From the IMG/VR virus record IMGVR_UViG_3300047471_000190: a stretch of 64,000 nucleotides of DNA; one strand, given 5' to 3'. This stretch comes from an uncultured virus (IMG/VR IMGVR_UViG_3300047471_000190). Lineage: Duplodnaviria > Heunggongvirae > Uroviricota > Caudoviricetes. Position numbers and translations under genes: made by a program. The notes beneath the pieces were generated by a model. That model had not been told where the DNA came from. It saw only the letters and a list, made by a program, of their open reading frames with translations, and ran no database searches. The number at the start of each line of letters is the position of its first letter. Position 1 is the stretch's first letter. Of the stretch, positions 1 through 64,000 are shown piece by piece.

Positions 1-145
1 TCAACCCCACTTTCTGCAGCGCCACGCTGCACTTTGGCGGACGAATCCGGAACATCAGCTGAACGGAGAGGGTTTCAGTGACCTAAGTCACGCAATAACT
101 GTGCCCCGTCGGCGCTGCCGCGGCGGTGGCGCGGCTATTGAGCAC

Positions 146-183
146 AAAAAAGGGGCCGCCCGGGATGGTTACCGAGCGGCCCC
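146..183 (-). terminator. Rho-independent terminator ending the sRNA/lysis transcript
   Basis: GGGGCCGCUCGG...CCGGGCGGCCCC stem followed by UUUUUU on the minus strand. Confidence 0.85.
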
Positions 184-244
184 AAAGTCAAAGGGAGGAA
201 AACGCCCAAGGAGGGCAGCGATAACGCGAAAGCGCTACCGCACC
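146..244 (-). ncRNA. alpha-r8/suhB (MmgR/BjrC1505-like) small RNA
   Basis: Minus strand reads CCCUCCUUGGGCGUUUUCCUCCCUUUGACUU, containing the UUUCCUCCCU decamer (192-201), followed by a GC stem and U6 tract; 5' end approximate. Confidence 0.75.
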
Positions 245-264
245 CGGGTTCCATAACACGCCGA

Positions 265-696
265 TTAGCGGAACGCCAGCATTCCGACCAAGATAATCGC
301 AGTCGATGCCATGGCGATTAGCCACGGTCCGTTGCCATGGTCAGGCCTGGTCATTGCGCGGATCTTGCAAAGGTGGCCAACCACGATCATTGCGCCGCCG
401 ATAATCAGCAGCACCTGCTGCGCCTGGTTGAAGTCGCCGGCGTCATCGAACCTGCGCCATGCCCAAATCGTCACCGATCGCAGCCACACGCCGGCGTCTG
501 AAATGAACACCGCAAGAATCAGATCCATACTCGGCGGTAGAGAAAACCAATCGAGATAATGCAGACCACGACGTCTAGATTCCTTAGACAGATAGATGGC
601 GAGCAGCACCAGCCAAAACAATTCCGGCGTGACCGCTCCACCGTTCAAAATCTCTAGGAGGAAAACTGCAGATTTAGCCGTGAACACTTGCGTCAC
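265..696 (-). CDS. Multi-pass membrane protein, lysis cassette
   Basis: About 4 hydrophobic segments; GTG start chosen for its GTGA overlap with the upstream stop. Confidence 0.65.
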   Translation of the reverse strand: MTQVFTAKSAVFLLEILNGGAVTPELFWLVLLAIYLSKESRRRGLHYLDWFSLPPSMDLILAVFISDAGVWLRSVTIWAWRRFDDAGDFNQAQQVLLIIGGAMIVVGHLCKIRAMTRPDHGNGPWLIAMASTAIILVGMLAFR

Positions 697-941
697 AGAT
701 CTGTCGGTTTCTGCTCGATCCCGGATTTTGCTTCCTGCACGGATTCGAGCACCGTCGTTATGAACGGGATGTTGTGATTGTGCGCCCACACGTCAGCCAT
801 GATCGCGCGCGGTGCATCGGTAGACCTGGAATAGTTCTGCATCTTCATAAGAAGCTCACCACTGACCGTCATGGCGCGATCGAAGGCATCAGGATGCGAC
901 GCCGACGAACCGAATATTCTGCGCACGAAATCTACAATCAT
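693..941 (-). CDS. Hypothetical protein, lysis cassette
   Basis: MIVDFVRRIFG start with ATGA coupling to the upstream gene. Confidence 0.6.
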   Translation of the reverse strand: MIVDFVRRIFGSSASHPDAFDRAMTVSGELLMKMQNYSRSTDAPRAIMADVWAHNHNIPFITTVLESVQEAKSGIEQKPTDL

Positions 942-1141
942 GCTTTGCGCTCGTTGAACAGAAACTGATCGAGCCTGGTCGCTACTGTGATGATCCTCTC
1001 GGCAAGGGCCTCGACCTTGCCGGTCAACGCTTTGTTCTCGTCCAGTAATCGCAATCGCTCGCGCTCCTGCCATATTACTGCCCCCATCAATAGCGGCGAG
1101 ATGTAGGCGCCCGCTTCTTTCGCCCACGCTATCCAGTCCAT
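938..1141 (-). CDS. Small protein with N-terminal hydrophobic segment and coiled coil (holin/antiholin-like)
   Basis: Hydrophobic N-terminus then heptad-like helix; position in lysis cassette. Confidence 0.55.
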   Translation of the reverse strand: MDWIAWAKEAGAYISPLLMGAVIWQERERLRLLDENKALTGKVEALAERIITVATRLDQFLFNERKA

Positions 1142-1171
1142 GCAGTACCCTCGCCGGGCAACCGCCCCCTT

Positions 1172-1492
1172 TTACGAAATGGACGGAGCATCCGGGTCGA
1201 CCGCTGCCATAGCCGCATCGTTCGCGGCGTCGAGCGTAGCATCGATCGCGTCGATCGCATCCCACTGCGCTTTTGTCGCTGCAGGATCATTCTGCATGGC
1301 GTTGCGAAGGGAGATCGTGATGTTCTTGATCGAACTATAGACCACCGGGACGAATTCGGTGATAAGCGGCATCAGTTTCGTCAGGCCCGAGATGATGCCG
1401 TCGATCATGGTGACGGTAGCGGACGAAGTGCCGAGCAGCGGCAGGAACTGCTCGATGATCGCAATTAGCGTCGTGACAATCGTCATGTTCAT
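1172..1492 (-). CDS. Amphipathic membrane protein, candidate spanin partner
   Basis: MNMTIVTTLIAIIEQFLPLLG start coupled by ATGA to the lipoprotein; acidic helical C-terminus. Confidence 0.55.
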   Translation of the reverse strand: MNMTIVTTLIAIIEQFLPLLGTSSATVTMIDGIISGLTKLMPLITEFVPVVYSSIKNITISLRNAMQNDPAATKAQWDAIDAIDATLDAANDAAMAAVDPDAPSIS

Positions 1493-1911
1493 TTGCCGGC
1501 TCCGAAGGTTGCAACAGGCGTTGTCCCGAGATTGTTCACGGCGCCGATGAGGAGGTTGTACGTCGTGGCCGCGATCGTGGCGCCGGATCTGGCCGCGGCC
1601 TTGATGGTATCGCGCGCCTGCCTGCCCTGGCGATCGTACTTGATCGCCGTGCGCAACGTGTCGGCCGTGCATCTCGAGTCGGCCCGGTTCTGCGCGCAGA
1701 ACTTGAAGTAGGCCGTCGCGGCCGCCTCCAGGACCTGAAATGAGCTCACCGCGATCTGCGCTTGCGTCTGCGGAATGGTCGTGGTCGTCGCCATCACGTA
1801 GACCTGCTCGACCTTCGCCACGCCGGCCTGGAACTTCGCTAGCTCGGCCGCGCAACCGCCGAGCAATACCGACAGCAGCATCAGCGCTGCAGCCATTCTA
1901 AAAAAACGCAT
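1489..1911 (-). CDS. Lipoprotein, candidate outer-membrane spanin
   Basis: Signal peptide II with lipobox LLGG|C; helical Ala-rich body; lies downstream of the endolysin. Confidence 0.7.
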   Translation of the reverse strand: MRFFRMAAALMLLSVLLGGCAAELAKFQAGVAKVEQVYVMATTTTIPQTQAQIAVSSFQVLEAAATAYFKFCAQNRADSRCTADTLRTAIKYDRQGRQARDTIKAAARSGATIAATTYNLLIGAVNNLGTTPVATFGAGK

Positions 1912-1945
1912 CCCTGTTTTCCCCCTTCGCTGTGAATGAAAAGTT

Positions 1946-2458
1946 TTACGATACCGGGTTTTGCGGTGACGCCGGATTTTGCGGCATCGATTGCGTCACG
2001 GCCGATGGAGCCGTCACGACGTTATTCGCCGTGGCTGCCAAAGGCGCAAGCTCCGGATTGACGATCGCTCGCGTTCCGATCTGCGGCGAGGCCGCGGCAT
2101 TCACAAGCGCGATCTTGGCCTCGAGATTGCCGGCTTTTGCCAGCGCGAAAACGCGGTTCACCGCATTTCCGATACCACCGGCATCGATGCCCATCTTGCC
2201 GAGCCAGATCGCAATTACCGGAAAAACGATAAACCAGATATCGGCCGCGGCGCCGATGAAGGTTCGCAGCGATTCGTACATGACGTTCGCGCTTTTCAGG
2301 ATCGATGCCTGCTGGTCGGGCGGGAACGTGCCCAGGAACATGAAAATCGCCATCGAGCCCATGCCGAAGACGGTCGCATAGCGCGAGCCTGTCTTGACTT
2401 TGTTCGAGGTGTCGGTGGGCACCGGCGCTGCCGGCAGGGTTGTTGCTGTGTCGGCCAT
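1946..2458 (-). CDS. Holin-like membrane protein
   Basis: Two hydrophobic helices; GGAGG RBS before MADTATT; adjacent to the endolysin. Confidence 0.55.
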   Translation of the reverse strand: MADTATTLPAAPVPTDTSNKVKTGSRYATVFGMGSMAIFMFLGTFPPDQQASILKSANVMYESLRTFIGAAADIWFIVFPVIAIWLGKMGIDAGGIGNAVNRVFALAKAGNLEAKIALVNAAASPQIGTRAIVNPELAPLAATANNVVTAPSAVTQSMPQNPASPQNPVS

Positions 2459-2526
2459 TGCCGGATTCCTCCAGTAGGGGGGTTGATGGTCATTACACGC
2501 CCGCGCGCGCGGACGCATCAAGTTTT

Positions 2527-3108
2527 TTAGACCGCGAGCGTCAAATCTGCGAAAAACGCCTTGGCGATCGCCGCAATCTCCGCGGCTCGATCGGTGCCGT
2601 TGATTATGCGCCTCGCGTTCAGCCAGTCGGTTTTGGCGTCGTTGAAATAGTCCGCCAACTTCTTTCCCGTGAAAACACCTTTCAGCATTCCCTCGAACAT
2701 GACGAAGGCAGCGATGTCAGGCACGAGCGCAAGTTCGGCGTTCGCGACCAGATCCGGATACGAGCCGCGCGTTGCGCTCGAGCGAAAGTCAGCAGCTTTC
2801 AGCAGCTGCGTCATCTTCTTGTAGTTGTAATCCCACGTCAGCTGCACATAGCCGCGGCCGTACCACGGATAGTATTTCTTCGACTTCAGGTAGGCCGGTC
2901 CGCCGCCTTCCTGGATCGGCTGCATCGTGTGATCCGTCTCCCATTTAGTTGTGGCGAGCATATAGGCCAGCCAGCGCAGATCTGTCAGCTTGCGTCGGTC
3001 CCACTCGTCGAGAATAGCAGACGTGCCGGAGACTTGACCTGACGTCAGCTTGCCATCGAATGGCGTCTGACGGATTCCGTTGAAGAAAAATTTGCGATCG
3101 ATCGACAT
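2527..3108 (-). CDS. Endolysin, glycoside hydrolase family 19 (chitinase-like)
   Basis: AYMLATTKWET, YGRGYVQLTW..NY and ARRIING motifs. Confidence 0.9.
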   Translation of the reverse strand: MSIDRKFFFNGIRQTPFDGKLTSGQVSGTSAILDEWDRRKLTDLRWLAYMLATTKWETDHTMQPIQEGGGPAYLKSKKYYPWYGRGYVQLTWDYNYKKMTQLLKAADFRSSATRGSYPDLVANAELALVPDIAAFVMFEGMLKGVFTGKKLADYFNDAKTDWLNARRIINGTDRAAEIAAIAKAFFADLTLAV

Positions 3109-3121
3109 TGGTTACTTCTTC

Positions 3122-5200
3122 CTATGGGACCTGGTATTCGCCAATTACTGCAGGGGACAATCCGATCGGATAGCCGCCGCTGGGCGAAAAGATTCTGATC
3201 GTGGTGCCGTCTCCGTTGCCTATGAGTGCTGATGCCAATGAACCAGTGAGCATATCGGATGCCGTGATCGGGTAAAAAAGTGGCGATGCCGTTATTGGAG
3301 TTGAAATTCTCATGCTTCCCGCGCAAGTGCCATTGAATACTGGATAGATCTGCGCTCGCACGTGAACGGTCTTTTCGACCTTCTTGTACTCTCCGGATGC
3401 GACCGTTCCGGCTCCGAAAGATCCTGAGGCGCATGAAGTGACAGGTGTATATGGGGTCCATGCGCCGAGACCGGCAAGACCGGAGGCAACCACATTGATG
3501 GCTTTAATATTCTCACCGCCGCCGACCATCGCCACCGTCCAAGGAATGGTCGATGGCGAGACCACGTTCTCCAGAAGAAGATTCTTGATGTTAGTTGCGT
3601 CGATGTTGACTGAACTGTTCGACCCGGACAACCTCAAGTTCCGAAGAGAGATATTGTCGATATCCTCACCGACCCATGTTCCGTGCGAGATGCCGTCGTT
3701 TGTGAACATGCTGATCGCGGGGCCGTTGTTGTAGTTTCGAATCGAGCCGCGCAACGTGACGTTCTCTACGGTGTAGCCATCCGTCGTGAGATCATCGCTG
3801 AGATCCGAATTGTATTTTCCGATGGCGAACGCCGGGGACTGCGCAGCCGTCGGGCTGCCGGTGATGTCCAAGTCGACCGTGACATTCTTGATCGTGACGG
3901 GAACTCGCATATAGCCGCCGGACGTATAGCCTCCAGAAAAAGTGCTGGTTTGCAAGTCTACATGCGTCCCGTCGATGACGGTCAACTTCCATTTGTTGCC
4001 GTTGACTCCGGTAATGCCGCCAACACCATTCACGAACCAGATCTGATCCGTCGCCATGTTGGCCGTCGTATCAACCGTAAGGCGCACCAGTCCTGATCCG
4101 TTATTCGCAGCTCCAGACACAACGGGCTGCGGCACGGCCTGCTCGGCGGCGATCATCGATACAGAGCCAGGCGCCGTGTTGCCTCCAGAGTCCCGATACT
4201 TTACGTGGATATCGGAAAGGCTTCTCCGCACCTCGTTGGCCTTCGGATGCCCGAAGACCGACATCAAGACTTGCACGAAGCCGCCAGCGCTGCCGTCTCC
4301 GGTCAATTCCACATCATGATGCGATACGCTGATCGGAAAATAGAGCCGGCCGTTGTTGGTGCCCTTGATGTTTCGCGCGAAAAAGTTATCGCCGCTGGCC
4401 TGAAAATTCAGGCCGTAAAATACGTTCTTGATGTCCGCATTGATGACCGAAAAATTGTGGGCTTGGCTATTGATTGTTGGATCGGCGATCACGCTAAAGC
4501 TGATTGATCCACCATTCTGAGACAGGTTGGTGATGTGGACGTTGTCCGACCATGGGGCTCCCAGATCATCGAATACCCGGATGAAGCTTCCGAAGTCGTG
4601 CGGATTAAGGGCGCCCGACCATGCTGTAGCCGTGTAGGACGGGTTCTCAAAGATGATATCGCTGACGTGGTGCAAGTCGATGATCTGCGGATTGTCACCA
4701 AACCCGAAAGCATTATCCGAAGAAATCCGGCCACCATTGAATTTGAAGGTGATCCCGCTGACATTCGATATCAGCATCGCGGTCGCGGGATGCGTACCGA
4801 CCGGCCAGATCTTGTAGTCGGCGAGAGAATTGAAGCTCACGATCTTGCCGCCGCCGCTCGAGGTCAACCAGGTCGCCATCGAAGCCAGAGGTCCGGTGCA
4901 GTCGACCACGAGGCTGAAGCACTGAAACATCTCTGGCGTGATCGTGTGCTCGTTGAGCGTCCACCATTGATGATCGGCGCTCTGGAAGCCCCATGGCGCT
5001 GCGCTGGATGTTACGCGAATATAGGACGCTTCGCCGTTGTCGCCTGCGGTGTTCTGTCCGAGAAGGTGGACGATATCGACACCCGGATCGACCGTAGCCG
5101 ACGTCGCCGCGGCAAGTGTCGAAAATACTGCCAGCGTTGGCGATTGGGCGACCGCGCAACTCAGAAAGAACGATAGAACTACACCAAGAAAATATTTCAT
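3122..5200 (-). CDS. Tailspike/pectin-lyase-like beta-helix protein with N-terminal signal-peptide-like sequence
   Basis: Tailspike-type N-terminus, N/D-rich beta-helix-like repeats (NVHITN, NISLRN), C-terminal WTPYTP..G.YKK fibre domain. Confidence 0.75.
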   Translation of the reverse strand: MKYFLGVVLSFFLSCAVAQSPTLAVFSTLAAATSATVDPGVDIVHLLGQNTAGDNGEASYIRVTSSAAPWGFQSADHQWWTLNEHTITPEMFQCFSLVVDCTGPLASMATWLTSSGGGKIVSFNSLADYKIWPVGTHPATAMLISNVSGITFKFNGGRISSDNAFGFGDNPQIIDLHHVSDIIFENPSYTATAWSGALNPHDFGSFIRVFDDLGAPWSDNVHITNLSQNGGSISFSVIADPTINSQAHNFSVINADIKNVFYGLNFQASGDNFFARNIKGTNNGRLYFPISVSHHDVELTGDGSAGGFVQVLMSVFGHPKANEVRRSLSDIHVKYRDSGGNTAPGSVSMIAAEQAVPQPVVSGAANNGSGLVRLTVDTTANMATDQIWFVNGVGGITGVNGNKWKLTVIDGTHVDLQTSTFSGGYTSGGYMRVPVTIKNVTVDLDITGSPTAAQSPAFAIGKYNSDLSDDLTTDGYTVENVTLRGSIRNYNNGPAISMFTNDGISHGTWVGEDIDNISLRNLRLSGSNSSVNIDATNIKNLLLENVVSPSTIPWTVAMVGGGENIKAINVVASGLAGLGAWTPYTPVTSCASGSFGAGTVASGEYKKVEKTVHVRAQIYPVFNGTCAGSMRISTPITASPLFYPITASDMLTGSLASALIGNGDGTTIRIFSPSGGYPIGLSPAVIGEYQVP

Positions 5201-5204
5201 CACT

Positions 5205-7862
5205 TCACCATCCATGGCAGCTAAAGGTTACGACGTCGGCGTTCGTTGTCGTTGACTTGAATGTCGCCGACGATGTCGTTTGTGCGGTTTGCAACAACGT
5301 GTTGGTAGTCGTGGTCTCATCCGAGGCGCTGCAGGTATATCCGTTTTGAACAGTTGGCATCGATGAGAGAATGATCGTCCCGGCCGCGCAAGTTGGGGCC
5401 GTGAATTTCCCTGATGTCGCACCTCCTGAGAAGCTGGTAGCGGTGCATGTTCCGGTATTTCCGATCGGCACCGTGCCGGCGGACTGAAGAGCCCCAGAAA
5501 ATATGATTGAGCCGTTACCGGGATCAGTCGCGATTACCGCACTTCCAACCCCGAGACCGCCGCTGCCATTAAGTCTAAATTTCTCAATGAGATTCGTTGA
5601 CCCACCGGCGACAAGTCTTACCGCCATGTATCCGCTGTGGTCGCTCCCAGACTGCAAGTTGACCGTGTTGAAATCAAGTGACGCTACACTTGAGTAAACC
5701 GTCCCATCATAGGCTTGAGCCCCAAAACTGAAGATCGTGGCCGCAGCGGCGACTGCTGTCTTAGAGGCTTGCGTATTGTTGGCTCGCCTTGGTGCAAAGA
5801 AACTCTGGTTAGCAAAAGTATCCATCGCGATTCCGCCGATCACGCTATCGCCAGAGATCATATGCAGGCTTGGTGTCCCGACAAAGGATGCCGTTGGGGT
5901 CGCGGTGTTCTGATTCAGCGTGAGCAATGGACCTGAAGCCGGTGCCGCGTTTGCCCCGAACTCCCATTGCTGACCTGTCGTGATCTGGCCGGCGAAGGTC
6001 GAGCCATTGCTCTGGAAAGTATACGTTCCCGATGCTGTGTGGATCGGAGATGAGATCGACGTATTGCCGGTGATCGTGGTGCCGGTGATCGCCAGCGGCG
6101 TGGCGGTTCCGATGATGATGTTATTGAGTTGGTTGCCGCCGCCCGCGATCGTGCCGGCGAGTGTGAAGGCGTTGATCGTGGTTGCCGTCAGCGTCGTGAT
6201 TGTGCCGAGGGACGTTAGAGATGAGGCCGTGACGCCAGCCGCGAGCGTTGACCCGGTCAATGACCCTGCCGGCGCCGCCACTGCGGTATTGCAGCTAAAG
6301 CCGGTGGCGGAAGTCCACAACAGGGCGCTTGCCGAGGTGGAGCACGATGGAACGGACAAGCCTACGGGGGTCGTCCCAGAGATAACACCCGCCACCTGAT
6401 TTGCCGTGAGCCCTGTAATGCTGCCGATCGCCGGAGTGATCGTTGCAAAGCTGGCCGACGTGATCCGGCCCTTCACATCCCACGTCAGAACTGGAGTGAT
6501 GGTGGTGCTACCGGCACTTCCTGCAGAAACAACAGAGATGAGATTCGCTACGCACGATCCAGCAGTTGACGTGATGTCTCCACCGGAGAGTGCTGGCAAC
6601 TGCGCGCAGGAAGCCGAGCCGGACAGATCTCCGAATGCCAAGATTGCCGAAATGAAGTTTGTACCATTGCCACGGAGCACATTTCCGGATGCCGCTACGT
6701 TGGCGATTCTATAACCATTCAGCGCGTTGATGACTCCGTTGCCTGGATCGACCACGGTCGAACTAACCGATAGGCCACCGGTTGCCGTTACCCGAGCTGC
6801 GAGAGCAGCGTTGATGTAAAAGTCAACCGGGTTGGCACCGGATGCATACACTGTGATCCCTGATAGTGCAGCACCAGAAAACACAACCGATCTATTGGCA
6901 GGACCGATTACTCCGGTATAGCCCGTGCTGGTAACTCCAAAGAGTGCAGCCCCCACACTGTTCGTTGCGTTAAAATAGGTGAAGGCAACCGTTCCGGTGC
7001 TGGCATTCCTGATAGAGAAAGACGGTTCAGCGTTGACTGATACTGATGACGATATGGTACCAAGTCCGAAACTTGACGCGCCATTTAGCGTGATTCCGCC
7101 ATCGTTCTCGATTCGCATGCGCGTCAGCGCAGTGGTGGCTGCGGAAGCCGCAGTCTGAAAATCTATGTAGGTTGGGTGACTGGTAGCTGACCATGTGCCA
7201 GCTGAGAACATCCGAACTGCCGCAGCGCTGACGCTGGATCGCGAGACACCGTCGTAACCTCTCGCCACGATGGCGGCGATCTCGTTGTCAGCTATCAATG
7301 TCGTCGGCGCCGCCAAGGCGCCATTGGCCCGAAAACCTATAAGCGCAGTTCGGGCACCATAAGTATCGACCTCGATACTGCCGTTGACAGTATCCGCCTG
7401 GGAAAGTTGCAACATCGTTCCGGTCTGCGCCAGATCCGGAGGTGCGGCATTTAGATTGATGATCTGCGCGGCCGTGAACGTATTCGTTGCATTCGTCACT
7501 GCGCAAATCATGCAAGGAGCAGAGATCAAGTCGATCGTGACACCATTCACTCGCGCGAAAAGGCTTGATGATGTTACCCAAAGATCGCCGTTGTTAGGCG
7601 ACGTAGGAGCCACGCCAGGCGGAATGTTGAAGCCAGCATTTCCTGTTGTCGATGAAGCCGTGATGAGAGGACCGCTTAGTGTACCGCCGGTCCTCAACAG
7701 TGGCGGGGCACCAAGATAATCCTGCTTTCCGGCGAATAAGGCATTCCATTGACCGGCTGTCAGCCCTTGGCCCTTGGTAAGGCCGGGATTCGATTGCGCT
7801 ACCGCCATCGTCGACCACGCGGCTATCAGCGCGGTCGCGACGAGCGTTTTAAAAAATCTCAT
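5205..7862 (-). CDS. Long S/T/G/A-rich tail fibre-like protein with signal-peptide-like N-terminus
   Basis: GGTLSGPL, APTSPNNGDLW and RMRI..DG fibre motifs; internal duplicated domain. Confidence 0.75.
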   Translation of the reverse strand: MRFFKTLVATALIAAWSTMAVAQSNPGLTKGQGLTAGQWNALFAGKQDYLGAPPLLRTGGTLSGPLITASSTTGNAGFNIPPGVAPTSPNNGDLWVTSSSLFARVNGVTIDLISAPCMICAVTNATNTFTAAQIINLNAAPPDLAQTGTMLQLSQADTVNGSIEVDTYGARTALIGFRANGALAAPTTLIADNEIAAIVARGYDGVSRSSVSAAAVRMFSAGTWSATSHPTYIDFQTAASAATTALTRMRIENDGGITLNGASSFGLGTISSSVSVNAEPSFSIRNASTGTVAFTYFNATNSVGAALFGVTSTGYTGVIGPANRSVVFSGAALSGITVYASGANPVDFYINAALAARVTATGGLSVSSTVVDPGNGVINALNGYRIANVAASGNVLRGNGTNFISAILAFGDLSGSASCAQLPALSGGDITSTAGSCVANLISVVSAGSAGSTTITPVLTWDVKGRITSASFATITPAIGSITGLTANQVAGVISGTTPVGLSVPSCSTSASALLWTSATGFSCNTAVAAPAGSLTGSTLAAGVTASSLTSLGTITTLTATTINAFTLAGTIAGGGNQLNNIIIGTATPLAITGTTITGNTSISSPIHTASGTYTFQSNGSTFAGQITTGQQWEFGANAAPASGPLLTLNQNTATPTASFVGTPSLHMISGDSVIGGIAMDTFANQSFFAPRRANNTQASKTAVAAAATIFSFGAQAYDGTVYSSVASLDFNTVNLQSGSDHSGYMAVRLVAGGSTNLIEKFRLNGSGGLGVGSAVIATDPGNGSIIFSGALQSAGTVPIGNTGTCTATSFSGGATSGKFTAPTCAAGTIILSSMPTVQNGYTCSASDETTTTNTLLQTAQTTSSATFKSTTTNADVVTFSCHGW

Positions 7863-7867
7863 TTGAT

Positions 7868-8581
7868 TTATTCTCCGATCAGGATAGCGGGAGCTTGCCA
7901 AGCATCGATCGTGTCGGCGGACAGGTCTTCGATGTCGTGCTGCGCTTTGGCAGAAGCATACTGGATAGCTTCGATTTTCGATCGTCTATCGTCCTGCTCT
8001 TTGAGGAAGGCATCGTCTTCTGGGGCAATTGCGCGCTGCTGAGCAATGGGAGGAGGAGAAGCTATACGTGTCTTTCTCAAACCGATCGCTTCCGACACCG
8101 ATTTTAGAAAACCATTATTTGCGAATTCGAGAGCCGCCGCTTCTTCTGCCGCTCGAACTGCCGCGCGAGCGTTCTCGAATTCGATAATTGCTATGGCTGA
8201 TCGAATCTCGTTCTCGCGAATATTAAGGAATCGCTGCTTGCCGTAAGGAAAAATCTTTCCGATCGCGGCACTCTCGGCCTGGTGAATCTTGCTCAACAGG
8301 TCGTTCTTCTTCATTCTCAAAATCTGCTCTGCCGTCGGTCCGTCATCTACCAGCTCGTAGTCCATTTCCGAATTTTCGTTGACAGCAGCTTCGATCAGAG
8401 GATGAGCAGTAGGCCGCGGGTGAGCCCAATGTTTTTCTATTCCAGTGACGCCTTTGACTTCGTCCGCTCTCATCCGCGCATCGTGTGCGCGCCACTCCTT
8501 CATCTCGACAGCGAATGCCGCCGCGCGCGCCGGAAAATCTTCAATGCTTCCTATCGAGGACTTTAGAATTCGCGCCGTCAT
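7868..8581 (-). CDS. Tail fibre assembly-type protein
   Basis: Charged helical protein coupled (ATGA) behind the fibre gene; C-terminal IEDL...IDAW motif. Confidence 0.55.
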   Translation of the reverse strand: MTARILKSSIGSIEDFPARAAAFAVEMKEWRAHDARMRADEVKGVTGIEKHWAHPRPTAHPLIEAAVNENSEMDYELVDDGPTAEQILRMKKNDLLSKIHQAESAAIGKIFPYGKQRFLNIRENEIRSAIAIIEFENARAAVRAAEEAAALEFANNGFLKSVSEAIGLRKTRIASPPPIAQQRAIAPEDDAFLKEQDDRRSKIEAIQYASAKAQHDIEDLSADTIDAWQAPAILIGE

Positions 8582-9717
8582 AGTTTTTGTCCCCAAAATA
8601 CGAGCATCGAAAGCTCAACATTGTTGTGCGCAGTGCCGCTTCCCGAATTGTTGTTGTTGATTCCCATTCCAGTTGTCTGCGCAGCGTTGGTTATCGTCAT
8701 GCCAGTTGCCGCAGAGGCAGCGGTGATGCCGGCGGTAGCTATGGTGCTGCTGGTGAACCCGCCGCCATTTTGGGCCGACGCATTCGATAGAGTGGCCTGA
8801 GCGTTGCTGGTTATGGTGTGTGTGTGGCCGGGGTCAGACAGTACATTGGCGTGCGTATGTCCCGGATCGAATAATGTATCGGGATGCGAGTGAACGCCAT
8901 TTTCTGCCGAGACAAGAGCATGACGATTCTCGCCTACGATCGAGCCAGGCGTTGTCGTGTTACCTGAAGTGACAGGAATGCCAACGAGAAGGGTGGTTGT
9001 CAGGCCACCCATGGTATCAACGCCGGTAAAGTTCAAACCTCGTGCACTCGGTTGAGCCAACCTTTTGTTTGCCAAAAAATCGGCAACAGGATTCGCACCA
9101 CGAGTAGTTGGTGCTCCCCCACTCGTAAAGATTGGACATTGCGTGTTAGAAAAATTTGCCCAGATAAAGCAGAACAGAAACAGGGCTGAATTGCTGGAAA
9201 AGACAGCACCAGAAGCAATACTTCCTATCCCACTGGCGTTCATCGCCACATAATCAGGTGGAAGCGTTGAGGTCAGGAACGGCACCGGCGTGCCTACCTG
9301 AACTCCGGCTCGAGCCCAACCGACCGAAGTTAGAGGGTCGTCAGGATTGGTTAGATTGCTGTCAACAGTCGAATACCATTGTGCTCCCAGCACAATCGAT
9401 GAATCTACAATAGCGCCCTGCGGATAACCTCCGACGGCTGCAGCGAAGGTCGCGTCGAACGAGATGGGAGCGCCAGCTTGGTACCACTGATCCCAAGAAG
9501 TCTCGGCATTAAGAATGCCATTAAAATCTTGACCGAACGGAGGAACGCCTCCGCCGGAGAGTGCTGCGAAATTGTCCGGAACGAAGCCGTCGTTAAAGGA
9601 AGCCGCGCCATCCTGTATGCCTATTTGCGATGCCACCGGCACCGTTCGGATATAGGCGCCGGCGGCATTGACTGCCCATGCCTTCTGAAATCTGACGGGA
9701 ATTGACGCTCTAAGCAT
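8578..9717 (-). CDS. Tail fibre with collar domain and HxH tip repeats
   Basis: ASFNDGF..GGVPPFGQDFNGIL, GGYPQGA, collar segment and repeated DPGHTH. Confidence 0.85.
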   Translation of the reverse strand: MLRASIPVRFQKAWAVNAAGAYIRTVPVASQIGIQDGAASFNDGFVPDNFAALSGGGVPPFGQDFNGILNAETSWDQWYQAGAPISFDATFAAAVGGYPQGAIVDSSIVLGAQWYSTVDSNLTNPDDPLTSVGWARAGVQVGTPVPFLTSTLPPDYVAMNASGIGSIASGAVFSSNSALFLFCFIWANFSNTQCPIFTSGGAPTTRGANPVADFLANKRLAQPSARGLNFTGVDTMGGLTTTLLVGIPVTSGNTTTPGSIVGENRHALVSAENGVHSHPDTLFDPGHTHANVLSDPGHTHTITSNAQATLSNASAQNGGGFTSSTIATAGITAASAATGMTITNAAQTTGMGINNNNSGSGTAHNNVELSMLVFWGQKL

Positions 9718-9727
9718 AATTGTTCCT

Positions 9728-10387
9728 TTAGGCGGTTTCGACGGTCAGAGATACCCCGGTCGATGTAGGCAGTGCACCAGATTGAGAAATGATGGCAAGC
9801 TCGACGGACGTCAGGAAGAATTCGAATTTGAAAGTCATCGTCATGTCGAGATTGTCCTTGACGTAGCAATTGCCGCGGTTCGGAAACAAGTTAAGCAGGA
9901 TCTGGTTGATGGCAGGTATGGATCCGTCACAGATATTCGCAAGAGCCTTCGCGAAGATCAGTGTTCTATAGGAGCTATCCGTCAGAATAAAATTGTCGTT
10001 GATCTGCTGACCAGTGAAAAATGGTGCTTGATTGAACGGCTGCGCAGGAATTCCTGCTTCTTCAAATCCCAGCCATGTCAGACCAGGAGAGACAACCGAA
10101 AGAGTTCGACTAACGTTGACAATTCGTCCCCACACATCGAGGCCATAGCCTTGCGCGGTATCGACGTTCTGCACGAGATCGAAGAAAGCATCAAAATTGT
10201 CGGTCTGATCGAGATAGGAATCCATGTTCTCGACAAGTCGCGTGAGGATAGGACTGTTCGCATATTGCGACAGCATCGTTCGCCACAAATCGAAGGCTTC
10301 GACACTTCCGATCGGATCCGGACCGCCGATCGACGAAACTCCGATCGTAAAACCACGACGCGCCCTGAAGATATCTGGACCGGTCAT
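9728..10387 (-). CDS. Baseplate wedge protein (DUF2612-like)
   Basis: SQYANSPIL, DTAQGYGLDVWGRIV, L.D..YRTLI.AKALAN. Confidence 0.85.
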   Translation of the reverse strand: MTGPDIFRARRGFTIGVSSIGGPDPIGSVEAFDLWRTMLSQYANSPILTRLVENMDSYLDQTDNFDAFFDLVQNVDTAQGYGLDVWGRIVNVSRTLSVVSPGLTWLGFEEAGIPAQPFNQAPFFTGQQINDNFILTDSSYRTLIFAKALANICDGSIPAINQILLNLFPNRGNCYVKDNLDMTMTFKFEFFLTSVELAIISQSGALPTSTGVSLTVETA

Positions 10388-11814
10388 GTCGTGGTCACAG
10401 CGATATTGTCGGCGTTTATGGTTGGCACCTGGTCGGCGTTAACATCCAAGGAGACCAACGTTGGCTTTACCCCCTTCATCGCTCTACTCGAAACGGTGAG
10501 AGTTTTGTTGATCGCCCACGTCGACCCTGAACCGCTCAAGATGACGGTGCCGGCTGGAATGGCGCCGAGCAAATCGGATATCGTCTGCCCGATCGCAACT
10601 GTGCCCGTAACGGCAGATGTCGTCAGAGTTGATCCCGCTATCGAACCGGTGAAACTGGCATCTGGAGTATTATTTGATCCAACCAGAATCGAAATGACAT
10701 TAGGCCATGAACCGAGAGAGCTTATAGGACCGTAGTATCTACTTGAGTATATCGTTGAAGCTATCTGCGCTCTCGTCCCGCCGTCAGCGCCGGCGAATGC
10801 GGAAATGATAGCTGTCTGAATTTGTGCTATCGCGTTCGATGGAATTTGAGCGTTGTTCGCGAGCACTACCGCAAACAGGATTGCGAGCGAAGCAGGTCGT
10901 TCAAACGAGACAGCATAGGACGGCAGCGGTGGAGAATAACCAGAATTGCTGTCAAAGACAGTAACCGTGGTGTTGCCATTATAGCCACAGCCCGGTGCCT
11001 TCTTGCTCCAGATCGCTTGCGCTACGTCTGAGTCAATGCCGCCGACAGCCGAAACATAGAGTGATTTTGCCGCGACCGACACCCCTCTGATCGTGACCGG
11101 AGAACTTGCGGTGTTTTCCGTGACGTAGGCATCGAGGATGTCGGCAACGCTGAGAACCGCGCCGCGGACTGACGGTAGAGAACCACGTGCGTTCAGTGCG
11201 ACGGAGGCAGAGCGACGACGTTCGAATTCGGCTCGGCCCTCGACCACTCTACCGAGCACACCATCAGTTGGATTGGTGATGCTGTCCCAGCCCGGAATAG
11301 ACCTGAAGATTGTCGTCAAGCTTCCGGCCGGACACGGAATCGGCCCGTCAGTGCTGCACTCAAAAGTAAGGGTGATGTTTCCGATAGCTGGGATACCGGT
11401 GATGGGATCGGTGCCGTCAGTGCAGGTGTAAATCAATCCGTCCGCGGACTTCGCTTGTGCGCCAGCTGGAATGATGACGCCCTGACCTCCGGTGCATAGC
11501 GCCTCAACCACGGTAGGAAGCGCTGGATTCCTCGACAGAAAATAAATACGAGCTATCGCATCCTGTCCTCGACCTGTTGCGTAGGCCGGGTCAAATTGAT
11601 GGAACAGGTTTACTGTTTCGTCGTTTTTGTTTCCGATCAGAGCGGTAGTCGACGTTGCGAGTTGGCCGAGACCGGTCGTCAGAGCAGGATTGACGCCGCC
11701 CCCGAACGCATTATTGATGTCCGTCTGCACGCCGGCGAGAACAGATTGCTCTGAAGGCACGACGAAACCAACGTCGGTATAGATGAGACCCGGAACATTT
11801 GTTGTTACTGCCAT
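10384..11814 (-). CDS. Baseplate J/gp47-like protein
   Basis: FDPAYATGRGQDAIARIYFLSR, TIFRSIPGWDSITNP, AIWSKKAPGC. Confidence 0.9.
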   Translation of the reverse strand: MAVTTNVPGLIYTDVGFVVPSEQSVLAGVQTDINNAFGGGVNPALTTGLGQLATSTTALIGNKNDETVNLFHQFDPAYATGRGQDAIARIYFLSRNPALPTVVEALCTGGQGVIIPAGAQAKSADGLIYTCTDGTDPITGIPAIGNITLTFECSTDGPIPCPAGSLTTIFRSIPGWDSITNPTDGVLGRVVEGRAEFERRRSASVALNARGSLPSVRGAVLSVADILDAYVTENTASSPVTIRGVSVAAKSLYVSAVGGIDSDVAQAIWSKKAPGCGYNGNTTVTVFDSNSGYSPPLPSYAVSFERPASLAILFAVVLANNAQIPSNAIAQIQTAIISAFAGADGGTRAQIASTIYSSRYYGPISSLGSWPNVISILVGSNNTPDASFTGSIAGSTLTTSAVTGTVAIGQTISDLLGAIPAGTVILSGSGSTWAINKTLTVSSRAMKGVKPTLVSLDVNADQVPTINADNIAVTTT

Positions 11815-11815
11815 G

Positions 11816-12166
11816 TCAGAACGCCGCCGCTGTTACGACGCCGTTTGCGTCGGTGATCTGGACCTGTCCGGTAACGCGGCGATCGGCAACTGAAGTGATG
11901 AACACCGTTGCCGAGACGACACCCGGCACCAGGAGCGCCTGACTGATGAACTTCTGTTTCATGTAGTTGATGTTTGGCGCTTTTCCGAACAGGGTTTGAA
12001 AATATGGCACGCCGAGCGTCGTGTTGTAATAGCACTCTCCGATGAAGGTACGGATTGCACTCGCAGCATCCTGCGCCATCGAATATGGATCGGACGCCAT
12101 CGCCAGATCGCCATTGACGTCGAGCACGAAATCCCAAGCTGTCACATCCAAAAGCGCGGTTCTCAT
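11816..12166 (-). CDS. Baseplate wedge/sheath initiator (gp25/gp46-like)
   Basis: WD..LD..GDLA, TFIGECYYNTTLGVPY, VPGV motifs. Confidence 0.8.
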   Translation of the reverse strand: MRTALLDVTAWDFVLDVNGDLAMASDPYSMAQDAASAIRTFIGECYYNTTLGVPYFQTLFGKAPNINYMKQKFISQALLVPGVVSATVFITSVADRRVTGQVQITDANGVVTAAAF

Positions 12167-12876
12167 GGTGTTGGTCCGCCAGATGTTCCGCCGCCAGTCG
12201 TGACGCCAGTATGCTTATGCGACTTGAGACCGATTGTTCCGGCGATGACTTCGCCACTGGTGTCGAAGTTGCCGCTGAAGCGGCTTCCACCGACGTTCGT
12301 AATCGATCCCGATAACTGCATGCCGGATTCCATCACGGTGAGACCGTTGAATTGAACCTGACCAGTAAACACCCATCCTGATAATCCGGACACCAGACTA
12401 TTGCTGTTCTTGTCGTGCAGCTCCATTCCGGTGTCGGTGAACTTGATGGTCTGCTCCGGATCTCCGTTCAGAATTCCGCCAATATAAATTCCGTCAGCGG
12501 CATCGAGCTGGCGATCGGATCCTGGATTGGCGATCGCCTTTGCGGCGACCACGGACGAGATGTCGCGATCGGAGCACACCATGATTCCGATGTCGTCGAC
12601 GACAGGATCGGCCACGATAGCATTCTTGCCGAACTGCCATTGCCAGTACGGAATACCGAGGATCACTCCATGTGGAGTTGACCTGCTGTTGCCGTCGAGC
12701 TGGTTCACCATCGGCTGCACGTCGACTGTCTTCGCAGCGGTGTCAACCACCTTTACCTTGACAATCTTCATGGTCGATATTCTGGAGATTAGCTGCGCAA
12801 TGACAAATGCGTGCGGATTGAAATCCCCGACGCTGTCGTTCGGATCTTGCTGGCCAAATCCGCTATCGTCAGCCAT
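12163..12876 (-). CDS. Baseplate central spike (Gp138/gpV-like)
   Basis: VDVQPMVNQ, DRDISSV, C-terminal HKHTGV..GGGTSGGP metal-binding tip. Confidence 0.85.
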   Translation of the reverse strand: MADDSGFGQQDPNDSVGDFNPHAFVIAQLISRISTMKIVKVKVVDTAAKTVDVQPMVNQLDGNSRSTPHGVILGIPYWQWQFGKNAIVADPVVDDIGIMVCSDRDISSVVAAKAIANPGSDRQLDAADGIYIGGILNGDPEQTIKFTDTGMELHDKNSNSLVSGLSGWVFTGQVQFNGLTVMESGMQLSGSITNVGGSRFSGNFDTSGEVIAGTIGLKSHKHTGVTTGGGTSGGPTP

Positions 12877-12877
12877 T

Positions 12878-13765
12878 TTACTTCGCCGGAGTCGGATGTT
12901 TGGGATTGTAGGCCATGATCGTCGAATCCCACTTTCCGTTCGGGGTTTCTGACTCGAGCGCGTGCGAGAGGCCATAGATGGCCCATTGCCCTGTCGTCAA
13001 TACCGAACTTTCCACGCTGACCTGCTGACCCAGGCCGAACGTCGAGTCATACAGATTTTTGACCATGATGCCGTAGGCCGTATAGGTCGGATATCCCTGC
13101 ATGCTGCCCTTCGGAGGAGGAGCGATCACCGGAATTTTCCCGCCGGTTCGCACGCCGTTCTTTGGCCAAATCGCCAGCGTACCGCCCTCGCCGGCATTCC
13201 ATGAAATTCCGGCTTGCTTCACGACGCGTTGCGCTTGCTCACGCAATGAGCCGGAGTAATAGCTGTTCGGCAATTTCGTTTGCACGCCGGAGTTTTCGAA
13301 CCGCAGCCCCATCTTGGTGGCATAGCCCGCCATGATCGTTGCGACGTCGGCCGGCCCCTTGAAGCTGGAGGCTTCCGCCGGCGCCGTGGCGAACGCAGCC
13401 AACGTGTGCGCCGAGATGTGAAAGGCGACTTCAGGCTGAGCATTGAAGTCTGCATAGGCTGCGATGATGTAACCCTGAAAGGCAGTCGTCATGTTGCCAC
13501 CGAATTCACCAGCAGTCAGCGTGATGGCGTTCTTCGGCACTAGGTTGATCTGCACGCCAAGCGTCGACAGCTGATTCATCTCCGACTTCGTCATGCCGTA
13601 GATCGTCAAATCAAGAGTGCCGTCGGACAATCCGCCGGCGTTCTGAATTTGCGCCGACATCCTCAAGCCGGCTGGCAGCTCGACCGCGTTGCCACCCTCT
13701 TTGAAGGTGGCTCCGCTGGCAGCCAGCGATATCTTGGCGCCGAGAGCGCGTCTTACCAGCGCCAT
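12878..13765 (-). CDS. Baseplate hub protein
   Basis: L.IYGM, ITLTAG, FQG.I, M.GYP motifs; synteny. Confidence 0.75.
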   Translation of the reverse strand: MALVRRALGAKISLAASGATFKEGGNAVELPAGLRMSAQIQNAGGLSDGTLDLTIYGMTKSEMNQLSTLGVQINLVPKNAITLTAGEFGGNMTTAFQGYIIAAYADFNAQPEVAFHISAHTLAAFATAPAEASSFKGPADVATIMAGYATKMGLRFENSGVQTKLPNSYYSGSLREQAQRVVKQAGISWNAGEGGTLAIWPKNGVRTGGKIPVIAPPPKGSMQGYPTYTAYGIMVKNLYDSTFGLGQQVSVESSVLTTGQWAIYGLSHALESETPNGKWDSTIMAYNPKHPTPAK

Positions 13766-14091
13766 CAGCCGACACCAGGGGGAAGCTCTGAAGCTTCGAT
13801 GTAGACAAGTTGAAATCTGGATCCGAGGCCGGTGTAGTCCGGGTCGACCGGAGAACTTCCAGCTGTGTCAAAAAATGCAAGATCGCCTGCAAAGCCCAGA
13901 TAGAGATCACGAACGATTCGATTTGCATGTTGGCAGATCACGCTCAGAACGATGACCTGCTGTCCGTTAAGAAAGACGTCGATGTAGAGACCGCTTGCGA
14001 GCTGATAGATGTTCAGGTCGCAACTCTGACCCGCGAGCGGTACTGTGAACGATTGATTGGGGACCGCCTGCAGCGGAATAATCTCTGCCAT
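13765..14091 (-). CDS. Baseplate plug-like protein
   Basis: IPLQAVPNQSF...YLGFAGDLAFFDT...GLGSRFQLVY. Confidence 0.75.
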   Translation of the reverse strand: MAEIIPLQAVPNQSFTVPLAGQSCDLNIYQLASGLYIDVFLNGQQVIVLSVICQHANRIVRDLYLGFAGDLAFFDTAGSSPVDPDYTGLGSRFQLVYIEASELPPGVG

Positions 14092-14819
14092 CAGGGTAAT
14101 GCATCCGAAAGGTTGAACTGGCCTGGAGACGCCGTCACGGGCTGCACCACGCCACCATTTAGCGGGCTTGCGGCGCTTGGTGATTGCGGGGATACGATCG
14201 CAGCAGTTCCCGTGAAGCGATCTGAGAACGTCGTTCCTGTGCTTGAGGAAGCGGCCGTCGACCCGGCTGTCGAAGCATTTGCCGCCGTCGAATTGGTGTT
14301 CGTCGTGAACGTCGAGGACGACAGGACCCGAACTTCCTCGCAAAAAATATCGACAGTCAGTAGGCCCACGCCATTCTGCGCCGTGCGCCGATAATCCATG
14401 TGAACAGGGTTGACGCTTTGATAGATCGCCTCCGGGCTGACTGCGTCCATCAAATCGAGCGAAGCCATGGCTGCCTCTGCGCTTTCCAGAAGCGCCTGCC
14501 TGTCGGCTGGACTGCCGCCGGTCGAAAAGCGCAACCGGACTTCGCGCGGCCTCTGCACTTTGTTGTAGCTCTCAAAACCGCCCTCCTCGACCTGAAAGTC
14601 TGAGATCCTTGCGGTCTTCTGAAATTCGAACGAAATTACCGATTCCGCAGTCACCACTGCTTGCCCATCGAGGAATAGGCCCCAGGTCGGGCTGCCGAGG
14701 CCGGAGAACAGCGATAGCGCGTCCGTCAGTAGCAGCTCCACCACGGCGCCGATCGCGCCTGGTGCCCTCGGTATCGCCGGGATACCCGGTGCAAAGGGAA
14801 TGTCGGGGAAACCAACCAT
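14091..14819 (-). CDS. Tail tube initiator/baseplate protein (Dit-like)
   Basis: ISDFQVEEGGFESYNKV motif; directly follows the tape measure. Confidence 0.7.
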   Translation of the reverse strand: MVGFPDIPFAPGIPAIPRAPGAIGAVVELLLTDALSLFSGLGSPTWGLFLDGQAVVTAESVISFEFQKTARISDFQVEEGGFESYNKVQRPREVRLRFSTGGSPADRQALLESAEAAMASLDLMDAVSPEAIYQSVNPVHMDYRRTAQNGVGLLTVDIFCEEVRVLSSSTFTTNTNSTAANASTAGSTAASSSTGTTFSDRFTGTAAIVSPQSPSAASPLNGGVVQPVTASPGQFNLSDALP

Positions 14820-16271
14820 TTACTGCTGCCCACTGTTGGCTTGCGCGGTGAAAGACTGCTTTTTGACAGCCGCGGCGAACGAACTGGCCCATGCGTCCGG
14901 ACTGGGTCCGGCCGGCGGTGTCACATTGATCGGGCCATTGATGTTGACTTCGGTCGTCGACGTGGAAGAAGTGGCCCCGCCGCCGCGCTCAATCCCCTCC
15001 CACTCACCGACGCCAACGCGCGCAGCGCCATGATAGGCACTCCAACCGTGCTTCTTGGCTTCATTGAGAGCGAACGAGATTCCGGCCCGCTCGTTGGCGG
15101 GGTTGGAAGGATCGAGGCCAGTTGCCGCGCGAAACTGGTCTCCGACCGCGCGGCCGCGGCCGCCGGGCGTGACGTGCAGCTGGAAAGCCCCGAATGATGT
15201 TTCATTGTCGCCCGAAAACTGAGTGAAGCCCTCACTCTTGGCAACCTGCATTGCAACATTCGGATTGATGTTGAGTCGAGCGGCTTCGGAGCGAATGAAC
15301 TGTTCCTTTTCGGCCTGCGATACGAACGCGCCGCTCGTGACCGGATTGTTCGTGTTTGCCCCGAGAATATTGGAACCGGGTCCGGTGCCGCTACCGTTGC
15401 CGCGGTTCTGTCCAAGAGCTTTTCGATTTGGATTATTCAGATAGGCCCACGCGTCGCCCGGAGTCATGTTCAGGATATCGGCCAGCTCCATAATTCCGGA
15501 AGCGACGCCACCCTCACCTCCGAGCACCTTGCGACCGAGAGATTCGGCCTTCAGGCCCATCATCCCCATGCGCTTTTCGAGTTCTCCGAATGCGTCGGTG
15601 TCGGCCGTGGTCGCGACGCCGATCTTTGCGACCAGGTCGAGCACCTTCTGAAGGTTGCCAGTTATCATGGCGTCGTACAGAGCAGGGTCGAGGCCGATCT
15701 TGCGGCCGAGCAGGCCGGCTTGCGCAGGATCACGCGAATTGATGTTGCGCAGGTTCTCTGCGAGATCGAGATAGGATTGCTCGACGCCCTTGTTGATATC
15801 GATCACTTTGCCGCCGGCGGTCGATATCGCCCGCAAGTCCGCGATCAGCGGCGACACCATGCCGATTTTCCAGCCGGCGAATGCGTCCGATATAGACGTG
15901 AACGATTGCGCCATTTGCTCAGCGTCGCCGCCGAAGATTCGGGCGACGCCCTGCCACTTGCTGATGGTTGCCGCGGACTGGCCCAAATTGCGCTCGAGGC
16001 GCCCAAGAGATGCGTTGGCATGAGTGAGCTGCGTTGCAAAGGTGACGACGCCGGCGCCGCCGGTCAGCACCGCCAGCATTTCCAAAGCTTGAGTCTTGAT
16101 GCCGCCGATCGCGCTGCTAGCTCGACCGGCGCCATATTCGATATTCTTGGCAGCCTTGACTTGCTGTTCCTCAAGTCGCTTGGCTGTCTCTAATGCCTCG
16201 CGCTGCTGCAGCGTGAATTTCGAAGCATCGAGCCCGAGTTCGACGACGAGGCTATCGATAACAGTTGGCAT
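14820..16271 (-). CDS. Tape measure protein with C-terminal lysozyme/transglycosylase-like domain
   Basis: MPTVIDSLVVELGLDASKF start, helical body, VAKSEG...SFGAFQL. Confidence 0.8.
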   Translation of the reverse strand: MPTVIDSLVVELGLDASKFTLQQREALETAKRLEEQQVKAAKNIEYGAGRASSAIGGIKTQALEMLAVLTGGAGVVTFATQLTHANASLGRLERNLGQSAATISKWQGVARIFGGDAEQMAQSFTSISDAFAGWKIGMVSPLIADLRAISTAGGKVIDINKGVEQSYLDLAENLRNINSRDPAQAGLLGRKIGLDPALYDAMITGNLQKVLDLVAKIGVATTADTDAFGELEKRMGMMGLKAESLGRKVLGGEGGVASGIMELADILNMTPGDAWAYLNNPNRKALGQNRGNGSGTGPGSNILGANTNNPVTSGAFVSQAEKEQFIRSEAARLNINPNVAMQVAKSEGFTQFSGDNETSFGAFQLHVTPGGRGRAVGDQFRAATGLDPSNPANERAGISFALNEAKKHGWSAYHGAARVGVGEWEGIERGGGATSSTSTTEVNINGPINVTPPAGPSPDAWASSFAAAVKKQSFTAQANSGQQ

Positions 16272-16272
16272 C

Positions 16273-16506
16273 TCAAGACCTCGGCGGATTCAGAACGCGG
16301 CGATTGTGCGCGTCGACGGCGGCGATCTCGATCATGTCGTAACAATCTCGCAAACCGTACACCGTCGACAATTCGTGCAGCGTCGCCATCCGTAAGCTGA
16401 TGACCGTGCCGATTATTCTGGAGACGTTGACGTAGTCGGCGAGTTCAAATTCATGGCCGAGGTCGTTAGTTTCAATTTTTGGACGAACTCGGCCAGTGTA
16501 AAACCC
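16273..16506 (-). CDS. Tail assembly chaperone, -1 frameshift extension
   Basis: Open in the -1 frame from the slippery site; ATLHELSTVYGL.D.YDM.EI motif. Confidence 0.7.
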   Translation of the reverse strand, partial: GFYTGRVRPKIETNDLGHEFELADYVNVSRIIGTVISLRMATLHELSTVYGLRDCYDMIEIAAVDAHNRRVLNPPRS

Positions 16507-16910
16507 ACATGAAGCTCCAGGATGGTCTGGCGCAATATCGCCAGCGTCGAGACTTCCTCGACCAACTGAGGATTCCACGGAATCGTAATGGTAACGCCGG
16601 CAGCATTCTCCCCGGCCGGCGGCAGGTACTGCACGCACGCCGGCAGCATCTCGCGCCAAAGCGGCAACACTTCCTCCTGCCTCGCGCCCATGAACGCCTG
16701 GTAGCCGACGATCGCCGCACCGATCAGCCCCGCATCCGCCATTTCTTGCGGAACGATAAAGCCCGAGGTACCAAGCGCCATCAGCGCGCGGAGTCCCCAT
16801 TCTTCGGCCTGGACCGCTGAGACTTCGGTGATGATGAAAGTCTTGCCGGCGTCGCGGTTCTCGATGCCGTCGGCCGGTTTATCGATGGTTACGTTTCTGC
16901 TTCTACGCAT
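16413..16910 (-). CDS. Tail assembly chaperone
   Basis: RDAGKTF.ITE.SA.QAEEW, EEVSTL..LR...LELH; lies between tube and TMP. Confidence 0.8.
   Translation of the reverse strand: MRRSRNVTIDKPADGIENRDAGKTFIITEVSAVQAEEWGLRALMALGTSGFIVPQEMADAGLIGAAIVGYQAFMGARQEEVLPLWREMLPACVQYLPPAGENAAGVTITIPWNPQLVEEVSTLAILRQTILELHVGFTLAEFVQKLKLTTSAMNLNSPTTSTSPE
16500..16506 (-). other. Programmed -1 ribosomal frameshift heptamer G GGT TTT
   Basis: X XXY YYZ in the chaperone frame; the -1 frame is the open 16273 ORF. Confidence 0.75.
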
Positions 16911-17339
16911 TCAGCTCGGCGTCGGGACGACGCGCTCCCATGTGATCGTGTGCTTGCGGGACTGCAGCACTTTCTTTGCATCCGGAATCGGCTGCCAGAT
17001 CGACAGGAAGCCGCGGGTCATCGTCCACTTGGTCCCGACCGACGTCAAGAGCACCACACCGTTGATGACATACTTCGTCTGGTCGGACTTTTCCCGCAGC
17101 GCGACCTGGTCGAAGAAGAAGTTCGCCGGCGAATCCGCCATGAGGGCATAAGCCTGTTTGGTCGGCATGTTGACGAAACCAGATGTCAGATGACCGTCGA
17201 CACCCATTTCCTCCTGACCAACCTGGATAGGATCGGTGCCGAAGATATCGTCAGCCGCGAATTGCTGCAGCTGGTATGGAGCAGGAAACAGCAACGGAAC
17301 GCTGAGAAGGATTGTCGCATTGGCGGACGTGATGTTCAT
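16911..17339 (-). CDS. Tail tube protein (DUF3277-like)
   Basis: ITSANA, FAADD, MGVDG.L..G, L.ADSP; follows the sheath. Confidence 0.85.
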   Translation of the reverse strand: MNITSANATILLSVPLLFPAPYQLQQFAADDIFGTDPIQVGQEEMGVDGHLTSGFVNMPTKQAYALMADSPANFFFDQVALREKSDQTKYVINGVVLLTSVGTKWTMTRGFLSIWQPIPDAKKVLQSRKHTITWERVVPTPS

Positions 17340-17378
17340 CGTTTCGATTCCTTGCGAAAGAGAAAGAAGGTGGCGCGC

Positions 17379-19130
17379 TTACTGCAGCACGATCGATGCC
17401 ATGTCGAATTCCTGAACAGACTCGCCATCCACATAGTAGAACGTCATCGGAGGAGACCCGCGCGCCTGACGAACTTCCGGCGTTGCCGTTCCGATGTCGA
17501 GATACCAGCCCTGATTTGTCAGCGTGTCAGCGATATTCTTGCCGGCGCGCGCGTTGACGGCAGCGATTTGAGATCCGGACAGTATCACTCCGGCACGATA
17601 TGCGCCGAAGTCCAAGAACTTGTTGATGGTGTCGGCGAGCGAAGCCTCGATCAGGGCGCGGCCAGCGGCGTTGTATGGAATCGAAAATGCGCTCTGCAGC
17701 AGGCCGACCAGCGCAGTTCGGAACGAGTTATTGATGGCGATCTGGTTGCAGTAGGTATCCATCCAGATGAAATCGCCGGACACGACACCGTCGGCGTACC
17801 AGATGAAAGACCCGTCGGCGTCGCCGTAGGCTCCATACGAATTGTAGCCGTTCGCCTTCAGGTTATCGAAGACCGTCTGATCCGTGACACCCGGTACCAG
17901 GCCGGATTGCTGACGGAATTTGAAGACAACGCGGCCGTTGAGCTGATCGAAATCGATCGAGCCGGCCGTGCCACATACGAAGGCCGCGAGGTTGCCGTAG
18001 TCGATCGCCGCGGTTGGATTGACCAGGTCGGTCGATGGCGGCTGCCAGTTGCACGATACCCCGTCGATGCCGGCTCCTGCAATTCTTTTGGCCAGACAGC
18101 TCGTCGCCGGCACCGTCACGGTCGGGGCCGCATCGTCATCAATAGCGGCGAACGCATACCGGTCATTTTGTGTCGCGTTCCACGTCGCAAAGGCAAAACG
18201 AATGTCGTTGCCGCTGACATCAGGATTGAAATTCAGCATCCATGTCGCAAAGCCGCGGTTGCTTGCGACCAGCGCTGACATGAACGCCCCCGGCGTCGCG
18301 GCGATAGCTCCTTGCGAAAGAACCGCGCCCGTCGCCGACGTGAGCAACAGGTCGGTTGCCATGGCGCCGGAGCCGAAGGTGATTGTCGAAGACGCGCCAG
18401 TCGTCGCAGAATTGATGACAAATCCACCGGAGACGCTGTCGTAGGCCACAGCGGGAGCATGGCCCGTGATGGTGGTCGACCCGGCCGTCTGGCTCTTGTC
18501 GACAAGATAGGTACCGAGGCCGCCGGCAGGACCCGTCAGCTGCGACAAGATCGTCGTATCCGCCGTCACGCCGGTTCCGGTGATGATCTGGCCTGGCGCA
18601 AAGGCGCCGGTCAAGGCAGACGCGGCCGTGAAGGTCGTCGTCGAGATCGAGCCAGTGGCGCTAGCGGACACCGCACCCTCGATGTCGAGCGTCTCGGCGA
18701 TGATGATAGCTGCATTCGTAAAGGACGTCGCTCCGCTGAGATTGACCGATCCTGTTTTCAGGACGCCGTCGATCGTGATGCTGAGCGTCCCGGTAAAGGC
18801 CTGCAGCTGCGTCAGCGTGAGGCCGGAGACATTGCCGCCGCGAATATATGCCGCAACGTTCGCAAGCGGATATTGCGCAAAGAGAATTGAGCGCGGCTTT
18901 TTGTTCGAGTTGTCGAAGCCCGCGAAATAGTGAACAGCGTTGCTCCATTCGAGCGTATTGAAGCCGAAGAAGTTGCCGACCGCATCCGCAGAATTGAACG
19001 ATGCCACGGTGCCGATCGGAACCCTCGTGTTTGTGGTCAGCACCAGGCCGATCAGCGCTTCCGATGAGCCGCCGGCGGGCAGCACCGCGGGGGTAACTCG
19101 GACGACTTCTGCGACGGGAATCGTGCTCAT
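17379..19130 (-). CDS. Tail sheath protein (DUF3383-like)
   Basis: V.VTP.VL.AGG, FKFRQQSGL, NGYNSYGAY, IPYN.AG, RQARGSPP. Confidence 0.9.
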   Translation of the reverse strand: MSTIPVAEVVRVTPAVLPAGGSSEALIGLVLTTNTRVPIGTVASFNSADAVGNFFGFNTLEWSNAVHYFAGFDNSNKKPRSILFAQYPLANVAAYIRGGNVSGLTLTQLQAFTGTLSITIDGVLKTGSVNLSGATSFTNAAIIIAETLDIEGAVSASATGSISTTTFTAASALTGAFAPGQIITGTGVTADTTILSQLTGPAGGLGTYLVDKSQTAGSTTITGHAPAVAYDSVSGGFVINSATTGASSTITFGSGAMATDLLLTSATGAVLSQGAIAATPGAFMSALVASNRGFATWMLNFNPDVSGNDIRFAFATWNATQNDRYAFAAIDDDAAPTVTVPATSCLAKRIAGAGIDGVSCNWQPPSTDLVNPTAAIDYGNLAAFVCGTAGSIDFDQLNGRVVFKFRQQSGLVPGVTDQTVFDNLKANGYNSYGAYGDADGSFIWYADGVVSGDFIWMDTYCNQIAINNSFRTALVGLLQSAFSIPYNAAGRALIEASLADTINKFLDFGAYRAGVILSGSQIAAVNARAGKNIADTLTNQGWYLDIGTATPEVRQARGSPPMTFYYVDGESVQEFDMASIVLQ

Positions 19131-19142
19131 CTGGATTTCCTT

Positions 19143-19715
19143 TTACGGTGCGGTGATTGTTGAGTTCGGCCAGCCAGCAGAATCGGTCTCGACATCGATA
19201 ATATCGAGCACGAGCGTTTGCGCAGATTGTGCCGGCGTGATGATCGTCTGGTTCACCTGAAGATTCGCTTCGAGGATATAGCGGTCTTCGTATTGCTGTT
19301 CGCCGCTGATAAACGGCATGTTGCGCGGATCGTCCGCGTAGAGCGGCGCGATGGTGTCGCCAAGGCCGGCGAAGAAGTCGACCGCGTAACTTGATCGAAA
19401 CATCGTCTGCACTATCGACGCGTTGTCGAGTGCGGAGGATCCATGCACATCAAGCTGAATCGTGCATTGGGAAGGCGTCATGTACGTTGCGGCGAGACCA
19501 GCCGAGGCCTGCGCTTCAGAGGTGGTCGCCAGCCGCGGCATACGCAGCGGCCAAAACACGATGTAATTATCCTCAATCGGTTCAGGGACGCGATTGTCCT
19601 GCCCCGCCACCACGACAAACGGTACGTCGGGCCCGGTGCTCTGCAGCGGCAGCACGTTTTGCAGAAACGCGCGGATCGCTGCGAAGATGTCATCTTCGTT
19701 CGGCGATACGATCAT
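19143..19715 (-). CDS. Tail terminator/neck protein
   Basis: GQDNRVPEP, IQLDVHG, APLYADDP, GEQQYEDR. Confidence 0.75.
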   Translation of the reverse strand: MIVSPNEDDIFAAIRAFLQNVLPLQSTGPDVPFVVVAGQDNRVPEPIEDNYIVFWPLRMPRLATTSEAQASAGLAATYMTPSQCTIQLDVHGSSALDNASIVQTMFRSSYAVDFFAGLGDTIAPLYADDPRNMPFISGEQQYEDRYILEANLQVNQTIITPAQSAQTLVLDIIDVETDSAGWPNSTITAP

Positions 19716-20047
19716 TTGTAATAGCTGATGTTCAGCTTGGCGCTTGCCGTCTGCTCGATGAATTTTATCTTCAAAAGTGGTCCGGTGTAGACTAGCGGAA
19801 AATCCGCAACGGCCATTGGCTGGCCAACGGTGGCCGAAGGATCGGTGCCGTCGTCACGGTATCGCACCGCCTGCGTTTCTGCGCGGATGACGGCAGTTGT
19901 GGCGCCTGTCGGCACCGTCAAAGCCGTAGCAGTCGATAGGCTGGTGATCTGCTGGTAGCCGAGCGCGGCATAACGAACACCGGAATCAGCGATCGCCTGA
20001 GTGCCAACAAGCAGCAACGCCGCGGCGAGCGCGATGATCTTCTTCAT
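19712..20047 (-). CDS. Small beta-rich protein with Sec signal peptide
   Basis: MKKIIALAAALLLVGTQAIA|D; translationally coupled to the tail terminator. Confidence 0.75.
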   Translation of the reverse strand: MKKIIALAAALLLVGTQAIADSGVRYAALGYQQITSLSTATALTVPTGATTAVIRAETQAVRYRDDGTDPSATVGQPMAVADFPLVYTGPLLKIKFIEQTASAKLNISYYK

Positions 20048-20062
20048 GAGAAACCTCTTGGG

Positions 20063-20470
20063 TTAGACAAACGGGGTAAGCTGGTCTTGCTGCAGCGTGA
20101 TGGCCACCTTGCACCAGGTCGGCCACCGCTCGAGCACATGGGCGGCGAGCCATGTCGTGCCTTCGGGCAGGGTGCCAGAAGGAAATACGAGCAGATCACC
20201 GCCCTGTTGTTGCACGCGCACAATAGACATCACCTGAGCGCTCACATAAATCGCCCGACGCACGCCCTGAATATTCAGGCTGTCGAGCTGCTGCAGGTCA
20301 GAAAATGCCAGCGCCTGCACCTGCACTGAGATCGGCGATTTGGCATAGATGGGGGTTCGCTTGCCGCTCGCCAAAGTCGTCGCGCCGGTCGAATGCCATA
20401 GCTCGCACGCGACGTCCGGATTGATCCCCTGGATAGCCGCATTGGCAACGCCGCGGATGTTCAGCGCCAT
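20063..20470 (-). CDS. Head closure/head-tail joining protein
   Basis: I..INP, GKRTP.Y, QVQAL, LNIQG, GGDL, VLE.WP.WC. Confidence 0.75.
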   Translation of the reverse strand: MALNIRGVANAAIQGINPDVACELWHSTGATTLASGKRTPIYAKSPISVQVQALAFSDLQQLDSLNIQGVRRAIYVSAQVMSIVRVQQQGGDLLVFPSGTLPEGTTWLAAHVLERWPTWCKVAITLQQDQLTPFV

Positions 20471-20889
20471 CGGCGGGTTCCTCGGATAGCGCGCCGTTGT
20501 TCGCGGATAGACTTCGGGCTCGGCCGCGGCCGCAACGGGATCACACCGGCCATCGCATCCTCGATTGATCGGTCCTGGTGCAGCAAATCAACTTGGTGCG
20601 AAATAACGCCGTTAGCGAGACGCGCATCAAGTTCCGGGTCTTTCGGATTGAGATACGGCCGCTGTGGCCTGCCTTGTTCGGCCAGCTTTTTGTTTTGCTC
20701 GAAAATCTTGTCGTTGACATCGACGATCTGCGAGACGATCGACGTTGCCAATATCTTGATCGGAGCGTGGTCGATCGCGTGCCGCGTCTTGGGGCCGAGA
20801 TCCTCCATCGAGGCCAGCTCCATAAATCCCGGGACGAGCGCCTGGTTACCCGGCGTTCCGATTCCTACATTGCTGCCGCGCTTCAACAT
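20461..20889 (-). CDS. Hypothetical protein
   Basis: In-operon ORF, MLKRGSN start after purine-rich RBS. Confidence 0.55.
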   Translation of the reverse strand: MLKRGSNVGIGTPGNQALVPGFMELASMEDLGPKTRHAIDHAPIKILATSIVSQIVDVNDKIFEQNKKLAEQGRPQRPYLNPKDPELDARLANGVISHQVDLLHQDRSIEDAMAGVIPLRPRPSPKSIREQRRAIRGTRRWR

Positions 20890-20947
20890 TTTCCGTTTCC
20901 TTCCCGGTTGCCGGCGTCCGCCATAGCACGGACGCCGCGGGAAAGCA

Positions 20948-21757
20948 TCAGGACAGACGATAAAGCGTCCACGCGCCGGTGGCGGTCTTGCGCGCACGGA
21001 AGCGCCCTGACGATCCTTGAGCGGCTAGCGCACTATGGGCCTGCACGTCCATTTCGCCGACCAGCGTCCATCCCGTATTGGTCGTCACGCTGGCGTCCTC
21101 GGCATCGACCACGGACGTATTGATTACTGAAAAGTCGAATGAGTCCCCCGCAACGGAGGTAGGCAGCGCGGTATCCATCGCAGTTGCGAGCGGTAGCTGT
21201 TGTGCCGATGTGGCGCCGGCTCCCTGCGCGACGGTGATGATTCCCGTCAAGACTTCAGCTGTCGTCAAGGTCGCCGAGACGGTCTTGGCTGCCGGGGCGC
21301 CTTGCTGGCTGAGTTGTACGCCATTCACGCGCACCACTCCGTTAACGCCGGTTCCGTTCGCAGCACCGCCCGTGAGACTGACGTCGCCGCCGTTCGCGTT
21401 GCCTGCGGTGCCAGCGCCGCCCGTGACGGTGGCGTTACCGCCGGCACCCGATGTCGAGCCGCCGGCGCCACCCGTCAGTGCGGCATTGCTGCCCGCTGCC
21501 GTAGCAGTAGCTGCAGCTTTGGCGGTGACCGAAGGGGCAGTGATCGAGGTAGCGGTGATCGCCGCCGGCGTGGTCGCGCCGATCGTCATGTTGTCGATCG
21601 CGCCCGGGGTCGAGTTCGCGCGGTTCGGCGGCGAGATCGGAAACGAGATCTGCCCGTTGCGATCGGTCAGAAAGACGGTATTGGCTGCAAATAGCGGTAC
21701 AGAGATCAGCGCCGCAAGAGCTGCACCAATGAACATGGTAAAGCGGGGCTTCTTCAT
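20948..21757 (-). CDS. Gly/Thr-rich virion-like (head fibre-like) protein with signal peptide
   Basis: MKKPRFTMFIGAALAALISVPLFA|A; IGATTPAA and GG.V.LTGG repeats; GGAG RBS. Confidence 0.7.
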   Translation of the reverse strand: MKKPRFTMFIGAALAALISVPLFAANTVFLTDRNGQISFPISPPNRANSTPGAIDNMTIGATTPAAITATSITAPSVTAKAAATATAAGSNAALTGGAGGSTSGAGGNATVTGGAGTAGNANGGDVSLTGGAANGTGVNGVVRVNGVQLSQQGAPAAKTVSATLTTAEVLTGIITVAQGAGATSAQQLPLATAMDTALPTSVAGDSFDFSVINTSVVDAEDASVTTNTGWTLVGEMDVQAHSALAAQGSSGRFRARKTATGAWTLYRLS

Positions 21758-21774
21758 CGAGATAGTCTCCTGGT

Positions 21775-22287
21775 TTAAGGTTTTGCCGCGGCTGCGGTCT
21801 TTGCGAATCCGCCGGCGTTGTTCGACGGCGCCGATAGGCTTGTGGTGCTGGTCTTCACTTCCCAGGACACCGCGTTGATCATGTCGCCGTGCTCAATCAG
21901 CGGCTTGTCGAATCCCTTCTTGGCGATCGTCTTCGGCGAAAGTGGGGGCGACCAAAGATCAAGATAGGCTTCCTGCCATTGTCCCTTGATGGCTTCGCCT
22001 GTGCGCTCGAGCGTCAGCTTGGCGTCGTAATTCGTGACCTTCAGCTGGTGAGCAATGCCGTCCGGCCATTCCGGCGACTTCTCGGCGACCATGTTTCGGA
22101 TGGCGGGACGCGGCGGCACGTTGCCGTGCCCGAATTCGTTCATTGCCGCGCGCAGCGGGAGGGAATCCCCATTGGGGGCGGTCGACCCTTCTAGCAGACC
22201 GACGCGCAGCGTGCCTGGCTCGTTCAGCCGGGCGGCAAGGGCGGCCAAGGCCTGCTGCAGCTTGTGGCCGCCCTTGATAGAAGCCAA
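21775..22287 (-). CDS. Neck/tail completion protein
   Basis: LRVG.LEG, AAMNEFG, PPRP.IR, PLSPKTIAKKGFDKPLI; TTG start inferred. Confidence 0.7.
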   Translation of the reverse strand: MASIKGGHKLQQALAALAARLNEPGTLRVGLLEGSTAPNGDSLPLRAAMNEFGHGNVPPRPAIRNMVAEKSPEWPDGIAHQLKVTNYDAKLTLERTGEAIKGQWQEAYLDLWSPPLSPKTIAKKGFDKPLIEHGDMINAVSWEVKTSTTSLSAPSNNAGGFAKTAAAAKP

Positions 22288-22291
22288 TTTT

Positions 22292-22876
22292 CTAGACCGT
22301 GCCGGAGGCCGCAGGCGGGGCGGCAGGAGAGGCTGGGTCCGTGCCGGGAGCGGCGGTGCCGGCAGCGGCCGCCGGCGTGTCACTGGTGCCCGTAGCCCCG
22401 GCTGCAGGGGCGACAGTCCCGGTCCCCGGCAGGTCGGCCGGCGCCTGGTCGGGATCACCGTCGAGCGACAGCAGGACTTCAAGCCCGTCCTTGTTGGCGT
22501 CGAACCAAGTCAGCATGGCCGTCACCCGGTCGACAAAGTCGCCGCCGCTGAAGGTCTTCAGCCCCTCCTCGACCGCCGCAACCCGGGTAGCCAAGCCGTC
22601 ATCGTGGCCGCTATCGGCGAAGGCGGTCTCCAGCTTGGTCACCCGATCGCCGAAGCCATCGAGTGTGGCCTTCAGCGAAGCGCGGTCCGCATCCGACATG
22701 CCGACGGCGCCCGGCTGATTGACCTGTACGCCCGGCTGCTGCTTGGACAATGCCGCCAATGCATCGGGGTCAATGCCCAGCTTCTTCAGGTACTCGACAT
22801 AGGCGATGGCGTTCTCGACACGAGTACGGAAGGCCTTCAGTGAGTTAACGTCTTTCAGCATCGCGTCGTGATCCAT
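22292..22876 (-). CDS. Hypothetical coiled-coil protein with Ala/Pro-rich tail
   Basis: AAGGAG RBS; repeated RV..lE helices. Confidence 0.65.
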   Translation of the reverse strand: MDHDAMLKDVNSLKAFRTRVENAIAYVEYLKKLGIDPDALAALSKQQPGVQVNQPGAVGMSDADRASLKATLDGFGDRVTKLETAFADSGHDDGLATRVAAVEEGLKTFSGGDFVDRVTAMLTWFDANKDGLEVLLSLDGDPDQAPADLPGTGTVAPAAGATGTSDTPAAAAGTAAPGTDPASPAAPPAASGTV

Positions 22877-22944
22877 GGTCGACTCCTTGTTGCGCTTTGC
22901 GCGGGTTTGAGGTTCTGGCCTTCGGCCGCTTTGATCGGCCGATA

Positions 22945-23214
22945 CTAAGGGCCCGCGGGCGGGTCCTTTTCGTCACGAGCAGCGATCATCCCGTTCTGGA
23001 CAACCGAGAGGTTCGAGTTTTCCTGAAGCCACAGCTCGTAGAATTCCTTATCGATGCCCGGATTGTCGCCCTGCTTAAGCGTGACCATGTCGCCGAGTGG
23101 AACGCGCGTCTCCTGCCCCATGAACCCTTTGTGGATCTGGTGCAGGGCGATCTGCAGCCCGTTCGGTACCGAGCAGCTCACGTTCACTGTCGGTCGCCTT
23201 TTCTCGTTCATCAT
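22945..23214 (-). CDS. Head completion-region protein, paralog-like to 23711-24319
   Basis: V.CS.PNGL, GIDKEFYELW..EN. Confidence 0.65.
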   Translation of the reverse strand: MMNEKRRPTVNVSCSVPNGLQIALHQIHKGFMGQETRVPLGDMVTLKQGDNPGIDKEFYELWLQENSNLSVVQNGMIAARDEKDPPAGP

Positions 23215-23225
23215 CTTTTCTCCGT

Positions 23226-23705
23226 TCAACAACGTCGCCGTCCCGGGAAATAACCGACAGGACCGATGCCGGTTCCGAACCTGGTCGGTCCCGGCATGTA
23301 GCGCACCATCCGATAAGCAGCCGTTGCCTGCCAGAAGTTCGCGCCGAATGTCGTTTGCAAGAACCACGCGTTGTTCGCGGTTGTCGGCCATTCGACGCCG
23401 ACCGATACCGAGCCTTCGCTTGCGCTGTTGACATGGCCGACCAGGCCCGATGGCGGCTCGCCGTTGATGCCGAACATCAGCTGAGAAAGATGCGCGGTCA
23501 ATTGCCAAAGCAACGTCGTCTGTAGCTGAACGGTACGCACAGGACCGGTGCCGTCGTTGCGCAGATAGATGGTCGCCAGACTGAATGCCTCGTTCAGCTG
23601 CGCGTCGCTCAGCGTTGCGAACATCGGATAGGCGACCTTGAAGTCGGCCGGGACGAAGACGGCGACCGCGCCGCCTGTGCAGCCAGCAAGACAGTTGATC
23701 GCCAT
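23226..23705 (-). CDS. Head-tail adaptor (DUF4054-like)
   Basis: FKVAYPMF, LTAHL, VG.V.SASEGSVSV, W..QT.FG..FWQAT. Confidence 0.85.
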   Translation of the reverse strand: MAINCLAGCTGGAVAVFVPADFKVAYPMFATLSDAQLNEAFSLATIYLRNDGTGPVRTVQLQTTLLWQLTAHLSQLMFGINGEPPSGLVGHVNSASEGSVSVGVEWPTTANNAWFLQTTFGANFWQATAAYRMVRYMPGPTRFGTGIGPVGYFPGRRRC

Positions 23706-23710
23706 TTTCG

Positions 23711-24319
23711 CTACGCCCTTTTGCGGCCGGGAACATCCGAGTCACTGTCGATCTCGATGTTCGTCAGATTGGGGTTGTTCTCAGGCTCGACGCGAGGATC
23801 CTTCTCCTGCGCCAGCGGCTCGAGCCCGTGGCGCAGCTTTTCGAATTCATTGCAATAGGCTGTCGCATCCGCTTCCGTGTCGAACGCCTTCATCAGCCCC
23901 GACGTGATGAGTTCGAGCTGTGAATTTTGTTCGGCATAGGTTCGCCAGAATTCGGCGTCGATGTCGCGCGTCAGCGAAAATCCGCAGATGATGGGATAGT
24001 TCGGCATCATACCGAATGGCAATACTGCAGGCTTCAGTCGAACCTGCGGACCGACGCGCATTGGAATCTTGCGTTTCTCGACGCCGCCGCCGGAGACGCG
24101 CACGTCCTGGTCGATGAATTGGGTATGCTGCAGGTAGACGCCTCGCGGCATTTTGCAGACCACAACAACCTTGCGCGAGGTTACCTTGATATCCCCGACT
24201 CCCTTTGTCTCGCGCGTCACGGGAGCTTCGATGGTTTCGTTTGACGCCGGGGGAGCAGCGGCAGCGGTTTTTGCGCTGGTAGCCGCTCGCCGGGCCTTCT
24301 CGGCTTTCGAGATAGTCAT
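23711..24319 (-). CDS. Head completion-region protein
   Basis: VVVCKMPRG, GFSLT.DIDAEFW, GLEPL; follows the capsid gene. Confidence 0.7.
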   Translation of the reverse strand: MTISKAEKARRAATSAKTAAAAPPASNETIEAPVTRETKGVGDIKVTSRKVVVVCKMPRGVYLQHTQFIDQDVRVSGGGVEKRKIPMRVGPQVRLKPAVLPFGMMPNYPIICGFSLTRDIDAEFWRTYAEQNSQLELITSGLMKAFDTEADATAYCNEFEKLRHGLEPLAQEKDPRVEPENNPNLTNIEIDSDSDVPGRKRA

Positions 24320-24349
24320 GTCGATCTTTTCTTTCGTGTGTTCGGAGTG

Positions 24350-24381
24350 AAAAGGGGAACGCGCGGAATTGCGCGGTCCCC
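24350..24381 (-). terminator. Rho-independent terminator after major capsid gene
   Basis: GGGGACCGCGC/GCGCGTTCCCC stem plus T-tract on the minus strand. Confidence 0.7.
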
Positions 24382-24395
24382 GGGAAGCACCGTTA

Positions 24396-25484
24396 TCAGA
24401 TGCCGATCATGCTGGCGATGGCAAAAGGCTGTCGGATGACGGCGCCGAGCGTCCCGCCCACCATCTTCTGCTTGTAGCTCGACAGGTCGGGGATCAGCCG
24501 GCCAGCGCGCATTTTGACGTTGTATGCAACGAAGCCGGTTTTCTGGTTCCGAACATCGGTGCAGATCAGCTGCGCGAAGTTGCCACCGACAACGCCTTGC
24601 GGATTGCTGGCGGACTGGATGCCATACTGAACCGCGGAGACGATCTTCAGGTTCGGGAAGTTCTTCGACAGCAGATCCGACACATTGACGTCGAAGGAGT
24701 TGGTCGCGGTGATCGCGCCTTCCGAGATCGGCGACAACGCGAGAACGAAGTTCGACTTCACATTGATGTTGCCGCCGGCCTGCTGGATCAGTTGCAGGGC
24801 GAGCGATTGGATGTCGAGGAAAATCTCGTTCGGAGTTGCGGTGATGACGTTGTTCGTCACCCATTGGTTATTGCCATAGGCCTTCGGCGACGGCGTGATC
24901 GCGGCCGTCAGATTCGGATCATTCAGGAATCCGTAGTTCTGCAGGCCATTGATGCCGAAGAAGTAGCTCTGATTCTGGAACCGATTGATTGCCCAGGCCG
25001 CGGCCGCATTCAGTTCGTTCAGCCAGTTGATCTTCGCGAGACCGGCAACATCCAGTTCGCGATCGCCATACTGCAGGATCGTCTGAAAGAGGAACGGCTG
25101 GCGCGAGGGGAAGTTCGTGTTCGCGTTCACCGATCCGTTGTTGCTGTAGTCGCCATATGCCGACGTCTCGCCAGTGTGCTCGACGGTGGGGAACATGACG
25201 GAGTTCAGCGTCCAATCGCCCTTTTGCACCTCATCGAAAATCGATTTGGCTTCAAGCGGCGAGAACAGGATCTCGTACACTTGCGGATCGATCATGGTCG
25301 ACAGCCATACCGGAATGCCGCTGTTTTGCGTGGTCGTCAGCTGCGGCTGAGCGTCCATCGCCATGCCGATGTCGTCGGCCCAGCCGTCCGGCACATAATG
25401 GCGGACATCGGGGAAGACGGCGCCGAGTGCTTCGAACCGGCGTCGGTCACCCGCAAACTGTGTGCGTGCTTCGATCAAATTCAT
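24396..25484 (-). CDS. Major capsid protein (DUF2184-like, HK97 fold)
   Basis: AMDAQP..NSGIP, KGDW, YGDY, FFGI.GL.NYG.LNDPNL, GAVIRQPFAIASMIGI. Confidence 0.9.
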   Translation of the reverse strand: MNLIEARTQFAGDRRRFEALGAVFPDVRHYVPDGWADDIGMAMDAQPQLTTTQNSGIPVWLSTMIDPQVYEILFSPLEAKSIFDEVQKGDWTLNSVMFPTVEHTGETSAYGDYSNNGSVNANTNFPSRQPFLFQTILQYGDRELDVAGLAKINWLNELNAAAAWAINRFQNQSYFFGINGLQNYGFLNDPNLTAAITPSPKAYGNNQWVTNNVITATPNEIFLDIQSLALQLIQQAGGNINVKSNFVLALSPISEGAITATNSFDVNVSDLLSKNFPNLKIVSAVQYGIQSASNPQGVVGGNFAQLICTDVRNQKTGFVAYNVKMRAGRLIPDLSSYKQKMVGGTLGAVIRQPFAIASMIGI

Positions 25485-25507
25485 CTGGAGTGCCTTTCAT
25501 TGAAAAC

Positions 25508-25534
25508 AAAAAGGCGCTCCGGAGGAGACGCCTT
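25508..25534 (-). terminator. Putative terminator between decoration and capsid genes
   Basis: AAGGCGTCTCC/GGAGCGCCTT hairpin followed by T-tract. Confidence 0.5.
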
Positions 25535-25580
25535 GGGGTTGGGAGAACGAGCAGATTTTTTGGAGTGCGATGCCGGCGCG

Positions 25581-26564
25581 TTAGACGGTATCGGAGACCT
25601 TCACGAGTTCATTCGTTGCACCGGACGAGCGACAGATCCATTTGGTCTCGATCGAGGCTTGAGACGTGATGGCGGTCGACGAAACAACGGTGTTGTTGTC
25701 GACGACATAGGTGCCGGCAGCACCGGTGGTTCCGGTCAGCTGCTGATAGATCTTGGTACCGGTGACAACGCTCGAGCCGGAGATGGTTTGGCCCGCTCCC
25801 AAGCCAGCCACCACGGTGCCACCGATGGTGAGAACGCCATAGGTGCCAGACAGCGTGGTCGAGGCAACTGTCTGCCCGGGGATCGAGAGCGCATAGGTGC
25901 CCTTACCAGCAAGCGCACCGCCGCTTTCGCTCGAAGTCAGCTGCGAAACGATCTGAGTTCCGGTCGCGACACCGGTCCCGGAGAATGTCGCACCGCCATA
26001 AAGCGAACCGGCACCGACATTGGTCACCGTCAGCACGTTGTCGGCGATCGAGCCGGTGGCCGTGAAGGTGGCCGCGGCGATGGACGACGCCGAACCGGAT
26101 CCTCCTGGCGGAGTCGCGCCGGCCGCGGCGAAGTAAGCCGTGCCATCCGCGAAGTTCGCAAATGCCTTCATGCCGACTTGCGCCAGCGCCGCACCGGTGT
26201 TTTTGATCCACAGATCGACGCTGTTGAACAGTACCGCCTGCTGTCCCTTCAGTAGTACCATGCTTGAAGTCGCAAGGTACGCGGTGATGAGGCCGATCTG
26301 CTCACGGTGCACGAGGCCGGCGGGAAGGCCGGCGCCGAAGGTATTGACGATGGCCGGAGCATTGTCGCTGTCGATGCCGGCATAGCTCAGCCAGCCAAAA
26401 CGACCGACCACAATGCCGCTGACCAGCGCTCCATTGATAACACCGTTGCCGGAGACGAGCGCGCCTTCGCCGGCGAGTACGGTTGCGCGCGGATTGGCGG
26501 TAGCGAAATCGCCTTCGACCGCGGGGGCCTGGATAGTGTTAACCTGGTTGGGAAAGTCCGCCAT
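25581..26564 (-). CDS. Head decoration/cement protein with two inserted beta modules
   Basis: FPNQVN..QAPAVEGDFA..NP, GLVHREQ, ETKW; lies between protease and capsid. Confidence 0.8.
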   Translation of the reverse strand: MADFPNQVNTIQAPAVEGDFATANPRATVLAGEGALVSGNGVINGALVSGIVVGRFGWLSYAGIDSDNAPAIVNTFGAGLPAGLVHREQIGLITAYLATSSMVLLKGQQAVLFNSVDLWIKNTGAALAQVGMKAFANFADGTAYFAAAGATPPGGSGSASSIAAATFTATGSIADNVLTVTNVGAGSLYGGATFSGTGVATGTQIVSQLTSSESGGALAGKGTYALSIPGQTVASTTLSGTYGVLTIGGTVVAGLGAGQTISGSSVVTGTKIYQQLTGTTGAAGTYVVDNNTVVSSTAITSQASIETKWICRSSGATNELVKVSDTV

Positions 26565-26584
26565 TGAGATGGCTCCTTGTTTTC

Positions 26585-26622
26585 AAAAAGAGAGGGGAGG
26601 GGTTTTGGTTTGCCCCTCCCCC
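26585..26622 (-). terminator. Putative terminator after protease/scaffold gene
   Basis: GGGGAGGGG/CCCCTCCCC stem then CTCTTTT. Confidence 0.5.
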
Positions 26623-26654
26623 CGATCTGGGAGGAGGGCCGTTTCGGTTTTGCT

Positions 26655-28502
26655 TCAGCCCGCTTTGCGGACCTTGGCGGCGTTCGGGAAGCGGGAATTG
26701 AAGTCGCTGGTGCTAGCCGAGTCCTGCGCGATCGGATCACGTCGTGCAGCCCCAGGCACCGGGATGGCATCCCACAACGCCTGCAGGGCGTTCAGCTCCT
26801 TGATCTTGGAAACATCGCGATCCTGCATTTTGAACGCCTGACGATAAACGCCATCGGCGCTATCGAATGCCATATCGAGAACACCGACGATCGGCTGCAC
26901 ATGCGATCTCGCCGCCGCCACCGCGTTCATCTGCTTGATGGTGTCGGCTCGAGCGTTTTTGATTGCCTCGTCCATAGCACCCTTCGACACGAAGTCGGGC
27001 TTCTTGCCCTTTCCGTCGGGCCCGGCTTCGGGTTCGACGGTGTCCTTGTCCTTGGCACCGGCTGCAGCGGCCATCTTGGCAGCCTTTGCCTCGTCGGTTT
27101 CTTCTTCCTCGCCGCCGCCCTCGCCTGGCATGCCGGCGATCACGTCATCGGGTACACCCTTCGACTTCAGATACGCTTTGACGGCTTCCATGCCGCCGCC
27201 GGCGTCCATCGTGGTGTCTTCCTCGAGCCCATCGGAATCGGTGTCGAGTTCGCCATCCTCTACGGTCTTGTCGCCGTCGATCGACGCCATCAGTTTTTCG
27301 ACGCCTTCGATCACACCGACCAGGTCGCCGTCCTGCGCCAGCTTGATTTTTCCGAGTGACTTCTTCAGCGCGGCAACGAACGCCGGCACCGACGCCTTGA
27401 ATTTTCCCGGCTCGAACGTCGCCAGTGCGCCAGCAAGGTTCGGCATTGCCGTATCCATCGCCAGCTTCGGCTTCAGGAACGCAGTGAGCGCGCCATAGGC
27501 AACCGTCGCCTTCATGCTCTTGAGCTGCTTCTTCGACATCGTAAAAATCTCCTCTTGGGGTTGCAGTGCTTCGTCTAGGGCGACGTCCGATCCGGCGCGT
27601 CCCTTCTTCACCAGGCACACATGGTTTCCGACCATGTTGCGCATCACGCCGTCGTAGGGTTCGCCCTCGTAGGTGCCCGGCGTCATGTCTGCGTCGTAGC
27701 TATACGCGCTCGACAATTCTTTTTGCGATCCTGAATCGATGTGGTCGCGGCCTTGTCGATTCCAGATCGCGAGGCTGTTGTAGAGATACGGATGCTCATA
27801 TTCCGCTTCTGAGCCGACGGTGCCGACCGTGATATCGCCGTCGTGCTCGTCGGCGGAATGCGGTACGTGTCGATCAAGTAGCGGCAGATTGTGAAATGTC
27901 GCCGCTGCGTTCTTGATCTCGTCCGGATGGCGAAGCAGCCGATAGACCTTGCCGGGGTCGAGCCCGAGCTCGTTGCCCTTCGGAATCTCTCGACCGTAAT
28001 ACGGGTTGACGCCGGCCTTTGTGATCGGAGCGCGCTTGACGTGTAGCCGCTCGAAACCGTCGACCTGCTTGCCTTGCGTGTCCACCTCGCGATCGAACGC
28101 GAGCTGCACTGAGATGCCCGGCCTGGCCAGTTCAATGAACAAACCGTCGGGGGCCCGATCGAAAGCCAGATCCGGACCCAGCATGCCGGCGATATCGGCC
28201 GCCAGCACGGCGAACGCCTCGTCCATAGCGCCAAGCCTCGGCTTCATGGGCCAATTATTGGTGGGGGAAATACCCGAACCGCCGCAGCCAGCGCACCCAT
28301 GGCCTCCGCAGGCCGCGTGAACGCCGTCCTGAGCGATTGGGTTGGTCAGCAGGCAATCGCCGAGAAAGGCGCCTACCCAATCGGGAACCTCGTCAGCCGC
28401 GACAAATTCCTTGCCGACCGCCTGCGGCACCCCACCATAGCCGCCCTTTGTGTGTGCAGCAGCTTCCATCAGCCGCTTCTGAGCGGGCGAGACTGTCGGC
28501 AT
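26655..28502 (-). CDS. Prohead protease-scaffold (DUF2213-like)
   Basis: ITKAGVNPYYGREIP, LRHPDEI, KELSSAY.YD.D.TPG, NHV.LV..GRAG.DV; acidic scaffold C-terminus. Confidence 0.9.
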   Translation of the reverse strand: MPTVSPAQKRLMEAAAHTKGGYGGVPQAVGKEFVAADEVPDWVGAFLGDCLLTNPIAQDGVHAACGGHGCAGCGGSGISPTNNWPMKPRLGAMDEAFAVLAADIAGMLGPDLAFDRAPDGLFIELARPGISVQLAFDREVDTQGKQVDGFERLHVKRAPITKAGVNPYYGREIPKGNELGLDPGKVYRLLRHPDEIKNAAATFHNLPLLDRHVPHSADEHDGDITVGTVGSEAEYEHPYLYNSLAIWNRQGRDHIDSGSQKELSSAYSYDADMTPGTYEGEPYDGVMRNMVGNHVCLVKKGRAGSDVALDEALQPQEEIFTMSKKQLKSMKATVAYGALTAFLKPKLAMDTAMPNLAGALATFEPGKFKASVPAFVAALKKSLGKIKLAQDGDLVGVIEGVEKLMASIDGDKTVEDGELDTDSDGLEEDTTMDAGGGMEAVKAYLKSKGVPDDVIAGMPGEGGGEEEETDEAKAAKMAAAAGAKDKDTVEPEAGPDGKGKKPDFVSKGAMDEAIKNARADTIKQMNAVAAARSHVQPIVGVLDMAFDSADGVYRQAFKMQDRDVSKIKELNALQALWDAIPVPGAARRDPIAQDSASTSDFNSRFPNAAKVRKAG

Positions 28503-28745
28503 GGGGAGAACCTCGCAAGCATTCCGTTCAGTTTAACGGAAGCGTTAACGCGATAATTTGGCATCGGGCGGGTCGCGGCATGCCTTTCGGCTTTCGCGCA
28601 TCCCCGGTACGACCGGCCGCTTTCCGCTCGCCGCCCGATGATCTCGCCGAAGCGAGAATTGCTCGTCCTCGTCACGCGCTTATTGCAGGAAGCGACAACC
28701 GCGCCACCACAATCATCGTCTAGCCGGACGTCTCCGGCCGAGGAC

Positions 28746-29033
28746 TTATCTCTCCGGCGGAATGCGCCGTTGAACGATATAGGCTTTGCCGTCCGGCTGC
28801 TGCAGATCGCAGCGCTCTGCGTCTCTCATGTAGCCGCTGGTCTCGCAATCGTCATCCGACGAATAGACCCGTGGCGTATAGCCGGCCATGACCGTGCGCG
28901 GCAAAACGAAACGGCAAATGCCGTAAATCATGTTCTGCGGCCCCATGTCCATCTGCCGCTTGAAGAACTTGCAGGACCCGCACGTATCAGGCTCCGCGCT
29001 GGCGCCGACCGCCAAAATAATCTCGTTCGCCAT
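28746..29033 (-). CDS. Small Cys-rich (CxxC) protein
   Basis: TCGSCKFF...GICRF...CDL. Confidence 0.6.
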   Translation of the reverse strand: MANEIILAVGASAEPDTCGSCKFFKRQMDMGPQNMIYGICRFVLPRTVMAGYTPRVYSSDDDCETSGYMRDAERCDLQQPDGKAYIVQRRIPPER

Positions 29034-29038
29034 GACGT

Positions 29039-29224
29039 TTAGACGCTCATTGCCATGCCGGCGATCGCCAATGGAATGGCGCACACCAACCAAGCCATCT
29101 GCCCGGTGTCCCAAGCCTTGTAGACACCGAAGAACGCCGCGCCGATCACGACGATCACCGTTACCACAACAAACAATGCTGGGAAAAGAGGAAGGCCAAC
29201 CTTCTCGTCGCTGTCGTGGTGCAT
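29039..29224 (-). CDS. Small two-TM membrane protein
   Basis: GAGGT RBS; two hydrophobic helices. Confidence 0.6.
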   Translation of the reverse strand: MHHDSDEKVGLPLFPALFVVVTVIVVIGAAFFGVYKAWDTGQMAWLVCAIPLAIAGMAMSV

Positions 29225-29228
29225 GGCT

Positions 29229-29669
29229 CTACCTCGCAATGTCGATCTTGATGATGATGGCGACTTCTTGACGTCCCTGGCGCGCGGCGATTGCGCGCAT
29301 AGCCTTGTTGTTGACATGCGTCGCGGACTGAATCGACCGCACGTTCGGTAACTTTTCCCTGACATGCTTCAGCAGTTCGGCGAACATCGCGCTGTAGAGG
29401 CCGCGGCCACGAAATTCCGGCAGCACATAGGACTGATGAACCCAAATCCGCGCAGCATCGACGTTCCAAGTGATAACCCCAGCCGGCACCATGTCACGGC
29501 CGTTCCCGATATAGCCGATAAACGCTTGGAGGTTCGCACCCATATTAAGTTCGTGGTCGCTGAGCCCGTGCTCGACATTGTCGAGCCATCCACGCACCGC
29601 AAGTTCGGCCGCCGGGGTGCCGTTCAGGCCGTCAACCAACGTGCAACTGAATGATGCCTCCGAAGTCAT
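29229..29669 (-). CDS. GNAT family N-acetyltransferase
   Basis: YVLPEFRGRGLY acetyl-CoA motif A and N.AM...A..G motif B. Confidence 0.85.
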   Translation of the reverse strand: MTSEASFSCTLVDGLNGTPAAELAVRGWLDNVEHGLSDHELNMGANLQAFIGYIGNGRDMVPAGVITWNVDAARIWVHQSYVLPEFRGRGLYSAMFAELLKHVREKLPNVRSIQSATHVNNKAMRAIAARQGRQEVAIIIKIDIAR

Positions 29670-29956
29670 TCAAGACGCCCCTTGCCGATCGGCGACAGCA
29701 GAAAGCGCTCGAACTTCTGCTGCTTCGCCTTCTGCTTTTCAGTCCAAATAGTGGGGTATCGATCGGAGAACGTTGTAGCTCTCGGCGCCGGCAGCGGCAC
29801 TGGCTTATCGGCCGCGATCGCGCCCGTTATTCGCAACACCAGGACGATGATGCCGCCGATCACCAGCATGGGCGCGATCCGGCTCGAGGGCACAGGTATC
29901 AGCAAGATTCCGCCGACTACCAGCAGCATGAGCGCGAAGAAATAGGTCATGGGCAT
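29666..29956 (-). CDS. Two-TM membrane protein
   Basis: MPMTYFFALMLL start overlapping the upstream stop. Confidence 0.6.
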   Translation of the reverse strand: MPMTYFFALMLLVVGGILLIPVPSSRIAPMLVIGGIIVLVLRITGAIAADKPVPLPAPRATTFSDRYPTIWTEKQKAKQQKFERFLLSPIGKGRLE

Positions 29957-30267
29957 CAATCCTGGTTGCCGTGCGGCGGGAAGTTCGTCGGATGGTGCTG
30001 GCGGTGCCGAAGCGTGCCATCGCTTCGTAGATTGACCGCCTCGCCCGTCGTCCAATTCATGCAGTGAGTATGGCACGGATCATTCAGCGTGTTGGCGTGT
30101 GTGTGAGCACCATCAGTTATGCCGGTCGAATAGTGCGACGGCCGCGGGGTCGGATCGCTGACCGGCACCCATTTGATGTCGACAGATTTCGCCTCGACGA
30201 CTTTCGCAGCAGAGATAATAGCTGCGAATCCTGCGAAGACGGAAAACAAAGAACGGCGACATATCAT
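29956..30267 (-). CDS. Protein with twin-arginine-like leader and fibre-like HTH..DP.HTH motif
   Basis: MICRRSLFSVFAGFAAIISAAKVVEA; GAGG RBS. Confidence 0.55.
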   Translation of the reverse strand: MICRRSLFSVFAGFAAIISAAKVVEAKSVDIKWVPVSDPTPRPSHYSTGITDGAHTHANTLNDPCHTHCMNWTTGEAVNLRSDGTLRHRQHHPTNFPPHGNQD

Positions 30268-30300
30268 GATCGATTTTTCCTCAGCCACCTGCGCAGCACG

Positions 30301-30594
30301 TCAGCCCGGTCGGCGTAATGCCAAGTCCACCAAATACTGCCACCGGGTCATGCCGTCGCCATCCTCGGGGGAATAGATTTGACTGCTAAGCCATCGCTCC
30401 GCATCGCCATCGGCCTGCAGTTCGGGATCGAATGCCCTCGCCGAGTCCGCGCGTTTGGCATAGCTGCCGGTTTCCGTCTGGTGATGATCAGGCTTGAAGC
30501 GCGGTCCCCACACCAGCCAGAGAGCGCCCGCTGTTAGAACCGCCGCCAACGTGAGGCCAGCAAGCCACGGGTTTTCAAGGATGAAGGCGATCAC
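30301..30594 (-). CDS. Single-TM membrane protein
   Basis: AAAGGA RBS, GTG start, N-terminal hydrophobic helix. Confidence 0.55.
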   Translation of the reverse strand: MIAFILENPWLAGLTLAAVLTAGALWLVWGPRFKPDHHQTETGSYAKRADSARAFDPELQADGDAERWLSSQIYSPEDGDGMTRWQYLVDLALRRPG

Positions 30595-30605
30595 GGAAAT
30601 TCCTT

Positions 30606-30797
30606 TCACTCCCCGGGGTATAGTAGTTGCCAATGTACCCATTTGCCGTGACGCATCCGCATATAGAGCATGTGCGCGGTGCAGGCGATTGGATATCCAA
30701 TCATCCAGAGCGCGCCAATACCGATGAAGAACGCGACGGCAAATGGAAACCAATATGGAAATGTTAGGACAAGAAGCAGAAAGGCAATGAGAGTCAC
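30606..30797 (-). CDS. Small membrane protein
   Basis: Very hydrophobic 63 aa; overlapping start/stop. Confidence 0.55.
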   Translation of the reverse strand: MTLIAFLLLVLTFPYWFPFAVAFFIGIGALWMIGYPIACTAHMLYMRMRHGKWVHWQLLYPGE

Positions 30798-31027
30798 CGC
30801 GAAAGTCCCTCTGGCGTCCCATCATGTGGCCGCGCCCTGCCTCCACCGTAGGGCTGTGAATAGCCTTGAGGCGCTATCTTCGGCTTGTCGCGCGTCATGA
30901 CGGGCTGTGAAATTGTCGGACGTTCCGCGGTTCCGAATTGTGTTGGGCAATTGGCCCCTGAGCACCAGGAGGATTGCGCAGCGGCTGGACCAGCAAACAG
31001 CACTACGGCGAGCAGAAAATATTTCAT
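30794..31027 (-). CDS. Small secreted protein
   Basis: MKYFLLAVVLFAGPAAA|QS signal; ATGA-coupled to MuF. Confidence 0.6.
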   Translation of the reverse strand: MKYFLLAVVLFAGPAAAQSSWCSGANCPTQFGTAERPTISQPVMTRDKPKIAPQGYSQPYGGGRARPHDGTPEGLSR

Positions 31028-31851
31028 GAGAATCCCGCGATAACCGAGATCGAGACACACCGACAATTCGGCAGCTCTCCCGGGATAATCCACTTCTTGA
31101 CTTCGGGGTCATACCATCCCTTGGCGACGTCGTACAGCTTGCCGTTGTTCGCAACGTGCGTCGGCCGCGGATGCTTGCCGGCACCTGAGTGCCGCCATTT
31201 AGCTTTTTTGATACCGAGTTCGGTCTGCCGGGCTCGGTTCATGGCTCCGGTAGCGAGATTATTCTGAGAGCGCGCGATGAACGCCGCGCGCTTCTTCGTC
31301 GTGCCGTAGTTCTTTTCGAGGAATCGCGCCAGCGATCCCATATCCCGGCCGGTCTGAACGGAGCGCATCACCGCGCCTTCGACGTTCTTCAGGTACTGCT
31401 CAGGAATCGATTTGATGAGCGCGACGTTCGCGGCCCTGGTCGCATTGAAGACGTCGCGCATGCTGCGCGTCATTTTGAATTTTACGGAGAACCCGCCGTC
31501 ACGCAGGATCTTGCGCAGTGCCGCGTCGGTTCGCGCGCCGACGGCGCCGGTGAAGTAATCAGCCAGTTCCCACGCTGCATTGTCGAAGTTCTTCAGCCAT
31601 CGCTTCGACAGCGCGCGGATGGTGCGGACCAAATCGTTCGCTGGCAGAACGTCGTCCATCGCGAGCAGCGGCGCATTGTTCTTGTAGCGCTTCAGCACCC
31701 AATACTGAACGGAGCGGTCCATCTCCTCGATCAGTCGCTCGAGCTTCACGCGATAGGCAGCCTGCAGGCCTGCGTTTGGGTGCAGCGGCCGGAGGATGAT
31801 CTCCTTGCCGCGCGCCGGCTTAACTTCGGTAGCGCGAAAGGTGCCGTGCAT
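31024..31851 (-). CDS. Head morphogenesis protein (MuF/SPP1 gp7 family), short form
   Basis: NV.LIKSIP, RAAFIARSQ, WRHS..G..PRPTH, PGELPNCRC. Confidence 0.9.
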   Translation of the reverse strand: MHGTFRATEVKPARGKEIILRPLHPNAGLQAAYRVKLERLIEEMDRSVQYWVLKRYKNNAPLLAMDDVLPANDLVRTIRALSKRWLKNFDNAAWELADYFTGAVGARTDAALRKILRDGGFSVKFKMTRSMRDVFNATRAANVALIKSIPEQYLKNVEGAVMRSVQTGRDMGSLARFLEKNYGTTKKRAAFIARSQNNLATGAMNRARQTELGIKKAKWRHSGAGKHPRPTHVANNGKLYDVAKGWYDPEVKKWIIPGELPNCRCVSISVIAGFS

Positions 31852-31895
31852 CTTTGCTCGTCTCCGCAGTCAACCTCTCGCAGAGATTATGCAGA

Positions 31896-32048
31896 TCATC
31901 CCATGCTGGCCTGCAGTATTTCGAGCCCTTCTGAACTGTCGCGCAGCACAAAGTGTTCGCCTGTCGATATCCAGCGGCGGCCGAACACCTTGCCGCGCGG
32001 ATATGCTGGATATGGTTCGTCCGGTAGTGCCATCCGCCGTTCAGACAT
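31896..32048 (-). CDS. Small hypothetical protein
   Basis: Hand-translated MSERRMALPDEPY...QASMG* with AAGGAG RBS; below the ORF-track cut-off. Confidence 0.4.
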   Translation of the reverse strand: MSERRMALPDEPYPAYPRGKVFGRRWISTGEHFVLRDSSEGLEILQASMG

Positions 32049-32059
32049 TTGTCTCTCCT

Positions 32060-32266
32060 TCATGGGTTGATTCCGAGATACGTCAGCATTTCCGTTCGCG
32101 TTCGCTGCGCGGTCAGGAATCCCTTGCGGATAACCTCTCGCGTGCCGGCGACGTCGTCGCGCTCCGTATGCTTGAAGGCGGCGACAAAGGTCTCCCGCAT
32201 TTGGTTTTGAAAGGCCTGGTCGATCGCTTCGGTAGCGAGAGCAGTTACCGATTTTACATCAGGCAT
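32060..32266 (-). CDS. Hypothetical protein
   Basis: In-operon ORF overlapping the upstream stop. Confidence 0.55.
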   Translation of the reverse strand: MPDVKSVTALATEAIDQAFQNQMRETFVAAFKHTERDDVAGTREVIRKGFLTAQRTRTEMLTYLGINP

Positions 32267-32612
32267 CTTTGCCGCTCTGAAACGATTTGTCCGACGTATC
32301 GACGGAACCCTCCCCCAACGCTGGTGTTCCTTCGACTTGGTTCTTCAAGTCATCTGCAAACTTTTTGTTTGCAGCTGCAATCTCAGCCAATTCCTCAGCT
32401 GTGCGGGTATTCGGTAGCCCTGCAGCTTCGGATACGCGCCGCATTGCGGCAATGCCTTCTTCGATTCGATCCTGAATCCGGTGATGATCGTTTACGACCT
32501 GACGCGCCGACTCCTTCACTTGTAGACGACGATGGTTCAAATCATCCGCGTCGTTGTCGAGGCCCTTCAGGTCAGCTTCGACATCCTCCGCAAGCTGGAC
32601 AAACTTTCGCAT
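32259..32612 (-). CDS. Hypothetical coiled-coil protein
   Basis: AAGGA RBS before MRKFVQLAED; alternative start at 32702. Confidence 0.55.
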   Translation of the reverse strand: MRKFVQLAEDVEADLKGLDNDADDLNHRRLQVKESARQVVNDHHRIQDRIEEGIAAMRRVSEAAGLPNTRTAEELAEIAAANKKFADDLKNQVEGTPALGEGSVDTSDKSFQSGKDA

Positions 32613-32622
32613 GATTCGGTCC

Positions 32623-32850
32623 TTACGTTTCTCGCGATTGATGGTGCGCGACAGGTGCAGATCGAGCAGCTGCGTCAGCAGCAATACGTGATCTGGCTTC
32701 ATGGATTGTGATGCCGTAGTAGCGGGCGAGCTTTACCTCGCCGCGATGCTTCTCGCGCCAAATATCGTTCACGGCATTTTGCCGCTCGAGCGACCCGGGA
32801 TGGCGAACCACCCGGGGCACGAGAACTCGCTTTCGAGATCGTGTCATCAA
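32623..32850 (-). CDS. Small basic hypothetical protein
   Basis: Overlaps the upstream stop and fits operon packing. Confidence 0.45.
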   Translation of the reverse strand: MMTRSRKRVLVPRVVRHPGSLERQNAVNDIWREKHRGEVKLARYYGITIHEARSRIAADAAARSAPVAHHQSRET

Positions 32851-33047
32851 TCCTCGTCCTGGTCTTCCTCTGTCCCGCGCTCACGCTGCACCGGCCGGCC
32901 GAGTTCGTCAACGATTTCCGGTTCGAACGGTGGGTCGCCTTCCTTGACCTGGTTCAGCTTGCCGCCGAGCATGCCGGGCGGATGATCCTCCAGCGTAGAC
33001 TGCACCTGGTCAACGGTCTTCTTCGGGTCTTTTGCCATCGGGATCAA
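32847..33047 (-). CDS. Small acidic protein directly downstream of the portal-ART fusion
   Basis: Overlaps or abuts the portal stop; acidic C-terminus. Confidence 0.55.
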   Translation of the reverse strand: MIPMAKDPKKTVDQVQSTLEDHPPGMLGGKLNQVKEGDPPFEPEIVDELGRPVQRERGTEEDQDED

Positions 33048-36000
33048 ACTTCCTGCAGAACAATGTTGGTGCCTTGGCGTGACAAAACCTTGAATCGCGA
33101 GCCGGATTTGAACAGAACCTCGGCCTCGCTAGGATGCGAGGACAGCTTCTGAATGTCCTTGCCGTTCTTGCCGTGGATCGTGAAATTGTGGCTGCCTGAC
33201 CATGTGCCCTGAGTTTTGCTGGTGCTCATGAAGCCGCGCTCCTCGATGACATAACCCGGCTCGTAAAGCGCGACCTGGTCAGGAGTCAGCGACGCCTTTC
33301 GGTAAGTGGTGCCATTGTGCGATGGCAGCTTGTCGAGACCAGCGTTCAGCGACTGCCGGAATTTGTCCTGCGCTTCGGTCATCTTGCCTGCACGCAGCTG
33401 ACTGTTGACCTGGCTGTAGTGCGAGCCGCTGTAGGCAATGATCGGAATCGCATCTGCCGGCGACATATATTTCGAGAGACCTGCAGCTTTGACTTTATTG
33501 GCCGCCGCCGCCGCATACGATGCTCCGGCATCCTTGCCGCCGAACAGCGCCTCGGCCGCTTCGTAATGTAGTTTCAACGTCGGGTCAGCGGCGAACTGCT
33601 CCTCCAGCTCGGCCTTTTGCTTGGCTACCTTTTCGGCAATTTTCTTTTTGGCCTCGTCGAGCGCTTTCTTTTCGGACGCAGCCTTCTCGGCTTTCGATTG
33701 CGCTTCGTACTCGGCCGTCAACTTCGGAAGCACCGCCTGCAGATCCTTGTAGTCTTGGACCTTCTGGTTCAGCTGCTCCGGCGTAAGATTGTCCTTGCCG
33801 GCGTACTTGTCGTTGAAGTCCTTGATGACCAGCACGCCCGCCGGCGCCGTGGTGTTGATCGGCAGCGTCGTCGACTTCACGGCTTTTTTCAGCTCGGCTT
33901 CGGTGGCCTTCGGCGCCGTCTTTGCTTGATAGGCATCGAACACACCGGGCACGATCTTTTCGATCGCAGCCTTGCCAGCCGGCGTGGCATTGCTCGAAAA
34001 CGTCTTTGCCCATTCCGGATTGAACTTGAATAGCCCGGCGATCGCGTGAACGTCCTTGGTTTGTGCGGCCTCGGCAACGGCGCCGAGAAATTGCGAGTAA
34101 TCGGCCGGCGGCGACCCAGCTGCCGGGCCTGCGGGAATGTCTGCAGCCTTCGGCGGCTTCACCTGTCCCGCCGACGAGCCTGGCATCGTCTCCGGCGTGG
34201 TGCTGCCCTTCTTCACCTGAGCCTTGGCCTTGTCCTGCTCTTTCGCCGCGGTCTTCTCCGCATCGGTCAGCGGCGTTCCGAAATACTTGCCGTCTTTTTT
34301 CTCCAGCTTCATGCCGAGCGACTTCGCCTGTGCCGGCATCGAGACTGACGGCCAACCCATGGTCTGCATCAACTCTTTCGGCGTGGTGCCGTTAGTCAGT
34401 AGATGCGCGATATGCTCCTTCTTCGACTTGAAGGCGCTCGCGACAGCGGCGCTCTTGCCGTCCTCTTTGGCGCCCGTCGAACCGCCGCCGCCAGTCGAGG
34501 AGAATTTGCCGTCCTTGTCGCGCTTGTGCTTGGATTCCTCGAAACTCTGCTCGTCCATCGCAAAGCAATCGTCGGCGATCTCGATCACGTCACCGTCGAA
34601 GTCGATATCGTCCTCGTCGTCTTCCTCATCGCCGTCGGCATCGAGCGCCGCGGTCATCATCGCCTCGTCCGGATCCTCGTCCTGCGCAATGCCGAACTTC
34701 TGCGCCATGTTCTTTTTGCGCGCGATTAGCCGATCGGCGAGCGCCTGGTCGTCACCGACGGTGCTGCGGATATCGGCATCGGAGATCGACGTCACGCGCT
34801 CGATCGAGGATTTGATCTCGTCGTCGGTCATCTTGCCGAACAGTCCCGCGGCGTCAGGGTTCATGTTCTTGTCGCGCAACGTGTCGAGTTCAGTCACTTG
34901 GTCGCCGAACGCCTTGCCCTTTTCGCCGCCCTGCGCGCGGTAGCGCAAGCTGCCGCCGACGTCGAGCGTGGTAGGCTTGCCGCCCATGATGCCCTGGTTA
35001 TCGCCGCCGAGCCCGGCCGCATCCCAATTCGACAACCATGCGTGCACGGCGAAGTCAGCAGCCGCGGCCTTCTTTTCCGCCGGCGTGAACTTCGCGATGT
35101 TGTTCTTGTCTAGATCCTGCCACGCGGTCACGACGTGATTGGGCCCGGCCTCGCGATAATCCAACGTGTTGACGCCGGCGAGCTGGTAGAGCTTGGCCGC
35201 AGTCTTCTCGTTCGTGACGTGCGCCTGGCTTGCCGGCTTCTTGACGTAGAACTTGCCGCCGGCGTCGTCCGTGTAGACGCCGCCTTCATTGCTGCCGAGT
35301 TTGCCGCCCTGCTTCTTCAGCGACGAGACGTTGAGAGGCGCCGATGAGTTCGGCTGCGCCAATGGTGCGGTCATAGTCTTTTTGCCAGCCGTTGATGACT
35401 TCGGGCTCGTACCACCGCCCCCCGACCCAAATTTGCCGTCGTCCGCCCGCGGGTGCTCGTCTTCGTTCCATTCGTCACTTGCTCCATCGAAAGCTTTGTC
35501 GGCCGGCCCCTTGCCGCCTCCGCCGCCTGGACTACGGCTGCCGCCGTTTCCGCCGTCGCCGCCTTCATCGTCGCCGCCCATGCCGGGCTGCTGCTCCGGC
35601 ACGTCCTCCGGATTGATATCCGAATAGCGGGACTCAGGCTGCGCGGCCACCGCCTTGCGCACTTCGCCCGGGTCGAGCACGCCGCTATCGATGCGAATCT
35701 GGTCGGTCTCGGCCTCGATCTTCTGAATCTCGGCCTGCTCCTTTTCGGTCATAGACCAAAGCGGCTCGAACTCGAATGTTATCTCCTCGTCGATTTCGCC
35801 CCACAGGTGCAGCATGATGAAGTGGATCACGGCCTGGAGCTGGTCGCGGAAAAAGGATTCCTGGTATGCGTGGATCCAGTCGTAGAACGCCCTGATCTCG
35901 CCTTCGCTCGAGGCGTTCAGCCCGGTCGGCGTAATGCCAAGCAAGATGATCAGCGGAATGCCGCTGACTGACGACATCTGCTCCTGGCTTTGGGCCTGGA

Positions 36001-37351
36001 GCGCGTCGAGAGTTCCGAGCGGCGTCGAGACGTTGAAGAACTCCTCGGTATCCTTGTCGAGCGCAAAAGCACCGGCGTTCGATCGCATGACGTTGAACAG
36101 TTCGATGCGCTTCAGCGCTTCGACGCCGCCGTCCTGCAGCGTGCCCTGCATGTTCGTATAAACGCCGCTGACAGAGAACGACTCGATCAGATCGGCCACC
36201 GCCTGCCTGGTGCGCAGCCAGTTGTCGACGTAGGGCTTCGCCATCTGCGACATCGACAGTCCGCCGAACGCATAGGCGGGCTTGAGGATGTCGGGGACTT
36301 CGCGGCCGACAAAGCACATGAGCCGCGATCGGTGTATCTCGATGCCGTTCGCATACCAGCGATCGGGATTGTAGAAGCCCTCCTTGAGCGGGTTGGCGGC
36401 CTCATAGGTTGCGGGATAGCACCACATCGGCTCAACAGTGCGGAAGGCTTTGATACAGCCCTTGCGTATCTTGCCGCGGCTCGTGGCGTTCGATCCATTG
36501 CCTATCGACGTCTTCAGTTCTTCGCGCGCCTCCGGCTTGTCGATATCGACAAGGTGGAAACCTTTCTTGATGCGAACATCGCAGAACAGGTGATAGCGGC
36601 CAAACCAGCCATCGCCCTCGGCGATATTGTAGAACGCATCCTTGATCTTGAAGCCACGCATCGCGTCTTCAAGCTCTTTGATCCGTTTTGCCTTCTTGGC
36701 GCTTTCGACCTTTGCAACGGAATCGCGCACGCGGTCACGATCGGACTGCGCCTTCTCAGCAGCTGTCGCGGCCGCAACTTCCGGCCCCTCTCCAGCGTCC
36801 TCCTCTGGATCATCAAGCGGGTCCGAACCAACCTGCTCCTGGTCGAGCTGCGCCGCCGGCTCGCCTGTCTCCGCGCTGGTCTTGCTGACGACGTGCAGCT
36901 TGATCCATTTGCGGGTCATCTCGGTCGCAATGCGTTCCGAGATCCGGCGATACTCTGGCCGCTGTGTCAATTGCGCCAGATACGCGTAGCCGAGAAAACC
37001 AATGCCCTCCTCGAACAGCTGCCCGTCGGCGCCGCCCCATTGCATCAGCCCAGAAAATGCGGTGGCGCCCAAAGCCTCGTCAAGCGCCATCGGCTTGACG
37101 TCCGGTGGCAGCACGCTCGGCGGTGGCACGTAAGGCTGAAATGGATTGCCATTCTCGATCGTGCGCGGTGTCTTGCGGTTGAGCCGGTGGCTCATTCCGC
37201 GCGCGTGCAGCAATACATCGTCCTTGATCTTCAGCGGCTTCTTTTCCGCTGCCGTGAGAGCTTTCGCTGCAGGCTTGGCGACAGCAGCCGCCTTTGCTGC
37301 GCGCCGTGCAGCCACGCGATTGAAGCCCACTGGCAGCTTGGTAACGCTCAT
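33044..37351 (-). CDS. Portal protein (DUF1073-like) fused to kinase-like, wHTH-like and ADP-ribosyltransferase domains
   Basis: Portal motifs (GFLGYAYLAQLTQRPEYR, LKPAYAFGGLS, LLGITPTGLNASSEGEIR, FEPLW); kinase YVK/NE/NWD..DN/LDVG; ART YR/STS/ExE. Confidence 0.9.
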   Translation of the reverse strand: MSVTKLPVGFNRVAARRAAKAAAVAKPAAKALTAAEKKPLKIKDDVLLHARGMSHRLNRKTPRTIENGNPFQPYVPPPSVLPPDVKPMALDEALGATAFSGLMQWGGADGQLFEEGIGFLGYAYLAQLTQRPEYRRISERIATEMTRKWIKLHVVSKTSAETGEPAAQLDQEQVGSDPLDDPEEDAGEGPEVAAATAAEKAQSDRDRVRDSVAKVESAKKAKRIKELEDAMRGFKIKDAFYNIAEGDGWFGRYHLFCDVRIKKGFHLVDIDKPEAREELKTSIGNGSNATSRGKIRKGCIKAFRTVEPMWCYPATYEAANPLKEGFYNPDRWYANGIEIHRSRLMCFVGREVPDILKPAYAFGGLSMSQMAKPYVDNWLRTRQAVADLIESFSVSGVYTNMQGTLQDGGVEALKRIELFNVMRSNAGAFALDKDTEEFFNVSTPLGTLDALQAQSQEQMSSVSGIPLIILLGITPTGLNASSEGEIRAFYDWIHAYQESFFRDQLQAVIHFIMLHLWGEIDEEITFEFEPLWSMTEKEQAEIQKIEAETDQIRIDSGVLDPGEVRKAVAAQPESRYSDINPEDVPEQQPGMGGDDEGGDGGNGGSRSPGGGGGKGPADKAFDGASDEWNEDEHPRADDGKFGSGGGGTSPKSSTAGKKTMTAPLAQPNSSAPLNVSSLKKQGGKLGSNEGGVYTDDAGGKFYVKKPASQAHVTNEKTAAKLYQLAGVNTLDYREAGPNHVVTAWQDLDKNNIAKFTPAEKKAAAADFAVHAWLSNWDAAGLGGDNQGIMGGKPTTLDVGGSLRYRAQGGEKGKAFGDQVTELDTLRDKNMNPDAAGLFGKMTDDEIKSSIERVTSISDADIRSTVGDDQALADRLIARKKNMAQKFGIAQDEDPDEAMMTAALDADGDEEDDEDDIDFDGDVIEIADDCFAMDEQSFEESKHKRDKDGKFSSTGGGGSTGAKEDGKSAAVASAFKSKKEHIAHLLTNGTTPKELMQTMGWPSVSMPAQAKSLGMKLEKKDGKYFGTPLTDAEKTAAKEQDKAKAQVKKGSTTPETMPGSSAGQVKPPKAADIPAGPAAGSPPADYSQFLGAVAEAAQTKDVHAIAGLFKFNPEWAKTFSSNATPAGKAAIEKIVPGVFDAYQAKTAPKATEAELKKAVKSTTLPINTTAPAGVLVIKDFNDKYAGKDNLTPEQLNQKVQDYKDLQAVLPKLTAEYEAQSKAEKAASEKKALDEAKKKIAEKVAKQKAELEEQFAADPTLKLHYEAAEALFGGKDAGASYAAAAANKVKAAGLSKYMSPADAIPIIAYSGSHYSQVNSQLRAGKMTEAQDKFRQSLNAGLDKLPSHNGTTYRKASLTPDQVALYEPGYVIEERGFMSTSKTQGTWSGSHNFTIHGKNGKDIQKLSSHPSEAEVLFKSGSRFKVLSRQGTNIVLQEV

Positions 37352-39021
37352 CGACGTTGCCTACGCTTCATCGAAGCGGCCGCGGCGAGAAGACCGTCTG
37401 TAATTTTCATCGGCTTCCTCTCAACGCGCGCGAACAACATCATGATGGCGTCAGCAAGGTTCGGCGACTTCACGCCGTCGGGCTGCTTGTTGATCAGCAT
37501 CTTGCCGATCGTGCTTTGCCCATAGGTCGGCTGCGTCAGCTCGCCGATCAGCTTCGTGAAGTACGGCATGTTCGACGGGATGCAGATGATCTCGTCGTGG
37601 CTGCAGGGTTTGTTCTCTTTGACCAACCGATAGGTGTTGCGGAAGCGCGTCCGCAAATTCCACCATCCCTGTGCCTTGGCGTTCTGGTAGTAGTCCTTGT
37701 TCTTGCGGCCCTTGACGTCTTCGCCTTCAGGATCGAACGGCGACGCCGAACCGCGGAACGCAACGACATCGAGCTGCTGCAGCTTCTCCCGCTCGCGAGC
37801 CTCGTTCAGAATTCGGGCGTCGCCGCGGGCGCCGGCGCCAACCCCATCACCGTCGTACTTGAACCGCAGCACGCCGTTCTTGTCGGACATCGCAAATGCT
37901 TGCGCGACGCTATCGAAGATATCGCCATCAGCTGCACCGGACCATTCGCGCAAATCAGTCAGCAATACACCGTGCGCGGCAACGAAGGCGTTCAGATCCT
38001 TTCCTTGGTCGGCGATGTCGAGAGCACCATGCCGATCGCCGCTCGGTATCAAACCGATCTTATCGTGTGCGTCGACCGCCGCCATCACCCATGCATGCGG
38101 AATGACGACGCCCGTAACCGACGCATCGTAATTGATGTCGATCTCTTGCGCGATCACGACGGGGTCGTCGATGTCCTCGCACTGCTTCTGATACCAAGCC
38201 TCGTCTTTGCGCGGATCATCACGCCAATGCAGCGTGAACGCTTCGACCTTGCCGCTGTGTCGGCGTACCGAAAACGAATTGCCGCGGCCCTTCGGTGTCG
38301 AGATGTCCTGCCGACAATTGGTGGTTTGCGACAGCGCAAAGTCGACTGACTTCGGATTGACGAGATGCGAACTCTCGTCGACGAAATAGATTCCCTTTCG
38401 ATCGCCGCGGCCGATGTTGTCGCCGCTTTGTCCCGTCATGGTCGAGCCATTCGGAAACAGAATCCGCATGTGCGGCGCGTGGCGATTGATATCCCAGCCG
38501 CCTTTGAACTCCCGCGGCAGCTCCTGCATGAAGATGCGGGCTTTCCAGAACAGCGACTTCGGCTCGCCTAGCTTGTCGACGTAGTCCTCCGTCACTGACC
38601 CGTAGCCGATGTTCATGCCAGTGTGGAACAGGCACAACGTGCAGCCCAGCGCCACCTCGAGCCACGACAGCCCACCATCTCGCGACTTGTCGGTCACACC
38701 TGGTCGGCGCTCTTTCCATTTGCGTACGACGAACTTCAGCCAGTCGATCTGCTTCTCGAACATGACGAACGGCATCATCGGATCGGCGCCGATCTCAACG
38801 CGCCGCGGGTCGACCGTCACTCCCCAATCGCTGATGAAGTCCCAAGGGTTTTCTTTGTAGTGTTCGCGCAGGCCGGCGAGGAACGCCTCGCGTTCCCGCT
38901 TCGGCATCGAGCGGATCGATGTGAGCCGGTCGGCGCGCTGCTGCCAGATGGCGGCGTAGCCTGGCTCTGGGTTCTTCCAATCGAACGCCTGGATCTTGCG
39001 AGCGGCCGGACCTTTAGCCAC
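37348..39021 (-). CDS. terL: Terminase large subunit
   Basis: KSRDGGLSW Walker A, YFVDES Walker B, ISTP.G, nuclease LDIAD.G.D and SPNLADA. Confidence 0.95.
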   Translation of the reverse strand: MAKGPAARKIQAFDWKNPEPGYAAIWQQRADRLTSIRSMPKREREAFLAGLREHYKENPWDFISDWGVTVDPRRVEIGADPMMPFVMFEKQIDWLKFVVRKWKERRPGVTDKSRDGGLSWLEVALGCTLCLFHTGMNIGYGSVTEDYVDKLGEPKSLFWKARIFMQELPREFKGGWDINRHAPHMRILFPNGSTMTGQSGDNIGRGDRKGIYFVDESSHLVNPKSVDFALSQTTNCRQDISTPKGRGNSFSVRRHSGKVEAFTLHWRDDPRKDEAWYQKQCEDIDDPVVIAQEIDINYDASVTGVVIPHAWVMAAVDAHDKIGLIPSGDRHGALDIADQGKDLNAFVAAHGVLLTDLREWSGAADGDIFDSVAQAFAMSDKNGVLRFKYDGDGVGAGARGDARILNEAREREKLQQLDVVAFRGSASPFDPEGEDVKGRKNKDYYQNAKAQGWWNLRTRFRNTYRLVKENKPCSHDEIICIPSNMPYFTKLIGELTQPTYGQSTIGKMLINKQPDGVKSPNLADAIMMLFARVERKPMKITDGLLAAAASMKRRQRR

Positions 39022-39532
39022 CTGCAGCCTTCTTCTTCGCTACCGGCTTGCCTGAGATCAGCTGCGCCGCCGGCGAGATATCGATCACGTCCGAATCGCG
39101 CAACAGTCGATATGCCTCCTGCGGCGTCAAGCGGTTTGCTGCCGCATAGTCGCCCTGACTGCCGGCGAGGTTGTCGCCGATCGGCATCTCGGGCAGCTGG
39201 ATGGTCGCCTTGAACTTCGGCGATTGGAACGGCGCCAGCACGGCCGCGAAGTCTCCCGCCAGCTTGGCATACTCGACAAACTTCACCTCGTTCGGCTGTT
39301 GCCCGTTCATAGGCACAACGCCGTGCGGAAGCGGCTGGTGCTGCGCCGCCATTCCGAGGAACGTATGCATGAGGTCGTCGAGCACCTCACGGGCGAGCTT
39401 CCTGCCGGGCTTGCCGCGCTGTTCCTGCGCAATGCGCTGCGCGATCAGCGCGCGCTCGACGCTCGCCTTGTTCGGCGTTCCCTTCTGCCGGCCACCCTGG
39501 CGGACACCCTTCGGAGAACCCTTTCCCGCCAT
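39014..39532 (-). CDS. terS: Terminase small subunit
   Basis: GGRQKGTPNK, APFQSPK; overlaps the terL start. Confidence 0.8.
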   Translation of the reverse strand: MAGKGSPKGVRQGGRQKGTPNKASVERALIAQRIAQEQRGKPGRKLAREVLDDLMHTFLGMAAQHQPLPHGVVPMNGQQPNEVKFVEYAKLAGDFAAVLAPFQSPKFKATIQLPEMPIGDNLAGSQGDYAAANRLTPQEAYRLLRDSDVIDISPAAQLISGKPVAKKKAAGG

Positions 39533-39935
39533 CAGCCGAGCCCCGAACTAAAAAAGCGCATTTAGCGATCGAGCGGCCGGCGGCCCCGGCGCATATGGTG
39601 CCACGCCTGAACCTTGGGAAAGCGGCCTGCAAGCATGGGGGCTCTCCTGGCCTGGCGGGTATAGCGGGGGGCTCCGCCCCCGCCTCTGGCCCCGTTAGGG
39701 GGTCTTTAACGTCTTTGCGCCAATGTGCGCACGGCCACGATATGAATTTCAGCCGCCCGACCAACTGGTTCGGCGCCGATTGCCCAAATGGAGCACAAAA
39801 TATGCGCCGACTTATGCATAAGCCCTCTACATTCGACTTCTACGCGGTCGGGATACCCGCCGCGGGCCTGGTCGGTGCGCTCGCCGCCGTGGTGCTGCAA
39901 TGGCTCTGAGCTGCCCCTGCGGAGCCCGCCGGCTG

Positions 39936-40181
39936 CTATGCGGCTGCTGCCTCGCCGGATCCTGCACCTGCCTCGAGCACGCACCGGACCGCCATCTCGG
40001 CCGCGGCCTTCGCAACGTCCTCCCCGTCAGCCTGGCCCTCGAGCCGGCCGTCAACGTAAAGCCGCCATCGGCCGGTCGGCTGACCATCGGCGCCGAGGAC
40101 TTGGCGCACATACAGCTCAGCGGCACCGGCCTTCAAATATCCGCCCCGGGCCTTGCCATGCGTCGTGTCCCATAGCGACAT
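39936..40181 (-). CDS. Hypothetical protein
   Basis: GAGGT RBS; plausible small beta/alpha protein. Confidence 0.5.
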   Translation of the reverse strand: MSLWDTTHGKARGGYLKAGAAELYVRQVLGADGQPTGRWRLYVDGRLEGQADGEDVAKAAAEMAVRCVLEAGAGSGEAAAA

Positions 40182-40204
40182 GGCGCGACCTCAAACATTT
40201 GTTG

Positions 40205-40242
40205 TTGCATCGTCCCGAGAACTACTATACTATGAGTTTAGT
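40205..40242 (+). promoter_or_regulatory. sigma70-like promoter overlapped by 19-bp operator (copy 1)
   Basis: TTGCAT-N17-TACTAT; ACTATA-ctatg-AGTTTAGT at 40224-40242. Confidence 0.7.
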
Positions 40243-40282
40243 GGAGCCGGACGGCACCACGCTTTTACGGCCGGAGGCCAAA

Positions 40283-40525
40283 ATGAACTTCTCCCCGACC
40301 CAACTCAGAATCCTACGGCGCGCAGCCGGTCGCCAGACTGGCTATATCTGCCCCACCATTGAGATTCGCTTCGGTGCACAACGCATGGTGCTTCGAGCGC
40401 TGGAGCGCCGCTACCTGATCAAATGGTCGGTCGACTTCAATTTCGAACCAGTGCTGCCGGTCATTTCCGGCTGCGGCCGATTGATCGACATCGTCGCCAG
40501 CTTAGGAGCGCTCCACAATGATTGA
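40283..40525 (+). CDS. Small winged-helix-like protein
   Basis: GGAGG RBS; SPTQLRILR...LRALERRYLI...ISGCGR. Confidence 0.55.
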   Translation: MNFSPTQLRILRRAAGRQTGYICPTIEIRFGAQRMVLRALERRYLIKWSVDFNFEPVLPVISGCGRLIDIVASLGALHND

Positions 40526-40763
40526 TCCGGTCGAATACACGCGGCTAATTGCCGTGCTCGAAAATTCCAAATCGCTCCGCTCGATCGACATGACCGAAAA
40601 GCGAGTCGACGTTCTAATAGATGCCCTCACTGTCGCGAGTTCTGGCATCGTTGAAGCGCTGGAGCAGCTGCTGAACTACACCGGCGGATGGGACCTGAAA
40701 GAACCGAAACACCCAATCGTCATCGCGCGCAACGCGCTGGTTAAAGCACGAGAAGCACGCTGA
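40518..40763 (+). CDS. Hypothetical protein
   Basis: AGGAG RBS; EALEQLL...ARNAL.KAR helical motif common in phage early genes. Confidence 0.6.
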   Translation: MIDPVEYTRLIAVLENSKSLRSIDMTEKRVDVLIDALTVASSGIVEALEQLLNYTGGWDLKEPKHPIVIARNALVKAREAR

Positions 40764-40809
40764 CGTCTGACCTTCAAATAACCTTCGCAACAATTGTTGT
40801 AAATAACAG

Positions 40810-40850
40810 TTGATGATCGACACGGCTTACTATACCGTTAGTTTACTAAC
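40810..40850 (+). promoter_or_regulatory. Promoter/operator (copy 2)
   Basis: TTGATG-N17-TACCGT; ACTATA-ccgtt-AGTTTACT at 40829-40847; GGAGGAAGCC RBS follows. Confidence 0.7.
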
Positions 40851-41157
40851 CCCACATTGGAGGAAGCCATGGGTAAACCGGCCGGAGCAGTTAACCACGC
40901 CACTATTGAAATGTCCTATTCCACCTTCTTTTGGGTGCAGCTGCCCTTCAGCCTTGCCGGCGCCTTGGCGCTGCTATTCGTGGTCATCGTGCTGTGACCA
41001 AGCCAATCCCAATCAAACTTGAAACCGCTCCGCTTCAGATTCTGGAGGCGCTAGCTCTTTCGCTCGCTCGCGATATCGATGACGGCGCGGATGCCGAAAA
41101 ACTCCGTGGCGAACTCGAACGGATCATGTCGCTGGTCCCCAACGCGAAGGTGCAAGC

Positions 41158-41589
41158 ATGACCGCGCAAAAAATCACCGACGCTGGCGTGGCGCTGAAGT
41201 TCCTGCTTGCCGGGAAAGCGACGTTCACCGTGCGCAGCGAGAAGACCGGCGATCATCTGACTTATCAGGTGCGTGCCTGGAAAAAGGCGAAGCACGGCAC
41301 TATGCACTTCGTCAGCGTGCGCACCGGCAACGATTACGCCAAAATCGGCGTGGTGCGCGATGGCCATGACCTGAGCCTTGGCGGAAGCAAGTCCGATCTG
41401 GTTTACGACGATCCTCGCGTGCGCGGCTTTCGCTACGTCTTCGAGCATTTGCGCAGCGGCCATGTCCCGCCCAAAGCCGAGATTTGGCATGAGGGCGTTT
41501 GCGGACGCTGCAGCCGAGCGCTGACTGATCCGGAATCCATCGCACGCGGCATCGGTCCAGAGTGCATCAAGAAAATGGAGTGCATCTAA
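41158..41589 (+). CDS. DUF6011-like zinc-finger protein
   Basis: WHEG.CGRC.R.LTDPESI.RGIGPEC. Confidence 0.8.
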   Translation: MTAQKITDAGVALKFLLAGKATFTVRSEKTGDHLTYQVRAWKKAKHGTMHFVSVRTGNDYAKIGVVRDGHDLSLGGSKSDLVYDDPRVRGFRYVFEHLRSGHVPPKAEIWHEGVCGRCSRALTDPESIARGIGPECIKKMECI

Positions 41590-41837
41590 TGTCCATTACC
41601 AAGCCTGAACTATATCGGCTTACGCTGAACAGCGAAGCTGCTGTCAGAGCATTTGCGCGGCTGCTCGCGCGCCAGAAGCCTCCTCGAATGGGCGTCGGCA
41701 CCAGCCGACCTGATGGCAAATACGACGTTGGTATTTCCAGATCGCTGCTTGACCAGCTCCAAACGCATGCTCTGCCAAAAGAGAACCTGTCCGACACCCT
41801 ATTGCGGGTCGATGCTGCTGCAGAGGGAACGAGCTGA
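41589..41837 (+). CDS. Hypothetical protein
   Basis: TAATG coupling. Confidence 0.55.
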   Translation: MSITKPELYRLTLNSEAAVRAFARLLARQKPPRMGVGTSRPDGKYDVGISRSLLDQLQTHALPKENLSDTLLRVDAAAEGTS

Positions 41838-42259
41838 TGCCTGCTCCCCTTTGCCGCTATTGCGGCAAACCGATCAAGAAGGTGACTTGTACCATTTACG
41901 TTCGCGAGGGCGAGCGTCAACAGTACGAAACCGACAGCCTGTTCATTCGCTACATTTACCCGGTAGACCGACCGCGCTCATTGGCAGATTGCCAGAAGCT
42001 ATCTAAGGACCAAGTCGTGTCGATGCGCTACGGCAGAAAGTGGGACGGCGATGCCGAGCAGTCGACTGGCTTCGTGAGTATCTTCACGACATGGGACGGT
42101 AAGTCCTACACTGACGACTATTTCTGCAACGGAGAACACGCGCGCAACTTTGGCTATGTGTGTGCGAGGGAAGGCCGCTGCACTTCAGACTATAACGCTG
42201 CGCTCACCGTGCAGCGTCAACTCGCGGCCACGGCCGCAACACCAGGAGAAGACCGATGA
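41837..42259 (+). CDS. Hypothetical zinc-binding protein
   Basis: CRYCGKPI...YFC...H; TGATG coupling. Confidence 0.65.
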   Translation: MPAPLCRYCGKPIKKVTCTIYVREGERQQYETDSLFIRYIYPVDRPRSLADCQKLSKDQVVSMRYGRKWDGDAEQSTGFVSIFTTWDGKSYTDDYFCNGEHARNFGYVCAREGRCTSDYNAALTVQRQLAATAATPGEDR

Positions 42260-42474
42260 CGAAGACCATCGACCGAAAGACCGAAGTCGCCAATATGCTC
42301 CGGCGCAAGAACGGCGCCACCGTTGCGCAAATCTGCGAGAAGACCGGGATGCTGCCGCACAGCGCGCGCGCCTTGATCTCAGGAATCCGCGGAAGTGAAA
42401 CCGTGACCACGTCAAAGGACGGCAGCAAGCCTACCGTCTACAAGATCGCCGCCGTCGACGATAAGGCCGCATAG
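42256..42474 (+). CDS. DUF3489-like winged-helix protein
   Basis: K...ML.R..GATVAQI...TG..PHSARA.IS...VYKI. Confidence 0.75.
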   Translation: MTKTIDRKTEVANMLRRKNGATVAQICEKTGMLPHSARALISGIRGSETVTTSKDGSKPTVYKIAAVDDKAA

Positions 42475-42501
42475 CCCCGGAGGCCTGACGGTATGGCGAG
42501 G

Positions 42502-42533
42502 AGCCCGGGACCATTGCAGGTCCCGGGCTTTTT
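42502..42533 (+). terminator. Rho-independent terminator closing the plus-strand island
   Basis: AGCCCGGGACC-attgca-GGTCCCGGGCT followed by TTTT. Confidence 0.85.
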
Positions 42534-42676
42534 CACGGGCGCTCGCGTCTAGCGTTCCCCGTCCTCTAAGACCGTGCGCGCGGTCCTGTCGCCTACTACC
42601 GGATTGTTTTACACCTTCATCGAGCCGGTCGACGCTTCATATGGCCCGATATTCAAAACCGGATTCGCTACGGCAT

Positions 42677-43954
42677 TCATGCCGCCTTGCGGCTTCGTTC
42701 TTTCTCGACTTGCGCGAACGTCTTCTTCGTTCCCTGCAGCGTGGCTACTTTGCCGGAAAACTTTTCCCATCGCCGAACCGACATATCGGCATAGGCAGGG
42801 TTCAGCTCGATCGCGCGCACCGCGCGCCCCAGGCCCTCGGCCGAGATGATGGTGGTGCCGCTGCCGCAGTAGGGCTCGAACACCAGGTCGCCGGCGATGG
42901 TGTAGAGACGCATGAGGCGATCGATCAGCTCTACAGGCTTCGCCCATGGCACCGGCCGCTCCCAATGCCCTGTCGAGAACAGCTTCGAATAATCCGCGTG
43001 CTCAAGTCCGGACTTCGGCGCGATCTTCCCCATGAGGACGATATAGTCCAGGTCGCTCATGAGATGGTTGTTGTGGTTCGGCACGGCCGCGGCCCGATGC
43101 AATACCGCGACGTCCCAGGTCAGCTTTTTATCGCGCGCCAGATCGAGGTAATCCGGCAGCAGCTCTTTCGAAGTGAAGATGATGTTCGTATCGCGCAGGC
43201 CGCAAAGATCGGCTACCTCGAACTCGTGCACATTGTCGCGCTTCATTTTCGCGCTGTGCGTCATATCGCTATAGAGGCCGCCGCCGACCGTGTCTGCGCG
43301 ATATGGCGGATCCGTCAGCATCATCTTTACGTCATCGCCGGCGAGCAGTGCGTTGACAGATTTTCCATTCGAGGAATCGCCGCAGAGCAATCGATGCGAG
43401 CCGAGAAGCCAAATATCACCACGCTTTGAGATCGCCGGCGCCAGGTCCGGGATGTCGTTCGGCGCCGCGCCGCCGGCAGCCGGGCCACCGCCGATGAACG
43501 TAGCCAGGTGTACGTTGTCGAAGCCGGTCAGATGCAACGGATAGTCGACCTTTGCGAGCTGCGTCAGTCCGATGCGCAGCAGCGACTGGTCGAAGCCCGT
43601 CATTGCCGGCAATGCATTGTCGCTGATGACGATCGCCCATTTGTCATCGGCCGACAGGCCAGCGCGAACGATCGTCGGAAGCTGGATGCCGAGCTTCACC
43701 GCGGCGAGCCGGCGCCCGTGTCCCTTCAATGCTGTGTCGGTTTCGTCGATCAACACCGGCTGGTCGAATCCGAACGCCGCGATGTTGGCCGCGATCGCGT
43801 CTATCTGTTCGGGCGTGTGAATCTTCGGATTGTTCGGGAACGGTTTAATCTCGTTCGGGTCCCGCAGCACGATCTCACTCGCCAGAAACGCAGCAACAAG
43901 CCCCGCTTTCTTTGCGGGGACTTTTCGGCCGGTCCTAGTCTGGCGGGGGGTCAT
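42677..43954 (-). CDS. ParB-N domain fused to N4/N6 DNA methyltransferase
   Basis: NPK.H..EQI..IA..I..FGF, GHGR; HRLLCGDS, TDPPY, KPV.L, FEPYCGSGTT. Confidence 0.9.
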   Translation of the reverse strand: MTPRQTRTGRKVPAKKAGLVAAFLASEIVLRDPNEIKPFPNNPKIHTPEQIDAIAANIAAFGFDQPVLIDETDTALKGHGRRLAAVKLGIQLPTIVRAGLSADDKWAIVISDNALPAMTGFDQSLLRIGLTQLAKVDYPLHLTGFDNVHLATFIGGGPAAGGAAPNDIPDLAPAISKRGDIWLLGSHRLLCGDSSNGKSVNALLAGDDVKMMLTDPPYRADTVGGGLYSDMTHSAKMKRDNVHEFEVADLCGLRDTNIIFTSKELLPDYLDLARDKKLTWDVAVLHRAAAVPNHNNHLMSDLDYIVLMGKIAPKSGLEHADYSKLFSTGHWERPVPWAKPVELIDRLMRLYTIAGDLVFEPYCGSGTTIISAEGLGRAVRAIELNPAYADMSVRRWEKFSGKVATLQGTKKTFAQVEKERSRKAA

Positions 43955-44361
43955 GAATTGGCGGCTTGCGGCCGCAATCTGTTTTCGTCGGCGCGCGAAC
44001 CCTTAACATCGCGTCGCTTGCTCATCAAGCCGACTTTTTCGGCCCACTCGGCCAGGCGCCGGCGGATCTTGCGAACGAAGATGCTGTCCGCACGGTTGTC
44101 ACTCTCCGCGACATCGTGTCGATCGCGCAGGTGCTGCACCATCCACTCGGTAGCCAGGCCGGCCAAGTCCTTCAGCATCAAGCCGTCGGTCTCCTCGCGC
44201 TCGAGCCGCTCCTCGATCCTGGTGCAGCGGATGCCCAAGGTCTTCGCGTCCGCGAAACCGCCCATGCGCTGCATCACGAAAATCTGAGACTGCAGGTCGC
44301 GCAGCTGCTGTTCCAGCTGCGCAATCCGCTCCTGGTCGGTCGGCTTCTTGGCATCAGCCAT
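43951..44361 (-). CDS. Hypothetical protein
   Basis: MADAKKPTDQ start; ATGA coupling to the ParB-MTase. Confidence 0.6.
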   Translation of the reverse strand: MADAKKPTDQERIAQLEQQLRDLQSQIFVMQRMGGFADAKTLGIRCTRIEERLEREETDGLMLKDLAGLATEWMVQHLRDRHDVAESDNRADSIFVRKIRRRLAEWAEKVGLMSKRRDVKGSRADENRLRPQAANS

Positions 44362-44498
44362 CGGGTTCCCTGCTACGTGAAAAACCCGACCCCTTGTCGA
44401 GGCCGGGTTCCCGGGTGGACGAAATACCCCTTTCGGGGCTCGCCCGCGCAATGGGCGTCACAGTTTGTCATTTCGTCAAGCGGGGCAGCGATACGAAA

Positions 44499-44541
44499 AC
44501 CGGGTACGCGACCGGGTACGCGGAGGCGAAACGGGTACGCG
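44499..44541. repeat. GGGTACGC direct repeats, cluster A
   Basis: ACCGGGTACGCGACCGGGTACGC plus a third copy at 44533-44540; intergenic. Confidence 0.75.
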
Positions 44542-44672
44542 GACCATTAAAATATGATGCAAAACCATATATTTAGGTTTTTCCACCCGATTTGTAAGGA
44601 AATCTTGTTGCACTTGGGGATAGAGCCATTCCAGAGGGCCGATCGCCAGGCCAGCGCGGGCCCGTGGTGCGT

Positions 44673-45125
44673 CTATTCCGAATCCCCGGCCTGTCGCTGC
44701 TGCACGAGGTCGGACCCTGTCAGGCGCCGCCCCCACGCGTGCGCCCGGAGCGCCAGCGTTGCCGTGTGCTCGTCGCCGGTCAGCCCCCATAGCACCAAAG
44801 CGAGCAGGAAGTGGTCGATGCCGAACCGGGCCCAAAAAGCCGCCTCGTTCTCGGCATGCTGCTGGTCATGGTGTGGCCGGCAGCCCGGGAGGATCCAGCG
44901 ATCGTCCGACGTCTGCGCGCCGCCGGCACCTTCCTTGCCGTGCATAATGGAGCCACCGCGAATGTGCATAGGATCGTCGGCCTGCACCACGGCGCCGCCG
45001 ACCAGGCAGCAGACACACGGGAGCGCCTTGATGAATCGGCGATGGCTGACGACTTCCACCCGCGGTGTCTTGAACGGCTTCAGGCGAGAGCCCCAACCGC
45101 CCTCGGGAACTATCCGACCTGCCAT
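44673..45125 (-). CDS. DUF968/HNH-like zinc protein
   Basis: H..FI..LPC.CC, DP.H, DD.W..P.CR.HH..QH. Confidence 0.75.
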   Translation of the reverse strand: MAGRIVPEGGWGSRLKPFKTPRVEVVSHRRFIKALPCVCCLVGGAVVQADDPMHIRGGSIMHGKEGAGGAQTSDDRWILPGCRPHHDQQHAENEAAFWARFGIDHFLLALVLWGLTGDEHTATLALRAHAWGRRLTGSDLVQQRQAGDSE

Positions 45126-45508
45126 GCCGGCTCCTCGTCCTTGTCGATGCTTTCCAGAACGCGTTGCACGTCGATCGGACAGCTCGGATGTCGATAGAGT
45201 TTGAGGAGCCGGTTCTTCATGCGCGCGTTAAGTTCCATCGAGTTTTGCAGCTGCTTGGCGATCCCTCTCTCGACTCGAGCCTCTCGGCTGTCGGCCGGGA
45301 ACCAACCGTGAATGTCAGCGACCGCGAAGGTGCGCTCGGCCTCCTTGCCAATGTCGAAGGCGTTCAGCAGCCACTGCTCCTTCGCGTGCCATTGGCTCAC
45401 GCCGAAGAAGATGCCGCACAAGTCGGGGACAATCGTTCGCTGTTGCCGCACGCCGGCGTGGTTCGTGTAGTCGATCAATACGTGCCTGCTTGCAATTCTA
45501 TCGTTCAT
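45110..45508 (-). CDS. Standalone WYL-domain protein
   Basis: IDYTNH.G....RTI.P...W.L.AFD..K...RTFA..DI. Confidence 0.8.
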   Translation of the reverse strand: MNDRIASRHVLIDYTNHAGVRQQRTIVPDLCGIFFGVSQWHAKEQWLLNAFDIGKEAERTFAVADIHGWFPADSREARVERGIAKQLQNSMELNARMKNRLLKLYRHPSCPIDVQRVLESIDKDEEPAWQVG

Positions 45509-46335
45509 GTCGGAGCCTTTCCGTCCTTGATGAGACCAGCAACGATGAGCTGGATTGCCTCTTTGCGGTCCCGGTAAAATACTTGTCGATGCACGCCGAT
45601 GTCTGCACACTTCTTCCCGATCTTCGCACCCCATGCTTTCCACATGGCGCCGAGATTGACGAAGCCGGCAAGATCCGGATGCTCATGCCGCAGATACGCC
45701 AGCGACCAGGTCAGCGCCTCCTCGGCGCGTCGAACTTCCTCGATCGACGGCGTTCCCTTAAAGCGATGTGCGATTGCGTTGCGCAGCGATTTGTTTCCCG
45801 CCTGAGCGACCAGGTCCGACATCTGCTTGATCGGCACCGGCATTGCATTCCCAAACTCGCGCGGAAAGACCCCTCCGACGCTCGATCGAAACAAAGTCCG
45901 GAAGGCCTCCTCGAGCCGGGCCTCAACCAGCTCGTCCGTCCACTTCTCGCCCATCACGCTCGCGCGCTGCTCGCGCTCCTGCTCGCGCTCGGCACGCCGG
46001 CGTAGCAGCACGCCTGGATCGATTGCCACAGAGTCGCCAGCGAACGATACATGCTGATTGGCCTCGGCGCGTAGCGCCACCATCTTTTCGTCGATATTAC
46101 CGATCGGCACTTTCAGGTCGTCGGGCAACGGAGCCATGACATCTTCATGGTCGAGTTCGGCGTTCTGTCCCGTGGCGGAATCGATCGGCCAGGCGCGGCC
46201 ATCCTGCAATCGATGCTTTTGTCGTTTGCGGAATTTTCCGAGAGCCTTCATCTCGGCGGCGAGTTCAAGCCGACGTCGCTTGCGATCTTCAAGAATTGCC
46301 TTCATGTGATCGTCCACCTTGTTCAATCCCTGCAT
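45505..46335 (-). CDS. DUF6362-like protein, possible late transcription regulator
   Basis: WT.ELVEARLEEA..TL, EAL.W, C-terminal HTH-like segment. Confidence 0.55.
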   Translation of the reverse strand: MQGLNKVDDHMKAILEDRKRRRLELAAEMKALGKFRKRQKHRLQDGRAWPIDSATGQNAELDHEDVMAPLPDDLKVPIGNIDEKMVALRAEANQHVSFAGDSVAIDPGVLLRRRAEREQEREQRASVMGEKWTDELVEARLEEAFRTLFRSSVGGVFPREFGNAMPVPIKQMSDLVAQAGNKSLRNAIAHRFKGTPSIEEVRRAEEALTWSLAYLRHEHPDLAGFVNLGAMWKAWGAKIGKKCADIGVHRQVFYRDRKEAIQLIVAGLIKDGKAPT

Positions 46336-46344
46336 TTTCGCATT

Positions 46345-47184
46345 TCACTTCGGTAAGAACGTCACCGCGATATACCGGCTCAGTGGCTCCGGTATCTTGG
46401 CGATCATGGCGCTGGCCAGCTTGCGGGCCGGCGACTTCGATCCGAAGCTGGCCGATGTTCCGCCTTTGCCGCCCTTGCGCGCCTCGGCGAACCAGTCACC
46501 GCCCTGTTTCCGCCCATCAGGATTCCTTCCCTTCCCGCTGGTCGTGTTGTGCGCGACGTTGATGCCTTCAACCCCACAATCACGCGTCGTGAAGCGTGCG
46601 CCTTTGCCTAGATCGGTGCACCTGCCACCGTCGAGGCTTGCGACCTTCGAGCCCCTATTTTTGCTGTCCGCAATCGCAAACCATGATCCCGGCGGATGCG
46701 CGGTTCCATCGGGGTTTGACTTCTGAGCGCGAACGGTCGGCGGCATCAGCGCCGGCACATCGCCCCAGAGATAGAACGATCCGAAATTCCAGCGAGCTCT
46801 CCCAACCCATGGCTGGGCACCGCGGACATTCTCGACGATCAGCGGGATGTGGCGCTCGGCCGCCTCGCATGCCTCGCGCTGGATACGGAAGCACGCCTCG
46901 AACAGCTCATTGCATGGCGGCGGGAGGGCCTTGGCGCGCTTCCACGGCATCGCCCGGTAGCTGTAGCCTTGGCATGGCGGACTCGCTACGATCAGTGCCG
47001 CATCCTTGAACTGCGAGCCGTGCAGCGTGCGGACATCTTGGATCACGAGCTGACCCGGGTAACGGTGCTCGCCGTAGACGTGCTGCTCGATGTCGAAGCC
47101 GATCACGTCCCAGCCCTCGGCGAGAAGGCCGTCAGTCCAGCCGCCAAGGCCGCAGTACAGGTCTATTGCCAAGGGTCGTATCAT
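46345..47184 (-). CDS. C5-cytosine DNA methyltransferase
   Basis: IDLYCGLGG, ASPPCQ, ENV motifs. Confidence 0.85.
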   Translation of the reverse strand: MIRPLAIDLYCGLGGWTDGLLAEGWDVIGFDIEQHVYGEHRYPGQLVIQDVRTLHGSQFKDAALIVASPPCQGYSYRAMPWKRAKALPPPCNELFEACFRIQREACEAAERHIPLIVENVRGAQPWVGRARWNFGSFYLWGDVPALMPPTVRAQKSNPDGTAHPPGSWFAIADSKNRGSKVASLDGGRCTDLGKGARFTTRDCGVEGINVAHNTTSGKGRNPDGRKQGGDWFAEARKGGKGGTSASFGSKSPARKLASAMIAKIPEPLSRYIAVTFLPK

Positions 47185-47193
47185 TATTTTTTC

Positions 47194-49680
47194 TCAAAAA
47201 GGTGGAAGGTCGTCTGACGATTCACCGGGCGCCAGAATCATTGGCTGCTCCTTCTTTTTCTTCGGGACAGGCGGCCACTGCAAGCCCTTTCCATACACCG
47301 GTCGCCCCGTCGGCCAAACGTAGTGGATCATTTTCGGCTTTTCGATATCGTCGTTGACGGCGTTCGGGTCGCGCATCTCGGCTATCCCGATAATGTTGTA
47401 ACGCAAAAGATCATCACGAAATCGACGTATCCGCGCTTTGATGCGATTGCGATATTTCTCCAGTGACTCGTCCTGTTCCCTTGGATCTGTTTTCTGATAC
47501 TCGACCCCAAGTTCGGTCCACTTAATCGCTATAGCGATCGATGCCGGCAGCCCCAGCATAGCTGGCGGCGGTTTGCCGACCTGGTCCATTGCCTTGAGCA
47601 GTGCGCGAAACACGTCGACATTGTTGCCCTTCAACACAAAGCCGGCGGGTCGCGGCCTGCCCAATGCTTCGTCCGCGACTTCACGAGGCACATGGCCGGC
47701 GGGCTCGACCGAAACCATTGACGGGATATCCTCGCCGTCTTCGTCAACTCCGATCTTGACCGACTGCAGAACAAATTCCCACGACAGCCGATCATCGCCC
47801 TCGCGCTGTTTCATTATCCGTCCGCGGCGGATCACGCGGCCTACGTCATCTCGCTTTTCGATCGTATGTTTGGTGTCGGTATAGACACGCTCGATCAGAA
47901 TCGCGGTTTCGATGTTGTTGAAAAATTGCTCATTGCCGCGGTGGCGACCTTCGGCGTTCGTATGGCCGATGATGATCAGAGGAGCGCCGGCGCGTTCTTT
48001 CACGACGTCATAGTTCGACATGATCTTGTTCATGTCGTCGCTCTTGATCTCGCTCGAGCCACGCGTGGCCGAATTGTGCGTGTCGATCACGATGCCGGCC
48101 AACGGGAGTCGGAATGACTCTGCAAGGTTTCGGATCTCGTCGGCGAGCGCAACAACATTGTCCTCGCTGGCAAATAGGTTTGGTGGACGTGTCAACCAGG
48201 CGAACGAATGCAGGTCTTCGATCTTCATATCGTGATGGCGTAGGTATGCGCGCAAGCGATTCTCAAAGCCGGTAGCGCCCTCATAGGTGAGATAGACATA
48301 GCCACCGGGGATAACCTTGCGACCGGCGAACGGCTCGCCCTTCATGACGTGCATCAGCATGTCGAGACATTCGAACGTCTTGCCCGATCGGCTCGGCCCC
48401 ATCAGGAGCGCGTTGTCCGTCATGGGCAGAATATCCTTGATGCGCCATGGGTAGGCTCGCACGACGCCGCCGAGATCGGCGGCCGTCTTGGCGCCGAACT
48501 TCGAAACATACGGCGCCGGCTCCCATTGCTTCAGCCCATCGACTATCTCCAGCAACTGATCTTTGGTGCCGCCGCCGGCGTCGCGCCAGTCCTTGACATC
48601 GCCCTTGATCGGACAGGCAGTCCACACGTCGCGAAAGTTCAGGACCTGCACCAGGTCAACACCGACAGCCTTCAGCATTGCTGCGCGCTTGTTTGCGGCT
48701 TCAGTTCCTGCGCGATCGTTATCCTGCAGAATTACCACGCGCGCGGCACCACGGAAAAACTCGGCGCACGCTTCGGAGAAGTGTTTCGATCCGCCGGAAT
48801 TGGTTACAGCCAGCAACCCCCACTCTTTGAGGATGTCGACCTTGCCTTCGCCCTCCGGCATGAAGATGACTCGCTGATCCTCTTTCGGCTCCTGCAGCTC
48901 GTCGATTACGTCGTTCGCATTGTAGAGCCAGTGCTCTACGTTGCCGCCGGTAAGGAACTGCCGGATCTCCGAATTCGGCCACCAACTCTTGCGCTCGTCA
49001 GTAGCGCGGAGCCAGCCAGCCGTTTTTGGATGCTTGATGAACTTATGCGGTTCACCTTTCTTGTCGATAAAATCCAGGCCCATGACAAACGAGCCATCGT
49101 TATCCGGCGACGGCCGCCGTTGAAAAAAAGTCTTCTCGACCTTGCCATGCTTCATGCGCCAGCTGCCGTCGGGCAGCCGCGCCTGCATGCGCACCGTCTG
49201 ATAGAGCAGCGTATTATCGGGGTCGCGATAATCCCAAACGGCGACTATTTGGTTGACAGCGCGAGCGCCTGCCACACCATCGTTAGGCCGATCGTCTCCA
49301 GGTGCCGACGCACCCGGGTCTCCGCTGTCGTGATCTCGAGGGTCGGATGCCTGCGCATTTCCATGTCCATTAAGCGAAGCAGCAGGCCGTCTAGATCCGC
49401 TCTGGAGGGAGATACCGGCCTGCCGGGAAAGTTCTTCGACTGCTTCGACAAACGAGAGACCATCATAGGTTTGCTTGAAGTCGAAGATATCGTGCGGCTT
49501 CCCGTCGCCGCCGGCGCCGAATTCGCACCAGAACATTTTCTTGTCGTTGACCGTGAACGACTCGTTTCCTTTTTCGACAAATTCAGCCCCCTTTTTGATG
49601 AGCACCTTCGACGAACCGACTACGTCGCTCACCTTTAGGCGCGATCGAATCTCGTCGAGCTGGTGCGGATCGAATTTCAT
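47194..49680 (-). CDS. Primase-helicase (DnaG-like N-terminus, TOPRIM, AAA_25/RepA helicase)
   Basis: EGE.K.D and DND.AG TOPRIM motifs; GPSRSGKT Walker A; IVIDT Walker B; IIGHT. Confidence 0.9.
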   Translation of the reverse strand: MKFDPHQLDEIRSRLKVSDVVGSSKVLIKKGAEFVEKGNESFTVNDKKMFWCEFGAGGDGKPHDIFDFKQTYDGLSFVEAVEELSRQAGISLQSGSRRPAASLNGHGNAQASDPRDHDSGDPGASAPGDDRPNDGVAGARAVNQIVAVWDYRDPDNTLLYQTVRMQARLPDGSWRMKHGKVEKTFFQRRPSPDNDGSFVMGLDFIDKKGEPHKFIKHPKTAGWLRATDERKSWWPNSEIRQFLTGGNVEHWLYNANDVIDELQEPKEDQRVIFMPEGEGKVDILKEWGLLAVTNSGGSKHFSEACAEFFRGAARVVILQDNDRAGTEAANKRAAMLKAVGVDLVQVLNFRDVWTACPIKGDVKDWRDAGGGTKDQLLEIVDGLKQWEPAPYVSKFGAKTAADLGGVVRAYPWRIKDILPMTDNALLMGPSRSGKTFECLDMLMHVMKGEPFAGRKVIPGGYVYLTYEGATGFENRLRAYLRHHDMKIEDLHSFAWLTRPPNLFASEDNVVALADEIRNLAESFRLPLAGIVIDTHNSATRGSSEIKSDDMNKIMSNYDVVKERAGAPLIIIGHTNAEGRHRGNEQFFNNIETAILIERVYTDTKHTIEKRDDVGRVIRRGRIMKQREGDDRLSWEFVLQSVKIGVDEDGEDIPSMVSVEPAGHVPREVADEALGRPRPAGFVLKGNNVDVFRALLKAMDQVGKPPPAMLGLPASIAIAIKWTELGVEYQKTDPREQDESLEKYRNRIKARIRRFRDDLLRYNIIGIAEMRDPNAVNDDIEKPKMIHYVWPTGRPVYGKGLQWPPVPKKKKEQPMILAPGESSDDLPPF

Positions 49681-50234
49681 CAGGCAGACAGTCCTGTGAA
49701 GCGAGGACCGCCTGTATGTCCGCGGTGCGGGAAAAAATACCAAGCCGAATTTTCATAGCCACCATTCGAGCTGCCCCCCTTGAACCATACTACTCGGCCA
49801 AGGCTGACGACGCGGCTGCATCGATCGACATAGGGTGCAGCCTGTTGCGTGTGCATCCAATCTGCGTCAATCAGGGCCCAGGTCGGAAGTAGTGACGACA
49901 GGTGGTCGATCATTGGATGCAAAATTTCCCGCGTCCAAGGTGTGTTGGTGACGAACATCTGCGCGCCAGCCGATCGGCGCCACCGTTTATCCAGCGTGAA
50001 CGCATCGCGCGTCTCGATCCAGCTCCGTTGCTTGCGGCCAGGGTTGATGTCGCATGCGTAAACGCAGCGATGGCCGTACCACTTCATTGCCTCGACCAGG
50101 TCACCATTGCCGGCGCACGGCTCGGCAAACGCAATTCGGCCGGGCAGATGTTGCTGCAAGCGGCGGACCGGGTTTGGATCCGTCGTCAGATATTTGTCCT
50201 GCTTGATCCGAGGAAGATTCGATCGTTTACCCAA
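49680..50234 (-). CDS. Small amino-DNA-methyltransferase-like protein
   Basis: D.Y.T, FAEPCAGNGDLV, DI, VTNTPW. Confidence 0.75.
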   Translation of the reverse strand: MGKRSNLPRIKQDKYLTTDPNPVRRLQQHLPGRIAFAEPCAGNGDLVEAMKWYGHRCVYACDINPGRKQRSWIETRDAFTLDKRWRRSAGAQMFVTNTPWTREILHPMIDHLSSLLPTWALIDADWMHTQQAAPYVDRCSRVVSLGRVVWFKGGSSNGGYENSAWYFFPHRGHTGGPRFTGLSA

Positions 50235-51153
50235 CGTCGATTTCCTTCATGACGAGGCCAAAGCCAGCGTAGAATTCAATGTGAAGACCTACGCCTGCCA
50301 GCGCTTCGTTCATGCCGAGGCATACCGAGCGAACCGTGCTGCGAGTGTCTTCGGTATTCGAACTCATGACGGCGTTGGCAAGGAATGCTTCGCTGAGATG
50401 TCCCTTTCCCATTGCCTTTAGAAGCTTACCGGCAAGTACATACTCGCGCGACGACTGAAGAACACACTCACGATCGCCGTGAGTAAATATCGCCGTGTAC
50501 GGTCCTCTCGCCGGCGGACCCAGCTTCTTTCCCGGCGCGGGGACGCGCACAGATTCGCGCTCGACTATCGCTTTGATGACGCCAGGATTTGTCTTCAGCA
50601 CATCAACTGCTGCGGCGTCCATCTTCTCTGCTGCGGACTTCGGTAGCGTGAAGTTAATTCCGTCGCGCGCCAGAGTGCCGGCGCTCGAGAAGCCCCAGAG
50701 ACACGAGGTCCACGATTCAGACATTCCAGCCCAATACTTTTTCCGAAGCCAGTCTCGAATCTGTATTGATGAGGCTTTGCCACCAAGCGCAGTGATAGCC
50801 TCAGTGGCCATCGATAGATTCGAGGGCAATCCTTCCGGTCTAGTTTTTGACGGATAACCGTTGCTCGACGGCTCGATCGCCTTTTCCGGTTCTTTCGGCT
50901 CGGTCTTCTCTGGTTCTTTCGTCTCGTTGTTGGCAGGAGCCGGGTCGGCATTGGATGCTTCCTTATCGAGAAACGCCGGCAGCGCCACTCGATCGGCTGG
51001 CCCATACAACAGATTGATCACGGCTTCACATGCCGACAGCCACAACATGCGCTCGTCGAGCGGCCATTTCGATCCCGACGCCGGCAACTTGTCGAACAAC
51101 TCCATCATGAGCGGATCGATACACTTGTTGTCCAAATCGTCGCCGCTGCTCAT
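50227..51153 (-). CDS. Hypothetical multi-domain protein with HTH-like segments
   Basis: MSSGDDLD start coupled to the upstream stop. Confidence 0.6.
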   Translation of the reverse strand: MSSGDDLDNKCIDPLMMELFDKLPASGSKWPLDERMLWLSACEAVINLLYGPADRVALPAFLDKEASNADPAPANNETKEPEKTEPKEPEKAIEPSSNGYPSKTRPEGLPSNLSMATEAITALGGKASSIQIRDWLRKKYWAGMSESWTSCLWGFSSAGTLARDGINFTLPKSAAEKMDAAAVDVLKTNPGVIKAIVERESVRVPAPGKKLGPPARGPYTAIFTHGDRECVLQSSREYVLAGKLLKAMGKGHLSEAFLANAVMSSNTEDTRSTVRSVCLGMNEALAGVGLHIEFYAGFGLVMKEIDVG

Positions 51154-51464
51154 GATCGTTTTCCTTTCGTCGCCTTGTCGTTGTCGGCTAGCTTCTTCAG
51201 TTCGAACCGATCGGCCCATTCGATCAGTTCTTTCACATATCGCATCGACGCCAGCTCGCGGCGCCAACCTTCAAGCATCAACTTTTCTCCGCAGTTTTTG
51301 CTGATGCAGCTGATAACGATTCCGTCCTCGTCTCGCGCACCGCACGTCGGTTCCAGGCAACTGATGGTCGCTCGCACATTCAACGACGCCAGCCGATCGA
51401 GAATATACCCATAGGCAGCGTCGCGCGGCCGTTCAGTCGGGGATGTCAAGATTTTCCCCCTCAC
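51150..51464 (-). CDS. Hypothetical protein
   Basis: In-operon ORF; start uncertain. Confidence 0.45.
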   Translation of the reverse strand: MRGKILTSPTERPRDAAYGYILDRLASLNVRATISCLEPTCGARDEDGIVISCISKNCGEKLMLEGWRRELASMRYVKELIEWADRFELKKLADNDKATKGKRS

Positions 51465-52017
51465 GTCGCCACATGCGGGCGCCGTAGACTGCGATCAGGT
51501 ACGCTTCGGCGCGGTGCTGATGATATTTAAACTTCAGAAACGGAGCGCATTGCGGATATCGCTGCAGCACCAGCTGGCGCGCGGTATCATCAGTGCCGCC
51601 TTTGCTGTTCTTGCCGCGCAGATTGAACGCTGCTTTCCATGTCGCAGGGTTGACCTGCCGCAGCGGGATGTCGAGGACCGACACCAAGCAGCGCATCGCA
51701 AAATACGAGCCCATGAAGCGCGCCATCGACGTGGCGCCCCATTCGTCGACAATTTCCTTTCCGTCAGGCCCGATCATGAGCTTGCCGTTGGCATCACGCT
51801 TCTTCGGCAGAAACGCTACCTGCTGCTCGATGAAAGCGACGTCCGCGCGCAGCGGATAAATCCTATCGCGCAGATCGCGATAATCGATCTCTTTCTTGTT
51901 GCCCTCGCCGATCGTCGGCAACTCGAACATCCACGCGACGTTCGGTACTGGTTCATCAGGGCAATACAACGAGCACGCGCCCGCTATTCCCGGATCGATG
52001 CCGAGCACACGGACCAT
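51433..52017 (-). CDS. RuvC-like Holliday junction resolvase
   Basis: VLGIDPG..G, AFIE, V.P.TWK, AEA.LIA. Confidence 0.85.
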   Translation of the reverse strand: MVRVLGIDPGIAGACSLYCPDEPVPNVAWMFELPTIGEGNKKEIDYRDLRDRIYPLRADVAFIEQQVAFLPKKRDANGKLMIGPDGKEIVDEWGATSMARFMGSYFAMRCLVSVLDIPLRQVNPATWKAAFNLRGKNSKGGTDDTARQLVLQRYPQCAPFLKFKYHQHRAEAYLIAVYGARMWRREGENLDIPD

Positions 52018-52028
52018 GGCTGACCCCT

Positions 52029-52589
52029 TCAGTTCAGTTTGGGCTTGTGCTCGGGACCGCGGCCAACGCGATCGATCGGATCATCGCCTTGCGTCTTGGC
52101 GCCGGCCTTCGCCGCAAGATCGGCAACCGGATTTGGTCTTGCCGGTTCGACGGCGCTGGCGCCGGGCTGGCGCAGGTAACTCGGTCGCATGTCGACGACG
52201 CCGTCTTCGTCTTTCTCCCGCGGCGGGTCGCCGATGACGCCAGGCTTCAGAAAACGCCCCTGCAAATTTGCGTGCTCGTCGAGCTTGAAATACTCGCGCA
52301 GCTTGTCGAAGTTCGCTAGCCAGCCGGCCAATTTTTCCGATGCGATGGAAGGGTTTTTTGCGTTCTTGAATGCATCGGCCAGGCCCTTCACCACCTTGAA
52401 CGCCGAAATGTTCAGATGCTTGCTCTTGGCGTCTTGGGCCGATTTCTGCAGATCCTTGTTCGCCTCGTCGACTGTCCCCTTCACGTCGTCGAATGTCGTA
52501 TTGAAAACCTTGATCGTGGTATCGGCCGGAGTTCGTATTTCTTTGCCGGTCGGTTGCTTCTCGGATTCGATTGCCGTGCGCTTTGCCAT
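52029..52589 (-). CDS. Divergent GapR/DUF2312-like DNA-binding protein
   Basis: Helical DEANKDLQKSAQDAKSKHLNISAFKVVKGL resembles the GapR core; GGGGAG RBS. Confidence 0.5.
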   Translation of the reverse strand: MAKRTAIESEKQPTGKEIRTPADTTIKVFNTTFDDVKGTVDEANKDLQKSAQDAKSKHLNISAFKVVKGLADAFKNAKNPSIASEKLAGWLANFDKLREYFKLDEHANLQGRFLKPGVIGDPPREKDEDGVVDMRPSYLRQPGASAVEPARPNPVADLAAKAGAKTQGDDPIDRVGRGPEHKPKLN

Positions 52590-52915
52590 GGGTCTCCCCC
52601 GTTGGCGGCCCCGGGTACGTGTCGCGTTTCCCAGGGCCGCCTATGCAACTGCCGACGGTTGGGCCGGTCGACGTCGCAACTGTGAATTTTTCGAAGGAGC
52701 CCAACCCTCTCGACCGAAAGAATCGATCGACCACCGTTCATAGGCTCCCACTGCAAAGTCCGTCAACGGTCATCATTTGATGTCGGATTGCGAGGAACGG
52801 TATCGGAGAGAGGGGTACGGGACAGAGTAGGGAGGGCCCGAAGGGCCTCCCCCTATCCACCTTTTATGCTGCCGTGCGCGAGGCACTCGTACCCATTTCG
52901 AGCAAAAGCCGTCAA

Positions 52916-52947
52916 GGTACGCAGACCGGGTACGCGGCCGGGTACGC
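52916..52947. repeat. GGGTACGC direct repeats, cluster B
   Basis: GGTACGC at 52916, 52929 and 52941; 22/23 identical to cluster A over 52925-52947. Confidence 0.75.
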
Positions 52948-53114
52948 AGGCTTGTATCGATACTTGATGCGGCAAAAAGTGAAAGGATGTCAAAAGCTTG
53001 TGTTTTCGTCTCGCATGTAGGGAAATATTTTCCAAGCGGCGGCGACTTATCCCCGCTGTCCCCCGCAAGGCTCTTTCCGGGACAACCAGCGGCACGAAAA
53101 CAGGGATGGACAAC

Positions 53115-53136
53115 ACTATAGCGATAGTTTAGTTAC
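53115..53136 (+). promoter_or_regulatory. Operator/promoter (copy 3) at start of the early arm
   Basis: ACTATA-gcgat-AGTTTAGTTAC; GGAGGAAGCC RBS downstream. Confidence 0.7.
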
Positions 53137-53181
53137 TTCGGCGCCGGCGAATCGTCCGGTGATTGCCGGAGGAAGCCAGCA

Positions 53182-53433
53182 ATGCCTGTTTTCCAAAATG
53201 GTGCCAAGACGACAACCGTCATCACTATCGTTGAACGTCACGAGCTGGAGTTCGACGGTCTCCAGATCAAGCGACTTTTACTCGCTGCCGGCTTCGTCGT
53301 TCCGGAAAAATGCGATCTGAGAATCTACATCGCTATCCCAGGCGGCGGCGACTGGTCGAACACCGATATCGAGATTAGCAATGAGCATCCGCTCTGCGTC
53401 GAGTGGACAACTACTGTCGAGCGCAAATCATGA
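53182..53433 (+). CDS. Hypothetical protein
   Basis: GGAGG RBS; VPGGGDWSN-like motif; coupled to the next gene. Confidence 0.65.
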   Translation: MPVFQNGAKTTTVITIVERHELEFDGLQIKRLLLAAGFVVPEKCDLRIYIAIPGGGDWSNTDIEISNEHPLCVEWTTTVERKS

Positions 53434-54752
53434 ATGCTCATGTACCGGCGCTGCAGCCAAAGATATCCGACATCGTCGCCGAATATGACAAGAAGCGCGC
53501 AGCGCTGTCGGGCGCCTTGAAGAATTTCGAGACCAATATCCTTGATATGAAGATGGCCGCCACCGTCTCTGGCACGCATGGCCAAGAAAACATTGATGTT
53601 CGCGGTCCGTCTTTGTCTACGCTGGAGTCGCACCTGCTGAAGTCAGCATGGCACCATATGTACAACGGTTTGAACATAAAGGCACTGACAGGCCCGACCG
53701 ACAAACGATTGTGGGAACAGGCGATGGCAAAGCCGCCGCCGTTCACTTTGGATAATGTTCGAGCGACGTTCGACAAGTACATTGTGGATCCGCGCGGCGC
53801 TGTCCTGCGCAGTCTAGCCGAAGTGTTCTGCAATCTTGACCAAGCCTACAAGAGCCACGACAAGGTCAAGATCGGCGTGGCTGGCCTACCGAAGCGCGTC
53901 GTCATGCGCGGCTTTGGTTCGTCTACCCATTACGGCCGCGAGCAGTTGCAAACTATCTTGAACGCGCTGGCAGCCTACCAGGACCGGCCGCTGATGACCT
54001 ATCCCGAACTCGACGCGCTGATGGACGACGAGAACGCACTGCTCGAAACGCGCGTCATCACCAAGCCGCAGCGATACGGCAAGCCTGACCTGATCCCGGT
54101 CATTGCCCGCGGTGTTCGTCTTCGCCGTTTCCAAAATGGCAACGGTCATCTGTTCTTCGAAAAAGGAACGCTGACCGACATCAACAAGGCGCTGGCCGAA
54201 TTTTACGGATCTGTTCTTCCCGACACCACGGACGAGAAACCGACAAAAAAACAGGCGTCGACCGCCGTATCGAAAGACCTGCAGTATTATGCAACGCCGG
54301 CGAAGCTGGCTGAAGATATCGTTGACGAACTTTATCAGGTGAATGGTGCGCGGTTCCTCGAGCCGTCGTGCGGCTGCGGACGTCTTATGGACGCCCTGCG
54401 CAAAGCTGGTGCCAAGGTCTACGGCATCGAGGTTGACGTGCAGCGCGCCGCCCAAAGCCGGGCCAAGGGCCATTCGGTGCTCACCGCGAACTTTCTCGAA
54501 ACCGTGCCGACGGGAGACTTCGACCAGGTCCTCATGAATTCGCCGTTCTACGGCAAGCACTATGCGAAGCATGTCGAGCACGCATTCAAGTTCTTAAAGC
54601 CCGGCGGCACGCTAACCGCTATCCTGCCGGTGACGGCCCGTTACGACCACGGACTTGTTGACGGCAAATGGCGGGATCTACCCGTTGGCTCGTTCAGCGC
54701 CAGCGGGACCAACATCAACACGACAATTTTAACCATGAAAAAGGGAGCTTAA
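53430..54752 (+). CDS. DUF4942-like domain plus N6-adenine methyltransferase
   Basis: F.NGNGHL.F; QYYATP, FLEPSCG.G, MNSPF, LKPGG.L.AILP. Confidence 0.8.
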   Translation: MNAHVPALQPKISDIVAEYDKKRAALSGALKNFETNILDMKMAATVSGTHGQENIDVRGPSLSTLESHLLKSAWHHMYNGLNIKALTGPTDKRLWEQAMAKPPPFTLDNVRATFDKYIVDPRGAVLRSLAEVFCNLDQAYKSHDKVKIGVAGLPKRVVMRGFGSSTHYGREQLQTILNALAAYQDRPLMTYPELDALMDDENALLETRVITKPQRYGKPDLIPVIARGVRLRRFQNGNGHLFFEKGTLTDINKALAEFYGSVLPDTTDEKPTKKQASTAVSKDLQYYATPAKLAEDIVDELYQVNGARFLEPSCGCGRLMDALRKAGAKVYGIEVDVQRAAQSRAKGHSVLTANFLETVPTGDFDQVLMNSPFYGKHYAKHVEHAFKFLKPGGTLTAILPVTARYDHGLVDGKWRDLPVGSFSASGTNINTTILTMKKGA

Positions 54753-54753
54753 C

Positions 54754-55134
54754 ATGATCAAGAAGAAGCGAACTGGCCAGCGCAGAGTAAGCCAGTCCGA
54801 TACCGAACTCGGAAAGAAGATCCGGCTGCGGCGCGTTGAGCTAAAAATATCGCAGGCAGAACTCGGCGACAAACTCGGCGTCAGCTTTCAGCAGGTTCAA
54901 AAATACGAGAAAGGCGTCAACCGTGTTGGTGCCTCCCGTCTTCAGGCCATCGCCACTGCCCTGGACGTTCCCGTGACCTTCTTCTACGAGGGCGACGGCG
55001 CAGATCGTGAAGTCGAATCGCTCCTGTTTCTCGATTCTTCGTTCAGCCTGCGTCTGCTGCGGGCTTATTCGAAGATCAAGAACCAGGCTGTCCAACGATC
55101 GCTCGTTGGACTGATGGAAACGCTGGCCTCGTAA
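54754..55134 (+). CDS. XRE HTH regulator, PraR/PhrR-like
   Basis: IRLRR....SQ.ELG..LGVSFQQVQKYEKG.NRVGASRL..IA..L.VPV.FFY. Confidence 0.9.
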   Translation: MIKKKRTGQRRVSQSDTELGKKIRLRRVELKISQAELGDKLGVSFQQVQKYEKGVNRVGASRLQAIATALDVPVTFFYEGDGADREVESLLFLDSSFSLRLLRAYSKIKNQAVQRSLVGLMETLAS

Positions 55135-55148
55135 CGCTGGAGGAGACT

Positions 55149-55349
55149 ATGGCGGAAAAGGATAAAGTCAGCGGTCGCGGTATTGTCGACTCGATCTATG
55201 CGCTGCGCCTTAACCGCTACAACACCAAGGGGCCGGGCGCCAAGCGTGCCCGGCCTGCAGAGCGGCCGTCGGTCGATCAACTGCGCGACAAGGTGGCGAA
55301 GGTCTCCACGAAGAAAAAGAAGAAAGCAAAAAAGGGAAAGAGCAGATGA
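55149..55349 (+). CDS. Small lysine-rich protein
   Basis: GGAGGAG RBS; poly-K tail. Confidence 0.6.
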   Translation: MAEKDKVSGRGIVDSIYALRLNRYNTKGPGAKRARPAERPSVDQLRDKVAKVSTKKKKKAKKGKSR

Positions 55350-55408
55350 GCATCATCCACGTCAAGGCGACGATCCGATGCGATGGTTGCAACAGAAAGG
55401 ATAACGTC

Positions 55409-56470
55409 ATGACCAGAGCCCCTGCGAATGCCGAGCTGCTGGCACTGGCCGATGAATACGAAGACGGCCTGAAAAAGTGCGCTGGCTCTGGATACGAGGA
55501 ATATGGCCCTGGTTTTCAGCGGCGCCAGCAAATGATTATTGACGCGCTTCGTTTCAGCGCTCTCCGCGCCTCACCGCGATCGGATGAAGTGCGGGCGGCA
55601 CTTCGTGATGCATGTGGCCGCCTGCAACAGTTTCTAGACACGTTCGGCGATATCGGCGACTGCGCAACGGCGGCCGACTTGAATGATTGGTGCGCCCTCG
55701 CCAAGCCAGCGGAAGCGCCGACGATGATCAACCAGATTATTGAAGTCGACGGATGTCGTTGGCGCGTAAATGCCAAAAGCATGAAAGATGCACTCAATGA
55801 AATAGGCATGGCTCGGTCCACGGGAAGCACTGGTTCGCGCACCGTGGTCGATAGTACTCTGTGCGGCGGTTCAATAGAATTGAAAGCCGAAGTGCAGCGC
55901 TTGGACGATCCGCAGCCAGCGAAAGCGCCGGCACGATGCCAGACGTGCGGAGGCGATGGGTATATCAATCGCCATGAAAATCTTCCGGATGATCCGTGCC
56001 CCGCTTGCAACAAAAATGCCCCGACCGCTGCTGAGCGGATGCGTGTCATAGCCTCGGAAGCGCCGGTCATCGCCCCTATTGAAAGTGCTGGCCTTCGAGG
56101 AGCAAAGCAGCAAGCAATTAACGAGCACAGATCAATGTTTCCAGCGGAAGCGCCGGCGGGGGTGCGGGAGGTCCTGATACGGATTGAAAGCGATCTGCGT
56201 AGCTACGTGAAGGCGCTCGGCGAAGGTGATGATCTTGGGGCCGTCTTGCTAGGGTGCGCCAACGATGCGGCAAAAGCCCTCTCCGCACAACCTGCACGGC
56301 AGACGGGGCGGGAGGTTTCCGACGATCGCGCGATGATGTTGGCGCTGCGAATTTCCAGCGGTCAAGTCTCTGCGGTTCAAGGCGCGGTCGAGATCATGCA
56401 TTACGCGACGGATGCAATTGAACAGGAGCGGCAGTTCTCCAAGGACGGTGAGGAAGGGAAAACGGCATGA
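55409..56470 (+). CDS. Mosaic hypothetical protein with PAEAP junctions and CxxC zinc module
   Basis: AAAGGA RBS; CQTCGGDG...CPAC; alternative start at 55346. Confidence 0.6.
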   Translation: MTRAPANAELLALADEYEDGLKKCAGSGYEEYGPGFQRRQQMIIDALRFSALRASPRSDEVRAALRDACGRLQQFLDTFGDIGDCATAADLNDWCALAKPAEAPTMINQIIEVDGCRWRVNAKSMKDALNEIGMARSTGSTGSRTVVDSTLCGGSIELKAEVQRLDDPQPAKAPARCQTCGGDGYINRHENLPDDPCPACNKNAPTAAERMRVIASEAPVIAPIESAGLRGAKQQAINEHRSMFPAEAPAGVREVLIRIESDLRSYVKALGEGDDLGAVLLGCANDAAKALSAQPARQTGREVSDDRAMMLALRISSGQVSAVQGAVEIMHYATDAIEQERQFSKDGEEGKTA

Positions 56471-56831
56471 GCGACGGACGGCACCTGGACCAGCGTATTG
56501 CCTGCGTCATCGCCGGCGCTGAGATAGCGCGATCTGCTCGTCGGATGCGCTGGAGAGAGGCGGTGTTAGAAGCTCGCATGTCCTACAGCCGCGTGCGTGA
56601 CTACAGCTCGCCGCCGATCAATATCGCGCCGTAAAGCATGAAGTACACGAGATGCTGCGGGCCATCGTCGAAGGGCGGCTGACAGCCATTTGCACCCCGC
56701 TTCTGATGCAGTTGGAGAAGATCGAGACGTCGATCAAGGTCCTCAAAATCTTGGCTTCCTCATCGGGTCGAGGGGGTCCGGAAAGCTACGCTCCGAAATC
56801 TTATCGAGAGAGAATCCGACATGACATCTGA
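56467..56831 (+). pseudogene. Possible frameshifted hypothetical gene
   Basis: ORF 56467-56634 continues sensibly in the -1 frame from about 56601 to 56831. Confidence 0.35.
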
Positions 56832-57205
56832 CGAAAGCGAACTGCTCTTATTGTTGTCGCGGATGATGTTGCAGACGCGCACGCACGCAATGCCGTTATT
56901 CGATCCAGGTCTCGATCAGGGCCTGCGAACCCTGACCGAAAAAATCCGAGCAGCTCGGTATGATGCTGCAGACGAGGAGAAGCATCTTGCCAGAGGCTAA
57001 AAAATACACGGCGGAACATATCCGAGATATTTCCGAGAGGGTCTACCGCCACCGGCTCGGCAAAGACGATGTCGCTATCATGATCGCAAAGGACGGCGAC
57101 AATGGCGAGAAGCTGCGCAGTCGCTGCAGCCACTACGACGACCTGGTGCGAGATATTCTCGCCGTTGGAATCATCTGAAAATCGCCACGCTCCATGGAGG
57201 AAGAC

Positions 57206-58471
57206 ATGAAGACAGATACCCCGAAGACCTATCGCCTCGTCCGACTCGAGGCCAGTAATTTCCAAATTTTAAAGGCCGTCAGCATCAAGATCGACGGCAC
57301 GGTTCTGAAGATCAACGGCCGTAACGGGCAAGGCAAGTCATCGATTCTCAATGCCGTGGCCGCGGCGATCGGCGGCAAGGATGCATTCCCGGAGAAGCCG
57401 GTACGCGTCGGCGAGGAGAGCGGAGAAATCTTCCTCGACTTCGGCGGCTTGAAGCTGACCAGGAAATTCTGGAACAAGGAAGACGGCGGCTTCACGCAAA
57501 GCCTGCGGCTGGAATATGCCGATGGCCGGCGGCCGAAAGAACCGCAGACAGTGCTCGACACGCTGCGCGGCTCGCCGATCGCGGATGATCCGATCGCATT
57601 CTCGCGATTGAAGCCGAAACAGCGGTACGACCTGCTGAAGCAGCTGGTGCCGGGCGTCGACTTTGACGACATGACCGAGCGCCGAGCGAACCTGACCGAG
57701 GACCGCACGATCGTCGGCCGTGACTTTGACAAGGCCAAGGGTGCGGCGGAATCGATCGTGGTGCCCGACGATGCGCCGGCGGCGCCGGTCGACGTGTCGG
57801 CCCTCGCAACCGAGCTACAACAGGCCTTAGAACTCAATTCCTCGATCGACCGCCGCGCGATACGACGAGAGGAGTTCGCCGAGGCCCTCGAAAGCAAGCG
57901 CGATCGTGCCGACCGGTTGCGAGCCGACCTGAAGCAGCTCGACGCTGAGATCCTCTCCGACCAGGCGGTGATTGATGATGCCGAGGAGCTGCCGACCAAG
58001 ATCGACGTCGGCAGCCTGCAGCAGCAAATGGCGAACATCGAAACCACGAACGCTGCGGCCAGGAAGCGTGCCGAGAGGCAGCTGAAGGTCGCCGAGGTAC
58101 TGCAGCTCGACGAGAAGTACGAAGCGCTGACGTCACAAATAGAGGCGATCGACAAAGCAAAGACTGCTGCGATCGAGAAAGCCAAGCTGCCGGTCGACGG
58201 GTTGACGTTCGGCGACGATGACATCCTTCTCGATGGTCTGCCGTTCGACCAGGCGTCCACCGCGCGCAAGATCCGCGTGTCGACCGCGCTTCTGATGGCG
58301 ATGAAGCCGGAGTTGCGCGTGCTCCTGGTGCGGGAAGGTTCGCTTCTCGATGATGAGGCTCGCGCCGGACTCGAGGCCGTGGCCGCGGAGAACAACTTCG
58401 TCGTGCTGATGGAGTGCGTGGGCGCCGGCGACGGCTCCGGGATTTTAATCGAGAATGGGGAGATCGTTTGA
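57206..58471 (+). CDS. SMC/RecN-like coiled-coil ATPase
   Basis: NF, INGRNGQGKSS Walker A, long coiled coil, AST signature, V.EGSLLD Walker B. Confidence 0.85.
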   Translation: MKTDTPKTYRLVRLEASNFQILKAVSIKIDGTVLKINGRNGQGKSSILNAVAAAIGGKDAFPEKPVRVGEESGEIFLDFGGLKLTRKFWNKEDGGFTQSLRLEYADGRRPKEPQTVLDTLRGSPIADDPIAFSRLKPKQRYDLLKQLVPGVDFDDMTERRANLTEDRTIVGRDFDKAKGAAESIVVPDDAPAAPVDVSALATELQQALELNSSIDRRAIRREEFAEALESKRDRADRLRADLKQLDAEILSDQAVIDDAEELPTKIDVGSLQQQMANIETTNAAARKRAERQLKVAEVLQLDEKYEALTSQIEAIDKAKTAAIEKAKLPVDGLTFGDDDILLDGLPFDQASTARKIRVSTALLMAMKPELRVLLVREGSLLDDEARAGLEAVAAENNFVVLMECVGAGDGSGILIENGEIV

Positions 58472-58776
58472 TGCAAGAATTTCGATGGCTGCCCGAAGAC
58501 CCTACCGCCGAAATGGTGCGCGCCGCCCATAAAGACCAGCCGGACGCTATACAGATTGGTTTCGCGCGGGCCTATCGAACGATGTTCAGGGCTGCGCAGA
58601 AAGTGCAGCACCCGGCTATCCCGGCGTTGCGCGCGCTTGCGATCGTCCCGACACAAAAACCCGGCGTGCAGGCGGTGATTCATGACGGGCATCGCTGCCG
58701 CGTCTGCGCGTCAACGTGGAAACTGAAGCAGCCCGAACAGCACCAGGAATGGTGCGCGCTGAAAGAAACCGCTTAA
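58471..58776 (+). CDS. Hypothetical protein
   Basis: P.DPT.EM..AA motif and C-terminal CxxC..H..C; TGATG coupling. Confidence 0.6.
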   Translation: MQEFRWLPEDPTAEMVRAAHKDQPDAIQIGFARAYRTMFRAAQKVQHPAIPALRALAIVPTQKPGVQAVIHDGHRCRVCASTWKLKQPEQHQEWCALKETA

Positions 58777-59168
58777 CTAGATGGTCGCCGATGAAAGTCA
58801 CGGTTCGGAGAAATAGTGCGGCGGCGCGGGAGCAGATCGCAATCAATGCGCTTTGCCGCGCTCATGCCGACGCTTGCCGTGTCGGAGACCGTCAGCTTGC
58901 CCGTGTGCTCGCAAGTCGCATTGCGCGGGCGTGCCAACGAACTAGCTTAACTCAGCAGAATACGAAGGAAACGTGATGGCAGACAAATCACCAGGCATCG
59001 GAAGCCGTATCTTCATCCTCTGCATGGCTCCGATTGTCTTGGTATGGTGCCTCTTCGATGGCATACGCTTCGGGCTGCGCGAGTTCAAAAATGATTTCAT
59101 GCGGAACTGGAAAACAGGTTCCGGCGTACACACTGATTGTTCCTAACCATCACAGAAAGGTACCGAAG

Positions 59169-59408
59169 ATGGAAAGTGAAGCTCAGAATCTTGTGGTTGA
59201 AATCGCAGGATATGAGGCCGCGTCGAACGCCGGCTCTATCGCGCTCATGTCGCAAGCGATCAGTCTGAAGCGAATCGCGGATGAGATTTGCGGAGTGCCC
59301 TATGATCAGACACTCGGCGCCGACAATAGCAAGCACCGCATGGGGCTTGTCGACGGCATCATGCACGCGATCGAACAGGGCCTGCTTGCCGCCAGCCAGA
59401 GAGGATGA
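59169..59408 (+). CDS. Hypothetical protein
   Basis: AAAGG RBS; AISLKRIAD motif. Confidence 0.55.
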   Translation: MESEAQNLVVEIAGYEAASNAGSIALMSQAISLKRIADEICGVPYDQTLGADNSKHRMGLVDGIMHAIEQGLLAASQRG

Positions 59409-59414
59409 AATATC

Positions 59415-59609
59415 ATGCCGAAGAAATTAGGGTATTGCGAAGACTGCTATTGGTGGGACAATTCGATGTCGAGTTCTCAGTCCGACGTCGAGACAGGCGC
59501 ATGTCGCGGTCGTGCTCCTCGTTCGGATGACCGCACCAGCTTGGCTGTATGGTCGTTTACCGAGCCGAGCGATTGGTGCGGAGACTTCAAACCCGACGAG
59601 CCTTTGTAG
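59415..59609 (+). CDS. Small Cys-rich protein
   Basis: CEDCYWW...GACR..AP...DWCGDF. Confidence 0.7.
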   Translation: MPKKLGYCEDCYWWDNSMSSSQSDVETGACRGRAPRSDDRTSLAVWSFTEPSDWCGDFKPDEPL

Positions 59610-59693
59610 TGGACATCCGGTGCACAACTGAATTGCGGAGTAGACGACGCTCCGCGACTCGCGTCTATGCCACGGCTTCTCCTGGAGGAAGCC

Positions 59694-59891
59694 ATGCCAG
59701 ACGAAGTCCTCGACATCGTGAGTTCGCTTGCAGCAGCATTGCCGAAAGAAGCCGACCCGCGGGACGAGCTGATCGCCCTCGGCATGGTTGCGACCGGCGT
59801 TATCTGCGCTACGGAGCAGGAGTCCCGCGCCGAATTGGTCGAGACTTTTTGCAAGATGCTGCGCAAGGGCGTCGCCGACGAGTTGCATTGA
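59694..59891 (+). CDS. Hypothetical protein
   Basis: GGAGGAAGCC RBS before MPDEV. Confidence 0.6.
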   Translation: MPDEVLDIVSSLAAALPKEADPRDELIALGMVATGVICATEQESRAELVETFCKMLRKGVADELH

Positions 59892-59898
59892 GGGGGCC

Positions 59899-60138
59899 AT
59901 GACCGATTCCGCCAAGCTGAACATTGCGAAGCAGGCAGCAAAACTATTTCTCACTCAGATGGCTTCTGTGCCGGCGGACGTTCAGTTGATGACGGTCGAA
60001 CTGCTCGCGCGGACGATTTTCGAAACCGGCATCAAGGCTGAAAAACGAATCGAACTCGCGGACCAATGGTTCGAGGGCATACGTGATGCCGTCGAGAAAT
60101 CCCTCAAACCGAAAGGCAAGACCAGTGGCAAAAAATGA
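59899..60138 (+). CDS. Hypothetical protein
   Basis: GAGGGGG RBS before MTDSAK. Confidence 0.55.
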   Translation: MTDSAKLNIAKQAAKLFLTQMASVPADVQLMTVELLARTIFETGIKAEKRIELADQWFEGIRDAVEKSLKPKGKTSGKK

Positions 60139-60340
60139 AGTCACCGATGCAGCGATCGGCGCGCTGATACGTGCCAAGCGGCACGAGCGCGGGCTCGGGC
60201 AGCCAGAACTTGCTGACGCGCTCGGCGTCTCGTCGATGATGATCCAGCACTACGAGACCGGCCGCAATTCATTGTCGATCCTGAAGCTGGTCAAGATCGC
60301 CGAGACCCTGAAGTGCAAAACAACGGACCTGATCCCATGA
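60125..60340 (+). CDS. XRE HTH regulator
   Basis: IG..IR..R...GLGQ.ELA.ALGVS..MIQHYETG.N. Confidence 0.85.
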   Translation: MAKNEVTDAAIGALIRAKRHERGLGQPELADALGVSSMMIQHYETGRNSLSILKLVKIAETLKCKTTDLIP

Positions 60341-60588
60341 GTGACCTTCGCAAGGGTGCGTTCTATTGGGCGCGCGTTCGACCGAACGAGCATCTTCCAG
60401 AATCCGAATGGCAGCCGGTGCGCTACACCGGCAAATCAGCCGACACTCATGCTCGCGAGGAAACGCGAGGCGACGAGATCCTGATCGTCGGCTATTCGAC
60501 CGATACATGGGACTTCATCGGGCTTCGCTCAGAAGATGGCCACCACTTCGCCGAAGTGGTCGAGGTTGGCGAGGAGATCGTTCGATGA
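60337..60588 (+). CDS. Hypothetical protein
   Basis: G.FYWAR...W.PV; ATGA coupling. Confidence 0.6.
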   Translation: MSDLRKGAFYWARVRPNEHLPESEWQPVRYTGKSADTHAREETRGDEILIVGYSTDTWDFIGLRSEDGHHFAEVVEVGEEIVR

Positions 60589-60845
60589 GGAGGCTTGCCG
60601 CCACGCTGCTGTCGTTCGCGATGGCCGGCCAATGGGTGACAACTTCCTCCGGCGAGCGCGTGTGTCGGCTTACCCAACCGATCGCGCGCGGCATGACGCT
60701 GCAAGTCAACTTTTGTGAGGACTGGCAGCCCGGTTTCACGGCGCCGAAGGAATATCAGCTGATCCCGTTCTACCAGGGATGGGCGCGCAATCCCTACGGA
60801 GGCTGGCTGCAGATCCATGTCGAAGATGAAGGCTGGGTGCCATGA
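60585..60845 (+). CDS. Hypothetical protein
   Basis: ATGA coupling; GAGGAG RBS. Confidence 0.5.
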   Translation: MRRLAATLLSFAMAGQWVTTSSGERVCRLTQPIARGMTLQVNFCEDWQPGFTAPKEYQLIPFYQGWARNPYGGWLQIHVEDEGWVP

Positions 60846-61027
60846 CAGCGCGCAGCAGGACCGAACTCGAGCAGGATGGCGAGACGCCAGAAACGATTCG
60901 TTCGGCACTCGACGCGCTGGATCAGCTGAAGCCTCCGTCAGCAAAGTGGGCTGCTGACATTCTCGCCAATCGAAACGAGCTGCTGCAGGAGCTGCGCACG
61001 ATCGAGACGCAAGGGAATCTGTTCTGA
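60842..61027 (+). CDS. Hypothetical protein
   Basis: Coupled on both sides. Confidence 0.55.
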   Translation: MTARSRTELEQDGETPETIRSALDALDQLKPPSAKWAADILANRNELLQELRTIETQGNLF

Positions 61028-61458
61028 TGGTCGCCTATTCATACAAGAAACGCTTTGTCCCAGCGATAGCGCTCGGTCTCGATTTGAACCTGAATCCAGA
61101 TGAGCTGCCGTGGTTGGTCGGGCTACCGATCGCCGCCGGCGTTGAGATCCGCCCAAAGCGACAGACCATCCGCGCCGATCGCAAGCGCCATGCTCGGCCA
61201 GGAGAGGACCTGCAGCACTACTGCGGCATGCGCACCAAAGGGTGCTTCCTGATCGGCCGCGCGCGGTGTGTCTACACGGTGCCGATCACAATCGAAGTTC
61301 TGAAGACTAAATTGAAATTTTCCGACTTCGTATTTGATGCTGACGCTTTTGCGCAGTCTGACGGGTTTTCCGATGCTGACGACATGCACGACTTCTGGCT
61401 GAGGGAGCACGGACCCGGCAAATTCGAAGGCGTTCTGATCCGGTGGGAACCCATTTAG
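61027..61458 (+). CDS. ASCH/PUA-like domain protein
   Basis: KRQTIR, GEDLQHYCGMRTK, FAQSDGF...M..FW. Confidence 0.75.
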   Translation: MVAYSYKKRFVPAIALGLDLNLNPDELPWLVGLPIAAGVEIRPKRQTIRADRKRHARPGEDLQHYCGMRTKGCFLIGRARCVYTVPITIEVLKTKLKFSDFVFDADAFAQSDGFSDADDMHDFWLREHGPGKFEGVLIRWEPI

Positions 61459-61469
61459 GGATGGATGAC

Positions 61470-61488
61470 GACAAACTTTTAGTATAGT
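61470..61488 (-). promoter_or_regulatory. Operator (copy 4, inverted)
   Basis: Minus strand ACTATA-ctaaa-AGTTTGTC; plus-strand TATAGT -10-like box; GGAGGAAGCC RBS downstream. Confidence 0.6.
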
Positions 61489-61522
61489 ACCGACCGACCA
61501 TAACCGGCCAATGGAGGAAGCC

Positions 61523-62623
61523 ATGCCGAAGAATAGCCCAATCGGGCGCATTGACGCTATCTCAACCGAAAAAGTATCTGACTTCAAAACTACGGCCGCG
61601 GCGCTGCAGCTCGTGGACGGCATTTATATCGGCCTGTCGGCGCATCGGTACCACGCTGATGAAGCGCTCGGCTCCAGCGGAATTCGCGATCTGCTTAAAG
61701 GTCCGAATCTGTTCTGGCACAAGTCGCGCATGAATCCGAAGTGGACACCAGACAAACAGACGGAAGGGAAGATCGTCGGTACCGCCACGCATCGCTTGCT
61801 GCTCGATGGCGCTGACCTGTTCAATGCGGAATATGTCCGCGGACCTTATGGGCCCAACGATGACGAACTGTCGTCAGCCGATAAGTCGGCGCTGACCAAA
61901 GCGGCGAAGAAGAAGCTGCTTGAAGGTCAGGAGCTACTGACGCAGGAGAGCTACGATTTTGTTGTCGGCTGCAAAGAAGTCCTCGACTCCGACCCCAAAC
62001 TTGCCGGCTGCCTCGACAACGGCCTGTCCGAGGTTTCGGTTTTCTGGACTCGCCCCGATGGCGTTCGTTGCAAGGCGCGGCTCGACAAGCTGAAGATCCG
62101 CGGCATCGGCGACATCAAGACGATCGCCAACGAGCGCGAGCGACCGCTCGAGCAGGCCTGCCTTCTCGACTTCGCGACCTATCGCTACGACATTCCGGCC
62201 GAGCACTACTCGGAAGGGCGCCGGCAGATGGGCGCATTGCTGGCCGCTGGAAAAGTTTTTGCTGGCGATGATTGTGAGCCCATCGTCGGGCCAAATATGT
62301 TCGGCGATATTGCTGTCATGAAATTTCTGGAGCAATGCGTCGCTTACAAGAACTTCGGCTTCCAGCTGGTGTTCATCCCGAAGAAGGGCGCTCCCGACGC
62401 GTGGTCGACCGTGCTATCGCAGGGCAATCCCATCCTGGTCGGCTCGACCGACCCGCTAGTGGTCGGCGCTCGCGCAGACATCGAGACCGCGATCGAGGCC
62501 TACAAGGCGGCCATGAATCAGTTCGGCCGCGGCAAGCGCTGGCTGCCAGGCCACGACGTCGAAGAACTCGACATCACCGACCTTTCCTACAACTTTGGCA
62601 GACTGCCGAGGAAAGCGCGGTAA
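61523..62623 (+). CDS. PD-(D/E)XK exonuclease VIII/RecE-like (DUF3799-like)
   Basis: YHAD.AL.SS, GTA.H..LL, EVSVFW, CKARLD, DIKT. Confidence 0.85.
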   Translation: MPKNSPIGRIDAISTEKVSDFKTTAAALQLVDGIYIGLSAHRYHADEALGSSGIRDLLKGPNLFWHKSRMNPKWTPDKQTEGKIVGTATHRLLLDGADLFNAEYVRGPYGPNDDELSSADKSALTKAAKKKLLEGQELLTQESYDFVVGCKEVLDSDPKLAGCLDNGLSEVSVFWTRPDGVRCKARLDKLKIRGIGDIKTIANERERPLEQACLLDFATYRYDIPAEHYSEGRRQMGALLAAGKVFAGDDCEPIVGPNMFGDIAVMKFLEQCVAYKNFGFQLVFIPKKGAPDAWSTVLSQGNPILVGSTDPLVVGARADIETAIEAYKAAMNQFGRGKRWLPGHDVEELDITDLSYNFGRLPRKAR

Positions 62624-62624
62624 G

Positions 62625-62783
62625 ATGAAATTTTTCGCATTTCTAATATGGGTAGGCACAGCAGTAGCTTGCGCCTTTGCAGAAATATATCTGCCGGTGC
62701 GCCTAGCGATGCTTGTGGCATTCATATCGGGGCTGACAATCGGATGCACCATAATGGTGATACTGCGGAATCGGAAACCTTGA
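62625..62783 (+). CDS. Small two-TM membrane protein
   Basis: MKFFAFLIW... hydrophobic. Confidence 0.5.
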   Translation: MKFFAFLIWVGTAVACAFAEIYLPVRLAMLVAFISGLTIGCTIMVILRNRKP

Positions 62784-62880
62784 ACTTCTGCCACCGCTGA
62801 AGGCTTTGCACGCCAGAGCGGCACCTGCCGGGGAGGACGCAAATGTCTCCCCGGCCTTTTTCAATTCGAGGAGATGACCG

Positions 62881-63081
62881 ATGGCAACCACTGCAATGAA
62901 CCATGCCGAGAACCCGCTGCTCGGCCGCACGACCGTTCCGACGGGCAGCGCTAAACTGCTTTCTTGGGATGAGCTCGAATCCGCATTGCGTAATGCCGGC
63001 GAGGTTCAACCTGATGAAGCGCTGCCATGCTTTATCGTCGCCGACGAAGGCGTATGGCTCGTGCTGGAAAGCCCACGCTGA
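62881..63081 (+). CDS. Hypothetical protein
   Basis: GAGGAG RBS. Confidence 0.55.
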   Translation: MATTAMNHAENPLLGRTTVPTGSAKLLSWDELESALRNAGEVQPDEALPCFIVADEGVWLVLESPR

Positions 63082-63422
63082 TGCCTCCGATGGGGAAGCC
63101 CCTGAAGAATGACGGCCCGGCCTGCCGCGTATGCGGCTGCACTGCGCACAACGCCTGCCCGGATGCTCGAATCATGCCGCTGACAGCGCAGCAGAAGCGC
63201 GAGCGCTGGTCGCCCATCGCAATGACCTGCTCGTGGGTGAAGACCGAAGCGAACACCCCGCCGCTCTGCTCGGCCTGCAGCGGCACACCGCAGGATCTGG
63301 CCGAGGCCATGGTCCGCGGGCGCCGAATGCTGAAGCAATCCGGAGGACTCGCGGTCGGGCTGCTGATCAAGATCAACGAGGCAGCCCTCGCCAGGTACCG
63401 GGCTCGCCAAAAAAGGGGTTGA
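63081..63422 (+). CDS. Zinc-binding protein (CRVCGCT..NAC...CSW...LCSAC)
   Basis: Cys pattern; TGATG coupling. Confidence 0.7.
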   Translation: MPPMGKPLKNDGPACRVCGCTAHNACPDARIMPLTAQQKRERWSPIAMTCSWVKTEANTPPLCSACSGTPQDLAEAMVRGRRMLKQSGGLAVGLLIKINEAALARYRARQKRG

Positions 63423-63459
63423 TGCCGGCCTCGGACTACTATACTGTGAGTTTAGTTAC
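63419..63459 (+). promoter_or_regulatory. Promoter/operator (copy 5)
   Basis: TTGATG-N17-TACTGT; ACTATA-ctgtg-AGTTTAGTTAC at 63438-63459. Confidence 0.7.
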
Positions 63460-63485
63460 ACCCCACACATGCGGAGGAAGACGCC

Positions 63486-63959
63486 ATGTGGATTTTTCTG
63501 AACGACGCTTTTCTGTCTGTTGTCCACAAAGACTGCGCCAAGGACGAAGTCCTGGTGCGTGCCCGAATCAAGGGCGACATTGAGAAGGTTTTCAACGACG
63601 AGAACCTGTTCAAGGCGAACCCCGGCCTGAAGCCGGTCGAAGTCACTCGCTACACCAAATCCGACTACCTCTATCGCGCCGTCGTGAAGCGCGATCACAT
63701 GCGCGCTGTAATGGCGGCAGAACTCGATCGCGTAGTCTACAGCAACTTCAAGGCCAGCACTCGCGACAACAAGCTGCACAACGCCTACAACGCAGTGTGG
63801 GGCATCATGGCGCGGCTGCAGGAAGTGCCGCCGTACAGCGGCAATCGAACTTCCAGCGGCCTCGGTAGTCTATTCCATGACTTCGGAGACGAAGCCGAAG
63901 TCGCCCCCGCGCCGAAGGCCAAGAAGAAGGCCCCGGCCAAGCTGAAGAAAGGCCAGTGA
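63486..63959 (+). CDS. Conserved-looking phage hypothetical protein
   Basis: MWIF..D.FLSVV, L.VRAR..GDIE..F, DY.YRA, Y.NFK; GGAGG RBS. Confidence 0.75.
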   Translation: MWIFLNDAFLSVVHKDCAKDEVLVRARIKGDIEKVFNDENLFKANPGLKPVEVTRYTKSDYLYRAVVKRDHMRAVMAAELDRVVYSNFKASTRDNKLHNAYNAVWGIMARLQEVPPYSGNRTSSGLGSLFHDFGDEAEVAPAPKAKKKAPAKLKKGQ

Positions 63960-64000
63960 CATGAACCTGTACGATGTTTGGCACGTCAACGTGCCGTCGG

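Follow-up and report, generated by a model that had tools for sequence, protein, structure and literature searches.

The window analysed here is the whole 64,000-nt stretch of an uncultured Caudoviricetes virus (IMGVR_UViG_3300047471_000190). Its head genes, all on the (-) strand, encode a major capsid protein, a decoration protein, a DUF2213 protease-scaffold, a MuF head protein and a portal protein with a long C-terminal extension (Table 1). The protease-scaffold matches PF09979 (DUF2213) with 146.8 bits against a cut-off of 22, and phrog_2229, 'head maturation protease', at E=5.5e-105. Residues 142-305 of its structural model match the fold of T4 gp21 (5jbl_B) with Z 11.2 and an rmsd of 2.9 Å over 131 aligned residues; the next fold matches are about 30 herpesvirus protease entries (Z 5.5-8.5), and a Foldseek search with the whole 615-residue model as the query places herpesvirus proteases in the top rows at E ~1e-3. 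H212, S264 and H294 are invariant in 73 protease-scaffold sequences. As modelled, the DUF2213 domain is of the T4 gp21/herpesvirus assemblin fold, and 6860 relatives are found among cluster representatives at E<=1e-3.

The portal core matches PF06381 (Phage_portal_3, formerly DUF1073) with 231.5 bits over profile positions 2-357 of 357. Behind it lies a domain read earlier as a kinase, and its model bears this out: Foldseek ranks the H. pylori kinase CtkA first (E=3e-5, prob 1.0) and RIO and JAK kinases after it, and 76 of its matches at E<=1e-3 are of kinase type. Atlas leads are PI3/PI4-kinase, HipA and actin-fragmin kinase, no Pfam kinase family is matched, and K704, E715, D777, N785 and D797 are invariant in 39 sequences. 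The last cassette ends in an ADP-ribosyltransferase (ART), which matches PF03496 (ADPrib_exo_Tox) at residues 1288-1424 with 39.2 bits against a cut-off of 23.4 (E=5.9e-10) and, as a segment alone, PF01129 with 24.2 bits against 22.3; its translation shows YRK, STS and SEAEV (EAE), which we read as the R-S-E catalytic motifs. Residues ~960-1050, a putative 'wHTH', gave no Pfam match at E<=5 and no atlas match. Among relatives, 102 of 120 carry the kinase-like domain and 111 of 120 the ART, Nudix and Hint domains are swapped in, and 623 long portal relatives of 789-2512 aa bear ART, NUDIX or Hint cargo. Judged from these matches and models, the portal is a polyvalent head protein that joins a head-anchoring domain to kinase-like and ART domains. 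By Pfam, MuF has no toxin domain, as its own domain extends to residue 267 of 275 aa; effector domains are found on the portal instead.

Table 1. Head-gene features of the window, with nucleotide positions and supporting evidence (arrow, putative scissile bond)
Feature	Position (nt)	Strand	Evidence
Major capsid protein, GMAMD↓AQP site	24396..25484	(-)	phrog_264 E=2.4e-65
Capsid AMD, residues 42-44	25353-25361	(-)
Decoration/minor capsid protein	25581..26564	(-)	PF23982 E=8.3e-13
DUF2213 protease-scaffold, 615 aa	26655..28502	(-)	PF09979 E=8e-43
Protease domain, residues ~142-320	27543-28079	(-)
Family-conserved scaffold sites 135, 348, 389	28092-28100, 27453-27461, 27330-27338	(-)
Family-conserved scaffold sites 509, 545, 592	26970-26978, 26862-26870, 26721-26729	(-)
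MuF head protein, LAMD↓D site	31024..31851	(-)	PF04233 E=1.3e-13
MuF AMD, residues 64-66	31654-31662	(-)
Portal-cargo polyprotein gene, 1435 aa	33044..37351	(-)	Phage_portal_3 and ADPrib_exo_Tox matches
Portal N-terminal site MALD↓EA (89-91), upstream of core	37079..37087	(-)	Conserved column
Portal core, residues 123-552	35696..36985	(-)	Pfam PF06381 E=1.6e-68
Junction 1, KAFD (620-622) and GASD (624-626)	35474..35494	(-)	Spacing, relatives
Portal AFD, residues 620-622	35486-35494	(-)
Cargo-leader module 1, EWNEDEHPRADDGKFGSGGGG (627-647)	35411..35473	(-)	Module instances
Protein-kinase-like domain, residues ~670-889	34685..35344	(-)	AlphaFold, Foldseek
Post-kinase sites IAQD (889-891), AALD (902-904), acidic spacer	34640..34687	(-)
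Portal AQD, residues 889-891	34679-34687	(-)
Junction 2 site FAMD↓E (931-933)	34553..34561	(-)	Aligned relatives
Cargo-leader module 2, EQSFEESKHKRDKDGKFSSTGGGG (934-957)	34481..34552	(-)
Last cassette: small domain (~960-1050), helical region, ART (~1232-1435)	33047..34480	(-)

Motif enrichment in head proteins

The sequence-only reading of this DNA had pointed to A-[MLFQ]-D motifs shared by the head proteins, and all those it located are present: AMD in the capsid protein (GMAMDAQP) and MuF (LLAMDD), about ten (10 by count) in the protease-scaffold, and in the portal ALD before the core, AFD before the kinase cassette, AQD after the kinase and AMD before the ART cassette. The portal holds four further copies at residues 430, 902, 1230 and 1327. 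Among 53 hand-chosen ORFs of at least 100 aa in the window, the five head proteins contain 20 A[MLFQ]D in 3014 aa, whereas the 48 other ORFs contain 12 in 13601 aa, so that the proposed difference between head and non-head proteins is found. The protease-scaffold has 10 against 1.2 expected (at least 10 in 0 of 2000 shuffles) and the portal 8 against 2.16 (p=0.002), with the caveat that the middle-residue set M/L/F/Q was picked post hoc. For generic A-x-D, enrichment within the window is unclear in the protease-scaffold (14 against 7.4 expected, rank 9 of 400 gapped pairs) and is not seen in this portal (14 against 13.0). Four of the 18 A[MLFQ]D in protease and portal are chance matches and were rejected as sites: protease residue 308, where only 2 of 73 aligned sequences have A-x-D, and portal residues 430, 1230 and 1327, where relatives do not conserve the motif.

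Across 151 protease-scaffold family members, AMD ranks 2, AQD 6 and AFD 15 of 4491 tripeptides; A[MLFQ]D occurs 902 times where 172.7 are expected, and 141 of the 151 proteins have at least four copies. The head versus non-head comparison was extended to 65 non-redundant related phage loci, this stretch being left out. There the protease-scaffold has 387 copies against 70.9 expected (ratio 5.5), the capsid protein 73 against 18.6 (3.9), MuF 62 against 17.6 (3.5) and the portal 94 against 48.2 (1.95), in comparison with 5 against 8.7 for terminase and 167 against 174.4 (0.96) for 684 other ORFs; the decoration protein (58 relatives) is depleted, with 3 against 10.9 (0.28). The enrichment in head proteins is thus reproduced outside this stretch, and because these independent data repeat the signal, the post hoc caveat is removed.

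Conserved sites and an Edman-sequenced relative

At the capsid site, 121 homologues have AMD (98), ALD (8), GMD (5), AFD (4), AQD (3), AYD (1), MMD (1) or a gap (1), that is A-x-D in 114 and Asp in 120, and a separate alignment has A-x-D in 53 of 53. The mature capsid protein of the PB1-like phage KPP12 begins by Edman sequencing with SNFTAPVTT... (Fig. 1 legend, PMC3474789), a start which, read against the PB1 and Pa193 capsid sequences, directly follows ...GSAMD; the paper never mentions cleavage and leaves this processing without comment. GMAMD↓AQP of the present capsid protein, only 26% identical to that of KPP12, aligns with this PB1-like cut site, and its mature N-terminus is predicted to be Ala45. 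In E217, residues 1-65 of the capsid protein cannot be seen, the density beginning at residue 66.

The N-terminal column of 121 portals has Ala in 120 and Asp in 120, with M (96), L (11) or Q (8) in the middle and M/L/I/V at P4 in 120; PB1 portal keeps this site as VAMDSA, and the E217 portal model starts only at residue 97. At the MuF site, A-x-D occurs in 52 of 55 relatives (AQD 26, AMD 9), with M/L/I/V at P4 in 52. The six scaffold sites have A-x-D in 65-70 of 73 sequences, and extra sites at 57, 92 and 113 belong to a lineage-specific N-terminal extension, to which two of the 18 A[MLFQ]D of protease and portal are assigned. Not all sites are in disordered linkers, because 348, 389 and 545 lie in model stretches of pLDDT 92-96. 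Many protease-scaffolds carry N-terminal cargo; in that of the relative L006 a Nudix-box-like stretch is followed by LAQD, LASD, LAFD and LAFD. The decoration protein of this phage has no A-x-D of any kind, and its KPP12 homologue retains the initiator Met (PMC3474789).

From these columns, the A-[MLFQ]-D code stands in its Ala at P3 and Asp at P1, together with a hydrophobic P4, but the P2 set applies only at the capsid and portal N-termini; P2 is much broader than M/L/F/Q at scaffold sites and cargo junctions. The A-x-D signature very probably marks head-protease cut sites in the head proteins of this phage. That the DUF2213 protease cuts after A-x-D, as had been proposed, is strongly supported by the modelled assemblin fold, the near-invariant capsid AMD and the Edman start of KPP12 after AMD.

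Cargo junctions and the HPR leader

Downstream of the portal junctions recurs a leader with the consensus [FW]xExxHPRxxxG[KQ]F-GSGGG, of which 186 instances were found in 121 portal-cargo proteins. Module 1 matches no Pfam family at E<=5, and the HPR module is conserved and apparently undescribed. A-x-D lies at most 20 residues upstream of 154 of the 186 modules, against 13% expected, and is lacking before 32; in 140 of the 154 the spacing from Asp to His is 7-9 residues. This spacing shifts the first junction away from AFD 620-622, the site originally named: the canonical one is ASD 624-626, whose Asp is 7 residues before His633, the modal distance in relatives, whereas that of AFD is 11 before, and L006 reads GFD..GASDEW here. 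At junction 2, 30 of 39 aligned sequences have A-x-D, with FAFDE in L006 and L007. The post-kinase AQD 889 is homologous to the A-x-D right after the kinase in relatives (e.g. RFGLAQDE..FEEGKHPR), and as a site it holds in part, being kept in one of two close kinase-cassette relatives, whereas ALD 902-904 has a counterpart in both, AALD/AAMD being retained in L006 and L007.

Junction sites are kept even where relatives have their cassettes in another order; the kinase lies at 633-853, 910-1130 or 952-1168 depending on the protein, and in L007 AALDA and MALDA/FAFDE stand on either side of an additional, inserted domain. In the AlphaFold model, pLDDT at junction sites ranges from below 50 (junctions 1 and 2) to about 70, in comparison with above 90 in the kinase, and rises in module blocks to ~76-79. 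The middle residue of the junctions is broad (F, T, Q, G, S, E, A, M, H, L), and P4 holds a hydrophobic residue at 36 of 57 later junctions; of 92 first junctions, 44 are hydrophobic there and 35 have Gly. These preferences differ from those of the validated capsid site. Since P2 and P4 deviate in this way, some junction A-x-D could belong to the leader and not to a protease substrate. Outside the DUF2213/PF06381 family, none of seven proteins with HPR modules, a comparison of only these seven (two PF04860-type portal-ART, five small stand-alone), has a preceding A-x-D, which fits A-x-D as a family-specific protease site and not a part of the module. The module is also found on 14 of 151 protease-scaffolds, and protein P0374 begins MPGEFKEGDHPR, just as cargo would after cleavage.

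Because boundary A-x-D is conserved amid shuffled cargo and the sites fall in low-confidence linkers, it is a well-motivated proposal that the protease would set the kinase-like and ART cassettes free. The boundary sites suggest a way in which portal-fused enzymes may be detached and then injected into the host.

Proposed head proteolysis, alternatives and significance

The head module of this myophage would then follow a single proteolytic grammar, in which the DUF2213 protein, a putative prohead serine protease fused to its own scaffold, cuts after Asp in [L/I/M/V/F]-A-x-D↓[A/S/E/D]. To judge from conservation, about 91 residues would be trimmed from the portal N-terminus, MuF would be cut after residue 66, the scaffold chopped at six fixed sites, and small N-terminal passenger peptides separated from the protease. 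The novel step would be cleavage by the same protease of the 800-residue portal C-terminal extension at linker A-x-D, after D622/D626, D891/D904 and D933, to yield in the head a ~265-residue kinase-like protein, a ~500-residue ADP-ribosyltransferase and a ~530-residue portal core. Each freed cargo would start with the HPR leader as a separate tag, perhaps for docking, retention or ejection; cargo would enter the prohead by way of its fusion to the portal (12 copies) or protease-scaffold, and cleavage would let it exit with the DNA. Mature termini of portal, MuF and scaffold fragments were not found in the Pa193 supplementary files searched, which give Mascot scores only. This scheme as a whole, including release of portal cargo, is regarded as probable. 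An extended form, in which a family-specific h-A-x-D↓ scissor site is combined with a family-independent leader serving as injection signal through the portal/tail channel, is entertained only tentatively. Portal and protease-scaffold would then be polyprotein carriers, and any cassette lying between two sites would enter the head at a set copy number before its release.

The alternative closest to this scheme accepts cleavage in capsid, scaffold, portal N-terminus and MuF, and takes the A-x-D before HPR as part of the module, so that the cargo is unreleased and twelve copies either act on the portal inside the head or leave pulled by the DNA. The deviating P2 and P4 at junctions, the fixed spacing to His expected of a single structural unit and the raised model confidence of the module region speak for it, and the E217 portal C-terminus (529-765) is invisible but not proven absent. 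On the other hand, the out-of-family modules all lack A-x-D, P0374 starts at the module, P4 of most later junctions is hydrophobic as in true sites, module-less A-x-D sites bracket spacers and the inserted domain, and a tethered kinase or ART would be unable to reach host targets; we consider this alternative rather unlikely.

Release of the cargo by another activity, autoproteolysis through the HPR His or a host protease after injection, is improbable. The invariant His and Arg of the module do adjoin the putative scissile region, and embedded peptidases and post-injection processing are proposed for polyvalent proteins in the available part of PMC5512222, but Pfam detects no peptidase domain in the portal extension, the junction signature is the validated A-x-D↓ with Ala and Asp in the register of capsid and scaffold, and modules outside the family have no such Asp. 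Least probable is that A-x-D serves binding or structure, for instance scaffold-to-capsid docking, with the head enrichment reflecting assembly contacts. Scaffold sites 348, 389 and 545 at helix ends of high model confidence and the Pa193 scaffold fragment that stays bound to the capsid would suit this idea; against it are the mature KPP12 capsid starting exactly after AMD, the E217 density from residue 66, and the occurrence of A-x-D in unrelated folds as well as disordered linkers.

The T4 head protease gp21 recognizes L/I-x-E and trims Alt, and the gp175 protease of phiKZ-like phages cuts many head and inner-body proteins at S/A/G-x-E. With T4 the present system shares the protease fold (Z 11.2), a short acidic-P1 motif in capsid, scaffold and packaged cargo, and a head-carried ADP-ribosyltransferase, which in T4 is trimmed by the head protease. 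However, P1 is Asp and P3 Ala, protease and scaffold form one protein, and the cargo is translated within portal or protease-scaffold with proposed polyprotein-like release, in place of an N-terminal capsid-targeting peptide. The small P3, any P2 and acid P1 recall phiKZ gp175, which differs in protease family by sequence and in having Glu for Asp; the cargo of the present phage is tethered to the portal. We infer that cutting of portal cargo extends the T4/phiKZ head-protease principle, release from the portal being the new part.

In the PB1-like phages KPP12, E217, Pa193 and PB1, the portal, MuF, DUF2213, decoration and capsid proteins are homologous to those of this phage; the KPP12 capsid protein is cut after AMD, and the Pa193 capsid retains a scaffold fragment. 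The C-terminal extension of the PB1 portal is shorter and of another kind, with only a degenerate junction, GAGDPVPAAPRG. Their DUF2213 protein is annotated merely as 'putative scaffolding protein', and the E217 and Pa193 structural papers nowhere mention a protease, which thus was not recognised. As far as the available parts of two papers on polyvalent proteins and MuF toxins go (Iyer et al. 2017, PMC5512222; Jamet et al. 2017, PMC5576092), ART, kinase, Nudix and nuclease arrays occur on portal or MuF, the effectors are assumed to travel with the DNA, and release is ascribed to embedded peptidases or left open; no prohead-protease motif or 'HPR' module was found in those parts. In comparison with the MuF polymorphic toxins, MuF here is without toxin and the effectors are on the portal.

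Phages with a DUF2213 head module abound, among them the PB1-like Pseudomonas phages of therapy cocktails. A defined cut site would make the mature capsid, portal, MuF and scaffold products predictable from sequence and would aid the reading of unassigned density and retained scaffold fragments, and the exit of portal- and MuF-fused effectors from the particle becomes testable. Hundreds of portal- and protease-cargo fusions could be read as discrete injected enzymes (kinase-like, ART, Nudix, nuclease). The conserved leader is a candidate packaging or ejection signal and, if the extended form with its two codes were true, would provide phage-delivered proteins with a general injection tag that can be transplanted.

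Motif enrichment and conserved sites in the head proteins

The head module of this contractile-tailed phage reads, in gene order, possible small terminase, large terminase, portal, MuF, GNAT acetyltransferase, DUF2213 protein, decoration protein and major capsid protein. The rest of the window encodes tail sheath, baseplate, a tape-measure-like protein, primase/helicase and methyltransferase. The window also has DNA-methyltransferase-like genes at three distinct places, one with a fused ParB-like nuclease domain, which suggests that the phage invests heavily against restriction.

Features of the window discussed in the text
Feature	Position (nt)	Strand	Description
Head module	24396-39532	minus	contractile-tailed phage
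Portal			1435 residues; PF06381 at 123-552; C-terminal ADP-ribosyltransferase (ART) PF03496 at 1288-1424
First leader module	35411-35473	minus	in portal
Second leader module	34481-34552	minus	in portal
MuF			PF04233
MuF-to-protease interval	28746-30846		several small genes
GNAT acetyltransferase	29229-29669		
DUF2213 protein			615 residues; PF09979; PHROG 'head maturation protease'
Its N-terminal extension	28100-28502		residues 1-134
Decoration protein	25581-26564		XM1-gp53-like
Methyltransferase-like genes	42677-43954, 46345-47184, 53403-54752		

All the A[MLFQ]D motifs that the sequence-only reading had taken for cut sites of the head protease are present where it placed them. The DUF2213 protein, or protease-scaffold, carries 10 copies against 1.2 expected from composition, a number reached in 0/2000 shuffles, and the portal 8 against 2.16 (p=0.002); pooled, the five head proteins have 20 in 3014 residues and the 48 other ORFs 12 in 13601. 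The set M/L/F/Q was chosen post hoc, so that this window-only statistic hinges on that choice; with no restriction on the middle residue, A-x-D is only weakly enriched here (protease 14 against 7.4, portal 14 against 13.0 expected). The window alone is therefore suggestive, not conclusive, and independent families were relied on instead.

The expected contrast between head and non-head ORFs is clear in related phages. From 84 related viral-contig loci, 65 were kept after dropping near-identical proteases, and the counts were confined to protease-strand ORFs with a length of 100 residues or more.

Counts of A[MLFQ]D in ORFs of the 65 related loci
Protein class	Observed	Expected
Protease-scaffold	387	70.9
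Capsid	73	18.6
MuF	62	17.6
Portal	94	48.2
Large terminase	5	8.7
Decoration protein (58 relatives)	3	10.9
684 other ORFs (picked by length and strand alone, so that part may not be genes)	167	174.4

An unbiased test of 4491 tripeptides in 151 protease-scaffolds (the query and the best 150 of 6860 cluster-representative matches, E<=1e-3) ranked AMD second (329 against 32.6 expected), AQD sixth (234 against 27.2) and AFD fifteenth (177 against 26.8), the remaining top tripeptides being single-copy motifs of the catalytic domain. These 151 proteins hold 902 A[MLFQ]D against 172.7 expected, and 141 of them have at least four. The protease gene of one viral-contig record (L004) is identical to that of the window.

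Many of the motifs occupy fixed positions. At capsid residues 42-44, an alignment of the query with the best 120 of 1281 matches (52-98% identical; n=121) gives AMD 98, ALD 8, GMD 5, AFD 4, AQD 3, AYD 1, MMD 1 and one gap, the Asp being kept in 120/121; A-x-D stands at this site in 53/53 capsids of the loci sample, and the site is retained in the PB1 capsid at 26% identity. At portal residues 89-91, before the core, Ala and Asp are each found in 120/121 sequences, with M, L, I or V preceding in 120 and M (96), L (11) or Q (8) mostly in the middle. The MuF site at 64-66 is A-x-D in 52/55. At six scaffold sites (135, 348, 389, 509, 545 and 592), A-x-D is found in 65-70 of 73 sequences just 35-42% identical; the residue before the Ala is hydrophobic, and the Asp is mostly followed by Ala, Ser or Arg. 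The A-x-D of head proteins is a real, conserved feature. The decoration protein of the window has no A-x-D at all, and A[MLFQ]D is depleted in its relatives, which looks like avoidance of the motif in a head protein that has to remain whole.

Some matches look like chance: A-x-D at protease 308 recurs in 2/73 sequences, and those at portal 430, 1230 and 1327 are absent from the related loci L006 and L007. The protease matches at 57 and 92 lie within a lineage-specific N-terminal extension, in which a phrog_16759-like peptide (residues 1-41) is separated from a Cys/Gly-rich stretch, HAACGGHGCAGCGGSG, by AQD, AMD and two AFD sites. L006 has a stretch resembling a Nudix box at the same position, and many protease relatives have 150-740 additional N-terminal residues. 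Between MuF and the protease lie the GNAT acetyltransferase gene and three ORFs (122, 136 and 181 aa), the longest of which has two A[MLFQ]D (p=0.03); these small genes may encode further head-packaged proteins.

The DUF2213 protein and cleavage of the capsid

The DUF2213 protein was modelled with AlphaFold from 73 sequences, with a mean pLDDT of 77.6 and values above 90 in the catalytic domain. The model matches T4 gp21 with Z 11.2 and an rmsd of 2.9 A over 131 aligned residues, followed by herpesvirus proteases (Z 5.5-8.5). Foldseek with the whole model also puts the T4 gp21 and herpesvirus protease families on top, at E about 1e-3. His212, Ser264 and His294 are invariant in the 73 sequences.

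The decisive datum for cleavage comes from a relative, the PB1-like phage KPP12. The N-terminus of its major structural protein, obtained by Edman sequencing, is given in a figure legend (PMC3474789), and this sequence directly follows ...GSAMD in the capsid proteins of PB1 and Pa193, which places the cut after the Asp of A-M-D. The E217 capsid is described as lacking density for its first 65 residues (PMC10329688), and the deposited chain begins at residue 66, consistent with a cut after AMD. The KPP12 decoration protein retains its Met (PMC3474789). A search of the PDB with the capsid profile gave no match to the XM1 capsid, in which the N-terminal 30 residues are missing.

The Pa193 homologue of the DUF2213 protein, gp24, is named a putative scaffolding protein in the Pa193 paper, which has its residues 286-326 remaining bound beneath the pentons; the DUF2213 homologues of PB1, Pa193 and E217 correspond to 13132-14568 of the related locus L001. 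In PB1, the matching stretch sits between A-x-D sites 212 and 356, a location compatible with scaffold fragmentation, without proving it. The term 'protease' is absent from the available text of the E217 (PMC10329688) and Pa193 structure papers.

Cargo junctions and leader modules of the portal

Past its crown, the portal runs through a Gly-rich linker, KAFD-GASD, EWNEDEHPRADDGKFGSGGGG, a domain at about 670-889, IAQD and AALD in an acidic spacer, FAMD and EQSFEESKHKRDKDGKFSSTGGGG, and then through a small domain (the putative 'wHTH' of the sequence-only reading, with no Pfam match at E<=5) and a helical region to the ART. The domain at about 670-889 is predicted with pLDDT above 90. In a Foldseek comparison with the PDB, H. 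pylori kinase CtkA ranks first (E=3e-5, prob 1.0), ahead of RIO, JAK and further kinases. Lys704, Glu715, Asp777, Asn785 and Asp797 are invariant in it; no Pfam kinase family matched. On its predicted structure this domain is protein-kinase-like.

In a family search, 623 portals with a length of 789-2512 residues were found to carry ART, Nudix, Hint or other cargo. The kinase-like domain (102/120) and the ART (111/120) vary in position among portals, yet the arrangement at the junctions, given below, is retained. The L007 portal has an extra inserted domain flanked by AALDA and MALDA/FAFDE. Other cargo lies past the same junction in the portals of L008/L009 (857 aa) and L002 (703 aa), that of L008 having a P-loop stretch, GPPAAGKST. 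In the Orisa03 portal, a short domain resembles an ART in having YRG...STS...E-x-E-like residues.

Each cargo cassette is headed by a leader module, [FW]xExxH[PK]RxxxG[KQ]F and then a G/S-rich stretch; the module, also noted in the proteins P0395-P0401 and P0374, has no Pfam match. Column counts from the portal alignment (A-x-D in 1/39 at junction 1, 4/39 at AQD 889 and 10/39 at ALD 902) are dominated by gaps from misaligned linkers, so an alignment-free spacing test was used for the junctions. Among the query and the 120 portals listed of the 623, 111/121 contain H[PK]R-x(2-5)-G-x-[FW], with 186 instances in all, and an A-x-D lies at most 20 residues upstream in 154/186, against 13% predicted from background density. 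The distance from Asp to His is 7, 8 or 9 in 140 of these 154. Judged by this distance, ASD 624-626 is the canonical site at the window's first junction in place of the proposed AFD 620-622, although both may be used. AQD 889, placed by the same proposal just after the kinase, is homologous to a junction A-x-D that comes right after the kinase in many relatives. The main ground for caution is that the middle residue varies widely at junctions (F, T, Q, G, S, E, A, M, H, L) and the residue before the Ala often not hydrophobic: it is hydrophobic in 36/57 later junctions and in just 44/92 first junctions, where Gly is commonest.

The leader also occurs in the N-terminal cargo of protease-scaffolds (15 instances in 14/151 proteins), mostly with x-D in front, and one protein (P0374) starts with MPGEFKEGDHPR, exactly the point where cutting would leave the cargo. 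When the 41-residue module served as query in a word-based search, 9 of 28 candidates matched; they are usable only as a small out-of-family sample and include five small stand-alone proteins and two PF04860 portals fused to an ART. A nuclease-toxin-type protein has the leader as well. In the five stand-alone proteins and the two PF04860 portals A-x-D is missing in front of the module (7/7), and this small sample suggests that the leader is a general cargo tag and A-x-D an add-on specific to phages with the DUF2213 protease. A tblastn search of 50,697 phage records with the 39-residue junction module gave no match at E<=1, an uninformative result since the query is short and of low complexity.

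Proposed release of portal-tethered cargo

In T4, the protease gp21 recognizes an L/I-x-E motif, and Alt and the internal proteins are processed; phiKZ-like phages use an S/A/G-x-E motif. The head module described here follows the same principle. Judging from site conservation, the portal would lose about 91 N-terminal residues, MuF would be trimmed, and the scaffold would be fragmented at its six sites. The portal extension would be cut after D622/D626, D891/D904 and D933, freeing two proteins, one kinase-like and the other an ART, each with a leader at its head.

Effector arrays on portal and MuF have been described as polyvalent proteins (PMC5512222) and MuF toxins (PMC5576092), for which embedded peptidases were proposed; a term search of the available text of both papers yielded neither a prohead-protease motif nor the leader, a module that appears to be undescribed. 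No description of DUF2213 specificity was found in titles and abstracts; a PB1-like proteome study of 2009 may bear on the question. A literature search on capsid maturation cleavage in PB1-like phages or Pbunavirus found nothing relevant. New here are a site with Asp at P1, assigned to a large prohead-protease family that had gone unrecognised, and what would be a polyprotein-like logic for the release of portal-tethered cargo, in which fusion to portal or scaffold would ensure packaging of the cargo and cleavage would let it leave with the DNA.
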